Shown here piece after piece: positions 1 to 64,000 of a DNA stretch of 64,000 nucleotides. Numbering within the stretch: position 1 is the first letter of the stretch; each line of letters begins with the position of its first letter. The stretch covers positions 868,001-932,000 of the forward strand of contig OZ218965.1 in assembly GCA_965112735.1 (NCBI GenBank), given 5' to 3'. The position numbers were made by a program, and so were the translations under genes. A model generated the notes under the pieces. The model did no database searches and was not told where the DNA came from. It saw nothing but the letters and a program-made list of their open reading frames with translations. The stretch comes from Phaeosaccion multiseriatum (Eukaryota > Protista > Ochrophyta, other classes).

Positions 1-156
1 GAGAGAAGAGGAGCGTGGGTCTCAAGAGGGGCCCACCCAGCAGTATCTTGTCCTCCAAATATGTCTTTCCAAAAAGTCACAGCGTTTCGCTCTGTATGCA
101 CCCCTTAACGCATTCTTCCTCCTATGCTCAATACTACACGGTACCGACCGCTTCAG

Positions 157-1070
157 GTGGAACAAGGTTACCACGACTCCCGTTCAGGAGGCATCACGGA
201 TAACGGGAGGGTTTGGGCGTCGACTGCAAAACGGATCAGAGAGTGTGGAGGTGAGGAAACGGAGACTGACCGAAGGCTCGCCGTTCCGCTCCCATGCATC
301 TCGTTCCTGACCTGAACTGAACTGGGATGAAGGCCGACACAAGACAGAGGACTTCACTGAGGGCCTCGGGCCTCTACCCCCCAACCCACAGCCTTATGTC
401 CAACCAAGCCCTCCTTTTACCTCACCATCTACCCTGCTCATTGCTCTGTGCTATCGGCGATTAGGCTCCCCCCTTTTGGAGCGGAGTCTCATCGGCCTAT
501 CCCGTGGGTGGTCCTGTGACGTACCACCGGAAGCACACCTTCAAGCAGCTCGGCAAGCCCACAAGGAGAGAGGGACACGCCTTCACCGCCGTGTCATCCG
601 ACTCCCCCTCCTTCTTCCAGCAGCGACACACTCAAGGTAAGCAGTCCCAAGCGGTGTGTGTGTGGAGCTCGCCAAGACGATCGGAAGGAGCCCTTGCTCG
701 GGGCAGACGAGACGTTGACGAGAGGGGAGGCGAAGTACCAACAGGAGGAGGAGGGGGGCGAGATGATTGTGCTCTGAACTTTAGCAACATTCTCTTCTTC
801 TCCTCGATTCCATACTCTCTGTATCCCGTACCGCATCTTAGATTCTTTCCTTGCCCCCCCCCCCCCCCCCTTGCTTGCTTGCTTGCTGGCTTGTTCCTTC
901 GTGAAGTATACGGAACTACCCCCGAGGTCATTCCCCGGCCCGAGATGATGAAGGTGCTCGTGAGCAACTTGGTCCTGATGGAGCCGCTCGTGGACGCGCA
1001 AACCGTCAGGCCCCCCTTGGAGTGGGACGAGCAAGTCATGAATGCCCCTGTGGGTGTGGGCTCGTCGTGA
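157..1070 (+). CDS. 3' part of an unknown spliced gene (begins upstream of or at window start)
   Basis: Phase-compatible exons 157-250, 465-636 and 907-1070 with AG/GT boundaries give one open frame (WNKVTTTPVQ.../APPFWSGVSSAYPVGG.../VYGTTPEVIPRPEMMKVLVSNLVLMEPL...GSS*). No recognisable domain. Confidence 0.5.
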
Positions 1071-1912
1071 AGGCCCAAGTGTTGAGAGGGGGGGGGAAGG
1101 TGGGAAGGCGAATCAGCCACAGGATAGATTAGCTTGATGGGCACACATCGCTCAGTCTTAGCGCAATGTACGCACAGTAGACCCAGCCTACACAGCAAGC
1201 CGGGAGGAGTAACATGTCTCAAAAGCGCTCCAAAATTGGGAGGGAAAGCTTCAGCATCTTGTTAGTTAAGCAGGCCTTCCTTTTCGTGCTCCGAGCTACA
1301 ATATCCCAAACAATGATAGGAGAAGTTAAATACTTAGTGCCATCTATGGTTTTCCCTACTAAGAGCAACTTCTCACCCGCCCCCGGGATTGAACCCCCGA
1401 GGCCGTGTCCCTCAGACTCGTCAGTCCTTCCCATTGGTACAAAGTTGATGCCAGCCAGAAGGATGTGTCTTTCGTGGCGTACCCTCTGGAGCGAGCGCCA
1501 TTGCCATCGACTGCCAAGCGCCTCCAAATTACGCAAACTGAGGCGTCATGTAGGCAGAAGTCCAGCGACTTGGCCGCCGAAAGTGATTTGGATCACCAAC
1601 ATGTGAATTTCGGGACAACCGTAACATTCTGTAACTGTGAGTGATGATGGTCCAAAGTGCTGAGGCAAGAAGAGTACAAATATAGATAGGAGAGTGCCAT
1701 AAGGCCAATAGGAGACCCATAGGGAGCATAGGTCTGGTAGTGCATTCTCTAAACTCCTTGAGTATTCTCGCGATTCAGCACACAGCACACCAACTAAAAT
1801 ACAACAACAGGTGGAAGGAAGTTTAAGCGAGCTTTCGGACAGAAGGAGCAACAAACACAGTGGCCCCTCCCCTCGAAGATTGTAGAGGTGGGTCGCTGGG
1901 AGCAGGAAGGCC

Positions 1913-4603
1913 ATGGGCTGCTCTTCGAGCAAGGGACAGGTTGTGGAGAACGCCCAGCATCCTGGTGCTGTGCCCGGAGACAAATCGAGAGGCGCAGACG
2001 AGGCGGGTACGGCGTGGAACACTCCCACGGATGGCCAGCAGGGCCAGCACTACGGCGGAGAGCAGTATGATCAGCAGGAGCAGGCCCATCAGCAACAGTA
2101 CGCAGGTGGTGCCCAATATGATAATGAGCATCAGCAGCAGCAGTATGCCGCTGATTCTCAGTACAATCAGCCGCAGCAGCACTGGGAGGCACAACAACAA
2201 GGATACTACGCACCAGAGCTGGTGCAAGAGCCTTACAACAAGGCAGCGCCGGAAGAGCAGTTTTACAGCTCGCCCCAGGGCTCTATCCAAGGAGATTACA
2301 ATGAGCACCACGAGCAGCAGCAGGAAGCGCTCTACAACTCTCCGCAATACGGAGAACAGACCGCGCCGGAGGTCCACCACGAGAGCCATGTGCAGGGCGT
2401 CTATTACCCCCCTGTCGAAGACTATAGGGGGGGTGGCGCGTACGCTCCCGCTGTTCCAGACTACAGCGTTGGTGGAGCCTACTCTGCCGGTGGCGCCGTT
2501 GCTTCCAGTCCCACCTCAGCAGCAGCCGGCAATGCTGCGTACGCTCATGCCGCCGCCGACATCGAGCTCGAGATCCCTGTTGGGACCGACGGTGTTCGTC
2601 TGGACAGCTTGGAGGAGCGTTCGGTACGTGCGCGGACTGCGTGCGGCGCCGGGGATGTGGGATGGGATGGGAATCGACGATGGGTAGAAGAGGGTTAGAA
2701 GGCATACCAACCAGACATTCACCAACTTGTTAACTTCGTTATGTGCGTGCGTGCGCCCTACTACCTGTAATCTGTTCTTGAGGCCTCCTCCCCCTCACCT
2801 GGGCTCTTGTCCCCCTTGCGTTGACTGATACGTAAGACGAGCTGTCCAACGTTGGATCTCTCAACGTCCTTCATCTCACGAAAATACCCCTTCCCCCCCC
2901 CCCCCTCCTCCTTTCTAGGACCTTCCTCTCTTGGCAGCGGCCGCAGCAGGAAACTTCAAGAAAGTAAGAAGGGGGAAGGGCACAGCGTTTCCAGCAGAGC
3001 CGACGTGCGCTCCTCTTTTGCATCTCCTTCTAACAACCCACACTTGCTCTCCCGCTCCCTCCCTCCCTCCCTCCCTCCCTCGGTTCGCTCGCTCTTCTGC
3101 GGCAACAGGTACACAAGCTGCTGCAGGCAGGCGGCCAAATGGTGAACGGGCAGTGGAAGGACAACTGCCAGGGAGGCCTCAACACCAAGGAGCACACATA
3201 CGGCTTCACAGCCCTCCATGCAGGGTGTCTGAGGATGTTCAGAGCGGTAAGTTGACGGTTATGTTTGAAGTTCATAAACCCTTGAGCGTTGAGTGTGCAT
3301 GTGTGCAGGCAGATACGCCCTGTGGATGGGTTGATGCCTCTGTGCATGTAGAAGGCCGAGGGGTGTTTCCTCGCGGCTCCTCCGCCCCACCTGCTGCGTC
3401 TCATGTTGCTGCTGGTGCTACTGCTGCTGGTGCTTCTTCTGCACTATTGCTCGATGCGAAGGGGCCCTTTCCTCCTCCGCCCTTCTCTTTCTGAGTGTGT
3501 GGGAGTGTTCGCTGGTGTCCGGGCCTCTCTCGTCTTCTGATCCATGCTACCACCCTTCCGTTGACTCGCAACGCATAAGAGGGATCGACCGCATGCCTCG
3601 GACGGTGTATCTACCTACCGAACCACAGAGGAGGCCTCCCATGAAAGTTCTCGCTCCTCTATTGTCCTTCTCTCTGTGATGTTGCTCCTCCTCTACTTGA
3701 TCGGCCCTCTGCTGCAGCTGTACATCATCACCACGCTGAAGGAGAAGGGAGCGAGAGGAGGGAATCGCGACAGACGGGGTCGTAACGCATGGACGTGCTG
3801 GAAAGATTACTCCGAAGACAGGCACTTCGCACGAGCGCTCACCAAGAGCATCAGGGTCGGGTTAAAGGTGAATATGGGAAGGAGGGAGGGGGGACGGCAG
3901 GGAGGGGAGGGGAAAGGGAGGGAGGGAGGGGGGAGGGAGGGAGGGTGAGCGGGAGGGAGCGAGGTGGGAGGGTGGGAGAGAGGGAGAGAGGGAGGGAGGG
4001 AGGGAGGCAGGGAGGGAGGGAAGGCAGAGAGGGGAGGGGGAAGGCAGAGAGGGAGGGAGGGAGTGGGAGAGGAAGGGAGGGGAAGGGAGAAAGGCGGAGG
4101 GAGCAAGGCGGAGGGAGAAAGACGGAGGGACGGAGGCGGGGAGGGAAGAGAAGTAACCATGGGAGACAGACAAACTGGGAGGTGACGGGGGCTGGGGAGA
4201 AGCCGTCGTGGTGAGCACAACGTCTAACTCTACCTCGTGTCAGTGAATAAGCACCGCCGTGGGAGTGCTTCGGAGGGCTTGATGATTGCAAGTCTCGACC
4301 TCCAATCATTGTCCCATCCTCACCCTTTGCATGCCCCTCCCTTCCCTGCTTACTCGTGCGCTTGCTTGTTGCCTGTTAAAGGTGGCCACCAACACGGCGT
4401 ACAGCCCCACCAAGAAGCCCAAGACCGAGAACTTTGGCGACACCTTCGATGCTGACGAGGCCCTCAAGAGGACGCATAGCGACAGCAGCAACAGCAGCGA
4501 GAGCGATAGCGACAGCGATAGCAGCGACTCCTCTTCCTCTTCTTCCTCCTCCTCCTCCTCCTCCTCCACTTCCTCCTCCACTTCCTCCTCTTCTTCCTCC
4601 TCT

Positions 4604-4635
<32 letters not shown>

Positions 4636-6051
4636 ATCGTCGTCGTCCTCCGGCCGCCCTCGAAGAATCAAGCATGCTCTGTCCAGGGCCGTCAAAGCAG
4701 GAAACCTCCCGGAGGTGACGCGACTACTGAGCGTCAATAAACCCGGCATGGGAGTCAACGACGTGGAAAATGACGGCGAGACGCCGCTCTTCAAGGCGGT
4801 GCACGCGCTCAACGTCCCCATGGTGCAGCTGTTGGTTGACCACGGGGCGCTGCCAGACGCCGTTTCAGAGAAGAACGAGCAGTGCGTGTTCCAGCTGGCC
4901 ATGCAGCAGGTCTTCGAGCCGGTGCGTGTGTGTATGTGTGTGTGTTTATGTGTTTGTGTGTGTCTGGGCTTCTTCAGGGGTGTCCAAAGAGGACCATCCG
5001 CTACATCAACGAACGGATTGACGTTGCTGCTGCACGTGCTCCTCCTCGCTGGCTTGTTCCGTCTTTTGTCCGGCTATTGAAGATCATACTCAGACAACGC
5101 CTTTCCCTCTCACCCCGCCTCTCTCCTTGTTGTGCTCCTTCCGGCAGGCTCATGTGGTGAAGCTCCTCCTCCAGGAGGGCGCAGACTACAAGCTCCTGGA
5201 CAACGAGTACAATCGGTAAGTCTCTGCCCCTTCCCATGGCACCTTCCTTTATCCCACATCACTGCGCAAAGCTCGTCTCATGCGAGTGTGCCCTCAAAGT
5301 GGGGCGCTTCGGGTCGACCACAGACCACAACCCCTCCTGTCCTTATCGTTTCTCTCAGCTGCGAGCGCGCTTGCCTGTGTGCTTGCGTCCATACTCACGA
5401 ACCACGACTCCCTCCGGCCTTGCCTGCCTGCCTGCCTGACTGCCTGACCCACTGCCTCCCTGCCTGCCTGCCTGCCTGACTGACTGCCTGATTGACTGAC
5501 TGACTGACTGACTGATTGACTGCCTGCCTGACTGACTGACTGACTGACTGACTGACTGACTGACTGACTGACTGACTGACTGACTGACTGACTGACTGAC
5601 TGACTGCTTTGTGGGGCGTTCTCCATCAGGCCCTTCTCGGTGAGCGGGCCGGATCTTGAAAATCGCTTCAAGGCCACAACGTCATACTTGCAGGTACGTA
5701 GATCTGTGTCCTGACAGTTTGCTTCTCATTGCTCTGGGGCAGAGTAGTAGAGATGATGCCCGGAGCGACTTTCCACGCTTACAGTAAGGGGTGGGGTTGG
5801 TCGGAGTGCAGGAGTGCATGCGGACATGCATTTGTGCAACCTTGCCTGGCAAGATGCCCCGAACATCCTGATTCGATCAAAGCCTCGAGAGTCGCCTCAG
5901 TCTCCCCTCCCTCCACCCTCTCCCGTTCCTCGACCCACCCCCCCTCCCCCTCCCCCTTCCCCTCCAGGTCACGGCAGGGCGCTTCACTCTCGGCAACACG
6001 CGTAACTTTGATGCCCAGCGGCCCTCCGCCCCGTTGCCTTCCCCACTCTAG
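1913..6051 (+). CDS. Ankyrin-repeat protein with N-terminal myristoylation/palmitoylation motif and Q/Y-rich and Ser-rich disordered regions (multi-exon)
   Basis: Starts MGCSSSK. Exons approx. 1913-2623, 2919-2963 (DLPLLAAAAAGNFKK), 3109-3246 (YGFTALHAGC), 3718-3867, 4382-4921 (LSRAVKAGNLPEVTRLL...GETPLFKAVHALNVPMVQLLVDHGA), 5148-5215 (VVKLLLQEGAD), 5630-5693 and 5968-6051 (stop). One or two internal exons are uncertain. Confidence 0.75.
5476..5607. repeat. (TGAC)n microsatellite in intron
   Basis: Direct reading of the sequence. Confidence 0.95.
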
Positions 6052-6258
6052 GGAGGCCGACTCTGAGAAACGACATTGGGGCAAGACCCGGGGACTCATC
6101 TTAGGAAAGATGGTGGCTTGCTACCAGCAATTTTTATGTTTGAAAGAAGTGGACAGTAGCAGAGGATCAGGGCGGGGAGGAAGCGCACTATAAAAAAAAA
6201 AAATAGCTTCATTTAATTCAATTAATCCCGGATTATCCTGGGTGTCTTATCCTGATGT

Positions 6259-7024
6259 TTACCACCAGCCACCCCACTTCTTGTGGCCCCACTTCTTGTG
6301 GCCGCCCCAGCCGCCCCACTTGCGGCCGCCCCAGCCACCCCACTTCTTGTGGCCCCACTTCTTGTGGCCGCCCCAGCCGCCCCACGAGCCAGAGCCAGAG
6401 CCGGAGCCGGAGCCAGAGCCTGACCAGGACCCAGAGCCGGACCAGCTATACGTGCGGGAAAGGAGGGCGAGGAGGGCAGCATGGCCAAAGCGAAGAGGAA
6501 GACGAACGAGTCCGAGTCGAGGCCCGTCACGGGGCAGTGAAGAGGAAGAAAGAGAGGCGCGATGCGTAGCGCGAGGAGGGCAGTATGGCCAAAGCGAAGA
6601 GGAAGACGAATGAGTCCGAGTCGAGGCCCGTCACCGCAGATGAAGAAAGAGGGCGCGATGCGTAGCGCGAGGAGGGCAACATGGCCAAAGCGAAAAAGGA
6701 AGACGAACGAGTCCGAGTCGAGGCCCGTCACGGGGCAGTGAAGAGGAAGAAAGAGGGCGCGATGGGTAGCCACAGAAAGAGGTAACGAAGAGAGAGGAGA
6801 AGACGCGAAGCGAAGTCAGTGTCGAGCGCAAAGATCAGAAGATAGACAGCCACGCAGAGACAAAGAAGAGGAAGAGAAGAGCGGAGCAAGCTGGGTCAAA
6901 ATGCGTATGTCTTTGCTTCAAGCACTCACAGTTCACGCTGGTCCTCCTCGGCGAGCGGCACGGTGGCGCCAGTGACGAGGGCGAGGGCGGCGATGAAGCC
7001 CAGGAGCACGTGCATGATGTTCAT
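6259..7024 (-). CDS. Secreted RxL-propeptide Gly/Ser/Trp/His/Lys-rich peptide precursor P1 (93 aa)
   Basis: Exon 1 7024-6930: MNIMHVLLGFIAALALVTGATVPLAEEDQRE(L). Intron GTGAGT...TAG 6929-6446. Exon 2 6445-6259: [61 protein letters not shown]. Good start context (ccaccaccATG). Confidence 0.88.
6468..6770. repeat. ~100-bp tandem repeat (3 copies) inside the P1 intron
   Basis: atggccaaagcgaa...gagtccgagtcgaggcccgtcac...gcgcgatgcgtagc recurs three times. The P2 and P3 introns carry a single copy of this segment. Confidence 0.85.
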
Positions 7025-7249
7025 GGTGGTGGTAGGAGAGGTTGGAGAGACAAAGGCGTTGTCTTGGCAGGGTAGGGTTGGTTGTGATGCCCTAGGGAGG
7101 AAGCATGTCATGTCAAAGATACTTTGGTATCCCTCAAATAAAAGGCTCCAAGGGCGCTTTGGCCGGACCACCCGACTGGAGGGGCTCCGGGTTGGGATGC
7201 CAGTCCAGTCCTTACAATCCTTCCCATTCCTCGCTGTACTGCGGCACGG

Positions 7250-8060
7250 GAGGAGATGGCCATGGTCTACAGTGCGGCGATTGCCGTGCTCCTCGCTAAG
7301 CTGCGTCTTCCCAACGCCGTCGGGCACACGGTGAGTGGCCTCCCGGAGATGGACTTTGTGGGGAATGTAGGTGCTGAGAGAGTCTTGCTCTCGTGCCTCG
7401 CAGCACGTACTTGTCCACGGTGTGACGGGTGCTCGCTCTGCTCCACTCGATGGTCACCTCGTCCCCGTCACTTGCTCCTTCGTGGCGAATGTGGCTTCAG
7501 ATTGCGGCGATCTTGCTGTCCTTGTTAGTACCAATACCGGAGGCGCAGATTATGAGTACTGATTTGACACTTACCCCTTTCTCGGGAGCCATCATCTTGC
7601 TTCGTCGCTCGTGCCCAGACCTGCACGGCGTCCGGCCACTGCTGTCTCGACCTTTCACGCGACGCCTGCACAGCGGATGAGGACGAAGAAGGCGTACAAG
7701 GTGGGCGTGGTGCGCATGCCTCCTGCTCACCGATCCGACCCCCCCTTGCGGCCTGCATGAGCTCTTGCTCATACCCTCCGCCCTTGATCTTTGCTTTGTT
7801 GCTCTACGCTACTATGTGCTGCGCGCACGCTCAGGGACTTTGCCGACCGCGCCACCGCGGCACTAGCTACAGAGGAGACTAGTCCCACAGGGGATTTGAC
7901 GGGCGTTCCATTGAGCTCTGGTGGCGCAGTAGAGGGAGCGAGCGCATGAGAACCTGGAGTGTTCGATCCGTGCTTCTCCTGCAGCGCGTTTGGGTGCGTC
8001 TTCCCCACCCTTGTGCCCGCTCACAGTGCCGTGTCTTTGTTCTTCCTCGCTTCCTCTTTG
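7250..8060 (-). pseudogene. Decayed spliced coding-like segment upstream of each peptide gene (paralogues at ~11150-12300, ~13750-14600, ~17260-18450)
   Basis: GTAAGT/GTACGT donors and exon-like blocks (EKHGSNTPGAHALAPS..., DCKIAAIRGHIRNEGASNGDEVTIEWSRAS). An in-frame TGA and indels differ between copies. Confidence 0.35.
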
Positions 8061-8447
8061 AAGCGACTTCTACTTCCACACGTGCGTGAGTCCTCTTGCT
8101 TGATCCTAAGTCTCGATCTCGGCAGCGAATGGGGACAATGACTATCGAGCGGGAGGCGGATCGCCGCGGAGGCCTCTGGCAAAGCTGAGGCCTTCATTTA
8201 TTTCCCAGGGGGCCCACCCAAAAAGACCTACCCAATAACTCAAAAACCTGGATTATTCTGCCAAGAAGGCTGTTTGCTTCGCCTTCACGCCCCCACTGGC
8301 TCATCTACGCCTCTCCATTCGCTCAGCGGCTTGTTGCTACTGGTCCGGGTCAACGCCTCTCGGTCAAGCACCGCCCAGGCTAGTAAGTGCTACGGATGGA
8401 TGGCCTGCTTGCTCATAGACCGCTCGTGTGTGGCTTGTGGAGCAGGC

Positions 8448-8700
8448 TGTTGTAGTTCGGAAAGAGAGAAGGAAGCGCTGGCAAGCGTAGACGAAAGGAA
8501 AGCTGAGAGACGAGAAAAAGCCTTGGTGAAAAACCGAGTAAATTACTAAGATCTCCTGCTAGGAGAGAACTATCGCACGTGAATATGACCACGTGGAGCC
8601 TAGGGGTAGTCAGAGTTAAGTAACTCTACAGTCAAGCGCAAAAAAGGAAGTCAATGAATCTTCTGTAACTGTACAGGAATGTCACACACACACTATGATA
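8448..8700. mobile_element. Probable solo LTR (253 bp) with 5-bp TSD CAGGC
   Basis: Absent from the paralogous site (14951-14970 ggagcaggcctgctg). CAGGC at 8443-8447 and 8701-8705. Starts TGTTGTAG and ends CTATGATA (degenerate CTACAACA). AT-richer than flanks. Confidence 0.7.
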
Positions 8701-9046
8701 CAGGCCTGCTGCCCCCCCCCCCCCCCGAACTCTCCCCTCGTTCAGGACGCTGGTCGCCTCAACCCTCTTTGACGAAGGTCCTTCTCGTCACTGTCTCCTC
8801 CCTTTCCAACCGATGCAACTCTAACCCTGTAGTCCCTTGTGTTCCTGACTTTCGAATGCCTTCCATCCATCTGGCTGTGCTTCACTTGCTCAGCTTGCGT
8901 GTGCCCCAGACGCAGACGCAGGACGCGCGGAGGCCTTCGACACGAGCGAGCAGTAGCCCCGAGGTCAAGGCGTCAGGTGGTTCTCCCTCCGCACCTCGAG
9001 CAAGAAGGGGAAGGCGAGTGTCTGGCCGCAGGCGATCATAGGTAAT

Positions 9047-9619
9047 GGCAGATGTACTGTGGAAAGGTGCGCTAAGTCTGAATTCCGCGAAGGGCTTTGC
9101 CGTCGACTTGGTGGGGCCCGCTTCTGCTCTGTGCAGGGCTGCGGCACGCATGCGAAGAACGGAGGCGTTTGTGTGAAGGTGAAGCGCTGCCGCATAGAGG
9201 GGTGCCAGAAGCAGGTGCAGCGAGGAGGCGGTTGCATTTCTCATGGGGCTCAGGTCAAGCGCTGCCGCGTTGGAGAGTGTGATAAGCTGGCGCGCGGAGG
9301 GACGTGCAACGGCATGTGCGAGAGGCATGCGCGCATCAGCAGCGAGGGAGGAGGCAGAGGAGAGAGACAGCGCGCGCTCAAGAAGGCCTCCCCCGCAATG
9401 GCCGCTAGGAGGGCGAGGCGTGCACGGGAGGGAAGGGCAAGAAGCGAGGAGGGAGGAAGTCTCGCACCGCCTCTAGCCCTGCTGCCGCTGCTCGTGCACA
9501 GGGGTAAGGGTAAGGGGGGGAGCAGCCCAATAGCCGTCGTGCAGCGAAGAAGAGGAAGGCACACCGTGTGGGGGACGAGGTCCAGCTGCCGAAGCGGTTC
9601 CGCAGGTACCGCTGAGTGA
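9047..9619 (+). CDS. WRKY19-like C-x4-C...C-x2-H zinc-finger repeat protein, partly degenerate (start or 5' exon unresolved)
   Basis: Four repeats: CTVERCAKSEFREGLCRRL, CSVQGCGTHAKNGGVCVK, CRIEGCQKQVQRGGGCISHG and CRVGECDKLARGGTCNGMCERH. The first two lack the His ligand. Confidence 0.55.
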   Translation, partial: GRCTVERCAKSEFREGLCRRLGGARFCSVQGCGTHAKNGGVCVKVKRCRIEGCQKQVQRGGGCISHGAQVKRCRVGECDKLARGGTCNGMCERHARISSEGGGRGERQRALKKASPAMAARRARRAREGRARSEEGGSLAPPLALLPLLVHRGKGKGGSSPIAVVQRRRGRHTVWGTRSSCRSGSAGTAE

Positions 9620-10188
9620 CTATTTGTGCGCCGACGGGCTCAGAGAGATGGCGGGACGTGAGATGAACAGAAGGTTGTGATTGGCGTTATAGAGGGCGAT
9701 GTGGAGTGCCTTGAGTCTTGAACTGAAGAGGGAATGGAGAGGAGCAGGGCTGCATGTGGGAGTTAGACGACCTCGTTTGTCTTCTACTCGCCGGGGATGG
9801 GTCCGTGAAGAGGCAGCGATTGAGCAATAATGGCGTGGCTGCTAGGGCACCCTCCTCAGCTGCCGAGGCTTTAGGCCACCGAGATTCCCTTGGCGGCAAG
9901 TCCATGCAGAGCATGCAGGGCGTTGGGGCGCAGAGAGCTAACACATACCGAATACATATTACGACCTGTCGCTACGCCTCCTTCTTCTCTCCAATCAGCA
10001 GGTATACAGTAGCATGAGGACAGTAGCAGAGGATCAGGGCGGGGAGGAAGCGCAGAGATGCGCGCGAAGGGAAAGCAGGGAGCGACGCTGATAAAGCAGC
10101 ATTGCGAGCGTTGAGGGGTGAAAATTGTGTTTAAATTAGATATGCCCGGCTTATCCTGGAGGTCACCCGTTTGTCTCTGTGGTCATAT

Positions 10189-10936
10189 TCACCATCCGTA
10201 TCCGTGCTTGTGGCCGCGGTATCCGCCCCACGAGCCAGACCCAGAGCCGGACCCAGAGCGCCAGGAGCCGGAGCCAGAGCCTGAGCCGGAGCTAGAGCGC
10301 GAGGAGCCGGAGCCGGAGTGTGACCAAAGGGTCCTTGCATGATAGTGGCCGTACTTCTTGTGGCCATACTTCTTGTGGCCGCGGTATCCGCCCCACGAGC
10401 CAGACCCAGAGCCGGACCCAGAGCGCCAGGAGCCGGAGCCAGAGCCTGAGCCGGAGCTAGAGCGCGAGGAGCCGGAGCCGGAGCCAGAGCCGGAGCTAGA
10501 GCTCGAGGAGCCGGAGCCGGAGCCAGAGCCGGAGCTAGAGCTCGAGGAGCCGGAGCCAGAGCCAGAGCCGGAGCTGGAATGCGAGGAGCCAGACCAGCTG
10601 TGCGTGTGGGAAAGGAGCGAGGAGGGCAGAAGCGAAGAGGAAGACGAACGAGTCCGAGTCGAGGCCCGTCACGGGGCAGTGAAGAGGAAGAAAGAGAGGT
10701 GCGATGCGTAGCCACAGGAAGAGGTAACGAAGAGAGAGAAGACGCGAAGCGAAGTCAGTGTCGAGCGCAAGAGACCAGACAAGATAGACTGGCACTGAAA
10801 AGTGGAGCTATATGCGCACGTCCAATCCTTCCAGCACTTACAGTTCACGTTGATCCTCCTTGATGAGCGGCACGGTGGCGCCAGTGACGAGGGCGAGGGC
10901 GGCGATGAAGCCCAAGAGCACGTGCATGATGTTCAT
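10189..10936 (-). CDS. Secreted RxL-propeptide peptide precursor P2 (167 aa; two modules separated by an internal ARTL site)
   Basis: Exon 1 10936-10842 (...TVPLIKEDQREL). Intron GTAAGT...CAG 10841-10598. Exon 2 10597-10189: WSGSSHSSS(GS/S)n...[79 protein letters not shown]. Confidence 0.88.
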
Positions 10937-12953
10937 GGTGGTGGTAGGAGAGCTTGGAGAGACAAAGGCGTCGTCTTGGCAGGGCAGAGTTGGTTGTGAT
11001 GCCCTAGGGAGGGAGTATGTCCTGTCATTCCAAGATACCTCTCAAATAAATAAAAGGCTCCAAGTGCGGCCTGACCACCTGATTGTGAGGGGCTCCGGGT
11101 TGGGATACCAGGCCAGTCCTTATAATCCTTCCACCATTCCTCGCTGTGCTGCGGCATGGGAGGAGATGGCTATGGTCTACACTGTGGCGACTGCCGTGTT
11201 CTGCGCTATGCTGCGTCTTCCCAACGCCGTCGGGCACGCGGTGAGTGGCGCGTGCAGGTGCGCTTGTGTGGCCTTTGAGCCCCGTGTTCTCTGGCTCCGC
11301 AGCAGGTGGTGTCTGGGCCTCCCGGTGATGGACCTTGTGGGGAATGTAAGTGCTGAGAGCGCCGTCGCTCTCGTGACTCGCAGCACGTAACTTGTCCACA
11401 GTGTGACGGGTGCTCGCTCGCTCTGCTCCACTCGATGGTCACCTCGTCCCCGTTACTTGCTCCTTCGTTGCGGATGTGGCCTCTGATTGCGGCGATCTTG
11501 CAGTCCTTGTTCCCAATACCGGAGGCGCAGATTATGAGTACTACTACTATGATTAGGTTCGATTCGACACTTACCCTTCCCCTTCGTTCCCTTCTCGCGA
11601 GCCATAATCTTGCTTCGTCGCTCGTGCCCAGATCTGCGCGGCGTCCGGCCACTGCTGTCTCGATCTTTCACACGATGCCTGCACAGCGGATGAGGACGAA
11701 GAAGGCGTACGAGGTGGGTGTGGTGCGCATGCCTCCTGCTCACCGATCTGACCCCCCCGTGTGGCCTGCCTGAGCTCTTGCTCACACCCTCCGCCCTTGA
11801 TCTTTGCTTTGCTGCTCTACGCTTCTATGTGTGCTATGTGTGTGCTGCGCGCACGCTCAGGGGCTTTGCCGACTGCGTCACCACCACTAGCTACAGAGGA
11901 GACTGGTGCCACGGGAGATTTGACGGGCGTGCCATTGAACTCTGGTGGCGCAGCAGAGGGAGCGAGCGCATGGGCACCTGGAGTGTTCGATCCGTGCTTC
12001 TCCTGAGAGGGAAGGAGGTGCGAAATAAGGTCGTGTAGTAGCGTCTTGAAGTTGGGCGGGATTGGAGGAGAGCAGAGCTGCACGGCTTGAGGGCCTCAAC
12101 GCGATCGAGAAGGATGCGCAGGTAAGGCAGAGGAAGGATAGAAGGAGGAAAGAGAGCCGAAGAAAGGTACTACCCCGCGTGATGTTCTCAGAACATGATA
12201 AATATATCAATACCCATTGAATAGTCGTGGCCCACGATCCTGCTCCCTCTCTGCTAGTCGTGCATGCCGCCTGCCTCACGGAGCCAGACTCGTTGACACA
12301 GTCACCCATCGCTTCACCGCCCCCCCTTGATTTACGCTCCTCGTCAGCCTCGCTCTTCGCAACTCCCGCCGCAAGTTTGGCTGCCTCTCTTCTCCGTCAG
12401 GCCCTTTTGTGCGCTCATAGTGCCCGCACTATGTTGCCAAACCCAACAATATCTCCTCTCTCCTCGGATTATCTCGGGCCCTTATCCTCGCTCGCTCTCC
12501 GAAGCAACCCGGGCACGTCGCTAGTCGAAGCAGTTTGTACGCTATACCAGCGGATCTTCTTTTTTAAAATCCTGAGTCTCGACGCCTGCACAGGATGGTC
12601 TCTCGGATCGCCGCCGAGACCTCTGGCAATCAGCCTCTACCGTAGAGCTGGTTGCCTTACCAATACGCCCACTTAGCCATCTAGCCTCTGATTCACTCAT
12701 TCACTTTAATGATGTGCGCCTTTACGCCCCCACTGTCATCTACACCTCTCTATCGCCGTGAGAAGGCAGAGCGGACGGGGATCAACGCAGACAGGGGCGC
12801 GGGGAAGGAAAGGTTCGGTGTAATCGGCAATACGGCGACAACGGAAGAGCGCCGCTTCAACAACCAACTCGAAGCAATTGCCAGTGTGTTGATTGCGTGA
12901 TTCAATTATGTGTTATCCTGACCCCGGCTTATCCTGGGGTTGTCATTTATCCT

Positions 12954-13528
12954 CTACCATCCATGGCCATGTCCATGACCGTAGCCGTGCCACCCACGGA
13001 GGGTTCTTGCGTGCCATCCACCGTACTTCTTGTGGCCGTACTTCTTGTGGCCGCCCCAGCCGGACCCAGAGCCCCAGCCAGAGCCAGAGCCGGAGCCGGA
13101 GCCAGAGCCTGACCAGGACCCAGAGCCGGACCTCCAGCTGTGCATGTGCGAACGGAGCGCGAGGAGGGCAACATGGCCAAAGTGAAGAAGGAAGACGAAC
13201 GAAGACGAACGAGTCCGAGTCGAGGCCCGTCACGGGGCAGTGGAGAGGAAGAAAGAGAGGTGCGATGGGTAGCCACACGAAGAGGTAACGAAGAGAGGAG
13301 AAGACGCGAAGCGAAGTCAGTATCGAGCGCAAGAGACCAGACAAGATAGACAGCCACGCAGAGACAAAGAAGAGGAAGAGAAGAGCGGAGCAAGCTGGGT
13401 CACAATGCGTATGTCTTTGTTTCAAGCACTCACAGTTCACGCTGGTCCTCCTCGGCGAGCGGCACGGTGGCGCCAGTGACGAGAGCGAGGGCGGCGATGA
13501 AGCCCAGGAGCACGTGCATGATGTTCAT
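12954..13528 (-). CDS. Secreted RxL-propeptide peptide precursor P3 (92 aa; internal ARTLR site)
   Basis: Exon 1 13528-13434, intron 13433-13138. Exon 2 13137-12954: [60 protein letters not shown]. Confidence 0.88.
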
Positions 13529-15299
13529 GGTGGTGGTAGAGAGCTTGGAGAGACAAAGGCGTTGTCTTGGGAGGGTAGGGTTGGTTGTGATGCCCTAGGG
13601 AGGGGGTATGTCATTTCCAAGATATTTTGGTATCTCTCAAATAAAAGACTCCAAGGGCGCTTTGAACCGACCACCCGACTGGAGGGGCTCCGGGTTGGGA
13701 TGCCAGGCCAGTCCTTACAATCCTTCCCATTCCTCGCTGTACTGCGGCATGGGAGGAGATGGCCATGGTCTACAGTGCGGCGATTGCCGTGCTCCTCGCT
13801 AAGCTGCGTCTTCCCAACGCCGTCGGGCACGCGGTGAGTGGCCTCCCGGTGATGGACTTTGTGGGGAATGTAAGTGCTCAGAGAGTCTTGCTCTCGTGCC
13901 TCGCAGCACGTACTTGTCCACGGTGTGACGGGTGCTCGCTCTGCTCCACTCGATGGTTACCTCGTCCCCGTCACTTGCTCCTTCGTGGCGAATGTGGCTT
14001 CAGATTGCGGCGATCTTGCAGTCCTTGTTACCAATACCGGAGGCGCAGATTATGAGTACTACTACTGTGATTAGGTTCGACTCGACACTTACCCCTTTCT
14101 CACGAGCCATCATCTTGCTTCGTCGCTCGTGCCCAGACCTGCGCGGCGTCCGGCCACTGCTGTCTCGACCTTTCACGCGACGCCTGCACAGCGGATGAGG
14201 ACGAAGAAGGCGTACAAGGTGGGCGTGGTGCGTATGCCTTCTGCTCACCGATCCGACCCCCCCTTGCGGCCTGCATGAGCTCTCGCTCATACCCTCCGCC
14301 CTTGATCTTTGCTTTATTGCTCTACGCTACTATGTGCTGCGTGCACGCTCAGGGACTTTGCCGACCGCGCCACCGCGGCACTAGCTACAGAGGAGACTGC
14401 TCCCACAGGGGATTTGACGGGCGTTCTATTGAGCTCTGGTGGCGCAGTAGAGGGAGCGAGCGCATGGGCACCTGGAGTGTTCGATCCGTGCTTCTCCTGC
14501 AGCGCGTTTGGCTGCGTCTTCCCCACCCTTGTGCCCGCTCACAGTGCCCGTCTTTGTTCTTCCTCGCTTCCTCTTTGAAGCGACTTCTACTTCCACACGT
14601 GCGTGAGTCCTCTTGCTTGATCCCAAGTCTCGATCTCGGCAGCGAATGGGGACAATGTCTCTCGAGCGGGAGGCGGATCGCCGCGGAGGCCTCTGGCAAA
14701 ACTGAGGCCTTCATTTATTTCCCAGGAGGCCCACCCAAAAAGACCTACCCATAACTCAAAAACCTGGATTATTCTGCCAAGAAGCTGTTTGCTTCGCCTT
14801 CACGCCCCCACTGGCTCATCTACGCCTCTCCATTCGCTCAGCGGCTTGTTGCTGCTGGGCCGGGTCAACGCCTCTCGGTCAAGCACCGCCCAGGTTAGTA
14901 AGTGCTACGGATGGATGGCCTGCTTGCTGATAGACCGCTCGTGTGTGGCTTGTGGAGCAGGCCTGCTGCCCCCCCCCCCCAACTCTCCCCTCGTTCAGGA
15001 CGCTGGTCGCCTCAACCCTCTTTGACGAAGGTCCTTCTCCTCACTGTCTCCTCCCTTTCCAACCGATGCAACTCTAACCCTGTAGTCCCTTGTGTTCCTG
15101 ACTTTCGAATGCCTTCCATCCATCTGGCTGTGCTTCACTTGCTCAGCTTGCGTGTGCCCCAGACGCAGACGCAGGACGCGCGGAGGCCTTCGACACGAGC
15201 GAGCAGTAGCCCCGAGGTCAAGGCGTCAGGTGGTTCTCCCTCCGCACCTCGAGCAAGAAGGGGAAGGCGAGTGTCTGGCCGCAGGCGATCATAGGTAAT

Positions 15300-15870
15300 G
15301 GCAGATGTACTGTGGAAAGGTGCGCTAAGTCTGAATTCCGCGAAGGGCTTTGCCGTCGACTTGGTGGGGCCCGCTTCTGCTCTGTGCAGGGCTGCGGCAC
15401 GCATGCGAAGAACGGAGGCGTTCGTGTGAAGGTGAAGCGCTGCCGCATAGAGGGGTGCCAGAAGCAGGCAGCGAGGAGGCGGTTGCATTTCTCATGGGGC
15501 TCAGGTCAAGCGCTGCCGCGTTGGAGAGTGTGATAAGCTGGCGCGCGGAGGGACGTGCAACGGCATGTGCGAGAGGCATGCGCGCATCAGCAGCGAGGGA
15601 GGAGGCAGAGGAGAGAGACAGCGCGCGCTGAAGACAGCCTCCCCCGCAATGGCCGCGAGGAGGGCGAGGCGTGCACGGGAGGGAAGGGCAAGAAGCGAGG
15701 AGGGAGGAAGTCTCGCACCGCCTCTAGCCCTGCTGCCGCTGCTCGTGCACAGGGGTAAGGGTAAGGGGGGGAGCAGCCCAATAGCCGTCGTGCAGCGAAG
15801 AAGAGGAAGGCACGCCGCGTGGGGGACGAGGTCCGGCTGCCGAAGCGGTTCCGCAGGTACCGCTGAGTGA
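15300..15870 (+). pseudogene. Frameshifted copy of the WRKY19-like zinc-finger gene
   Basis: Near-identical to 9047-9619, but with a 2-bp deletion (gaagcaggtgcagcg to gaagcaggcagcg near 15468) and a Cys-to-Arg change (GGVCVK to GGVRVK). Confidence 0.7.
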
Positions 15871-16439
15871 CTATTTGTGCGCCGACGGGCTCAGAGAGAT
15901 GGCGGGACGTGAGATGAACAGAAGGTTGTGATTGGCGTTATAGAGGGCGATGTGGAGTGCCTTGAGTCTTGAACTGAAGAGGGAATGGAGAGGAGCAGGG
16001 CTGCATGTGGGAGTTAGACGACCTCGTTTGTCTTCTACTCGCCGGGGATGGGTCCGTGAAGAGGCAGCGATTGAGCAATAATGGCGTGGCTGCTAGGGCA
16101 CCCTCCTCAGCTGCCGAGGCTTTAGGCCACCGAGATTCCCTTGGCGGCAAGTCCATGCAGAGCATGCAGGGCGTTGGGGCGCAGAGAGCTAACACATACC
16201 GAATACATATTACGACCTGTCGCTACGCCTCCTTCTTCTCTCCAATCAGCAGGTATACAGTAGCATGAGGACAGTAGCAGAGGATCAGGGCGGGGAGGAA
16301 GCGCAGAGATGCGCGCGAAGGGAAAGCAGGGAGCGACGCTGATAAAGCAGCATTGCGAGCGTTGAGGGGTGAAAATTGTGTTTAAATTAGATATGCCCGG
16401 CTTATCCTGGAGGTCACCCGTTTGTCTCTGTGGTCATAT

Positions 16440-17045
16440 TCACCATCCGTATCCGTGCTTGTGGCCGCGGTATCCGCCCCACGAGCCAGACCCAGAGCCG
16501 GACCCAGAGCGCCAGGAGCCTGAGCGAGAGCCTGAGCCGGAGCCAGAGCTGGAGCCGGACCAGCTGTGCGTGTGGGAAAGGAGCGCGAGGAGGGAAAAAC
16601 GGCCAAAGCGAGGCGTACCCAGAGGCGACGAGGAAGACGAACGAGTCCGAGTCGAGGCCCGTCACGGCAGAGGAAGAAGAGAGGCGCGAAGCGTAGCCAC
16701 AGGAGGAGGTGACGAAGAGAGAGGAAGACGCGAAGCGAAGTCCGTGTCGAGCGCAGGTCACGGAAGAGGAAGAAGAGAGGCGCGAAGCGTAGCCACAGGA
16801 GGAGGTGACGAAGGGAGAGGAGAAGACGCGAAGCGAAGTCAGTGTCGAGCGCAAGAGACCAGACAAGCTAGACACAGGCACGCAGAGACAAAGAAAAGGA
16901 AGAAAAGAGCGGGGGCACAAATGTGCATGTCCAATCCTTCCAGCACTTACAGTTCACGCTGGTCCTCCTCGGCGAGCGGCACGGTGGCGCCAGTGACGAG
17001 GGCGAGGGCGGCGATGAAGCCCAGGAGCACGTGCATGATGTTCAT
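16440..17045 (-). CDS. Secreted RxL-propeptide peptide precursor P4 (72 aa)
   Basis: Exon 1 17045-16951, intron GTAAGT...CAG 16950-16564. Exon 2 16563-16440: [40 protein letters not shown]. Confidence 0.88.
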
Positions 17046-17538
17046 GATGGTGGTAGGAGAGGTTGGAGAGACAAAGGCGTTGTCTTGGCAGGGTAGGGTT
17101 GGTTGTGATGCCCTAGGAAGGGGGCATGTCCTGTCATTTCCAAGGTAAATATAAGGCTCCAAGGGCGCTTTGGCCCGACCACCCGATTGGAGGGGCTCCG
17201 GGTTGGGATGCCAGGCCAGTCCTTACAATCCTTCCCATTCCTTGTACTGCGGCATGGGAGGAGATGGCCATGGTCTACAGTGCGGCGATTGCCGTGCTCC
17301 TCGCTATGCTGCGTCTTCCCAACGCCGTCGGGCACGCGGTGAGTGGCCTCCCGGTGATGGACTTTGTGGGGAATGTAAGTGCTGAGAGCGTCATTGCTCT
17401 TGTACTCGCAGCACGTACTTGTCCACGGTGTGACGGGTGCTCGCTCTGCTCCACTCGATGGTCACCTCTTCCCCGTCACTTTCTCCTTCGTGGCGAATGT
17501 GCCTTCAGATTGCGGCGATCTTGCAGTCCTTGTTACCA

Positions 17539-17793
17539 TCGGCCCTGGAAGAGGTTATCAGATTACTGATTACGGCCGGCGCAGCCGGCCTGATTACTGA
17601 TTATGGCGCCAGCCGGGCCTGATTACTGATTATGGCCGGCGCCAGCCGGGTCTGATTACTGATTATGACCGGCGCCAGCCGGCCTGATTACTGATTATGA
17701 CGGGCGCTAGCCGGCCTGATTACTGATTATTGGCGCCAGCCGGCCTGATTACTGATTATGACCGGCGCACACTGTAACCTCTTCCAGGGCCGA
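17539..17793. mobile_element. MITE (255 bp) with 19-bp TIR, 6-bp TSD TTACCA and internal ~30-bp tandem repeats
   Basis: TIR tcggccctggaagaggtta (17539-17557) and taacctcttccagggccga (17775-17793). TTACCA at 17533-17538 and 17794-17799. Empty paralogous site gtccttgttaccaataccgg at ~14021-14040. Interior is (gattactgattatggcgccagccggcct)-like repeats. Confidence 0.9.
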
Positions 17794-19475
17794 TTACCAA
17801 TACCGGAGGCGCAGATTATGAGTACTGATTTGACACTTACCCCTTTCTCGGGAGCCATAATCTTGCTTCGTCGCTCGTGCCCAGACCTGCGCGGCGTCCG
17901 ACCACTGCTGTCTCGACCTTTCACGCGACGCCTGCACAGCGGATGAGGACGAACAAGGCGTACAAGGTGGGCGTGGTGCGCATGCCTCCTGCTCACGGAT
18001 CCGACCCCCCCTTGCGGCCTGCATGAGCTCTCGCTCATACCCTCTGCCCTTGATTTTTGCTTTGTTGCTCAACGCTACCATGTGCTGCGCGCACGCTCAA
18101 GGGCTTTGCCGACCGCGCCACCGGCACTAGCTACCGAGGAGACTGTTCCCACGGGGGATTTGACGGGCGTGGCATTGAACTCTGGTGGCGCAGAAGAGGG
18201 AGCGAGCGCATGGGCACCTGGAGTGTTCGATCCGTGCTTCTCCTGAGAGGGAAGGAGGAGCGAGATAAGGTCACGTAGCAGCATCTTGAAGCTGGGAGGA
18301 ATTGGAGGAGAGCAGGGCTGCACGTCTTCAGGGCCTCGACGCGATCGAGTGGGATACGCAGGTAAGGTAGAGGAAGGAGAAGGAGGAAAGAGAGCCGAAG
18401 AAAGGTACTACCCCGCGTGATGTTCTCAGAACATGATAAATATATCAATACCAATGGAATAGTGGTGTCCCAAGATCCTGTTCCATCTCTGCTAGTCGTA
18501 TATATATGCCGCCTGCCTCACGGAGTCAGACTCGTTGGTACCGTCACCCATCGCTTCGCCGCCCCCCCTGGATCCGCGCTCCTCGTCAGCCTCGCTCATC
18601 GCGACTCCTGTAAGCGAGCTAGGCTGTTTCTCTTCTCCGCCAGGCCCTTTTGCGCGCCCATAGTGCACGCACTTTGTTGCCAAACCCAACAATATCTCCT
18701 CTCTCCTCTCCATTGTTTCGGGCTTTTCTCCTCGCTCGCTCTCCGAAGCAACCCGGGCACGTCGCTAGCCGAAGCGGTTTCTACGCTACATGAGCGGGTT
18801 CTCTTCTCCAAATCCTGAGTCTCGACGCCTGCACAATGAACGGAGACAAGTGTCTCGGATCGCCGCCGATGCCTCTGGCAAATCTGAGGCCTTCATTTGT
18901 TCCCCAGGGGCCCCACCCCCAAAAAGCGCTGACCCCCTGAGTCTACACCTACTTAACTTCTGCGCTGCGCTGCAGAGTAAGTAGCTCATGTGCTGGGACA
19001 CTTGGACTCTACAGTAGTGTTGCTTGCGTCACCGTCACGCCTACTTAGTCATCTACGCCTCTTCATTCGCTGTATGAGCTTGTTGCTGCTGGGCCAGGTC
19101 AACGCCTCTCTTGGGAGATGGCTCCAAAGGCCTCAAATGTGCTCCTGAAGCTGAGCCCTGGAGAAGGATGCGATCCTTCTCTCGTTTTTGTGTCGCACTC
19201 ATCCGTCAAGGATATGATTCTCCGGCCGATCCTGGCCGATCCCTCGAACACGTAAGATCCAAGAGGAAATCGCTGCCCTTCAGCTCTCTCATGTCTTGCT
19301 CACTCAGACTTCCCACCTGTGCGGCCTTCCCGTTCACCTCAGGGCGAAGCTCGTGCAGGTGCGCCTGCGCTTCATTGGGTGCTGGATAGACACCCTGCAT
19401 AGCTTTTGTATCCTCCTGATCAGCTTGAGGAAGACGGTGGAGCAGAAGGGGGGAAGGGGCTCGCGTGGGAGGGGC

Positions 19476-20156
19476 ATGGCCACTGTGTGGCAAAGCTTAC
19501 TCAAGAGCAAAACGGCCACTGCAAGCACTAAGTGTGAGAAGGTTGCAGACCCTCGGCTCGATCAACCTCACCAAGGAAAGCCCGCCAGCTGGTATCGGGA
19601 AATCGCGCTCGACCTCACGGGCCGCCTTCCCGCCACGGTGGAAGGCTGGGGCTTTAAGGGGGTGGACATCCTCGACAGTAGGGCCTCCACGCATGCCGTC
19701 ACCGCGGCGGACTACGAAGTGGAGAGTATGTTCCCTCTGGGGTGGAGGGGTAAGAAGCCAAAAAGGTTGCAAGGGGTGGTAGCGGCATCGGCGGCGCCCG
19801 CCGAGAGACCAGCAAAGAGGGCAAGAGCGTGCAGCATAGGCAGCAGCAACAGCATCGGCAGCAGCACCACCAGCAGCAGCACCAGCACCAGCAGCAGCAC
19901 CACCAGCACCACCAGCACCAGCACCAGCACCACCGCAAGCAGCACAAGCACCACAAGCAGCAGCAGTGCATGGGTTTCCACGGGCAGCACTCAGGAGGGG
20001 GAATTGCTGGACAAGGACTTCGAATCGGTGGTCCTCCTTCCGGCATGCCTCGAAGAAGAAGTGGGGGATAAGGATTACCGCCTGGCTGCTCGGTGTTTTC
20101 GCTGTAGGCTGGGTTGTCGCGTCTCGACGAGGATGGAAGCGGGCTCCGCCTGCTAA
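19476..20156 (+). CDS. Hypothetical intronless protein (226 aa) with a Ser/Thr tract
   Basis: Open frame MATVWQSLLKSK...GWGFKGVDILDSR...DYEVESMFPLGWRG...EAGSAC*. No recognised domain. Confidence 0.35.
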   Translation: MATVWQSLLKSKTATASTKCEKVADPRLDQPHQGKPASWYREIALDLTGRLPATVEGWGFKGVDILDSRASTHAVTAADYEVESMFPLGWRGKKPKRLQGVVAASAAPAERPAKRARACSIGSSNSIGSSTTSSSTSTSSSTTSTTSTSTSTTASSTSTTSSSSAWVSTGSTQEGELLDKDFESVVLLPACLEEEVGDKDYRLAARCFRCRLGCRVSTRMEAGSAC

Positions 20157-20264
20157 GCCCCTCGTCGCGCGCACAGCAGATTAGGGCACCCGGAGCGGCG
20201 CGTACAGAGCGAGTAAGTGGCCTTGAGGTTGGTTGGCCGCGCGATGATCATCCCCGCCGCGTTG

Positions 20265-21153
20265 CGAAGGTTGCACTCTGTACCCACAAGCCCCTCCGTT
20301 CCGCTTCCGGTCGCTGAGGAGTAAGTAGGCAGTCTTCTACGTGAAACGCTTCCCTCCCTGCTCGCGCAATCTCCGTAAGGAGCCAAGCTGAGCGGTATGC
20401 CTGTGGCATGGAAAGGCGAGAAAGTTCCATTGGGACTCACTCGCCCACCCTCGTGCCCAGCCTCTGCGCCACAGTCCCGCCTACTGCCGCGAGTGGCAAT
20501 AGGCGGGCAGGGCGGCAAGAGAGCAGGAAGGTGAAGGGCAAGCGTTTCAAGTAGAAGACTCGCCTACTTACTCCTCAGCGACAGGAAGCTCGAACGGAGG
20601 AGTGAAAAGGATACAGGTGCCTTCCTTGAGAAGGGGGTGGGAGTGCGGCCATTGGGGGCTTGGTTTATCTTCACTGGCATGGCTGGACGGTCGTCTGTTT
20701 GGAGCGCTTAGTCGCCCGGCCGTTAAACTTTTTGTTTCCGGCATGTAGATAGGGGATTGATTGGGTTGGGGCGAGGGGATTGCCTTCTCGCACACTCATT
20801 GGTGGCAATGCTTCGAAAGACCTTCGCTTGCTTTGCTTCTGTGACTTTCCTGTCTCGGCTTCCTGTGGGGGTGACATTCGGGCTGCGGGCAGACAGACAT
20901 GCATTTAATCCATCTCAGCATCGCTGCTGAATCCAGCGGCTGAGATGGGCGGATGCGTGTGCGCCATTCCGGATACGGAATAGAGCACACACGCACCCGC
21001 GCTGTCTGTCGCAATGCCCTGCGCTCGCTTGGACCCCCCCCAAGGAGTCGAGACACACGAAACGAGCGGAGCAAGGTAGCGGAAGGGTGAGAGCTGAACC
21101 GCCAACAAGACGAGTTAAGTTTTGTGAAGCCCCCCCCCCCGTTGGGGGAGGAG
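20265..21153 (-). repeat. Hairpin-rich dispersed repeat or candidate structured RNA element
   Basis: Imperfect inverted repeat ~20290-20355 versus ~20520-20600, plus stems at 20476-20507, 20909-20947 and 20949-21000. 21041-21153 recurs inverted at 63892-64000. Confidence 0.65.
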
Positions 21154-21466
21154 AAGGACAAGATGGGCTTTATTTTTGTCGAGGTAGGAGGCCCAGCAGG
21201 AGGGAGAGGGCCTCCTTTCTTCTTATTTTGTTCCTTTTTTGTACACGATACAAATTATATTCAACTTTTTTTCCTTCATTATTATTTACTCTTTTCTCTT
21301 CTTCAGTACATACATTTCTAAAATTACTTTTAATGAGTCTGCACACTGCACCTCCACGACGCTGAGACACTAGCTGCTCTCCTGGGACACACCACACGAA
21401 AAGGGTTCTCGTTGACTTACTGTCCCATTTTGGGCCTCCATTGGGAAGTATATTTCATTCATTAAA

Positions 21467-32460
<10,994 letters not shown>

Positions 32461-32503
32461 CTTCTCTTTTTAAGCTTTTGTAATGGGGGGTATATTTTTA
32501 TAT

Positions 32504-32544
32504 TACACCCTTAAGTGCCATCTATGGTTGTCTAAAAGTAATGA
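32504..32544. promoter_or_regulatory. 41-bp element upstream of the beta-galactosidase ATG, shared with 36342-36382
   Basis: tacacccttaagtgccatctatggttgtctaaaagtaatga; 38/41 identical to the second copy. The regulatory role is an inference. Confidence 0.4.
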
Positions 32545-33694
32545 GGGGGGGGAGGGGAATTGTAATTCAGAGTCACAGTTTGGCTGCATAATTTCAGTTC
32601 AAATTTCCTTTCCCATTTACTTTTCCCTACACCCTACAACTGTAGGGGCAATATGCGTAGTAGCGCGCACGATGGAAGGGCGGCTGCCGGGAAGGTGGTG
32701 ACGCCAGGAGCCAGGAGGGGGCAGGGTGCTGCTGTTTTCCGGGAGGAAATGACGCAGAAACAACTGGAGGAGCGAAGCCATCAGGGGCCCCACCGCGTGT
32801 ATCCAAACCCAGCCATACCCCCCCCCCTCCAGGTGCCCCCCGGTTATGTCCCACCTCGCTCCCCTCCAACTTGTTTGTTGGACCGCTCCTTCCCAACCTC
32901 GACCTACCCACCTGCTGCCGCCATAGAGCTACCTTCTCCGGCGGCGGGTGCGTCCACCCTAACCCGCCAATCCATCTATCCATACTCAGAAAGGTACGAT
33001 ATCTCATCCAGGGGGGGGAGCGGCGGGACGGAAACCCAAGGGATGGAAGCCTGCCTGAGCTGGTACGATCCTCTTCAGCCGTCCTCCTCGTTGTTCCTTC
33101 CCTTCGTAGAGGTCAGATCTTCAGATCTTCCATCGCGGCCACTCCCTTTTGCTCCGAGGACAACAAGGCACTACGGCGCGCCTCTCCGTTTCTCCTTATG
33201 ACGGAGTTAGTCCCTCCCACCAACAGGCAGAGCGGGAGTCCCACCCCTCTTCCTCCCCATCCTCGCCTTGGCCACGTAACAACCGGTACTGCCTCACCTC
33301 ACCTCACCCCGCCCTCCACGTGGCCGCCGGTCTGTGTGCCCGTCTAGTGTAGCCGAGGGAGGGAGAGAAGGCCAAGGGGGAGGGGGAGACTCGAGGAAGG
33401 AAAGGGGGGCTCTGCCGCTCCCTCCCTAGTCCTCCCCAGTGATGCCTCCTCAAGAGGGCCGCCTTAGCGGCCAGTACGCCGGGTCAGAGAGCAAGGGCAA
33501 GAGGAGGAGAAGAAGAGACTGGGTAACAGAGGCTCTTCCTTCTCCCCAGCGAGCCATCCCATACGTCAGGAGGAGCTTGGACCCCTCGCTCACGACTCGC
33601 TTCTGCTCTAGGGGGGGGGAGGGGCTCCGTGCCTTCGTGCCTGCTCACTACTCAGGAGGAGAAACAGGGAAGCAGCGCTGCCCCTTGACCTCCA

Positions 33695-36214
33695 TCACAG
33701 CCTATCCACGAGACCCACAAGTTCGCTCATGCCTCCGTCGCCGTAGCCTCGCCCCCCGCCTCCTCCTCCTCCTCCTCCTCCTCCTCCTCCTCCTCCTCCT
33801 CCTCCTCCTCCTCCTCCTCCTCCTCCTCCTCCTCCTCCTCCTCCTCCTCCTTCGGTCACACTGCTGTGGCGCGACCAGTCGATACCGCCGAAGAAGTCAT
33901 CAACACTTTCCCCCCCATCAATGCCAACCCGGTGGTCGTTGCTGTGCTGCGTGTGCTTGAACAGCGAAACCATCAGCTCCCCGTGGTTGGAGAAGCGAAA
34001 CGCCTTGCGATAGACCATCTCAAACGCGTTTGGAGACAGCAGTGTCCCTCCTCTGCCGCTCCTCTCCTCCGCCACAGCTCTTACGCTCCGGTCCTCTGCC
34101 TCACTACGAATGACCCCCCCTGAACCCACCCCTTGCGACGTGGTCATGAGAATTACGTAAGAGCCCGCCTGAAGCTTCCGCAGTCGCGTCTCCAAAGCCC
34201 CAAGCAGGATGCCCTCATCCAAGCCTTTGAGCCACGTGGCGTCAAAAAAGACCACGTCCCCGTCGATCCAGTCCGCAGACAAGAAGCTGTGCGGCGCAAA
34301 GGTCCATTTCCGCGTCGGCGTGCTGAGTACAGCTCCCGAGGAGCAAGTCGAGGAGGAGGTGGAGGCGCGGGACTCAGCAGGGGTTTGCTTTTGCACTTGT
34401 TCTTCCTTCACCTCGTGGCCCTCCGTCTTCGTCTCCGTCTTCGTCTCATTGTGCAATTGGAATTTGGCCTCGCCGTTGGTGGTGCAGGCACCGTTCCTGC
34501 TCTTCCCCTCTTCTTGGTGCTGCCCGTCGAGCGCCCCATTGTCGTTCTTCTCCTCATTCCTACCCTCCTTCTCCTGCTGCTCCTGCTTCTCCGGCTGGCC
34601 CTTCTCCTCCTCTTCCTCCTCTAGGCTGGCTTTGGTGGCCCTCCTGCAAGTGACGTCAGAGGCAGGGACAAGGGATAAGAAGCCCACGCAATGGACGTCA
34701 ATGCAGTGCCACACTGACCAGATCCCTCGCCCAGCAGATCCACGGACCAGCTCCCCCTCCCCCCCCCCATTGAGCTGTTGGCAGTAATCTTCAAGCGTCA
34801 CCAGGGGCAGACAAGACAACATGGAGGAACCGGCAGAACACCCCAACCCCACCCCCCACACGCTCACGCACACACGCACACACGCACACACGCACACACA
34901 CACACACAATCCATCAGCGAGCAGCACAGCACCTCAGGCCGGTGGAAAATGCCATCTTCGCTCTTGTGCTCTCTAGCCCCACAAGCCTCTGGAAGTCGTG
35001 CAGCAGCGCCGCACATAAGACGGCCCTGCCGCCGCTGCCACTCAGGTCGTAGAATATCTGAGAGGGAGGGAGGGAGGGAGGGGACAGGGAAGGAGGGAGG
35101 GAGGGAGAATGAGAGGCGGGGGAGCCGTCCCTGCCCGGAAACGGAAGCCCTCTCGTCTACTTTTGTGTCCTTCTCTTCCGATGCCTCCACCTGGCGCTAC
35201 AACACCACCCCACCCCCTCCTGCCCGGGGGGTCGGTCCTCTAACGATCGATACGTAATGTTACGTACCTTGAATCTGAAATCCTGGTGCTCGAGCTCGGC
35301 GATGATGAGGAGCATGGCCCCGAGGCCGATGAAACGCGCCCCGTCCTGTGACGGACAGACATACCGGGAACAGAAACGGAGGAAGGGAAGAGAGGGAAGG
35401 TTGTCAGAGACAAGCAGGCGACGAACTGATGGTAAGAGGAGGAGATGAGAGAGGGGGTGAGTGTCTACCTATCTCCCGCCCGCCCTCCTCGTCCACCGTC
35501 ACACCTCCCCTCCCGTGCCCCCCCACCTCAATTCTCCTCTCCTCCCTCTATAATACACTTATGTCTCTTCTCTCACCGTAACAAGCAAGTCACCTCACCT
35601 CATCGGGGACAATATCCAGGGCGTCCTCTGCGATCTTTTGCTCATCAAGCTCCTCCTGCATCACCTCGACGCCGTCCGGGAGTCGCATGACCCATCCCTC
35701 AATGTCCTCCTCTGCAGTGTACTCCTCTTGGCCATCCTCGTCGTCGTCAGCTTCATCATCCCCCTCTTCGTCGTCGAAGCCCGCGTGTCCACAATCAGCG
35801 CCTCCCTTGCGTCCTCCCTTTGTCCCATCGCCTGATAAGATGCCCTCGGTGCCCTCTTTCCCCTCCCCTTCCCCGAGTAGTCTCCGTCTGTCAGCCTGTC
35901 TGGCCGCCTCTTTCTTGCGCGCGGCGTAGTGCTGCTTCACAATCCGGCGAGCGGGCTTTTGTAGGGCCTTGTACCACCGAAAGCTCCTCGAAGCCTGAGC
36001 AACCAAATGAAACCGTCGTGAACAGTGTAGAGCAGAGTCTGTGAGAGGGGAAGAGGGGGACGGGAAAGGAGGGGAAGTTGCTCCCACAAGGGCACCGACA
36101 GGCTCCATTTCTAGCCCGGGGGGCTGCCAAGCACCCGCGCACCTTGACGTTCTGGTAGAAGTCCGTCTCGGGCAAGCCTCGCATGCCCCCCAAGAAGCCT
36201 TCGAGCTTCTCCAT
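33695..36214 (-). CDS. Class I SAM-dependent methyltransferase, DOT1-like (multi-exon)
   Basis: Starts MEKLEGFLGG...QNVK|GT. Motif I-like GCSAGSSML. HSFLSADWIDGDVVFFDATW...LETRLRKLQAGSYVILMTT resembles the 'FLxxDWxDADVVF...LKxGSxVI' pattern of protist DOT1-like proteins. Middle exons are uncertain. Confidence 0.6.
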
Positions 36215-36341
36215 GCTGCTTCACCCTTTTCTCTCCATCATTTCAGGCGAGGCGTTTTTGGGTGAGGGAGGACGGGCTCTCTTTGCTCCTTTTAGTCATC
36301 ATGCCCTCTGAGGAGAGTCTTGGAGGGAGGATAACGAAATA

Positions 36342-36382
36342 TACACCCTGAAGTGCCATCTATGATTGTCTAAGAGTAATGA
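36342..36382. promoter_or_regulatory. Second copy of the 41-bp element, upstream of the DOT1-like gene
   Basis: tacaccctgaagtgccatctatgattgtctaagagtaatga; same orientation relative to the downstream minus-strand gene as the first copy. Confidence 0.4.
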
Positions 36383-36412
36383 CGCAAACAGCCCTCGCAT
36401 AAGCCCTCATGT

Positions 36413-36937
36413 TCGGCCCCGTGCACGCCTAGCGGCCTAGGCCTATTTTGGAAAATTGCCCGGCCTAGCGAGGGCCGTAGGCCCTCGGCCTATTTATAGG
36501 CCGCCTAGGCGGCGGCCTAGGCGGGGGCCGGAGGCCCGCGGCCTAGGGCAGACGCCAACTAGGCGCAGGTCCAGGGCGGGAATATGCTCATCTGCCCCTG
36601 GGCTGGCCCGGAACCCGCCCAAGTGTCGTCAGTTTTAAGCAAATGTATTGCATGGGATAAGTGAGGAGTAGACTTGGTTCGTGTTGCCTCTTTCCGCCTC
36701 GCTGGCCCTACGAGGAGTGCAGGCCTACAGGTGTGCTGCTACCCACTGGCTGGGCGGCACCACGCACGCGCCCACGGTCACTGGGAGGCTGCCTAGAGGC
36801 GGGCTATGGTGGGCCGCCTAGGGCTGAAAAGTGAGCGGCCTAGAGCGGCCGGAGGCCGCCGGCCTTGGCCTATTTCGGCCGAAGGCCGAGCGGCCGAGCG
36901 GCCTAGAGCCTTGGCCGCTAGGCGTGCACGGGGCCGA
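36413..36937. mobile_element. MITE (525 bp) with ~30-bp TIR, 6-bp TSD TCATGT and subterminal GCCTAG motifs
   Basis: Left end tcggccccgtgcacgcctagcggcctaggc; right end gccttggccgctaggcgtgcacggggccga. TCATGT at 36407-36412 and 36938-36943. Confidence 0.9.
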
Positions 36938-36943
36938 TCATGT

Positions 36944-37290
36944 CCAGGCAGATGTTCGTGCCCCCCAGCAGCCATGTGGGTGGCGAGTGTTTTGATAAAC
37001 ATCTGTGCTGACGGACCAAATGTCCCTTGCTGCTCCATCCCAAAAGGGACGAGATGATACCTCGTGGGGTCATAGTGAATGTCTCCATCCTGGCCCTCCA
37101 TGCCTCCATGTGGCACACCATAGGCAGCTACCTGAATACCTGGTGCGCTTGGCTGGTTGCTTCAGCCTTCTTGGCTGCCGCGAGTGCCTCCTTCGATGCC
37201 TTGGCCCGATTGGTAATGTTGGTGGCATCCGTGAGCGTGACGTCGATCATGAGGGACTTGTGGCCGTCCCCATATTCATGGTCGGATGGT
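36944..37290 (-). pseudogene. Decayed C-terminal restriction-like endonuclease fragment of an early-branching (CRE-like) non-LTR retrotransposon
   Basis: Frameshifted segments LMIDVTLTD...AAAKKAEA / KRTRY / LVPFGMEQQGTFGPSAQMFIKTLA match the DVT...AE..K..(K/R)Y...P...E..G..G..A pattern. The MITE interrupts its 3' side. Confidence 0.65.
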
Positions 37291-37636
37291 GGAAGCTCAA
37301 ACAGAGAGAGAAGAGAATAGAAGGATTATCACGGTTATGCCCATATGCTTACAAATAAACGCATGGGCATCAGTTGTGCAAGATCCAAAAAAAAGGAAGG
37401 CCAAAATTTTGGGACGTTCGCGAAGAGAGGCCGGAGCAGTTGACGAGCAGCTCATCACCAACCAGTGGACGAGTTGGAGAAGTTGTCGAGGCAGGTCAAG
37501 GACGGGGCGTTCCCATACCGTGCCACAGCTCAACTTGTGCCCGCACTTGGCTGGTACTGGTGGTCACAAGCAAAGTATCGAGAGGCAGAGAAAGGGAAGA
37601 GAGGAGAGACAAGGGGGTGGTCACAGGAGGGCGTGC

Positions 37637-40600
37637 ATGTTCTCTGGCGGTATGATTTCCTCGCTGCTTCTGCTGCCCTTGGCAGCGTTGCTTTGCCTCC
37701 CTTGCCAGATCGCAGGGCAGGCCGAGTGCCAGCTGGGGGGTGCCTACTACTTTGGAGGGGAGAACCGGGACGATGCCATCGGATGGAGTCTGACAACCAA
37801 GGTAGGCGCACAGAGCCACAGGATGCAGGCAAACTTGGGGTTCACTGGCAGCTCGGGTTTTTCGTTTTTCGTTTCCCTGACTTCTCCCTTCCATCCACCA
37901 TCTCTGTTGTCTCCCTCAGGACTACTACGATGGCGCGGCCCCAGGTGGTAAGTCCCTTGCTCGGTTTGGGGTGTGTGTCTGCGTTGGTTGTTCGCCACAG
38001 TCTGCACCCAAACGGACGAAACGCCCATGCCTTCAACTTGTCTCTTCGCTCTTGTTCCCTCTCTCGCCTGCTGCTCTGCCTCGACTCATGCAGTGCCCCG
38101 ATGGTACGCCAAGCTGCAGTTGGCCGACACGGACCTCTGGCAGCGGAACCCTTACATCAGGTCCGTCTTCTTCGAGCGATACGATCCCGCCCTCAACTCC
38201 TGGTTACCGCTCTTCTCCTGGATGGGGGACTACGCAGTCAGAGACACCACCTTCCCCAGCGTCCCGCTAACCTTTGACGGAAGAACCAACCCGGGAGAGA
38301 TCCCAGATAACGACTTGATCGAGGGGAGCAACTCGGAACTCACATGGCGGGTCACCTTCCGCGGCGGATCATGCCCGCCGGGAACTACTTCGGTGCGTGA
38401 AGTAGGCAGGCAGGCAGGGAACTGGTTTGGGAGAGCTCTCCCTCTCTCTCTCCTCCCCCACCCCCACCTCATTTTGTCTCTCTCTCTCTGCCTGCCTCCC
38501 ACATGCTGAGGTTTGGGCGGACCGTTTTACCCAGCACATCCTCTCCTTTTTCCCCGCCCCATCAGAAATACGCCTCCCACCTCACAGTCTCGCGGCCTCA
38601 CCCCCCACCCCCCCCCCCTCCCCCTCTCTCTCCCTTCCCCTCTCCTCATCCTATGCATGTACTGTGGTCTGCGCTGCACCACCCCAGCCTGTGACCATGC
38701 CTCACTACGGCTTCACAGAGGGAGGGGTCGAGCACAGGGCGGTGGCAAGCGGTCTCTACCCGCCTCGCACTATGCCGGACTCTTTCCATTTTGCCGGAGC
38801 TCAGGACAATTCCCTGTGTGCCCCAGGGGGAATCTACGCCACCACTGCGAGCCAGGGACCAGATGGTGAGTGAGGGAGTGAATGAGGGAGAGAGAGAGAG
38901 TGCGTGAGGGAGAGAGAGTGCGTGAGTCATCCAGCCGTGGTGAGATGAAAGACAACACGATACTGACACACGAGCCTCCGCTACTCTCCTCCCCCCCCCC
39001 CCTTCCCGCCCCTCGCTCTTGGTCCGCCCGTGTACAGAGTGGATGGATTACATGAGGGCCACCAAGCTGCCGGATTGCCGCTGGCAGATCGACTTGAACC
39101 TGAAGGGGGACATTGTGAACCATCCTTACATGGAGTTCATCAGCATGCGATTTGCTCTGACAAATGGGGTCGAGTCGACTCGCCTACTTCTCCACTTCCC
39201 TGGTCAGTCCCTCAAGACCATCATCACGGAACGTGTGCCCTGTGACGTGGAGCATATGAACGTGCGCCTTCTCATCTTCTTCGACGAGCTCGACTCCACC
39301 TCTCTCATCAACGCCGACAACAGCTGCGGCGAGGGCCTTCCGCCGGTGATTCCCAACTTCTGTATCGGCGATGGCGTGCAGTACTCCGGGGCAGACTTCT
39401 TGGACGCGACAAGTGCGGAGTGTGAGAGTGGGCTGGGCTCGGATGGTGTGGAGGGCGTCGCTCCCACGCCCACGCCCACTCCCCCACCAGTAACCAGCGT
39501 CACCACTCCGGGGAGCGGTTACCAAGATGCTTGTGTCTGTAACGGCTTCGTGGGGCCCGTCAAGCAGCAGGTGTGTGGCAATGAGGAAGGGGGAAAGGCG
39601 GAAGATAAGCCTTACGTAATTATTGCTAAGGTGGTTTGTATATTGTCTCATGGCGAAGAGAGGGGAAGCGCCATCCTCTCTGCTGCCCGGACAGTGTGCA
39701 GAGAGAAGCTCAGCAGAGAGAGAGAGAGAGAGCGCTCGCGAGAACCAACCCCTTCACTGCGACTTACTTACTCCACCTCGCCGCCCCCCGCCCCCCCCCC
39801 TCCTCCTCCTCCTCCTCCTCCTCCTCCTCCTCCTCCGCCCCTCCTATCTCCTCAGTGCTTCGAAGACCCTGCTTGCGCCACCGGCGGCCTGGGCTGCTTC
39901 GGGGACAGCAACGGCCTCGACTGCCGCTTCTGTGGATGGGGCCCCTTCCCAGACTGCCCTGGATCCGCCACTGTCCAGCCCACCGCTGCGCCACGCACTG
40001 CCATACCCACTCCCACCCCTGCTGTAGTCACTCTCCAACCCTCCTCGAACCCCCCCGATGAGATTGGCACCGCACCAACGGGGCCACCTACGGCACCACC
40101 AACAGCAGCTCCGTCCGCGACGCCACCACCAACACGTACACCAACGCCTGCTCCTGTTGTGCCCGATGCGGGTGGTGCCCAGTGCCAGTGTAACGGCAGA
40201 CTCCCCAACGGCCAATCCGAGCAGGTATGTTGGTGATGGTGTGCAGTGAGGCCTTGCTGTAGCGCATCACCTTTGACACGCACTAGCAAGCGCTTGTGTG
40301 CTTGCGGAGTCCTCTCCGCCCACCCCCCCTCTCCAGCTCTTCCTCCCCGCCTCTTGGTTAACGAACGCCCCCACCCGCCCCCCCCCGCTGTTCTCTCGTG
40401 CTGTCGACTCTCCCCTCTCTCCTCTTCCCTCCACAGTGCTACGCTGACCCCTCTTGCGGAGTTTCGGGGAGCCAACTTGGGTGCTACACCGACCCCAACA
40501 GCGTCGCGTGTCGCTTCTGCGGTTGGGGGCCCTTCGTTGACTGCCCTCAGTCTTCAACCACCCCACCCACCGCTGCTCCACCAACAGCAGCACCAGTGGC

Positions 40601-41194
40601 AGCGCCAACAGCCGCACCAGTGGCAGCACCAACAGCGGCACCAGTAGCAGCGCCAACAGCAGCACCAGTAGCAGCACCAACAGCAGCACCAGTGGCAGCG
40701 CCAACAGCGGCACCAGTAGCAGCACCAACAGCGGCACCAGTAGCAGCGCCAACAGCGGCACCAGTAGCAGCGCCAACAGCGGCACCAGTGGCAGCGCCAA
40801 CAGCAGCACCAGTGGCAGCACCAACAGCGGCACCAGTAGCAGCACCAACAGCGGCACCAACAGCACCACCAACAGCAGCTCCAGTGGCGTCCGGCACCCC
40901 CTGCCTGTGCGAGGGCAGACTGCCCAACGGGGAGAAAGAACAGGTAAGGCCTGTGTTGCTTCACTGAGTGCTTGCTGTACTTGTACTGCTGTTGCTGCTG
41001 CTGCTGCTACTATATCTATTCCTTATTCTAAAGAGCATCTCCCTTCCCTCCATTGCTCCCTCGTCGTTCCCCCTTCATTCCTCTCGCAGTGCTATGCCGA
41101 CCCCACTTGCCCCGGGTTGGGTTGCTACACGGACTCAAACAACACCGTCTGTCGCTTCTGCGGTTACGGCCCCTTCGTCGAGTGCCCACAGTAG
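37637..41194 (+). CDS. Secreted protein with unknown N-terminal domain, three Cys-rich 'LGC...CRFCGxGPFxxCP' repeats and Pro/Thr/Ala mucin-like linkers (8 exons)
   Basis: Signal peptide MISSLLLLPLAALLCLPCQIAG. Phase-compatible exons 37637-37801, 37920-37947, 38094-38392, 38688-38865, 39038-39570, 39856-40224, 40437-40943 and 41090-41194. (AAPVAAPT)n at ~40590-40885. Confidence 0.88.
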
Positions 41195-41704
41195 GGCACG
41201 GAGCACCAACGGTACGGGATGGCAGCGGATGGCAGCGGTTATAACAGCGCCTCTCAAGGCCAGGGGATGGCAGCTTAGTAGTACGTAGCGCCTCCCGAGG
41301 CCAGAGGGGGGCGCGGATGGTTGGGCAGGCGGCTGAGCCGCTGAGCCGTCTTTTTGCGATAGAAAGCAATTCGGTACCGATCTCTTGCTGATTGGTACCA
41401 TCTCAATTTTTTTGTTTCCGTGCGACCTTGCGTCGTGCGGATCGGTGATATACATATATACATATTATAGAGGATGGAGTGAGAGACAGTGGCCTTGTGC
41501 CGCCTCTCTTGCGTCATCCCATGCACATACGAGAAGATTTTTGTATCATAATTTTACATTTCTATTTTTTTTTTGAAATTTTAATTTGAACGCATGAATG
41601 AATGGGTTGATTTAATTTTTTATTTGTTTTAATTGAGTGGGTTGAGTGGGTTTCCCAGTGGGCTCTAACACAGCCCTTAAGTGCTGCGAGTCTGCCTGCC
41701 TCAC

Positions 41705-41780
41705 TGACTGACTGACTGACTGACTGACTGACTGACTGACTGACTGACTGACTGACTGACTGACTGACTGACTGACTGAC
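41705..41780. repeat. (TGAC)n microsatellite
   Basis: Direct reading of the sequence. Confidence 0.95.
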
Positions 41781-41810
41781 AAGACTAACTGGTTATTCTG
41801 ATTTCTCCCA

Positions 41811-41908
41811 GTAATCAGGCCTGGCGCCGGCCGTAATCAATAATCAGGTTGGCTCGCACCAACCATAACCAATAATCCGGCCGGCGCCCCCCCCCCCCCC
41901 CAAGCCGA
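41811..41908 (-). mobile_element. Truncated relative of the 17539-17793 MITE
   Basis: Reverse complement reads tcggcttggggg...gattattgattacggccggcgccaggcctgattac, with the same internal repeat motif and a similar TCGGC end. The other terminus is missing. Confidence 0.5.
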
Positions 41909-42081
41909 TGGAAGACTGACTGAGTGACGGGCACCTCTCCCGCGGGCCTTGCCCACCCCCCGCATTTCCTTTCTCCCACCTTTCTTCTTGCTGCCCGAGC
42001 GTATAGCGAAAGCGCCACCTCCTTGCTGCTTGCCTTGTATTCACTAGTTCCATCCCCAGGGCAGAGGCAGGCAGGGAGACA

Positions 42082-45000
42082 TCACAACACTGACACCGAC
42101 CCCTCTGATGGCAAGCTCAACCCTGCGCCTAAGCCTGAGCCGGAGCCGGAGCCGGAGGTGATATCATCTTGTTCTTCCAAGTGGGAGGAATGATCATCCC
42201 CCCCACCCATCTCCAGCAAACGTAGGGCGTTATTCCGCCCGTCCTCCCTCGCGTGGCTGAGGGCAATCATCTTTGCGTCCCTCCGCCTCAGTCGTTCCAC
42301 CATCTCTCCCACCCCACTCGCTCCCACCACATGCCATGCTACCCACGCTCGGAAACCAAACAACACACGCCGGGGCAGGGGCCAGGAGGCACGAATCGCT
42401 CTCTGCAGCAGTTGTACATCCGAAACCGTCAAACCAGAGTCGTCGCCAACGTGGTCCACCATCCGGGCATCGATGGTAATGACTTGCGGCCTCTTCTCCT
42501 CCTTGCGGATCGCTCTCTGCGCGGCTCTCTCCCTCTGTCTGCTCCTCCGGGCATCTTTTCTTTGCCTTGCCCTCTCCTCCACAGCACGCTCGTCCACTGT
42601 CACCCCCCTCCTCCCTAAGAACCTCAGCAGCCGTGCTCGTCCCCTCCCCACGGAACTCCGAAGGCCTCGCCGCATGCGCCTCCCGCGCTTCTTCAGAGCA
42701 GCCTTTACTCCTCTCCCCTCCTTCTGCCCTCGGTCTCCCTCCTGCTCCTGCTGTACCACCAACTGCTTCACCTTCAGCCCATCCCCCGCCCTGGCCAGTG
42801 TGCGCTGCGATATACCACCTCGACTTAGTAAGTAGGGCACCTCGAATCTGTCCAGCTCCAACAAGTCGTCCTGATCAAAGAGGTGAAAGCACTGAGCTAT
42901 GCGCTTCCCCACCGCGTCATTTGCTGCCATCCGTTCATATCGATCTCTCTGCTCCATCTCCATCGCCTGGGCCTCCTCTCGCTCCTCTCGCGCCGTTTCC
43001 TCGGCCTCTCGCTCCGCCCATTTCCTGACCCCCTCGCCCTCTCCTCCTCTCCCCCCCTCTCCCTCTCCCTCTCCCGCGGCGACAGCAGCAGCAGCAGCAG
43101 CAGCGGCGGCGGCTGCAGCTGCAGTCCCGACCCCCTCAGCGTCCTCCCTCTCCCTCTCCCTCTTTCTTCGACTCCGCTCGCGCCTCCTCCTCCTCGCCCA
43201 CCTCCTTGCCCCTGGCCATCCACGCCTTACAGAAAGCCAGGTCAGCCTTTTACGCTGCTCCTTCCTCCCCTTGCGGCAGCGCTGCTCGATTGTGGCCATC
43301 CTCTGCTTCCCCACCTGGGTCCACCGTTCAGCAGAGGGTGCAGATGTATTCAAGATTCAAGGTTTCAGTTTCAGTTTCCTAATGTGCACAATTTTACGGA
43401 CACGGACCCGGACCCCCCCTTTCCTCCCCACCCGCCCCTTGACATACTACCCACCCTTTTCAACCCACCCACCCCTTGACTTACTCCCACCCACCCACCC
43501 ACCCACCCACCCACCTACCCACTCACCTTTGTTTTGTAGTACTCTGTGGCCTCTCTCTCTGCAAGCTGCTCTGCCTGCCCGAGGACTCTCCTGAGCTTCG
43601 CCTGCCCCACCCTCCCCCCACCACGTAGCCGCACAAGGGGCACCGCGTGGGCGTGTGCGTGTGCGTGGGCGTGCACGTGACCATGGTCCCCTCTTGGCAC
43701 CACCACCCCATCTGGACCCGCGGTCGTCGCCAACGGCGTAGACCCAACATGTGCAGGAGCAGCAGCAGGAGTAGCAGCCGCTGCAGGAGGAACAGTTGGT
43801 GTTACAGCCCCTCGTCCCTCCACCCTCACCCAATGCTCATCATCCTCCTCGCCAAGCTCTCTGGCCACATTGAGTCTCTCAAAGGCCCTTGCCTCCGCCA
43901 TCATGCCATCCACTGCCATCTGACTGAAGAAGGCGGCCTCTGAGCGATGGCAGTGGAGGGGCAGGAGCAGGCGAGCTCCAGTGCCCCCTTCGCAGGCCGC
44001 GTGGAGGACCGTCCGCCGCTTGCGACGCACCCACCACGACCGCATGGCAATTGCTCCGGAGAACCACTTTCCCCACTTGTTGGTGCTGCTGCTGCCGCTG
44101 CCGTTGCTGCTGCCGCTACTGCTGCTTTGCCTCGTTGTCATGCTCCTGTCTTCCTCCTCCTCCTCCTCCTCCTCCTCCTCCTCCTCCTCCTCCTCCTCCT
44201 CCTCCTCCTCGTCCTCGTCCTCCTTCTCCTTCTCCTTCTCCTCCTCCTCTGCGTCGCCTGCTCTCAACCCCTCACCACCTCCCGGCCACCTCCTCCTCCT
44301 CCTCCTCCTCCTCCTCCTTCTCCCCATTCTCGACAGCCATGGCCTCTTTGCCTCTTCCCTCTGCAGCGGGAGTCTCAACGCGGCGGTCAGCGCCCCCCAG
44401 AAGGGTTCGAACTCGACTCTCTTGAGTTGCTTGGCGTCCGTTGCCCTTCCATCGTGACTCAGGACATTGAGCCCGTTGGGGCCAAGGATGGAGTACGGGA
44501 GGCCGGAGGTAAGGGCGGGGTACCCCAGGAACCGAGCAATACGCTGTGGGTAGGGGATGAGGGCAGGAGGAGGGAGGGGGAAGGAGGGAGGGGGGGGGAG
44601 GAGGGAGGAGGAGGGAAAGGCAGAGGGAGAAGGAGACGACGAGGTTGCATCGCTTGAGTGTCAAAGACGGGCCGGGCTGTGTTGGAACACAAGAGAATGA
44701 GACTCTGCCCCCCCCCCTCCTCGCCTCCTCTTACCTGGACCAAATACGGAAGCTCCCCCACGTCTACAGCAGTCTCGCTCGCCACCTCCCGCGGCAAGGC
44801 CATCGTCGGCCCCAAATGCTGATTCCACATCCACCGTACCACAACCTCGAAACGCTCTCTCCCGGGGGGGAAGCGACGCTGAAACGCCGTCAGCTCTCGC
44901 CACTCCTCTCTCAGCGCGTGCTCACACCGCCATTGCTCTCGATTGCCCATGCGTGTACGAGCGAAGGCCTTCACGTCGGCGTAGGCCTCTGCCTCTGCCT

Positions 45001-48000
45001 GTGCCAGCTTGGACTCTCGACCCGCCGGAGGCGTCTTGTGAGTGTGTTGCGGCGACTCAGCTAGTGCTGCCGCCGCCGCTGCTGCTGTGGGAGTTGGTGA
45101 TACGCCTTCTTCCTCTCCCTCCACGGCTCCGAGCCCCATCGCCGCGGCTGCAATCTCCGCAGCGGATTGAGACCGGTCACGCGCTGCCTGTTCTGTATCA
45201 CCAATATCCTCAGCAGCAGCACCAGCCGCCTCTCTCGCCTCCCTCGCCTCCTCCTCGAAGGCCTCCCTCAACTCCCTCCTTGCCTCGGCCCTCGCCACCC
45301 CCAACATTACCCTCTTTGCGTCTCGCCTCGACGCCCCCCCCCTGTGCAACATATGGGCTTGGATCGTGTCCACCACAGCTCGGAAACGAGCGCCTCGACT
45401 CCTCGCCATCTCCCTCCCTCCTTTCTTCCTCTCCCACCAGCTCAGCAGCTCAGCAAAGTCGACATCTCCACTCCCATCCACGTCCATACTGCGAAGAAGC
45501 GCCACTCTCTGTGGCATGGGCAGCCGAATGTGCAACACGTGAAGGAGACGCTTGAACTCCGGCTCCTCGATGCTTCCCGAGCAGTCCTGATCGAACATTC
45601 TGAAACGACTTTTGAGCAACTCTCGATCCCTGCGCCTCTCACGCGCACGTTTCGCCTCACGTCTCTTCGCCCTGGCCCTCTTCCTCCCCCTCCTCCTCTG
45701 CCGTCGTTGCCCTTGTTCGCCGCCGTCCTTCTTACGCGACCGCTTGGCGGCACCTGCTGCTGTAGCACCAACAGCTGTATCACCACTGCCCCCGCTATCC
45801 AGGTCCCATCCCAGCCCCTCCTCTTCCCTCCCCTCGTCCCAGGTTGCCAGCTCGAGCAATACGGCCCTCCTTGCTGCCTCAGTCCTATCCACCTGTCTCT
45901 GTAACTGTAAGCGTCCGACGGTGGTGGTGACGAGGTGGCGCTCCATCTTCGCACAGGCCTCCTTCTCGGCCTGCCCCAGCAGTACCTTTGTTTGTGTTTT
46001 CGATTGGGGAGGGAGAGAGGAAGGAAGGAAGGAAGGAAGTCAATGATGATGTAGTAAGTCATTGGTTTAGTAAGTCGATGAATGAGAAGTGGGCAGGGAT
46101 GGTAACCCATGGCCGAGAGGAGGCTAGTCAACGGGAAGCCTTCTTCATACCACAAGCGCAGCTCTCTGCCCATATGACTACACCAGCATCCACAGGCCTC
46201 AGGCCTGACGCACGCACTCACCTCTTGACGAGCCCTCTCCTCCAACTCCTCCACGAATCCCCTCCTCCCCTTGCCGCGAAGGGCCAACGCCTTGCCCCTG
46301 CCTCCCCCCGCCGCGGCTGCTGCTTGCACCACGCTCAGAGCCGCCGCCGCCTCTTGCTGCTGCTTCTTGGTCATGGAGGAGTGCCCACCTGCGGCGGCAT
46401 CAACTCCCGCCCTGGTAAGGGCATCAGCCCACACCTTTGCTCTCGCTGCCGCTCTAGCCTTGGCGACGAGCGCATCTCTAACCGCCCCGCCAAGCCTTCC
46501 TCTGCTTCCCATCAGGCCGCATCCGCTGAGCAGCCACCTTTTGCACCGGAACCAGCGAGCAGCCCTCGACCTATGCAATTTCGCCCCCTCGGGCCCTCGT
46601 AGAAAGGCCCTCAACTCGTGGCGATCAACGTCCCCGCTGTGGCCGCTGTCGATGGCCTCAAAGACAGAGGGAAGTTGTTTGGGCCCCACGGGGACGCCCA
46701 AGTGCTTGAGGATGACGCTGAGCTCCTCTTTGTCGGCGGTCCCCGTCCCGTCGACGTCGAACATGTCAATGAGCAGCCCCATGTGTTGGTCATCCGTGTC
46801 GTCGTCGCCAGCAGTTGCCTCCTTCTCCCCCTCCTTAGTCTTTGTCTCCTCCTCCTCCTGCTCCTGCTCCTCCTCCTCCTCCTCCTCCTCGGCAGCCAAT
46901 AAGAGCGGCGGCGCGGACCGACCCGTCCGACTGCCTGCTTGACTGTCCTCTGGGCCCCTGCTACCCTGTCCTGTCCCTCTACTGCCGCCCTCCTCTCCCT
47001 CTTGCTCCTCCTGCCCCATGGCAAAGGCCTTGGCGAGAACGCTCTCCATGTCCTTTCGCACTTGCGCCTTGCCTGCAGCATCGATGGATGGCAATGGATG
47101 GATAAAGAAGGGATGGATGGCAGAGGATGGGCCTGAGCTTGGAGCAGCGGCAGTGGATGGCAGTAGATGGCAGTGAATGGGCAATGCAATGCACATGAGT
47201 GAGTCATTGCCCTACCTGGAGCTGTGGCCAAGAGCCGCCGCATGCGAGCCTCGGCATCGTCCTCGGCCCTCTTGACCTGTTTGGGGGGGGGGGGGGTGTT
47301 GATTGGGCATCGGGCACAGGGGTGAGGATGCTGAGGGGTGAGGGAGGTGATGGAATGAGTTCCACCGTACGTACACAAGCCGCTACTGTGAAGGCTTTCC
47401 CTCATCCCATCCCATGTAGCCTCCTCCCCTCTCCCCCCCCGTTTCACTTCTCCCGAGCCCTCCCCTCACCCCCCCCCCCCCCCCTCTCCTCCTCCCTACA
47501 CCTCCCATACCCCCCCCCTCCTCCCCTCCCCCCTCCCCCCTGCATACCTTGTGCTCAATCTCCACGAGCTTCCTCTCCGCCTCGAGCTTCCTCGCCGCCT
47601 CTAACGCCGCCTTTTTGGCCCCCACCCCTCCACCCTTCCCCTTCCCCTTCCCCTTCCCCTTCCCCCCCCCCTTGCCCTTCATATTGGCCGTGGCCATGAG
47701 CGCCAGTGCCGCCGAAGGATGATGTTTGTGATGAGGGGGCACTTCCATCGCTTTGACGGTTTCATCGAGCGATGCCTGCAGCTTGGCCACGAAAGCCGCA
47801 TCCGCCGCCGGACTCAAGTGCTCCAGCCCCTGCGCCTCCCAGTACGTTCTCCCCCCTCCCCCTCCTCCTCCTCCTCCTCCTCCTCCTCCTCCTCCTCCTC
47901 CTCCCAAAGCGAGTAGCCTCTCCTTCTTCTGCCGCTGCTTCTCCCCCTCGTCTTGCTCCCACCCACGGACCCAATCGAAGGAGGGCGGTCGAGTCTCTCG

Positions 48001-51000
48001 GAAGCGTCTCAGCTCCAACAGCTTGGCAGTCAGGCGGGCCTTTCGCACATGAAGAACCAACGCCTCCTGCAGCATCGCTTCCCGCACCTTCCTCCGATGG
48101 CGACGCCAAGGATCGGGCTGGATCACCACCGCATCCAATGCACGACCGCTGAGCGGTCTCTTCTCGGATCTATTTGATGACTTATCCTCCATCTCCCGTG
48201 CTTGCGCCTCCTCCAGTGCTTCCCGCTCTTGGGCCTCTTCTTGGGCATCCCTCTTGGCCTCCGTGGCCTCCTCCCTCGCCTCTTTCCTCTTGAGCACCAG
48301 TGCCTTCTTCTTCTCCCTCACCCTCTCCAAAAGGGCCACACTTCGCGGTCGGAGATCCCTCAACGGCTGCGTCACTCGCGTCACCTGGGTCTCTACCTTG
48401 CTTCTTGCTACCCCCACCGCTCGTTTGGCGCGCTGTGCAGCCCCTCCGAGGCCGCTGCTGCTGCTGGTTCCATCTACTGCCATCTGCTTGCCGTCCACGC
48501 CTTGGTCTCCTCCTCCTCCTCCTCCTCCTCCTCCTCCTCCTCCTTCTCCTTGTTTGTCGCTCTTGCTCTTCTTGCTGTCCCCTTGCGCCGCCTCCTCCCC
48601 CTCCGGCGTCTTGCGTTTGATGCCGCCACTCTCTTCTTCTCCATCCAGTGCCTTCTTGCGTCTCTCCTCCTCCTTCTCCTCCCTCTTCCGCCGCCGCTTC
48701 TCCTCCTTAGCCTTTCTCTTGTCCTCCTCCTCCTGCCTCGCTTTCTCCTCCGCCTCCTCCTGCCCGTTGATGGTGCGGTACCAGCTCCAAAACTCATCAA
48801 AGTCGATATCGCCGGTACCGTCCTTGTCCATTCTCTCGAAGGCTCGCTCGGACTCTTGCTCGCTCAGCTTCACCCCCATCCCTGTTGTTAAGTGTTCGAG
48901 CACATGTCAACCAGATGTCAAGCAGATGTCAGATGTCAAGCATTGGTCAAGCCGTGGTCAAGCAGCGGTCAAGCACCAGTTACGTCTATGCTGACAGGCA
49001 ATATCACAGCAACAGCACCGCAACACAGCAACAGCACAGCAACCGCACAGTAACATTACAGCCGCGCAAAGAGGCGCACAGCGGCAGCACAGTGGCAGCC
49101 CGTCATGATTCCTCTCAGTTTGAGGTGAATCGACCAGACCAATTGTGGACAGACGAGCCTGTCCTGTTACACAACAGGACGGAAGAGGAGACTGACGGAC
49201 CTTCGAGCATGTCATGCAGCTCCTCTACGTTGATGGTCTCGTCCCCGTCCCTGTCGAAGGCCGCGAAGGTCAGCTCCGCGATGGCCCGTAGAATGCCATC
49301 CTTCTGCGGAGACGGATAGGAGGGTATATGGGCAGACAGGCACATGGTCAGACAGGCACATGGGCAGACAGGCAGGCAGGAGAAGCGAGAGGGGGGGGGG
49401 CGAGTGCGTTCGTTTCAGTAAACAGCACCTCACAGTTGGCACTGAAGTCAAAGCCCCCCACCCCCCAAATTAACACTCCAACTCTTACTCACGTCCTTTG
49501 CCTGTTTGCCGAACTGACGGATGAGGGACTTCATCCTCCTGGCAAGAAGCCTCTCGCCGAGCTCCTGCACCTCCGCTGAGGCTTTGCCCAGGGGGGCGTC
49601 TTTCTCGGCTCTGACGTCAGAGTGTCCGGACTCAAGCCGCGCTAACTCAGCGGCCTCTGCCAGCAGGGCGGCGAAGTTGAGGCGCTGCTGCTCGTCCTGG
49701 GAGGATGACGGTAGAGGGCACGGAGGAGACGCAGAAATGTGGATGGCAGTGTAAGGGACGGCAGAAGAGAGGATGGCAGTAGAGGGAATTGGGCACACCA
49801 ATGTCGTCTTTCGCGTGCACTTTCTCGAGTCTCTCCGTCCCTCCCCATTGCACACACACACACACACACGCACATCCACGCACACACACAAGCACACATC
49901 CTGATGTACACACGATATAAAACACACACGCACATACACACACACATACACCTCCACACACACACACATACACACGCGTACGCACGCACACACACATACA
50001 CACGTACGCACACAAGCACGTAAACACACAACTACACACACGCACGCACCCACGCACGCACCTGCCAACGCATCTCGGCCTCTTCCGCCTTTCGTTGCCT
50101 TCTGAGCTCCCTCTTGATGGCCAGGTGCGACATGAACAGCCGGCCCCTTCCTCCCACGTGCAGCAGTTGGTGCTCCAGCTTCAGACGCTCTTTTCTCAGG
50201 CTGGCGAGTGTTTTCTTCTTTTGGGGCGGGGTGGCGGCGATCTGAATCACCAACTGCTGCAGTTGCACCTGCAGAGTGAGGTGTTGCAGCTGTTGCAAGG
50301 GACCCATATTCCTGCTGCAGCGATCCGAGTCGACAAGTACTGAACCACCCTCCTCGCTAGCGCTGCTGCAGTCCCTACCCCCCCCTGGCCCTCCTCCTTC
50401 TGCTCCTCCTGCTCCTCCAGCCGTATCACCAACTTGGGTAGGTGCTACTCCAAAAACGGTCGCCTGCTGTTTAAAATGTTGCACATACTGAGTGTACAGC
50501 AGAAACCCCTCTCTGCACTGACAGCATTGATAGCGCGGCTCCCTGCACTCACCCAGCTGCTGTACCACCAACTGCTGCGGCTCCTGCCCTACCCCGCCCC
50601 CTGTCCCTACCCCAACGCTGCCCCCACCTTCACCCCCCATCCCTCTCCCTCCGCCTCCTCTCTCTCTATCCCCGACACCTCTGCCTCTGTCTCTGTGGTC
50701 TCTGCCCTTGGTTAGGTCTCTGAAACGTTTCTGCGCCGCTCGAGCCGCCACCTTAGTGAAGCTCTTGACCACATTGACACGCGCCAAGTCCTGTGTATCT
50801 TTGCCTGAGGGGGGGGGCAGAGGGTTGGTGATACGATTAGAAGATTGCTGCCAGTTGGGGTGTGTGCTTGGGCGAAGCAGCGGTCAGTTTGGGTTTGGAG
50901 GGGGGCGGAGGTGTGTGCGGGGTGGGTAGAAGGGCACACCACATGGAGCAAGAGTGTTTGACGGAGGAGAAGGAGGAGGAGGAGGAAAAGGAGCAGAAGG

Positions 51001-54000
51001 CGGAGGAGGAGGAGGAGGAGGAGGAGGAGAAGGAGGAGGAGGAGGAGGAGGAGGAGGAGGAGGAGGAGGAGGAGGAGGAGGAGGAGGAGGAGGAGGAGAA
51101 CGAGGGGGAGGAGGAGAACGAGGAGGAGCAGGAAGAGGCGGAGGAGGATGAGGAGGGGGAGGGGGAGGAGGAGGAGGAGGAGGAGGAGGAGGAGGAGGAG
51201 GAGGAGGAGGAGGAGGAGGAGGAGGAGGAGGAGGAGGAGGGGAGGAGGAGGAGGAGGAGGAGGAGGAGGAGGAGGAGGAGGAGGAGGAGGAGGAGGAGGA
51301 GGAGGAGGAGGAGGAGGAGGAGGAGGAGGAGGAGGAGGAGGAGGAGGAGAACGAGGAGGAGAACGAGGAGGAGCAGGAAGAGGCGGAGGAGGAGGAGGAG
51401 GAGGAGGAGGAGGAGGAGGAGGAGGAGGAGGAGGAGGAGGAGGAGGAGGAGGAGGAGGAGGAGGAGGAGGAGGAGGAGGCAGCGGCGAAGGAGCGCACGC
51501 ACGCACGCACGTACGCATGCACGTACCCGTGAGCTGGTTGATGCTGCGCTTGGTCTTGAGGTACTGCCTGAGCAGCGCCATCTTGGCCCCTCCCCCCCCC
51601 CTTACGGTGTCCGGCGCTGTGAACCACGTGTAGAACTCGAAGAAGTCAATCTCGCCGGACCCGTCCTTGTCGAGCTGAGCAAGGGCCAGGTCCAGCTCTC
51701 TGTGCGGGGTAGGGGAAGGGAAGGGAAGGCAGTGAATGGACAGGCACATGGGGGGGTAATTGGGTGGGTGGATGGCCAGGCAGATGGGTGGGGTCTTCTT
51801 CGTCCTTGCCTCCCTCCCTCCCTCCCTCCCTCCCTCGCACCCACCCACCCACCCCCCTTTGGGCTCCCCTCCCAACTCTTCCCACCTACCTGTCCTCCAT
51901 GGCGATGCCCATCTTCTTAAGCAACATGCCCACTTCATCATGATCCATAGTGCCGCTCCCATCAAGATCGAAGGAGTCGAACACTTCGCGCATCTCCAGC
52001 CTCTCTCTCTCTGCCAAAGGGAGGGCTTTGACGAGGCGGCGGGTGCGCACTTTGGACACGTGAAGACGCTTAAGCTCGCGTTGGTATAAGGACTCGCCTT
52101 CTGCCGTCTGGGGAGGGGAAGGGAGGGGAGGGAACGGGAGGGAAGGGAAGGGGAGGGGAGGGAGGGGAAGGAGTGGGGTGGGGGTGGGAAGGGGACGGGG
52201 GGGAGGATGAGTAGATGGACGAGGAGGAGGCGGGGGGGGGGGGTAAGGGGGGGAGCTTAATCACAAACTTACTCACTCACTCACTCACTCACTCACTCAC
52301 TCACTCACTGACTGACTAACTCACTCACTCACCCAATCACCCACTCACTCACTCTCTCACTCCTCCCTGACTTACTGACCTTGAGGTACAGGAGAGCTCT
52401 CTTCTGTGCGGCCGAAACCGCCGCACTGCACCGCGCCTTCTCCTCGTCGCTCCGGCGCTTCTCAACGGCCATGAGGGCATCCTTCACCACCTGAGAAGGG
52501 ATGGCAGTGGATGGGAAACAGGAGGAGGAGGAGGAGGAGGAGGAGGAGGAGGAGGAGGAGGAGGAGGAGGAGGAGGAGGAGGAGGAGGAGGAGGAGGAGG
52601 GGCGACAAGGATTGAGCGACTGGACTGCCCGTTCTTTTTTTTCTCATTACTCTCTCTGTCCCACACACTCGTCCACTGTCCTGACACCCCCCCACCCACA
52701 GTCCTGACACCCATGCCCCCACTCTCCTGACACCCACCCACCCTCCCAACCATCCCACCTTAAAGTACTGCCTTCCGATGAAGCCCCTTGCTCTCCTGTT
52801 CATGCCTTGCACCGCCTGCCACAGCTCACTGTGCACAGCAGCGATCTTGGCAGCCCTCAGCCGCCTCGTGGCCGTCCCTCTCTGCAGGGCCTGCAAGTGA
52901 GTTGCCATGTCCCTCCTGTGCATTCGCCGCAGCAGCTCCAGCCTCCCGAGTCTCATCCTCACCGCGCTCTGAAGCTTCACGGCGTATTTGATTTGCACGC
53001 GGAGTTTGCGCACGAATATCCGCGCCAAGACGCCCCTGTATCACCAACGTGTGTGCGTGCGTGTGTGTATGCATGTGTGTGCGCGTGCGTGCGTGCTTGG
53101 TTAAGCTATTGGCAATCGGAGCAACTCTCACTCTCTCTCACGCTCTCGCTCTCTCTCTGCCTCTGTCGCTCCTTGGTACACCGTCGAACAAGGAGAGTCC
53201 CTCCCAATCTCCTCAACTCACAAACAGTTACACTCACTCACACTCACCTCATCCTGGCCTGTATCACCACCGCGCCACGGCTCTTTCTGTACAAGAACAC
53301 CCTCCACGCCTGCCCTATGTAAGTGGCTGCAGCGTGGTGACGCATACTCAACAGCCGCTGAGCACGCCGGGCGCTGTATCCCCGGAAGCAGGCCGCTATC
53401 TTACACTGCGCCAGGCTCATGCGCACATACCGACGCAGAAACCAACGCTGGATCTGAGTGGCAAGGTGATGCGCTCGAGCCGTGTACGGGAAGGCCGCCC
53501 CCTCCCCCTGTCTGCTCCCCGTTCGAGACGTGGTACGTAGCAGGGACGACGAGGAGAAGGTGGCACCAAACCCGCCACCACCGTCCCCATTATCACCGCC
53601 ACTGCTGACCGTCGTTCCTGGGGCCGTCAGCAGCACGCTCGTGGCCCTTTTCAGTAAGTCCACGGCCTGGGCGACCTCCCCCTGCTCGGCTCGCACCATA
53701 GCCTGACGACGAAGCCACTCCGCCTCCGGCACTGTCCCGGCCAGCCCTCCCTCGCCACCGCCGCTCTCCAACGTGGCTGTGAGGCTGAAAGTCACCGACG
53801 CCTCAGCGCCGAGAGCGCCGGACGTGCCCCCTCTACCACCACCGCTACTGCCCCCGCTCGCGCCCGCCCCCGTCCTTCCTCCTGTGCTGGACATGCCCCC
53901 CAGGAAAGCCCCCGTCGCTGCCATCTGTTGCTGCGCCGCACTCAGTCTCAGACTGCTGCCTGGATCCTCCGCCACCGCCTCCTTAGGCAGGTAGGCAAGC

Positions 54001-55040
54001 CTCGCGTCGAGCGGTCTGCTTAGGGTGGACGCTACCATATCCTCCCACTGCCCCTTCCCGAGGTTCCCCTCCAGGACGTCCTGTAGGTTGGCGTCCATCT
54101 CCTGCGACGTCGCCAGTTGTTGATGTCCCCCCCCTCCTCCTCCTCCTCCTCCTCCTCCTGCCCCCACCCCCCGCGTGAGGTCACCCCCAAAGCTCTTCAG
54201 TGTTGCCGCTCCAGTGCTGCTCCCCAGTGTACTCGACATCCTCCCTGTGCCACCGCCGTCTGTGACTGTGGCCGCGAGCTCTCCAGATCCATCCCCGCCA
54301 CGGCTGCTCCCTTCCACCTTCTGCTGTGCCACCAACTGCTGCTGCTGCTGCTTGTGTTGTTGGGACTGCTGCGTCTGCCGTAGAAAAGCCGCTAGGCGGT
54401 GCTTCGCTGCCTCCTTCTTGGTCATGGTGGGAGCGGGGCTGAGGCTGGTGGGCCTCTTGCCCTGCTGTATCACCAATTGCTGCCCCTGCCCCTGACCCTC
54501 CTGGTCGCGTGTAAGCTGCCTTGCTGAGGCGCCCTTCTTCAGAGGAGACACAGATCGAATTTCGTCCTCCTGAGTGCCGGTGCCGCCTCGAGATCCTCCT
54601 TCCGTGCTACCTACCCGGGATCCTCCTCCTCCCCTGCTGTCCCCTCGGGACCCCCCTCCCCTGCTGTCCCCTCGGGATGCTCCTCCCCTGCTGCCCATAT
54701 GACTGCGATGACCTCCGACGGCGGCTGCCGCTGCCGCAGTGAGAGGCTGGATCTCCACGTTCATGTACTCCTCCACCTGTTGATGGTGGGTGAATGTTGG
54801 TTGTCAAAGGGAAACCACATTCGCGCACGACACACGACTCAGGCTAATGAGTGGAGGGGACGAGAAGCATTGCATGAGTAGCAGCCAGGTGCTTACAAGT
54901 CCATTGGAGCAGTTTTGCAGCAGGTGCTATATCGCCCCTCCCTCCCTCCCCGTAGCTCAGGAAGACTGGAGCACTCTCCCTCTCTCCCCCCGTCTCTCCC
55001 CCTGTCTCTCTCTCTCCCCCGTCTCTCTCTCTCATCTCTC

Positions 55041-55077
<37 letters not shown>

Positions 55078-56105
55078 TCTCCCTTTCTCTCTCTCACTCA
55101 CTCTCTCTCTCTCACCTTCTCCTCCAGCTCGAGCCTCTTCATGTCTTTCTTCTTGATGGTGCCCATATGCCTACTCCTCTGCAGGGCCAGCCACTCATTC
55201 TTGTCCTTCGGGCTCTGGTGCGGCCAAGGCTCATCGTGCCTGTACGCGGGGAGAGTGTAGTCACTTAGCACATCGTCCGTGGACAGCGGACGCCCCCTCG
55301 TGGAGGAGCCGCGGCTTGCACCTCCCGTTCCGAAGAATGAGGTAGAGGAGAGCGAGGCGCTCATACCGCCCCCCTGGAGCCCTGCTCTGGAGGCCGATCC
55401 GGAGGCGGGCGCGCGTGAAGCTGTGGTGTGTGTCGAGGTTAAGGTGTTGTTCTCCTTGAGCGTCTGCAGGGGAAAGGGAGGGGCCCGGCTCTCGTCCGGA
55501 CCGAGAAGAGTCACCAACTCGTTTACCTCCTCTCTCCACTGACGAAGGTCAACAGTTACACCCATGTCGTCCTGCTGCCTCTCTTTTCCTCCCTCCTCAC
55601 TGTCGTCCTCATGCTGTTGGTCATCATCATCAGTATGCCCTCCTCCTGTCCCCCCTTCGTGGTGTCCATTCCGTTGCTGGCTGCTCGTCAAAGCCAACTG
55701 GATGGTCTGCTGATCCTGAGCAGAGAGCTCGAAGCGTAAGTCCTTCTTGGTGATGCCAAGCTTCCTTCGAATCTTCTCTACCTTCTCCTGCGCCACAGCC
55801 TCGGGTGTGGGCTTGTTCGATGGTCGCAAGGGACCCACGAGCCCATTGTAGGGACTTCCATCGAGGATAATATCTCTCCAATCATCGTTCCATCTTCGTT
55901 TCTTGGGCCTCTCTCCAGGAGGATAAGGGAAGGCCACCGTCTGTGCGAGGTTGATGTCTCCCACTGTTGGCCACTGTATGTCGTGGGAGGCCGTTAGCGA
56001 AAGAGGAAGCACTTTCCCTTTCAGACCAAGTCCTCGGCTGCTACCGCCCAATCTCTCGGGGGAGACGGAGAGCCGTCGCTTGTGGGATACTCCCCCCATT
56101 GTCAT
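42082..56105 (-). CDS. Very large IQ-motif and multi-EF-hand protein with coiled coils and one C2H2-like finger (many exons)
   Basis: IQ motifs: [19 protein letters not shown]|[27 protein letters not shown] loops: [96 protein letters not shown]. Finger-like [20 protein letters not shown]. All on one strand and joined by GT-AG introns; the full exon chain was not verified. Confidence 0.8.
50966..51480. repeat. (GGA)n microsatellite of ~500 bp in an intron
   Basis: Direct reading; it produces the spurious poly-E/R/G/P/L/S ORFs in the track. Confidence 0.95.
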
Positions 56106-56417
56106 TCACTCTTCACTCTAATCTCTTTTCATGTCCGTATCATCTCCTCCTTCCCTGCTCTTTCGTCATCTCCTCCTGTTGGAGCAAGACTCAATTTCCC
56201 GGAACGGACCCCCGGAACGGGAAGGCAAAGGCCATACAGCCGTTCCTCTTAACACTGCGCTGCTCTGCTCTCCTATGGCACGATCATGGCACCCACATCA
56301 AAAAGTAACGATTTTTTTGTTCGCGTGTTGGTGCTCCAGTCGAGCTGCAGCCTCTGGCTCGCGCTCCTTCCCTTGCTCTCTCTCTCTTTCCTGTGCTTGC
56401 TACTACATCTCCGTAGC

Positions 56418-57476
56418 ATGCGTAGAAGACCTTGCGCGAAGTCGTGTGGCCTGTTAGTTGGTGTAGTTCTGGTTAGAGCAGCGTCCACCGTGACGAAGGC
56501 GTTCACTCTGAGCCTCAGAGCAAACAACGCCGTCCTTTCCAGGTGTTGGAGCTCTGAAGGCAGGCGATGGAGCTCTCAAATAGGTGGCGCAGTGGGGAGG
56601 AGAAGGAACATGTGCCGTGGAGCACTCAGCAGGGTGGACAGCGGCAGCTCGTTTGGCGACAATGGCAGCAATTTGACAGGAGCCGCCACAAGAAGGAGCA
56701 GGATTCGGGCTCGCCCCGGAGCCTCCCCTCCTGTATCGCGGCGATTTAGTGGACACTCCTCCGCGTTGGCTATGATGGCCAGAAACCTGGAGTCGCAGTA
56801 CAAGAATCTGTTTGAGGATGGAAAGGTGGAGGCGAGCGCGGAAGGTGAGACACCCTCGTAGGGCTATCTGCCTCACCAGATTGCCCTGCATTGCATTGCG
56901 TTGCTTGCATTAAAGCCCGAGCACGGTCGCTGAGCTCGGAAACAGTGGTCTTCCTGGCCGCTCTGCTTACCGTGTCTTCTGTCGCTGAGTGAGAGAAGAG
57001 ATAAGAGAGAGAGAGAGAGAGAGAGAAGAGCTAACCTCTTCACCACCACTCGCCCCTGCGTGCATCACCATGGACTGCCACTGCCTCAGGTCCTGTCGAT
57101 CTTACAGAGCCGATGATGGAAGCCATGAGGCTGCAGGTACAGCTAACCCCTTCACATGTTCCTCTCCCCGTCTGTACTGTGTCCCATCTACTCGCCGCCT
57201 TCTCCTCTCTTCATCGACCCCCAAGGCTTGCAAGCTTCGTCCTCAGCGCCCTCCCCCTTCTTCGTCCCGTGTAACTAACCACCCCCCCCCCCCCTCGACC
57301 GTGGCGCCCTCCTCTCCTGCCTCTCTTTGGGTGCTCTGGGACCCCCCCCCAAGTGGGCGTACGGCTTTCCCTATCTGCCGCGTGGCATGAAGCAGCTCAC
57401 GCACGGCGCTCACTATTATCCGGCCGCCATGCAGGTAATTGCGACCTTCCTTCCACTGCCATCCACGGTGGCGCTC

Positions 57477-57510
<34 letters not shown>

Positions 57511-57838
57511 CTCCTGCTCACTGCGCGCCTGTGACTCTCCTTGTAACCCCACCAGCCTCTCTTCCTCTTACATCATTCCCTCCCCCTCCCTCTTATTCCC
57601 CATTCCCTCTTCTTCTCCCTCTCCCTCTCTCTGGCGATGCTCGGTTGTAATTGTCTCGTCCTTTCAACCCAAAAGGGAGCCGCGGCAAAGGTGAGCGGCG
57701 GCAACACTGTATTTCAGTACGAACGCACTTCGAGCGAGCGATTTACTCTACACTTGCCATAGTCTACTTGCCATTCTCTCTCCGTGTGCATGTGTGTGTG
57801 AGTGTGTATGTATGTTCGTGTGTGTGCGTGTGTGTGTG

Positions 57839-57880
<42 letters not shown>

Positions 57881-60277
57881 ATGTGTGTGCGTGTGTGTGT
57901 GTTGTGCCACCCTCGGCTTCCCTACCTTTATCTCTCTCCCTCCTCCCTCCTTTCCTCCCTCCCGCTCCCAACCCCTCCCTCAGCTGCTCCTGGAGACAGT
58001 CCTTCCTGGAGAGACGCTCCTCGATCCATTTGTGGGTGGCGGCACAGTCCTCATCGAGGGTATGCGAGCAGGCAGGCGGACCTTCGGCTTCGATGTGAGT
58101 CCTCTCGCGCTCTTTGTGAGCACTGGAGTGACGTGGATGCCCTCTGCCGACACCCTGCAGCGCCTCGATGACACGGCTCTGAGTATGAGCAAGGGCATCA
58201 CTGACTATCGGGTATGTGTAAGGGGGGAGGGAGGGAGAGCACTTTATTGACTTAATAGGAATCACCTAAGAAACTGAAAGTGTGAGGGAGAGCTGGAACT
58301 CGTAACTGCGCGTTGATCTGACCCCGCTTTGACTCTGATGTGTGTGTACATGTTGCGTGCGTATGCCCCCCGCCTACCCCCCTGCAGGAGAAGAAGATAT
58401 CTCTAAAGTCTTGGGAGCCCATCCGCCAGGCCATCGCCTCGGCCGTGCAGAGCGAGGAGGGCAAGGAGCTTGCTGTCCCTCTGTGGATGTGCTACAGCTC
58501 TGCTCTCAAGAAGGTGCGTGGGTGCGTGCGTGGGTGTGTGCGCGGAGCGGAGTCGGTCAGAGGGGCATGCAGACACAAAGACAGAGGCAGTGTGTGTGAT
58601 GGGATCTCCTGCGCATCTGCATGGACACCTCGCCCACCTCCCACCCCTCCCTCCCTCCCTCCCCCCCTCCCTCCCTCCCCCTCTCCCACCCCTCCCTCCC
58701 TCCCTCCCTCCCTCCATCCCTCCCTCCCACCCCTCTCTCCCTCCCTCCCTCCCTCCTCTCCCCCCTCTCTCTGTCCCTCCTCGAGCAGGCAGCCAAAGCG
58801 CGCCACAAGTCCCCCCGAGTAACGCCTCCCACTTTCTTCAACAAGGTGGTGTACGCGTACTGCAGCAGGGTCAAGGAGCTGCAGGAGGCAGTGTTGGGGG
58901 AGGATGGCAGCAGACGCTTCACCCCGCCGGTGCTACAGAGGATGGATGCAAGGGCGTTGGTGAAGCCCATCCCCGAGGGGGTGGATGCCGTGCTGACGTC
59001 ACCGCCCTACCCCGGGGTGTACGACTACTTGAGCCATGCTCGCGTGGTAAGTCAGTGATACATATGCCCAATATGCCCAAGCACGGCAGTAGTAGCAGGA
59101 GCAGCAGCAGGAGGAGGAGGCTGGCGGCGCTTAGCCGTTGGCTCTACAGTGCTGTCGAGTGTTTTGTGACCCGGACCGCCCCTGTCCTTTCCCGTCCTTG
59201 CTCCCCTCCTCTCCTCTTCCTGTCCTTACCCGTCCTTGCTCCCCTCCTCTCCTCTTCCTTTCTTTTACCGTCCTTCCTCCCCTCCTCTCCTCTTCCTGTC
59301 CTTTCCCGTCCTTGCTCCCCTCCTCTCCTCTTCCTGTCCTTACCCGTCCTTGCTCCCCTCCTCTCCTCTTCCTTTCTTTTACCGTCCTTCCTCCCCTCCT
59401 CTCCTCTTCCTGTCCTTTCCCGTCCTTAGTCCCCTCCTCTCCTTTGCCTATCATTTTCCGTCCATACTCCCCTCCTCTCCTCTTCCCGTCCTTTCCGTTC
59501 CTTCCTCTGACCTCTCTGTCCATGTCCCCACCCTGCCATGTATCCTTGCGTCCTTCTCTGTCCACTAAAGGTACGATCGGGGCTGGCGGTTTCGAGCGCT
59601 CTCATTCCAGAGACCTCCCCTGAGGACTCAAAGGAAGAACAAGGGCAAGAAGAGGAAGGACGGGTCTTGGTAGAAGGCGCTTCGTTCGCAGGAGCGGCAG
59701 TCCTGTCCGACGCTGCTGCTACGTCTGCTTCTGAATCACCAACTGCCGTAGCGACGACTGCGACTGCTACCACAACCACCACCACTGCCACTGCTCCACC
59801 AATTGCTGCTCCTTCTTGGGAGGGCGCTGGCGCAGGCGCTGCATCGGCCGCCGCCGCCGTGTTTGCAGGTATGCCCCTACCAGAGGGCCGCAACTGGCCA
59901 GAAGCCTGGATGGACAGCGAGATTGGGGCGTTCAAGCAGTTTAAGAAGGAGCAGCACGCCTTCTCCGACTCCTGGCAGGCGGACAACGAGCAATGGGTGG
60001 CAAGGATGAGCGACGTGCTGGCCCCAGGGGGGAGGGCCGCTATCATGGTGCGTGCGTGCGTGGGTGCGTGCGTGCGAGAGGAAAGGAGGGCAGGGGCGAT
60101 GAGAGGAGGCGGTTGGGAGCAAACTCTTGTTTTTTGGCGTTCGGCTCTGTATTGTTCGATTCTTTTTCTCTTGCTACTTGTCCTGTGTATGCTGTTTGCT
60201 CTCTCTCTCTGTCCCTGACTCTCTCTGTGACTCTCTCTCTTATCTCTCTCTCTCTCATATGTCTGACCCATCTCTGT

Positions 60278-60323
<46 letters not shown>

Positions 60324-60559
60324 GTCTCTCTCTCTCTCTCTCTCACTCTGTGTGTGTGTGTTCAACGTCTGTGCCCCTCGCTTTCCATCTCACACCACCC
60401 CAGACCGGAAACGGTGCAGGCGTGGACACCCTTCAAAGCACCTCGGTGGCTGCAGAGAAGGCCGGTTTGAAGCTCATCGCTTCCGTGAGCCTCACGGCCG
60501 CTGGCAGTTGGAGCATGCGCACGGAGCACCTCATCCTCCTCGAGAAGCCCCGCGTCTAG
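56418..60559 (+). CDS. Bacterial-type alpha-class amino-DNA methyltransferase (SPPY, N4-cytosine type), about 9 exons, possible plastid presequence
   Basis: Exons 56418-56844, 57090-57136, ~57226/57300-57434 (LTHGAHYYPAAMQ), 57676-57690 (GAAAK), 57984-58211 (LLDPFVGGGTVLIEG...GFDVSPLA), 58388-58513, 58789-59046 (DARAL...VDAVLTSPPYPGVYDY), 59571-60047 (SEIGA...VLAPGGRAAIM) and 60404-60559 (TGN...EHLILLEK). Alternative in-frame ATG at 56286. Confidence 0.85.
59175..59500. repeat. Pyrimidine-rich ~119-bp tandem repeat in a methyltransferase intron
   Basis: cctgtcctttcccgtccttgctcccctcctctcctcttcc units recur, for example near 59181, 59296 and 59409. Confidence 0.8.
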
Positions 60560-60731
60560 GGGCGGCCGCGTCTGAGGGCAGGGGAAGGGAAGGGAGGGGC
60601 GATTAACACGACTGGAGCTGTCTCACTCTGCTACGGAGAGTGCCGCACGCCTCGTGAGGAGGGGAGGGGGGGGGTGAGAATAGATACGGCGGAAAGCAGG
60701 GGAAAGAGGAGGGAACAGATAAAGGAATGAA

Positions 60732-62384
60732 ATGCGATCTCAGTACGTCAACTATTTCCGAAGTTTAGTGAGAGCCCTTTTGGTGCATTTAAGGATGGTG
60801 GGTGACATTGAGGAGGAGGCAAAGAGTAGCAGCACTTCCGCGGGAGACGCTGCAGCTGCTCCGCCAGCGGGAGCGCGGGGAACCGCAGATGAAGCAGAGG
60901 CAGCAGCACGAGCAGCCGCAGCATCATCAGCAGCAACCTCTTCTTCAAGGAGGGCAGAGGGGGAGCCACCGACTCCAAAGCGGGTGCGCAAGGAGGAGCG
61001 GCAGAAGGTGCTGAAAGTGGTTCTCCGTGTCACTTTCGGCAAAGAAGGAGGGTCGTTGACGGAAGGAGCGCTAAGTAGCGGGGATATGTTCGAGAAGGCC
61101 ATCCTTCGGCCAATGCTTTCGCAGACGAAGACACAGCAAGCGTTCGCGAACGCGAAGGTTCAGAATATCTTCTGCTGGACTCCGTCACCGTCACCCACCC
61201 ACCCCCTTCAGCCTCACTGGATACTGTTGATTCGTCTTATGCGGGTCTTCCAAAAAAGGAGGAACAGCGGCAAAGACCCAGATTTCCTTAGGAGAATGAT
61301 GCAGGACAATATGAAAGTCGGCAAGGGCACCATCACTGTAGACCCTTACGCCCTGCAAGAAGACGCAAGTGGAGAGGGTAGCGAGTCGGGCAGTGAAGGG
61401 CTTTCGGGATCGACCTCCTCCTCAGTTTCCGCAACCACCGCCGCCGCTCCTGCCACGGCTGCTTCTGCTTCTGCTACTGCTGCTGCTGCGGCGGGGGCAG
61501 CTCCTGCCGCTGCTGCTACTGCTGCTACTCCTACGTCAACGGCGGCGGCCCAGAAGAAGGGAACCCACGTCAACACCGTAGTGAAGAAAATCCGTGCCCA
61601 GCTAGGGCCGACGTATCAGGAGAGCGTGTGGGGCTGGGAAGGAGTGGTAGAGGAGGCCACCTCAGTGCCAACCTACCTGTACAGGGCAAGCAACCTTGTG
61701 CAATTATTGTGGGACAAAAGGGCGGAGTGGGACAAGAAGCCGGCCGGCAAGAGGAAGAAGAAGGACAGCGCGGCGAGGGGTACTCAGACGGGAGGAGCGG
61801 CAGGAGCGGCAGGAGCGGTAGAAGCGGCGGCGGAAGGAGGTACGGGCTTGGAGGGACGTACAATAAAGAAACGGCGGCGCCTCGAAGTGGCCGAGATGGC
61901 GGCGGTGGCGGCGGAACAGGCGATAGCCGCAACGAGGGCGGCAGCAGCAGAACAGGCTCAGTTGGCGGTAGCAGAGCCGGCTCAGCTGATGGCAGAAGCC
62001 CATCCGCCGGCACCGGAGCTTGGAGTCCACCCTTTGTGGGCGGATGTGCATGGGCAGCTCGAGCCTAATGACCAGCACGGAGGAGAGCACGACGAGGGAG
62101 TGGAGGAGACGAAGGGGTCGGGTGCTGCTGAGCAGGTTGGTTGCCAGGCACGTGCAGCACGGCTCGAGCATCTGAGGCTCTACAAGAGGGGGCCTGGCTG
62201 CAAGCAATTGGGCATGCAGGTGGGTGCTCACTTGCTCGTTCCTGCTAGATCTGACGCCTCTCCATATCCCCCCTTGTGCTCTGCTTGCCCCTCGCTCTCG
62301 CGCCGCTTCAGCCGCCCCCGGGTTTTGAGGTGCGCGAAAGTAGCGCCGTGCTCTCAACAGCAGCAGCAGCAGCAGGGTCGGTGA
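60732..62384 (+). CDS. Hypothetical intronless protein (550 aa), possibly a degenerate HUH/Rep-like fold
   Basis: Long open frame with globular-looking blocks (KVVLRVTFG; QPHWILLIRL; VPTYLYRA), Ala-rich linkers and NLS-like KRKKK/KKRRR. The fold assignment is speculative. Confidence 0.55.
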   Translation: MRSQYVNYFRSLVRALLVHLRMVGDIEEEAKSSSTSAGDAAAAPPAGARGTADEAEAAARAAAASSAATSSSRRAEGEPPTPKRVRKEERQKVLKVVLRVTFGKEGGSLTEGALSSGDMFEKAILRPMLSQTKTQQAFANAKVQNIFCWTPSPSPTHPLQPHWILLIRLMRVFQKRRNSGKDPDFLRRMMQDNMKVGKGTITVDPYALQEDASGEGSESGSEGLSGSTSSSVSATTAAAPATAASASATAAAAAGAAPAAAATAATPTSTAAAQKKGTHVNTVVKKIRAQLGPTYQESVWGWEGVVEEATSVPTYLYRASNLVQLLWDKRAEWDKKPAGKRKKKDSAARGTQTGGAAGAAGAVEAAAEGGTGLEGRTIKKRRRLEVAEMAAVAAEQAIAATRAAAAEQAQLAVAEPAQLMAEAHPPAPELGVHPLWADVHGQLEPNDQHGGEHDEGVEETKGSGAAEQVGCQARAARLEHLRLYKRGPGCKQLGMQVGAHLLVPARSDASPYPPLCSACPSLSRRFSRPRVLRCAKVAPCSQQQQQQQGR

Positions 62385-63022
62385 CCGCAGGAGTGGTCGA
62401 CGCCGCACCCGCCTGCTAACAGCACAAGGCTGGTAAGAGAGAGCGAGGCGAACGAAGGAGGGGGAGGGTCGTGAGGCGCAAGGCGTCTTGGGTTCGGTGT
62501 GTGTGGAGTTATTTGCATGAGAAGCAAAGAATGTTTCGCTGAAGCGTCTTCCCACCTGGTCTCTTAGCCAGTGCGCCCGCAGTGCTTTGGCACGTTTCTT
62601 CGTTTCTGTCGCCCATCGCCAAGCCCACGCGCAACGACACACTCATACACGCAGCTGTATGTGTGACACCCTATTCACGAGTGTCGTTGCGGCAAGCCAA
62701 GCACCGGCTGTGCGTGGGGCGGTGATGGACGAGCGAAATCGAAGTAGAACGGTACTGAAGTACTGCAAATGCATAGACAGAGGAGACAGGAGGGGGGAGG
62801 GGGTGGAGAGGGAGAGCGGGGAAACACCACGGGGTTCAGGGTGTGCGATTCGTGCGATGCGATTTGGTTGCCTCATCACTACTTCGAAGTACTTTGTAAG
62901 TCGCGGTTCTAGGGGGGGGTAGGGTAGGGCGAGGACTTCCTTCTCATCTACTCACTCTCGATGCCTGGCCGCCGCGGCATGCAGCCAATCCCCTTTTGTT
63001 GCTATATCCTTGTTCTTGTCTT

Positions 63023-63347
63023 CCAGCGCTTCGGCTCGGCAGAGTAGAGCGGAGGCCTCGAGCCATGACCGGAAGAGTGCCCAATGCGGGGGTGGCAGGC
63101 GGTGCGGCGTCTGGGATGAGAGGCGAAGCAAGCGGCAAAGTAGCGGGAAAGCGACAGCTGCTCCGCCTATGCGGTAGCCAGCACACGCAGTTTGCTCCCC
63201 CGCTTCTCGATGGCTGTATCGTGTGATGCAGCCGCCGCTTGCTTCGCCTCTCATCCCAAACGCCGCACCGCCTGCCATCGCCGTATTGGACACTCTTCCG
63301 GTCATAGCTCGAGGCCCCCGCCCTACTCTGCCGAGCCGAGGCGCTGG
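63023..63347. repeat. Long inverted repeat: 114-bp arms with a 97-nt spacer
   Basis: Arm 63023-63136 versus reverse complement of 63234-63347: 9 mismatches and no gaps by manual alignment. Confidence 0.92.
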
Positions 63348-63891
63348 GAGCACAGCCAGGATGGTGACAGCGATTAAGCTGCACGCCCAAAGACGAGCGA
63401 CGCACGCGAGTGGTAAACGAAGGGGAGCTTCCCATTGGGGGTAGCAATAGATAGCAGGAGTAGATTGGCATGTATGGATTTACGCAGAAAGTAAGGAGGA
63501 GGGGTCTATTGCACAGACCCGCTAGCATGCGCAGAGAGAGCGGAGCGGAGGATTCAGGCTGAGTTGGGTCCTCAGGGCACCCAAGTAGTACTTGGTCCCA
63601 GGAGGAGAGCAACCGGGGACAGGGGAGGCTGCGTGGTTGGTGCGTCTCAGCGCCGTGGAGGTGCAGTGTGCAGGCTCATTAATTAATTTTAGAAATGAGG
63701 GCAGGGGGGGGGGGTCGAGGGAGGAGTCACCTACCACTCCACCACCCTCTACCTCCCTGCCCCACAGCCGAGACTCTCCTTTGTAGGGAACGTTTGTACC
63801 CGTAATAATAACAACAAGAACAAAATGAACGAGGCCCTCTCCCTACTGCTGGGCCGCCTACCTCGACAACATTAAAGCCTCTCTTAACCTA

Positions 63892-64000
63892 CTCCTCCCC
63901 CAAGGGGGGGGAGCCTTCACAAAACTCAACTCGTCTCGGTGGTTCAGCTCTCACCCTTCCGCTACCTTGCTCCGCTCGTTTCGTGTGTCTCGACTCCATG
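63892..64000 (+). repeat. Terminus of a second, inverted copy of the 20265-21153 element (runs off the window)
   Basis: ctcctcccccaagggggggg...cttcacaaaactcaactcgtc...gttcagctctcacccttccgctaccttgctccgctcgtttcgtgtgtctcgactcc matches the reverse complement of 21041-21153. Confidence 0.85.

Follow-up and report, generated by a model that had tools for sequence, protein, structure and literature searches.

Does this locus hold a gene family that the standard open reading frame (ORF) track passed over, and what might its products do? In the stretch of stramenopile alga DNA analysed here (the window, 64,000 nt in full), we found four unannotated two-exon genes lying near one another, P1 to P4, all on the minus strand and all predicted to encode small peptides of secreted type. 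Six residues, glycine, serine, tryptophan, tyrosine, histidine and lysine, make up nearly all of these peptides.

Four two-exon genes divided by a phase-2 intron

The gene models and their internal landmarks are as follows:

6259..7024, minus strand: P1, 93 aa; exon 1 at 7024-6930, exon 2 at 6445-6259 including the TAA stop
6929-6446, minus strand: P1 intron, 484 nt
6262-6444, minus strand: P1 mature part, 61 aa with 13 Trp
10189..10936, minus strand: P2, 167 aa; exon 1 at 10936-10842, exon 2 at 10597-10189
10841-10598, minus strand: P2 intron, 244 nt
10338-10327, minus strand: internal A-R-T-L of P2, a two-unit precursor whose second unit begins WSHSGSGS
12954..13528, minus strand: P3, 92 aa; exon 1 at 13528-13434, exon 2 at 13137-12954
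13433-13138, minus strand: P3 intron, 296 nt
13010-12999, minus strand: internal A-R-T-L of P3, followed by a 14-aa Gly/His/Tyr/Trp tail
16440..17045, minus strand: P4, 72 aa; exon 1 at 17045-16951, exon 2 at 16563-16440
16950-16564, minus strand: P4 intron, 387 nt

The original prediction had proposed four hidden minus-strand genes here, and splicing at its junctions (6930/6445, 10842/10597, 13434/13137 and 16951/16563) indeed gave ORFs of 93, 167, 92 and 72 aa. Exon 1 is 95 nt long and near-identical in P1 to P4, and encodes a hydrophobic, signal-peptide-like start followed by an acidic stretch ending in R-E-L. Its sequence has exactly four matches in the window, all on the minus strand (0 expected by chance). 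The four ATGs, at 7024, 10936, 13528 and 17045, lie in the context caccaccATGa. All four introns are canonical GT-AG introns in phase 2, with donors of the form ct/GTGAGT or ct/GTAAGT and acceptors made of a pyrimidine tract followed by CAG or TAG. The second exon spans 40-135 codons and carries many codon-sized indels; the frame is kept in 4/4 genes, and a stop codon stands directly behind the last Trp of each. Left unspliced, the ORFs end right after ...QREL, at a TGA or TAA that the donor itself creates. The gene class was missed by the standard ORF track because the phase-2 intron parts the 95-nt signal exon from the low-complexity exon, and public protein collections apparently miss it as well.

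We then asked which strand and frame the second exons support. Coding on the plus strand, which would give a Pro/Glu-rich reading, was rejected, since stops interrupt each plus-strand frame in two or more of the four second exons and no start is conserved. The only frames open in all four are the proposed one and one other minus-strand frame. Since this other frame is also open in the low-complexity exon 2, it is the splice phase alone that fixes the exon-2 frame. Codon usage separated neither the frames nor the strands. Public sequencing runs over 6150-11100 (one sample, library type unknown) covered introns and intergenic DNA evenly, crossed the exon 1/intron border unspliced and contained no 6930/6445 or 10842/10597 joint. 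Given this even coverage and the unspliced reads, the runs behave as genomic DNA and are uninformative on splicing.

Several non-coding elements accompany the genes:

6227..6241, minus strand: 3'-UTR motif CCAGGATAAKCCGGG, 17-29 nt past the stop codon
10145-10159, 12923-12937 and 16396-16410, minus strand: other copies of CCAGGATAAKCCGGG, after P2, P3 and P4
7025..7900, minus strand: 5'-UTR/upstream sequence of about 0.9 kb, 92-96% identical among all four units
starts at 10937, 13529 and 17046, minus strand: further copies of the upstream sequence, in the units of P2, P3 and P4
6467..6770, minus strand: pyrimidine-rich minisatellite in the P1 intron, 104 nt x 3.0
16630-16853, minus strand: array in the P4 intron, 96 nt x 2.4

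The motif CCAGGATAAKCCGGG has four matches where 0.02 would be expected, and is the sole sequence downstream of the stop common to the P1/P3 and P2/P4 gene types. Within the shared upstream sequence, a TATTTGAG box lies about 105 nt upstream of the ATG. The intron lengths differ among the genes because of the minisatellite arrays. The intron was also considered as a structured or known RNA and rejected (z = +1.0, without an Rfam match).

Predicted precursors and their mature parts

The layout that had been foreseen (signal peptide, acidic propeptide, R-x-L, Trp start, two-block mature part) is present in the conceptually spliced P1 to P4. In the signal-type segment, residues 6-17 form a hydrophobic core (Kyte-Doolittle 2.9) and T-G-A a small-residue site; signal peptide and cleavage were predicted by eye. 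The 12-aa acidic propeptide ends in R-E-L. The predicted mature parts are 40-135 aa long, lack acidic residues, have a pI of about 11 and are 8-21% aromatic. Each begins with an N-terminal Trp, continues as a Trp-punctuated (Gly-Ser)n block and closes with a cationic aromatic block of Gly, His, Lys and Trp or Tyr that ends in Trp. P1 is of Trp type and P2 to P4 are of Tyr/His type. For the P1 mature part, the composition that we recomputed (G24 W13 S10 K9 H4 R1, Asp/Glu 0, 21% Trp) agrees with the predicted 61 aa, 13 Trp and no acidic residue. The HKKW and HKKY repeats occur eight times and are confined to P1 to P4, against 0.09 occurrences expected by chance.

The R-x-L sites comprise four R-E-L and two internal R-T-L (one each in P2 and P3), at which cleavage is predicted from the motif, and every Leu beyond the propeptide falls within such a motif. 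Among the six units directly after R-E-L or R-T-L, three begin with WSGS or WSHS and one with WRSG. The mature part of P4 is nearly identical to the second unit of P2, and the R-x-L-bounded unit is therefore the evolving module. AlphaFold returned no fold and no secondary structure (pLDDT 57).

A young tandem duplication

The genes lie in a tandem duplication together with a second kind of ORF:

6100..18400, no strand assigned: tandem duplication of a two-gene block of about 6.25 kb, P1-spacer-P2 and then P3-spacer-P4
9059-9619, plus strand: WRKY19-type zinc-finger ORF (stramenopile-type) in the spacer, intact
15312-15870: second copy of the WRKY19-type ORF, broken

Judged by their sequences, P1 to P4 are young duplicates of one unit: identity among the copies is 93-100% in exon 1, 92-96% in the upstream sequence and 90-96% in the introns. 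As recent copies of one unit, they are not four independent observations. The conservation of exon 1 does not clearly exceed that of the upstream sequence and introns, and so is no proof of purifying selection; the exon 1 differences among copies are four synonymous changes versus two altered residues. Exon 2 is the fastest-changing part, with a divergence between P1 and P3 of 0.14 per site versus about 0.04 in the flanks, and its codon differences in this pair are eight amino-acid-changing and six synonymous.

An orphan family in sequence collections

The peptide system had been called undescribed, and the searches bore this out, with no relative among 5.8 billion protein clusters or 1.84 billion representatives, nor in Pfam, PDB, ESM Atlas or metagenome DNA. 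P2 exon 2 had no match in the 5.8 billion clusters, nor did the signal exon, which was queried through the contiguous upstream ORF and restricted to its region so that full-length proteins were eligible. Against the 1.84 billion representatives, P3 exon 2 gave only a (GS)n low-complexity match. Pfam and PDB gave no match, ESM Atlas gave no score above 0.70, and the signal exon written as a degenerate DNA pattern found no relative in metagenome DNA. The spliced products of P1 to P4 were absent from the protein collections searched. In metagenomes, the mature HKKY repeat had a single match (L001), an unrelated low-GC secreted protein in which a Met-rich repeat is joined to four HGHKKY repeats and whose composition is typical of periplasmic metal binders; its neighbours included no metal genes and were uninformative. 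On this evidence, the family is an orphan.

Proposed function and alternative explanations

Our leading reading, to which we give a probability of roughly 40%, is that P1 to P4 are real genes specific to their lineage, whose products are disordered block peptides, secreted and matured by RXL-type processing, from which an extracellular matrix, adhesive or mineral template is built. The signal peptide would be cut near T-G-A/T-V, and an R-x-L-specific protease of the secretory pathway, of the diatom RXL or apicomplexan PEXEL type, would then cut after the Leu and remove the propeptide; cutting at A-R-T-L by the same protease would yield two units each from P2 and P3. The Ser block may be modified in the Golgi, its S-x-S spacing being suited to processive phosphorylation and its Ser-Gly repeats to glycan attachment. 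Such modification would turn each peptide into a polyampholyte with an anionic block and a cationic aromatic block. Charge, cation-pi and aromatic contacts could then draw the peptides together into an extracellular material (a wall or scale matrix, an adhesive or a mineral template), whose properties the Trp-type (P1) and Tyr/His-type (P2 to P4) variants would tune.

The main rival, a possible though minority reading, holds that P1 to P4 are host-defence peptides, antimicrobial or anti-grazer: the conserved signal and acidic propiece would keep cationic Trp/His/Gly-rich peptides harmless until cleavage, and tandem duplication together with rapid change of the mature exon would diversify the arsenal. 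Trp-rich cationic peptides such as indolicidin are membrane-active, and the mature parts described above are acid-free, with a pI of about 11 and 8-21% aromatic residues. Of the traits that define cationic antimicrobial peptides, small size, positive charge and an acidic propiece are seen in the predicted P1 to P4 peptides; microbicidal activity is the other trait of that class. Within a unit that is 92-96% identical elsewhere, exon 2 diverges most, and a conserved prepro region joined to a fast-changing cationic mature exon fits defence about as well as it fits a biomaterial. In C. elegans, the Gly/Tyr-rich nlp and cnc genes, which also lie in clusters and diversify under selection, show a matching pattern (PMC2453101). 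However, antimicrobial peptides do not typically contain long (Gly-Ser)n/poly-Ser blocks, which here reach about 60 residues in P2 and dilute the charge, and most of the exon 2 divergence stems from repeat slippage and block exchange, for which selection is unnecessary. Under this reading, they would rank among the first defence peptide families to be described from a stramenopile alga.

It is unlikely, in our judgement, that the genes are non-functional, that is, a young tandem repeat combining a signal-like ORF with low complexity open in several frames, either untranscribed or decaying into pseudogenes. The derivation from one recent ancestral unit, with non-coding identity equal to coding identity, is compatible with this, as are the two minus-strand frames open in every exon 2, the lack of RNA joints (in runs that are genomic-like), the lack of a matching database protein and the duplicated WRKY19-type ORF next to the genes, of which one copy is already broken. 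Yet the start codon, signal-type segment, splice sites, phase, stop position and 3'-UTR motif are intact in 4/4 genes despite a heavily rearranged exon 2, and the exon 1 differences are four synonymous against two changed residues. A proteoglycan-type core, in which Ser-Gly repeats would carry sulfated glycans and the cationic aromatic tail would dock the carrier to the wall, seems very unlikely. Ser-Gly repeats serve as sulfated glycan attachment sites in serglycin, stramenopile algae secrete sulfated polysaccharides, and all of P1 to P4 have uninterrupted Ser-Gly runs of 6-20 dipeptides, but glycosaminoglycan attachment sites usually have acidic residues beside them, and the mature parts have none. 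Slimmer again are the chances of secreted metal-binding peptides, in which extracellular Cu, Zn, Ni or Fe would be chelated by the His/Lys/aromatic repeats for uptake, for detoxification or in a metal-hardened material. The GHGHGHG tail of P3 and other His-rich stretches, among them HKK[W/Y]GHKK[W/Y], would suit this role, and the sole metagenome match to HKKY has a metal-binder-like composition. Against it, His makes up only 5-12% of the mature parts, P1 consists mainly of Trp, Gly and Lys, which are non-metal-binding residues, and the context of L001 is without metal genes.

A bolder version of the biomaterial reading, which we think quite unlikely, is that a non-diatom photosynthetic stramenopile uses RXL-processed peptides in which one chain joins a modifiable Ser block to a cationic Trp/Tyr block, and which self-coacervate and template a cell covering, mineralised or organic. 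In that case, the silaffin/cingulin principle and the RXL protease would be older and wider than the diatoms, and P1 would represent a new class of Trp-driven extracellular condensate. If expression and processing follow the prediction, the family would show that low-complexity secreted peptides undergo RXL-type maturation outside diatoms. The family would also offer a handle on the still unidentified RXL protease and natural block peptides of very small size (40-60 aa, up to 21% Trp), with which to test how Ser-block modification and cation-pi chemistry make extracellular materials.

Comparison with known systems

The original prediction had likened the family to silaffins and cingulins without claiming homology. 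This caution was warranted: KxxK occurs 0 times in all four mature parts, in which the lysines are arranged as HKK[W/Y], and there is no sequence similarity. P1 to P4 are therefore not silaffins or cingulins. As an analogy, the comparison is fair, with RXL after the signal peptide and at repeat ends, as well as W/Y-rich cingulin regions, documented (PMC5525289, PMC4557024). RXL domains are removed from diatom silica proteins and sit at the repeat ends of silaffin, cingulin and silacidin precursors (PMC5525289, PMC4557024). Precursors of silaffins (Sil1p / natSil-1A type) and silacidins carry a signal peptide and a short pro-region closed by R-x-L, a layout also predicted for P1 to P4. In both groups further R-x-L sites stand at the ends of repeat units, and in P1 to P4 they would likewise free short Ser/Gly/Lys/Tyr-rich peptides, with phosphorylation of Ser expected (PMC4557024, PMC5525289). 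In contrast to them, P1 to P4 are dominated by Trp, and their cleavage and modifications are predicted from sequence. Whereas silaffins are tied to diatom biosilica, nothing ties the locus of P1 to P4 to silica. The cingulins CinW and CinY are secreted, as is predicted for P1 to P4, and share with them RXL and Trp-rich and Tyr-rich variants that alternate with Ser/Lys-rich stretches (PMC4557024, PMC9650480). They are, however, long repetitive proteins whose basic regions contain KXXK (PMC4557024), whereas P1 to P4 are precursors of 72-167 aa with mature parts of 40-135 aa and no KXXK; no homology between P1 to P4 and cingulins was detected.

Like the predicted P1 to P4 products, the peptides of the nlp-29 and cnc clusters of C. 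elegans are small, secreted and Gly/aromatic-rich; in both cases the genes form tandem clusters a few kilobases long, with rapid diversification once local duplication has occurred (PMC2453101). Unlike P1 to P4, the nematode peptides are without Ser blocks, have other processing signals and show no homology to the family. The tubeworm cement proteins Pc-1 to Pc-5 and the histidine-rich squid-beak proteins share with P1 to P4 a limited alphabet of Gly, Lys, His, Tyr and Ser. Both they and P1 to P4 pair a poly-Ser component with a basic aromatic one, and they are intrinsically disordered, as is predicted for P1 to P4 (PMC4275877, PMC6884462). In tubeworm cement, the polyphosphoserine protein Pc-3 occurs alongside basic repetitive cement proteins, and Pc-1 and Pc-2 contain DOPA-modified Tyr (PMC4275877). 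In squid beak, coacervation is driven by Gly/His/Tyr repeats; proteins of the HBP type are recognised by at least four GHGxY repeats, or by two with a spacer (PMC6884462), and P1 to P4 have 0 GHGxY and only the related stretches GYGHGHGHG and GHKHGYG. P1 to P4 differ further in joining both blocks in one peptide and in having, in P1, Trp and not DOPA-forming Tyr. The tubeworm and squid lineages are unrelated to the host of P1 to P4, so the likeness is one of analogy only; their proteins coacervate through His/Tyr and charge (PMC4275877, PMC6884462). Taken as analogues, the diatom silica proteins, squid-beak proteins and tubeworm cement support the mechanism proposed for P1 to P4.

Four predicted spliced genes with a common first exon

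The 44-nt first-exon start of P1–P4, four neighbouring minus-strand two-exon genes, matched exactly four sites in the 64-kb window, all on the minus strand and with 0–1 mismatches, whereas none is expected by chance. The loci were read on the minus strand and spliced in a script, which exactly reproduced the four gene models of the original prediction. Exon 1 (95 nt) codes for MNIMH, a 12-residue hydrophobic core, T-G-A-T-V-P-L and an acidic stretch, A/I-E/K-E-D-Q-R-E, followed by the initial two bases of a Leu codon. The acceptors are CAG or TAG after a long pyrimidine tract. Unspliced ORFs stop directly after ...QREL at a stop codon created by the donor site itself, so the ORF track gives only 32-aa stubs. 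Public reads on the locus cover introns and spacers, run unspliced across the exon 1/intron border and contain none of the joints that the models predict. Such reads look like genomic DNA and speak neither for nor against splicing.

Table. Predicted mature parts (after R-E-L; minus strand), predicted splicing and 3' motif copies of P1–P4
P1: mature part 6262-6444; donor ct/GTGAGT; intron 484 nt; spliced product 93 aa; motif 6227-6241
P2: mature part 10192-10596; donor ct/GTAAGT; intron 244 nt; spliced product 167 aa; motif 10145-10159
P3: mature part 12957-13136; donor ct/GTGAGT; intron 296 nt; spliced product 92 aa; motif 12923-12937
P4: mature part 16443-16562; donor ct/GTAAGT; intron 387 nt; spliced product 72 aa; motif 16396-16410

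The mature parts are composed of Gly, Ser, Trp, Tyr, His, Lys and Arg, with no Asp or Glu; P2 and P3 each additionally carry one A-R-T-L. The previously claimed 13 Trp among 61 residues of mature P1, with no acidic residue, were counted again. Ser blocks are spaced S-x-S throughout (9–46 instances per mature part). Units, the segments bounded by R-x-L, have a pI of 8.8–11.5 and 8–21% aromatic residues, and AlphaFold predicted no secondary structure and no fold (pLDDT 57).

An open frame in exon 2 is by itself weak evidence because the exon is of low complexity. In each of the four second exons, the same two minus-strand frames stay open. Every plus-strand frame is interrupted by stops in two or more of these exons, and no conserved start of plus-strand ORFs was found at P1–P4. 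Codon usage did not discriminate between frames. What fixes the frame is therefore the splice phase, which all four copies share. This frame is supported by termination directly after the final Trp in every copy, despite an exon 2 range of 40–135 codons. The gene ends, TGG plus TAA, TAG or TGA (6259-6261, 10189-10191, 12954-12956 and 16440-16442), read GGTRR, a weak 5'-splice-site look like that of the exon 1 end. An extra downstream exon seems unlikely, since sequence 3' of the stops is not common to the copies. The sole similarity between the 3' regions of P1/P3 and P2/P4 is a 15-nt near-palindromic motif, CCAGGATAAKCCGGG, lying 17–29 nt past each stop and absent elsewhere in the window; it may serve as a signal for the 3' end or for regulation, or mark an edge of the duplicated unit. 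The original description is correct. P1–P4 form an orphan family of well-formed, putatively expressed genes that had escaped annotation, and their predicted product is unusual.

Duplication and divergence of the locus

The locus is a two-gene block of ~6.25 kb in tandem duplicate (P1-spacer-P2, P3-spacer-P4), and ~0.9 kb of upstream sequence is common to all four genes. Identity between copies is 0.92–0.96 upstream, 0.93–1.00 in exon 1, 0.90–0.96 in the intron and 0.83–0.95 in exon 2, which has many codon-sized gaps. Because the copies are young, their similarity is no evidence of function, and exon-specific purifying selection across them could not be shown; exon 1 differences (4 synonymous versus 2 changed residues) are too few for a test. 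The mature-peptide exon changes fastest, with 0.14 differences per site between P1 and P3 against ~0.04 in the flanks. Its divergence stems from repeat slippage (periods of 6, 15, 18 and 39 nt), block exchange and Trp/Tyr swaps. The R-x-L-bounded unit is the mobile module; in essence, P4 corresponds to unit two of P2.

Other features were observed in the spacers and introns:
9059-9619, plus strand: WRKY19-type zinc-finger ORF (Pfam PF24906, E 2e-8), first spacer copy, intact, 186 aa
15312-15870, plus strand: second spacer copy, split in two ORFs
6467-6770: pyrimidine-rich minisatellite, P1 intron, ~100-nt period, 3.0 copies
16630-16853: pyrimidine-rich minisatellite, P4 intron, ~100-nt period, 2.4 copies

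The Atlas clusters closest to the WRKY19-type ORF are from oomycetes and diatoms, a weak hint of stramenopile affinity of the host. The minisatellites set P1 and P4 intron length, showed no structure or Rfam match, and on the plus strand form misleading long Glu/Arg/Lys-rich ORFs (for example 16369-17148). Elsewhere in the window lie a multi-exon glycoside hydrolase family 2/beta-galactosidase gene (21467-30588, minus strand; Bgal_small_N E 4e-30, LacZ_4 and Glyco_hydro_2 fragments) and ORFs with EF-hand at 44-52 kb.

Relatives and candidate functions

Sequence, profile, feature and DNA-pattern searches found no relatives of P1–P4. The HKKY repeat had a single metagenome match, an unrelated bacterial-type protein:
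OCZT010023937.1, 2424-2798, minus strand: secreted-looking Met/His-rich protein, 124 aa, low-GC contig

Its (MDMKNM)-type Met-rich repeats are followed by four HGHKKY repeats, which converge on the algal motif; the protein may be a metal binder. The mature parts of P1–P4 contain neither KxxK, which defines silaffins and cingulins, nor GHGxY, which defines HBP-type peptides. Membership in these families is ruled out, so the resemblance is one of architecture, and no link of the locus to silica was found.

P1–P4 may be defence peptides, whose hallmark, exemplified by the nlp-29 cluster (PMC2453101), is likewise a conserved prepro region, a hypervariable cationic mature exon and a tandem array; the long Ser/Gly blocks speak against this. 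They may also be a non-functional young repeat, although start, splice sites, phase, stop and 3' motif are intact in all four copies. Metal-binding and proteoglycan core peptides are minor alternatives.

We prefer, with modest confidence because we infer each post-translation step, secreted polyampholyte block peptides that would self-assemble into extracellular material. Downstream of the propeptide, Leu occurs exclusively within R-x-L. Trp follows R-E-L in all four products; in P2 an internal R-T-L is again followed by Trp, starting a second WSxSGSGS unit, and in P3 by a 14-aa Gly/His/Tyr/Trp tail. This layout resembles a polyprotein with a putative Arg(P3)-Leu(P1) cleavage rule. It matches the pattern published for diatoms, in which a short "RXL domain" behind the signal peptide is cut off by an unknown protease and RXL stands at the repeat-unit ends of silaffin, cingulin and silacidin (PMC5525289, PMC4557024). 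Squid-beak Gly/His/Tyr repeats coacervate via His/Tyr and the stacking of aromatic residues (PMC6884462). In tubeworm cement, polyphosphoserine Pc-3 occurs with basic, repetitive cement proteins, and DOPA is formed from the Tyr residues of Pc-1 and Pc-2 (PMC4275877). Silaffins carry both phosphoserine and modified lysines (PMC4557024). Self-assembly is preferred for P1–P4 because these known systems, which have the same restricted residue alphabet, act by condensation.

Follow-up and report, generated by a model that had tools for sequence, protein, structure and literature searches.

Diatom precursors, among them the multi-unit silaffin Sil1p, are known to be cleaved at Arg-x-Leu (PMC4557024). 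RXL acts as a general cleavage motif in diatom silica proteins and stands between the repeat units of Sil1p (PMC4557024, PMC5525289, PMC5501833), an RXL near the C-terminus of Tp12162 has been regarded as a cleavage risk (PMC9650480), and the RXL domain is retained in Parmales (PMC10328945). The lysine signatures looked for in such proteins are repeats of KXXK, with S or G as X, spaced 1–6 residues apart, as used in a silaffin-like screen (PMC5501833), and pentalysine clusters (PMC9650480). In the RXLR effectors of oomycetes, cleavage takes place after the Leu and ahead of the second Arg, is confined to disordered regions, and affects motifs within about 30–40 residues of the signal peptide (PMC11754927). 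No protease has so far been named for the RXL of diatom silica proteins (PMC5525289, PMC5501833), and that cutting oomycete RXLR effectors has not been firmly identified (PMC11754927). Here we describe a small gene family of the non-diatom alga Phaeosaccion multiseriatum in which R-x-L occurs after a predicted signal peptide and, in two of the genes, a second time inside the precursor.

A tandem family of predicted secreted peptides

Four two-exon genes (P1–P4) were identified by minus-strand translation in the window, i.e. the whole 64,000-nt stretch of DNA that was analysed, with their ATG codons at 7024, 10936, 13528 and 17045. The span under study, 10189–13137, reaches from the stop codon of P2 to the base at which P3 exon 2 begins. 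Genes in the window are in general intron-rich.

6259–7024, minus strand: P1 gene, Trp-type paralogue without ARTL (exon 1 6930–7024, intron 6446–6929, exon 2 6259–6445)
10842–10936, minus strand: P2 exon 1, signal peptide and a short stretch ending R-E-(L), the Leu codon being completed by exon 2
10598–10841, minus strand: predicted P2 intron, GTAAGT...CACAG, 244 nt
10189–10597, minus strand: P2 exon 2 with its stop codon, coding for 135 low-complexity residues
13434–13528, minus strand: P3 exon 1 (leader)
12954–13137, minus strand: P3 exon 2 with its stop codon, coding for 60 residues
16440–17045, minus strand: P4 gene, single-module paralogue without ARTL (exon 1 16951–17045, intron 16564–16950, exon 2 16440–16563)

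The leader exon is 95 nt long in all four genes and ends in ...QRE-L, with the Leu codon split CT/C by a GT..AG intron of 484 (P1), 244 (P2), 296 (P3) or 387 nt (P4). Leader exons are 92.6–100% identical across the family (P2 shares 93.7% with P1 and P4 and 92.6% with P3), and the introns, of unequal length, are 77–92% identical. By inspection, every gene encodes a signal peptide with a 12-residue hydrophobic core (V-L-L-G-F-I-A-A-L-A-L-V) followed by T-G-A, and R-E-L lies 11–13 residues past the likely signal cut in all four. The 13-residue stretch ending in R-E-L is acidic in P1, P3 and P4. The exon-2 products contain neither Glu nor Asp, and can be divided into a Trp-type (P1, H-K-K-W) and a Tyr-type (P2–P4, H-K-K-Y). 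An alternative acceptor at 10333, which would bring the leader in frame to T-L-W-S-H, has no pyrimidine tract and was treated as chance.

Relatives were searched for with single exons. Word searches of proteins gave no relative of P3 exon 2 or of residues 56–135 of P2 exon 2, and the ESM Atlas search and a protein-guided metagenome scan likewise returned none; the leader exon was not found as a DNA pattern in metagenomes. Pfam, at E up to 10, gave only a meaningless Serglycin match on the S-G runs. An exhaustive HMMER search of 1.84 billion representatives revealed no true relative, its sole match being a 1621-residue repeat protein that aligned only via G-S runs and is thus compositional. Taken by their sequences, P1–P4 are best explained as a tandem, lineage-restricted family predicted to encode small, secreted, unstructured and cationic peptides, whose splicing and expression, secretion, and cutting at both REL and ARTL are inferred. 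The stretch is contained in four sequencing runs, from a single sample and none on record as RNA. Over 10100–13600, these runs amount to short genomic contigs with introns and spacers covered equally and with breaks at the repeats, and they therefore carry no information on splicing or expression of P1–P4.

The internal ARTL motif

The two internal motifs and the sequences that follow them are located as follows.

10327–10338, minus strand: P2 internal A-R-T-L, precursor residues 119–122, candidate R-x-L cleavage site
10192–10326, minus strand: P2 second module, 45 residues, W-S-H-S...G-Y-G-W, last 27 residues identical to P4
12999–13010, minus strand: P3 internal A-R-T-L, precursor residues 75–78, followed by R
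12957–12998, minus strand: P3 tail past ARTL, 14 residues rich in His, Gly, Trp and Tyr

The sequence-only reading had described P2 as continuing directly from ARTL into WSHSGSGS, and P3 as carrying WHARTLR ahead of a His-rich tail. Both descriptions are borne out by translation: P2 exon 2 reads ...GHKKYGHYH-ARTL-WSHSGSGS... and P3 exon 2 reads ...GGWH-ARTL-RGWHGYGHGHGHGW-stop. Its proposal that the second module of P2 resembles P4 also holds, as 27 of the 40 residues of the P4 exon-2 product match the end of that module, and the unit after R-T-L in P2 is a complete P4-like unit. Internal R-T-L occurs once in P2, once in P3, and in neither P1 nor P4.

The motif stands out in composition beyond what chance would give in this setting. 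All 296 exon-2 residues of the family are G, S, W, H, K, R or Y, except for A, T and L, which are confined to the two ARTL motifs. The HARTL codons (CAT GCA AGG ACC CTT in P2, CAC GCA AGA ACC CTC in P3) differ at three positions, all synonymous, which given three random changes has a probability of 0.019–0.025 in a post hoc test over five codons. In contrast, the two codons preceding HARTL differ at five of six bases and the sequence past the motif is not alignable. The residue ahead of HARTL is aromatic in both genes (Y in P2, W in P3). An AlphaFold model of P2 exon 2 had a pLDDT of 43 and no secondary structure. Because A, T and L are unique to it and the HARTL divergence is synonymous only, ARTL is a distinct and probably constrained element. 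The motifs of P2 and P3 probably share one origin, and as one inherited element they amount in effect to a single observation. The view that R-x-L is a real repeated cleavage signal is partly supported, with a unique, synonymously diverged island in disordered sequence in its favour and the probable single origin of the motifs against it.

The W-S start of the second module had been likened to the mature N-terminus after REL. The likeness is true, and across P1–P4 five W-starting sites and one R-starting site all come after R-x-L, which was counted in favour of cleavage. However, W-S or W-R also opens internal blocks with no R-x-L ahead (residue 7 of P1, 8 of P3, 57 and 112 of P2, and 17 of P4). 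A W-S start is hence not specific to R-x-L sites; it is a recurring internal feature and not diagnostic.

Recombination around P2

Exon 2 of P2 carries a perfect internal repeat on both sides of the motif, and its 3′ end is part of a longer tract shared with P4.

10372–10483, minus strand: copy 1 of the repeat inside P2, perfect over 112 nt
10207–10318, minus strand: copy 2 of the same repeat
10319–10371, minus strand: 53-nt unique stretch between the copies, encoding K-Y-G-H-K-K-Y-G-H-Y-H-A-R-T-L-W-S-H and carrying the motif
9585–10269, no strand assigned: 685-nt tract, 100% identical to 15836–16520 (P4 3′ end and flank), 81 nt of it within the P2 coding sequence

Judged by its identity, the 685-nt tract is a recent duplication or gene conversion, and together with the 112-nt perfect repeat it demonstrates that the second module of P2 is of recombinational origin. 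Since this module lies inside a very recently exchanged tract, P2 may have had two modules for a short time only, and without selection for them. The listed pieces of the genomic run contigs do not span the 53-nt unique stretch. P1 has a duplication of its own in its tail (66 nt), with G-G-R-K-W at the joint.

Comparison of the P2 junction with intron 3′ ends, exon-2 starts and the leader exon gave no convincing DNA source for ARTL. The junction DNA clearly matches one sequence only, the W-S-G-S block that comes second in P1 and P3; a match to an intron end or the leader, through a common AGGACC, needs ad hoc gaps and is at chance level.

Interpretation of the ARTL motif

In the reading we prefer, each precursor has three parts, namely a signal peptide, a 13-residue stretch ending in R-E-L, and a block peptide in which a Ser/Gly run punctuated by Trp is followed by a basic aromatic block of G-H-K-K-Y/W repeats. 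The aromatic-H-A-R-T-L island of P2 and P3 would be a second Arg-x-Leu processing site within low-complexity sequence, cut after the Leu in the secretory pathway by the type of endoprotease that acts on diatom RXL pro-regions and at oomycete RXL/R. P2 would then yield peptides of 90 and 45 residues, and P3 peptides of 46 and 14 residues; the figure of about six peptides from four genes presupposes this cleavage. Two related motif copies in predicted genes make cleavage of ARTL a plausible reading, drawn from diatom and oomycete data. We give cleavage after the Leu by an RXL-type protease a probability of roughly 0.4. Against it, P1 and P4 manage without ARTL, and the motifs lie about 56 (P3) and 100 (P2) residues from the signal peptide, compared to about 30–40 in oomycetes (PMC11754927).

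ARTL might instead be a neutral scar of recombination, a junction remnant of joined paralogue exon-2 pieces kept in P2 and P3 for lack of time, with the two-module form of P2 a recent accident of unequal exchange. P2 is indeed a mosaic, its 5′ half being the most diverged of the family (78–83% upstream identity) and its 3′ end identical to P4 over the exchanged tract; the motif is flanked by the perfect repeat; a duplicated segment of about 3.2 kb ends inside exon 2 of both flanking genes; and P1 and P3 are alike over about 120 nt of exon 2 and unrelated beyond. A scar of this kind would nevertheless have had to acquire three synonymous and no replacement changes next to heavily diverged codons, and the tolerance of just seven residue types elsewhere argues that foreign residues are normally purged. 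With the lack of a convincing donor sequence also speaking against it, we consider this origin rather unlikely. The signs of constraint fit equally a functional element that is not cleaved, such as a short conserved hinge, a spacer breaking the low-complexity blocks, or a signal for modification or docking that is read by a kinase, a sorting receptor, or an enzyme that glycosylates or hydroxylates, P2 and P3 then being single chains. The conserved aromatic-H-A-R-T-L unit exceeds what a bare R-x-L protease site requires, and in P1 the corresponding position between the two blocks has another basic joint, G-G-R-K-W. We nonetheless hold such a role to be unlikely: no known motif of the kind was found, ARTL has nothing in common with the rest of the genes but R-x-L, which the leader has too, and where R-x-L has a documented role in the secreted proteins of related lineages, that role is cleavage (PMC4557024, PMC11754927).

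Whether the genes encode peptides at all bears on each of these readings. The loci might be duplicates in decay, or repeats whose reading frames stay open simply because no frame of a GGC/TCC run contains a stop codon, and the Ser/Gly runs are open in all frames, with no homologue found in the protein searches and no RNA among the four runs. This is nevertheless improbable in view of a leader exon that is identical or near-identical in all four copies and has a good signal-peptide shape, and of donor and acceptor sites conserved around four introns of different length, all in frame. Further, where exon 2 can be aligned, the lengths of its indels add up to multiples of three, repeated two-base changes from TGG to TAC or TAT preserve an aromatic residue, and the composition is strictly limited to the seven residue types.

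If cleavage after R-x-L were in use in a non-diatom alga, both behind the signal peptide and inside tiny, unstructured precursors, it would be an old and general step of stramenopiles and not specific to silica, and P1–P4 would offer a short, easily tagged set of natural substrates for finding the RXL protease. A still wider proposal is doubtful at present, namely that Arg-x-Leu cleavage after the Leu is a secretory processing code common to stramenopiles (diatom RXL, oomycete RXL/R and this alga), here packing two peptides into one small precursor, while recombination between tandem paralogues would give rise to further precursors of this two-peptide kind. The block design of P1–P4, a Ser/Gly run and then a cationic aromatic block, is that of self-assembling wall, adhesive or mineral-directing peptides.

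Comparison with known systems

The RTLR of P3 had been said to match the oomycete RxLR consensus. Like the oomycete effectors, P3 is a predicted secreted stramenopile protein with R-x-L-R in a region that is probably disordered, by analogy with the P2 model. Oomycete effectors, however, often have EER next and a folded effector domain behind, while P3 has no EER and 13 residues behind the motif, and its R-T-L-R (precursor residues 76–79) lies 56–59 residues past the likely signal cut, outside the oomycete range of about 30–40. The motif of P2 is R-T-L-W, not R-x-L-R. The four-letter match thus stands, but given this position, the lack of EER and the short sequence behind, P3 is not an RxLR effector.

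In the TEXEL motif of Toxoplasma, R-x-L is cut after the Leu by the aspartic protease ASP5. The PEXEL motif of Plasmodium is likewise cut after the Leu of R-x-L by an aspartic protease of the ER or Golgi, plasmepsin V (PMC4740378). The second residue past the cut must be E, Q or D in PEXEL, which lies near the N-terminus, whereas W-S or R-G comes next in P2 and P3.

The cingulins CinW and CinY of Thalassiosira pseudonana are secreted and have RXL past the signal peptide, as predicted for P1–P4, and fall into Trp-rich and Tyr-rich types (PMC9650480, PMC5501833), comparable to the Trp-type P1 and the Tyr-type P2–P4. They are restricted to centric diatoms (PMC5501833) and are much larger, with KXXK-rich domains alternating with aromatic-rich ones. 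P1–P4 lack K-x-x-K of any kind, and a 14-residue window holds at most four Lys.

The likeness to silaffins that had been put forward extends to the layout of the precursor and stops short of its lysine signature. P1–P4 have no silaffin-type KXXK, pentalysine clusters, sequence similarity or link to silica, and where Sil1p of Cylindrotheca fusiformis has seven units each ending in RRIL or RRNL, an internal site occurs no more than once in P2 and P3, and its A-R-T-L has just one Arg. The precursors of Sil1p and of the silacidins, on the other hand, resemble P1–P4 in having a signal peptide and then a pro-region ending in RXL, in having no fold and in being lineage-restricted. Sil1p further consists, like P2 and P3, of cationic units rich in Ser, Gly, Lys and Tyr that are separated by R-x-L, and in Sil1p these are cut into several peptides (PMC4557024).

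Architecture of the peptide genes

The four neighbouring two-exon genes P1–P4 lie on the minus strand of the window (eukaryotic DNA, GC ~59%), where a 36-nt leader start occurs in four copies, at 7024, 10936, 13528 and 17045, with a chance expectation of none. Every copy (4/4) opens a 95-nt leader exon, whose product begins like a signal peptide, with a 12-residue hydrophobic core and then T-G-A, and continues as A-T-V-P-L-(A-E or I-K)-E-D-Q-R-E plus two bases of a Leu codon. A GTAAGT or GTGAGT donor follows, and going downstream an acceptor preceded by a pyrimidine tract (...CACAG or ...TATAG) is first reached after 484 (P1), 244 (P2), 296 (P3) and 387 nt (P4). The splicing inferred from these signals keeps the frame in all four genes, reading L-W-S or L-W-R, with predicted precursors of 93, 167, 92 and 72 residues, respectively.

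6259-6445, minus strand: P1 exon 2, holding a 66-nt tail duplication
10189-10597, minus strand: P2 exon 2 (135 residues)
10327-10338, minus strand: P2 ARTL
12954-13137, minus strand: P3 exon 2 (60 residues)
12999-13010, minus strand: P3 ARTL
6928-6930, 10840-10842, 13432-13434 and 16949-16951, minus strand: stop in the donor sequence if the intron is retained
6478-6778 (P1), 10620-10719 (P2) and 13181-13280 (P3): ~100-nt intron unit (family D7)
7235-7981, 11145-12005, 13738-14499 and 17243-18245: conserved upstream segments

Intron retention would place a TAA or TGA right behind R-E-L in all four genes, from the donor CT-GTAAG or CT-GTGAG, so an unspliced transcript would encode the 32-residue leader only. 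The ~100-nt unit, present as three tandem copies in the P1 intron and singly in those of P2 and P3, explains a large part of why the introns differ in length. The four copies also share a conserved stretch of about 1 kb ahead of the gene (71–98% identity; families D1, D4–D6), which could be promoter, 5' UTR or another small gene.

The internal ARTL motifs were confirmed as the sequence-only reading had described them, in an interval bounded by the P2 stop codon and the opening base of P3 exon 2. P2 exon 2 opens with a long Ser/Gly run broken by Trp, followed by the basic block G-H-K-K-Y-G-H-K-K-Y-G-H-Y-H, A-R-T-L and a 45-residue unit beginning W-S-H-S-G-S-G-S, the last 27 residues of which are also the last 27 of the 40-residue P4 product. 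P3 exon 2 ends in ...H-K-K-Y-G-G-W-H-A-R-T-L-R-G-W-H-G-Y-G-H-G-H-G-H-G-W, ARTL-R thus preceding a His-rich tail. The tail of P1 comes from a duplication, within that gene, of the W-G-G-W-G-G-H-K-K-W-G-H-K-K-W block (66 nt, 22 residues), so P1, too, has a two-block basic end; the basic pair in the joint, G-G-R-K-W, sits where P3 has H-A-R-T-L-R.

Recombination within the family

Sequence comparison indicates that P2 is a mosaic gene. No other member of the family has diverged as far over the 400 nt upstream (78–83% identity), and six or seven bases set the P2 leader apart from the other leaders. The interval 9585-10269, made up of the final 81 bases of the coding sequence and 604 nt of flank, is 100% identical to P4, forming a 685-nt tract without a single difference from 15836-16520. 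P2 also contains a perfect 112-nt repeat (10207-10318 and 10372-10483), whose copies flank on both sides the 53-nt unique stretch carrying ARTL. On a larger scale, the region from upstream of P1 to the P2 3' end matches that from upstream of P3 to the P4 3' end:

7036-10269 and 13539-16520: segmental duplication of ~3.2 kb, 95–100% identity

This duplication has both its ends within exon 2 of the peptide genes that flank it (P1/P2, P3/P4), and it resembles the outcome of unequal exchange or gene conversion initiated by the low-complexity coding repeats. Together these features argue that the family is undergoing reshuffling via exchange in its low-complexity exons; the two-module state of P2 may be young.

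Constraint on ARTL and its possible cleavage

R-x-L by itself says little in an ordinary protein, but the setting of these two copies is unusual. The exon-2 products of P1–P4 (296 residues) contain G 101, S 93, W 31, H 21, K 19, R 14 and Y 11, with A, T and L occurring twice each, all six inside the two ARTL motifs. H-A-R-T-L is encoded by CAT GCA AGG ACC CTT in P2 and CAC GCA AGA ACC CTC in P3; the three base differences are all synonymous. Three changes placed at random in the five codons would all be silent with a probability of 0.019–0.025, in a small, post hoc test. The two codons ahead (H-Y versus G-W) differ at five of six bases, with an aromatic residue beside His in both, and the sequences beyond ARTL are not alignable. 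Silent-only differences amid such divergence point to constraint on the pentapeptide.

Many silica-associated diatom proteins carry RXL behind the signal peptide; the motif also sits between repeat units of Sil1p, frustulins, cingulins and silacidins, and a single endopeptidase, yet to be identified, is presumed to cut there (PMC4557024, PMC5525289, PMC5501833). In Tp12162 an RXL five residues from the C-terminus was regarded as a cleavage risk (PMC9650480), and the RXL domain is retained in Parmales, the diatom sister group (PMC10328945). In Phytophthora, cleavage of RXLR falls between Leu and the second Arg and takes place only when the motif is in disordered sequence not far from the signal peptide (PMC11754927). 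This literature backs the comparison with ARTL as an analogy. A structure prediction for P2 exon 2 gave a disordered chain (pLDDT 43, no secondary structure), which would leave ARTL open to a protease. Given analogy and context, cleavage after Leu is the single most likely role of ARTL, at a probability of about 0.4.

The proposal that ARTL cleavage makes P2 and P3 silaffin-like mini-polyproteins was partly supported: motif and context fit a processing site, but three points weaken the argument, one of them the mosaic makeup of P2 described above. W-S, read as the mark of mature N-termini, also opens internal blocks; W-S or W-R does so without R-x-L ahead at P1 residue 7, P3 residue 8, P2 residues 57 and 112 and P4 residue 17, and the P2 DNA that follows ARTL is closest to that of the second W-S-G-S block in P1 and in P3. 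Nor are the two motifs likely to be independent cases. Flanks pair P1 with P3 and P2 with P4, ARTL nonetheless occurring in P2 and P3, and the simplest account is that it arose once and was then lost from P1 and P4 or transferred between copies, leaving in effect one motif as evidence.

A neutral scar of recombination would suit the 112-nt repeats; set beside the silent-only differences, it appears unlikely. Those differences would equally suit a conserved, uncleaved element, and with the diatom precedents on the other side this is slightly more doubtful still. Least probable is that the loci are not expressed, the frame being kept across all four inferred splices. None of the sequencing runs that contain the peptide locus is on record as RNA; the four come from one sample and behave as genomic short-read contigs.

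Relatives and other features of the window

Searches of the spliced models, run exon by exon, found no relative, whether in a word-indexed protein search with P3 exon 2 and with P2 exon 2 residues 56-135, or in Pfam, the ESM Atlas, two metagenome scans or an exhaustive HMMER search, whose single match was compositional. Elsewhere in the window, minus-strand beta-galactosidase-domain ORFs at 21467-26702 (Bgal_small_N, E = 3.7e-30; LacZ domain 4) are probably exons of one gene, long minus-strand ORFs at 44459-48903 carry EF-hand motifs, and a tandem array of 24-nt period at ~40583-40875 (tblastn output) reads A-A-V-G-A-A-T-G in one frame and is Leu/Val/Pro-rich in another.

Comparison with known systems

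P1–P4 lack the K-x-x-K motifs and pentalysine clusters of silaffin-like proteins as defined in diatom screens, which excludes them from that class, and have no known silica link. P3 R-T-L-R matches the oomycete RxLR in its four residues, but membership among RXLR effectors is ruled out by its position 56–59 residues beyond the likely signal cut, the missing EER and the 13-residue remainder. The layout of P1–P4 is instead shared with RXL-processed multi-peptide precursors, and the Trp-type/Tyr-type split of cingulins is matched by P1 (Trp) versus P2–P4 (Tyr). The block design, a Ser/Gly run with potential for phosphate or sugar attachment and then a Lys/His/Arg-plus-aromatic block, suggests from composition only a self-assembling wall, adhesive or mineral-associated material. 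R-x-L processing logic is already known, and this orphan family may represent an altered form of it.

Follow-up and report, generated by a model that had tools for sequence, protein, structure and literature searches.

The locus described here raises the question of what an intron-rich gene for a bacterial-type SPPY methyltransferase does in an ochrophyte alga, and on which substrate its product acts. It lies at positions 56,418 to 60,559 of the window, which is the 64,000-nucleotide stretch of Phaeosaccion multiseriatum DNA that was analyzed (contig OZ218965.1, positions 868,001 to 932,000). A sequence-only reading of this DNA had proposed an old horizontal acquisition that might represent an independent eukaryotic system for 4mC or 6mA. 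To our knowledge, eukaryotic 4mC writers are known from two lineages only.

Gene structure and catalytic motifs

The final spliced model consists of nine exons on the forward strand, with GT-AG introns throughout and 1815 nt coding for 604 aa in a reading frame that is unbroken through all nine. Exon 1 (56418..56844; 427 nt, phase-1 end, donor gtgaga) provides the start codon (ATG 56418) and the presequence, and an in-frame ATG upstream at 56286 is a possible alternative start. Exon 2 (57090..57136; 47 nt; acceptor cctcag, donor gtacag) completes the split Gly codon, and its peptide ...EAMRLQ can be aligned with orthologues. Exon 3 (57354..57434; 81 nt; donor gtaatt) encodes the eukaryote-specific WAYGFP..P.G block and motif X THGAHYYPAAMQ (57399-57434, running on into a micro-exon). 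The frame break suspected here in the sequence-only reading is not real: with the AG at 57352-57353 as acceptor, the exon begins at 57354 and reads through in frame. The intron after ...MQ has the same position and phase in the Tribonema minus gene.

Comparison with homologues identifies 57676-57690 as a candidate micro-exon (exon 4, GAAAK; 15 nt; acceptor caaaag, donor gtgagc) that would encode the last part of the motif X helix. The intron, 549 nt long, offers only two AG..GT 15-mers, of which this is one; including it closes a 5-residue gap relative to all homologues in the orthologue alignment and raises phmmer scores by 9-14 bits for all eight of the homologues tested. Exon 5 (57984..58211; 228 nt) encodes motif I LLDPFVGGGT (58017-58046), motif II FGFDVSPLA (58083-58109), and the start of a helical insert. 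The middle of the insert is found in exon 6 (58388..58513; 126 nt, GT-AG bounds), which aligns with orthologues, conserved W and LW..S positions included. Exon 7 (58789..59046; 258 nt) contains the insert end, DAR, and motif IV VDAVLTSPPYPGVYDY (58981-59028).

Exon 8 (59571..60047; 477 nt) opens with a low-complexity, lineage-specific loop (59571-59870), which is the low-pLDDT stretch of the Tribonema model, and goes on to P.GRNWPEAW, SEIG (59916-59927), and the LAPGGRAAIM part of motif V. The reading frame passes without a break from the loop into the conserved blocks on either side. An acceptor inside the exon (tttgcag, 59863-59869) was rejected because it would break the frame; an extra in-frame intron within the loop is possible. 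Motif V (LAPGGRAAIM/TGNG, 60018-60415) spans the last intron, and exon 9 (60404..60559; 156 nt; acceptor ccccag) encodes TGNG.., the C-terminal strands, and motif VIII RTEHLILLEK, ending with RTEHLILLEKPRV and the stop (60518-60559; TAG 60557-60559).

The gene occupies one locus only in the 67-Mb genome (single copy). Four sequencing runs, all of them DNA contigs from one source sample, were compared; of the runs on record, none of RNA carries the locus. The exons are identical to the window in contigs of three runs, and the fourth lacks one G of the G6 run at 60027, a loss that would disrupt the frame. We read the missing G as a homopolymer artefact; the window reading agrees with the other three runs and yields the conserved L.PGGR. 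Apparent joints in the four runs, which lie in low-complexity introns and have sides of 20-25 nt, were rejected as repeat artefacts. Separately, the genome contains one PF00145 match.

All motifs listed in the sequence-only reading were located by coordinate on the forward strand. They are intact and occur in the order X, I, II, a 140-aa helical insert, TSPPY (IV), EIG, V, and VIII, which is the alpha arrangement (X-I-II-insert-IV) that had been claimed for them. Among 43 eukaryotic, bacterial, and archaeal sequences, TSPPY shows no variation at T, S, or Y, and conservation of its two prolines is at least 90%. D-P-F-G-G-G-T, E-I-G, P-G-G, and E-H are conserved as well. The R, E, and H of motif VIII are nearly invariant in the eukaryote alignment. 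Together, VLTSPPYPGVYDY and RTEHLILLEK supply the (D/N/S)PP(Y/F) loop with its downstream aromatic and the E-x-x-L-x-x-K block. The PROSITE N4_MTASE signature is [LIVMF]-T-S-P-P-[FY], and L-T-S-P-P-Y within 58981-59028 matches this N4-cytosine methylase signature, as a motif match alone that does not imply the substrate. A Ser in motif IV is considered a hallmark of DNA N4-cytosine enzymes (PMC4738411). As read from its sequence, the run of motifs is far beyond chance, and the predicted product is a complete SAM-dependent methyltransferase for exocyclic amino groups.

Family kinship and bacterial descent

Databases were queried with the motif I exon (exon 5) or with the orthologue P0001, and the spliced protein was compared with the sequences fetched. 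The exon 5 query returned 1277 matches at E<=0.001. Orthologues occur in Tribonema (xanthophytes), Phaeothamnion, brown algae, prasinophyte green algae, and the dinoflagellate Symbiodinium, and two of them bear the automatic name "cytosine-N4 DNA methyltransferase." Orthologue matches range overall from E 1e-76 to 1e-116, transcripts of Tribonema gayanum and Prasinococcus included. The spliced protein matches the Tribonema orthologues at E 1e-114 to 1e-116, and identity with the Tribonema protein is 54% across 366 alignment columns.

The 33 sampled rows that group with named eukaryotes form one clade (support 100/99), the sister of which is a 14-row bacterial group (support 98/98). The gene is bacterial in type and fully intronised, as had been read from the letters. 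The tree indicates that the family entered eukaryotes once, from bacteria, and is now present in several algal lineages. The proposed horizontal acquisition stands as regards bacterial descent, but not as an event of this lineage alone, given the copies in xanthophytes, Phaeothamnion, brown algae, prasinophytes, and a dinoflagellate. A cyanobacterial (endosymbiont) origin found no support in a non-exhaustive search, as a Pseudomonadota MAG belongs to the sister group and Myxococcota make up most of the nearest Atlas cluster. Origin from a giant virus was rejected, since the contigs of metagenomic orthologues bear ordinary cellular genes.

The absence of a neighboring restriction enzyme was borne out: no nuclease or R-M domain was identified in the flanking ORFs at 55101-56105 (reverse strand) and 60732-62381 (forward strand). 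The nearest bacterial genes, those of the sister group, are likewise orphans in non-R-M neighborhoods. One bacterial subfamily has a partner of ~820 aa, for which no counterpart was found in this genome (best E 0.0175). Some related bacterial subfamilies are located in R-M-like contexts, and the wider family includes DNA enzymes, represented by REBASE-derived Type II models in PADLOC, a Bpu10I-endonuclease-fused cluster, and phage clusters.

The suggested kinship with N6_N4 DNA methylases, rotifer N4CMT included, is also upheld. Against solved proteins, the family profile matches TTHA0409 (2zie) at E 9e-19, N4CMT at 1e-13, and aTrm11 at 7e-10. Single exons give only sub-threshold Pfam matches; on exon 5 alone, UPF0020 (PF01170) reaches 22.1 bits and N6_N4_Mtase (PF01555) 21.9 bits, each just below its gathering cut-off (22.3 and 26.7 bits, respectively). 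PF01555 scores 39.9 bits in P0001 and 44-72 bits in bacterial relatives, over profile positions ~135-213 only, and PF01170 scores 25.5, 36.7, and 37.0 bits in P0001, P0017, and P0122, over positions ~7-57 of 197 only. The family profile matches TTHA0409 and N4CMT as three blocks in swapped order, and in tandem two-unit proteins the full length of PF01555 is matched across the junction. By these profile comparisons, the family is a branch of the N6_N4 methylase radiation that has yet to be characterised and in which the beta-class halves are swapped, i.e., a circular permutation of PF01555.

The beta class of PF01555 (TTHA0409, M.BceJIV, CcrM, M.MboIIA) shares with the family the H/Y-P-A helix followed by DPFxGxGT, as well as TSPPY...Y, L.PGG...GD, and E(H/Y)..L..K. 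Here, however, X-I comes first and IV-VIII last, hence the partial match to the Pfam profile; a 140-aa helical insert separates II from IV, and the algal genes are orphans with organelle-type presequences. N4CMT of Adineta vaga (PDB 8s9m/8s9n; PMC10406627) has bacterial descent, an SPPY motif IV, and sequence kinship in common with the algal proteins, and bacterial descent and the SPPY motif are also features of the Marchantia 4mC enzyme (cited in PMC12344493). Whereas N4CMT has the beta order and belongs to one lineage, the algal family is permuted, has an organelle-type presequence, and is found in several algal groups.

Two other groups share the linear order. Trm11, Trm14, TrmN, and RlmL (PF01170) have the same Rossmann-fold order, and GGGTvLvEa here resembles their GSGTllIEa. 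They differ in having THUMP, which Pfam detected neither in the window exons nor in 68 relatives, and (D/N)PPYG at motif IV instead of SPPYP; motif VIII and the post-IV block here are of the PF01555 type. The alpha-class enzymes Dam, DpnM, and T4 Dam (PF02086) have the same X-I-II-insert-IV order with a helical bundle before motif IV, but by sequence they are barely similar (13.9 bits, E 0.044; cut-off 22 bits), and the top 50 fold matches include no Dam structure. In alpha-class DNA methylases the target-recognition domain sits between motifs II and IV, and in the P0001 model four helices separate strand 2 from the motif IV strand.

Predicted location and substrate

The N-terminus begins with a signal-peptide-like stretch (aa 1-29; 56418..56504, forward strand), recognized by eye from a basic n-region, the core GLLVGVVLV, and then ...TKA before F. 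The following stretch (aa 30-135; 56505..56822, forward strand) is transit-peptide-like in composition, with R+K 18, D+E 6, and S+T 21 among its 106 residues; it is absent from bacterial homologues and its sequence is unconserved among orthologues. Three ochrophyte copies (the window protein, P0003, and the Tribonema gayanum transcript P0152) show, by eye, a signal peptide, a Phe placed after Gly/Ala at residues 23-29, and then an Arg/Ser-rich, acid-poor stretch. Green-algal copies have Arg/Ser/Ala-rich extensions of 100-170 aa, and a bipartite presequence was not found in the brown-algal gene models. The ~135-aa presequence of the window protein looks like a plastid-type bipartite one, and from it we infer that the mature protein is located in an organelle, most likely the plastid.

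We tentatively favor an imported organellar methyltransferase that acts on RNA, at somewhat short of an even chance. The single-copy nuclear gene would give a 604-aa precursor made up of a plastid-type presequence and the methyltransferase. The mature enzyme, most likely inside the plastid, would act on organellar RNA, methylating a single fixed site or a single class of sites. The likeliest target atom would be the cytosine N4, given the SPPY motif, and nuclear chromatin would not be marked. Insert positions are conserved throughout eukaryotes, a pattern more in keeping with a single fixed target than with variable recognition sites.

The accessory domains of eukaryotic relatives bear on this choice. 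P0239, the sister to the Symbiodinium copy, encodes PPR repeats (PPR_2, E 5e-24) and the methyltransferase domain in a single ORF, and P0142 and P0150 have a canonical C-x7-C-x5-C-x3-H finger at the start. A Pfam scan of 68 clade members revealed no chromo, PHD, BAH, PWWP, or other DNA-binding domain. With PPR and CCCH, both RNA-binding types, as the sole accessory domains and no chromatin readers, an organellar RNA enzyme is favored, although these fusions are found in distant clade members and are absent from the window protein. METTL3-type m6A writers with CCCH fingers and PPR organellar RNA enzymes likewise join an RNA-binding module to an amino-methyltransferase, as in the two sets of relatives, but the catalytic families differ (MT-A70 DPPW) and the window protein has neither PPR nor CCCH. 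Brown algae are reported to lack DNA methyltransferases except DNMT2 homologues (PMC13076208), and as they have this gene we count the report in favor of an RNA substrate.

Fold and sequence part ways over the Trm11/RlmKL-type RNA methyltransferases, kinship with which had been set in advance against a role on DNA. The top fold matches are indeed the tRNA m2G enzymes Trm11, TrmN, and Trm14 (Z 15-15.6, rmsd 2.0-2.5 A over 166-177 residues, 20-25% identity), whereas sequence comparison places DNA methylases nearest among solved proteins, which counts against RNA. The Trm11 group leads generic or unrelated class I methyltransferases by just ~1-1.5 Z, and the ranking is biased, because sequential aligners cannot cover the whole domain of the permuted beta-class DNA methylases. 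Foldseek against PDB gave weak, unspecific matches (TM ~0.3). We know of no SPPY enzyme acting on RNA, and the archaeal m4,2C synthase paper (PMC11551388) contains no link to the algal SPPY family.

The main alternative, possible though doubtful, is an organellar DNA methyltransferase, an orphan like the bacterial Dam and CcrM, that would modify a fixed motif of the plastid or mitochondrial DNA with 4mC or, less probably, with 6mA. It accounts equally for the plastid-type presequence and draws on the TSPPY conserved throughout, the above-cut-off N6_N4_Mtase scores of orthologues such as P0001, and the position of the helical insert, which is that of alpha-class target recognition. The R-M-like contexts of related bacterial subfamilies point the same way, and one of the DNA methylases that lead the sequence matches among solved structures is a proven eukaryotic 4mC writer. 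Against it stand the exclusively RNA-binding accessory domains of the relatives, the fold nearest to tRNA m2G enzymes, and the scarcity of eukaryotic precedents, as very few organellar DNA methylases are known to us in any eukaryote. In Schizocladia, which is related to these algae, 4mC and 6mA were called at <5%, with nuclear DNA no higher than plastid DNA, and the authors judged the signal to be false positives (PMC13076208). This also speaks against DNA, although such an average could miss a rare motif and the species may or may not have the gene. On balance, we favor organellar RNA over organellar DNA 4mC.

A substrate other than nucleic acid is improbable. Protein glutamine methyltransferases are among the (D/N/S)PPY enzymes, so the amide of a protein glutamine (as for PrmC/HemK, NPPY) or an organellar small molecule could be methylated, and many small-molecule N-methyltransferases appear among the fold matches at Z 13-14. 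Every sequence relative above noise is a nucleic-acid enzyme, however, and the PPR and CCCH fusions also indicate nucleic acid.

Likewise improbable is a nuclear chromatin writer of 4mC (or 6mA), an independent counterpart of the rotifer and Marchantia enzymes. The catalytic motifs and the sequence kinship shared with N4CMT, the bacterial origin, and the full intronisation would suit this version of the independent 4mC/6mA system first proposed. N4CMT bears a chromodomain, whereas a chromatin reader was found in none of the 68 relatives. The N-terminus is signal-peptide and transit-like and does not resemble a nuclear signal; such a plastid-like N-terminus makes a nuclear epigenetic role unlikely, and the report on brown algae, which have the gene, also argues against it. 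A dead or decaying copy or a gene-model artefact is hardly credible: the G missing in one run and a micro-exon placed by comparison are outweighed by the open frame over nine exons, canonical splice sites, intact conserved motifs, the 54% identity to the Tribonema protein, and the three DNA runs that support 60027.

Possible significance for algal organelles

An intact, conserved SPPY-type enzyme is thus common to brown algae, xanthophytes, prasinophytes, and a dinoflagellate, and appears to be unstudied. Tandem two-unit intermediates of the amino-methyltransferase permutation are still extant. It is rather unlikely that the family, stemming from one bacterial acquisition, writes 4mC in the plastid (or mitochondrial) DNA of several algal groups; if it did, this eukaryotic 4mC system would be organellar instead of nuclear and would have escaped the surveys in which brown algae are reported to lack DNA methyltransferases. 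If the substrate is RNA, as we favor, the family would provide the first case of a DNA-methylase-like SPPY enzyme that acts on RNA, with no relation to RsmH/METTL15.

A nine-exon methyltransferase gene

The window has a G+C content of about 59% and its open reading frames are short and interrupted (source genome: 67 Mb in 22 contigs). Canonical GT-AG joining across 56418-60559 yielded, in a first pass, eight exons encoding 599 aa in a stop-free frame; the final predicted model has nine exons and encodes 604 aa. On the forward strand it comprises exon 1 (56418-56844), exon 2 (57090-57136), exon 3 (57354-57434), a 15-nt micro-exon with acceptor caaaag and donor gtgagc as exon 4 (57676-57690), exon 5, which carries motif I (57984-58211), exon 6 (58388-58513), exon 7 (58789-59046), exon 8 (59571-60047), and exon 9 (60404-60559). 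The frame break in exon 3 suspected by the sequence-only reading disappears once the AG at 57352-57353 is taken as the acceptor, so that this exon begins at 57354. The intron-rich methyltransferase gene observed in that reading is confirmed, with an improved model and an intact frame, and every motif it listed is found in the spliced product (the window protein) where it had been placed. Motifs II and IV are separated by 140 aa.

The micro-exon emerged from alignment of the eight-exon product with its orthologues, in which five residues were cleanly missing from the product precisely at the junction after exon 3. Within the 549-nt intron that follows this exon, only two 15-mers are flanked by AG and GT, 57676-57690 among them. 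It encodes GAAAK (AATAK in Tribonema), and its inclusion raises phmmer scores by 9-14 bits for all eight homologues tested, bacterial ones too. An in-frame ATG also occurs at 56286, 132 nt upstream of 56418; a start there would add 44 residues (56286-56417), including a second strongly hydrophobic segment.

All but one of the eight introns are in phase 0. Each of the eight is filled by microsatellites or longer tandem repeats, for example (TG)58 at 57791-57906, (CCCT)n at 58638-58780, 2.9 copies of a 114-nt unit (3 x 38 nt) at 59181-59507, and (CT)75 at 60199-60349. The micro-exon itself sits within an imperfect 16-nt repeat present in two copies (57672-57704). Tribonema minus has an intron at the same place and in the same phase as the one following PAAMQ; Cymbomonas introns lie at positions that differ from those of the window gene. 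The source sample has four DNA runs, and contigs from three of them match the window exons exactly. In the fourth run, X4, the G6 stretch at 60027 in exon 8 is one G short, a loss that would put the sequence out of frame. We treated this deletion as a homopolymer error because the window reading, shared by the other three runs, yields the conserved L.PGGR.

Enzyme class and fold

Judged from its motifs, the window gene is a bacterial-type SPPY amino-methyltransferase with a complete catalytic set. Pfam covers only the motif X-I part of this region, where N6_N4_Mtase and UPF0020 score about equally. In a family profile of 43 members, the T, S, and Y of TSPPY are invariant (43/43) and both prolines are conserved in at least 90% of sequences. 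Searched against solved structures, this profile matched TTHA0409 best (9e-19), followed by the rotifer DNA N4-cytosine methylase N4CMT (1e-13), archaeal Trm11 (7e-10), M.BceJIV (7e-9), Trm14, and CcrM, and a eukaryote-only profile left the ranking unchanged. TTHA0409 and N4CMT align in three blocks whose order is swapped, the X-I part of the query pairing with the C-terminus of the chain and motifs IV and V with its N-terminus. Read from this block order, the family is a circularly permuted form of the beta-class fold. Proteins of 850-970 aa with two tandem units of the permuted domain are extant (P0032, P0039, P0050, P0034, and others), and in P0032 the PF01555 domain aligns end to end (positions 1-214) over the unit junction. 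Such a tandem would be the intermediate expected for circular permutation by duplication.

The Tribonema orthologue, modelled confidently in AlphaFold with the family alignment (pLDDT 88, pTM 0.88), has a Rossmann core and a four-helix insert ahead of the motif IV strand. Structural searches rank the tRNA m2G enzymes Trm11, TrmN, and Trm14 first (Z 15-15.6 over 166-177 residues, 20-25% identity), with a lead of only 1-1.5 Z over generic class I methyltransferases. This ranking is biased because the permuted DNA methylases are beyond the reach of aligners that work sequentially. Thus, the nearest characterised group differs between sequence profiles (TTHA0409 first) and fold comparison (the Trm11 group first).

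Algal and prokaryotic relatives

With exon 5, which carries motif I, as query, a full HMMER pass over 1.84 billion representatives returned 1277 matches (E<=0.001), and in a script comparison the window protein aligns end to end with many of them. These include proteins of Tribonema minus (KAG5192551; E 5e-114), Phaeothamnion confervicola (3e-90), and Cymbomonas (5e-76), and, at transcript level, Tribonema gayanum and Prasinococcus. Searching again with the Tribonema protein as query adds the brown algae Scytosiphon, two Ectocarpus species, and Hapterophycus, as well as Symbiodinium pilosum and many metagenomic proteins, whose contigs carry ordinary eukaryotic genes alongside. In UniRef the proteins from Tribonema and from Cymbomonas already bear the name 'site-specific DNA-methyltransferase (cytosine-N(4)-specific)', an automatic label rather than a test result. 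The literature searched yielded no report on this methyltransferase family. The Phaeosaccion multiseriatum genome has one copy only.

We placed the family in phylogenetic context using IQ-TREE (LG+C20 PMSF; 68 rows, 411 columns); rows lacking a named source are metagenomic, their eukaryotic origin inferred from context or length only. All 33 rows grouping with named eukaryotes form a single clade (ultrafast bootstrap 100, SH-aLRT 99), in which the window protein groups with Tribonema and two unnamed sequences, then with Phaeothamnion. The sister of this clade is a bacterial group of 14 rows (union 98/98). The proposal of a eukaryotic gene of bacterial type is supported by this placement, but acquisition by this lineage alone is not, as the family is common to many algae. 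Ochrophyte and green-algal sequences do not separate cleanly; therefore the history within eukaryotes may be one of vertical descent, endosymbiotic transfer, or alga-to-alga transfer.

The bacterial sister-group proteins (about 375-410 aa) are encoded by orphan genes. In three different contigs (L083:6547-9233, L088:5365-8125, L091:5423-8188) the methylase directly follows a gene for a protein of about 480-530 aa, with a Tim44-like domain recorded in two. A Ser/Thr kinase gene lies upstream in two of the three and a GNAT acetyltransferase gene occurs in two; none of the three contains a nuclease gene. A scan of reference genomes uncovered a more distant bacterial subfamily, spanning Chitinophagales, Proteobacteria, Planctomycetes, Actinobacteria, and others, in which 26 of 37 loci encode a conserved neighbour of about 820 aa (range about 780-840 aa; for example L002:5037-7502, L007:5035-7500, and, on the reverse strand, L005:3784-6135 and L003:1961-4489, plus 22 further loci). 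This neighbour has no match in Pfam or PADLOC. It resembles Atlas clusters in which GHKL/MORC-type ATPase domains are partly present and which also contain phage members, a lead only. Methylase and neighbour may constitute an undescribed two-gene restriction-modification-like or defence module; no counterpart of the neighbour was found in the Phaeosaccion multiseriatum genome. In an Asgard-archaeal clade the surrounding genes encode transporters and reductases.

Location and candidate substrates

The window protein, the homologue P0003, and the Tribonema gayanum transcript share an N-terminal layout in which a brief basic segment leads into a hydrophobic core, then comes a small residue with Phe after it at residues 23-29, and an Arg/Ser-rich, acid-poor stretch follows. 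Read by eye, such a signal-peptide-like start, Phe, and Arg/Ser-rich stretch resemble the bipartite plastid pattern of ochrophyte import. Green-algal members have Arg/Ser/Ala-rich N-terminal extensions of 100-170 aa, and the bacterial members compared have no such extension. Based on these N-termini, the algal enzyme is probably organellar. The deposited Tribonema minus model (L095:3001-4961) begins at an internal Met, without the signal-peptide-like start seen in T. gayanum; its annotated N-terminus is probably too short.

Accessory domains found in 68 eukaryote-clade members are of RNA-binding types only. P0239, a metagenomic protein encoded by one 708-aa open reading frame on a 63-kb contig (L082:8001-10127), combines PPR repeats (PPR_2, E 5e-24) with the methyltransferase domain and is sister to the Symbiodinium copy, and two early-branching members have canonical CCCH fingers. 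The partial Symbiodinium pilosum protein, the nearest named relative of P0239, may be cut in the same N-terminal region. The insert contains positions conserved in every eukaryote of the family, a conservation that restriction-modification methylases of differing specificity would not show. Organellar RNA is our leading, if tentative, candidate for the substrate.

Organellar DNA, modified as 4mC, is a possible but less likely substrate. The family profile places N4CMT second, and reviews list 4mC enzymes from rotifer and Marchantia only (PMC12344493). Brown algae are reported to have no DNA methyltransferases except DNMT2 homologues, and 4mC and 6mA calls in Schizocladia are at background level in nuclear and plastid DNA alike (PMC13076208). 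Other substrates and nuclear chromatin appear about equally improbable, and no chromatin or DNA-binding domain was found among the 68 members. A dead gene is the least credible reading of all. The sequence-only interpretation is partly supported: a catalytically complete SPPY amino-methyltransferase of bacterial type is retained, but it is probably organellar and belongs to a family that many algae share.
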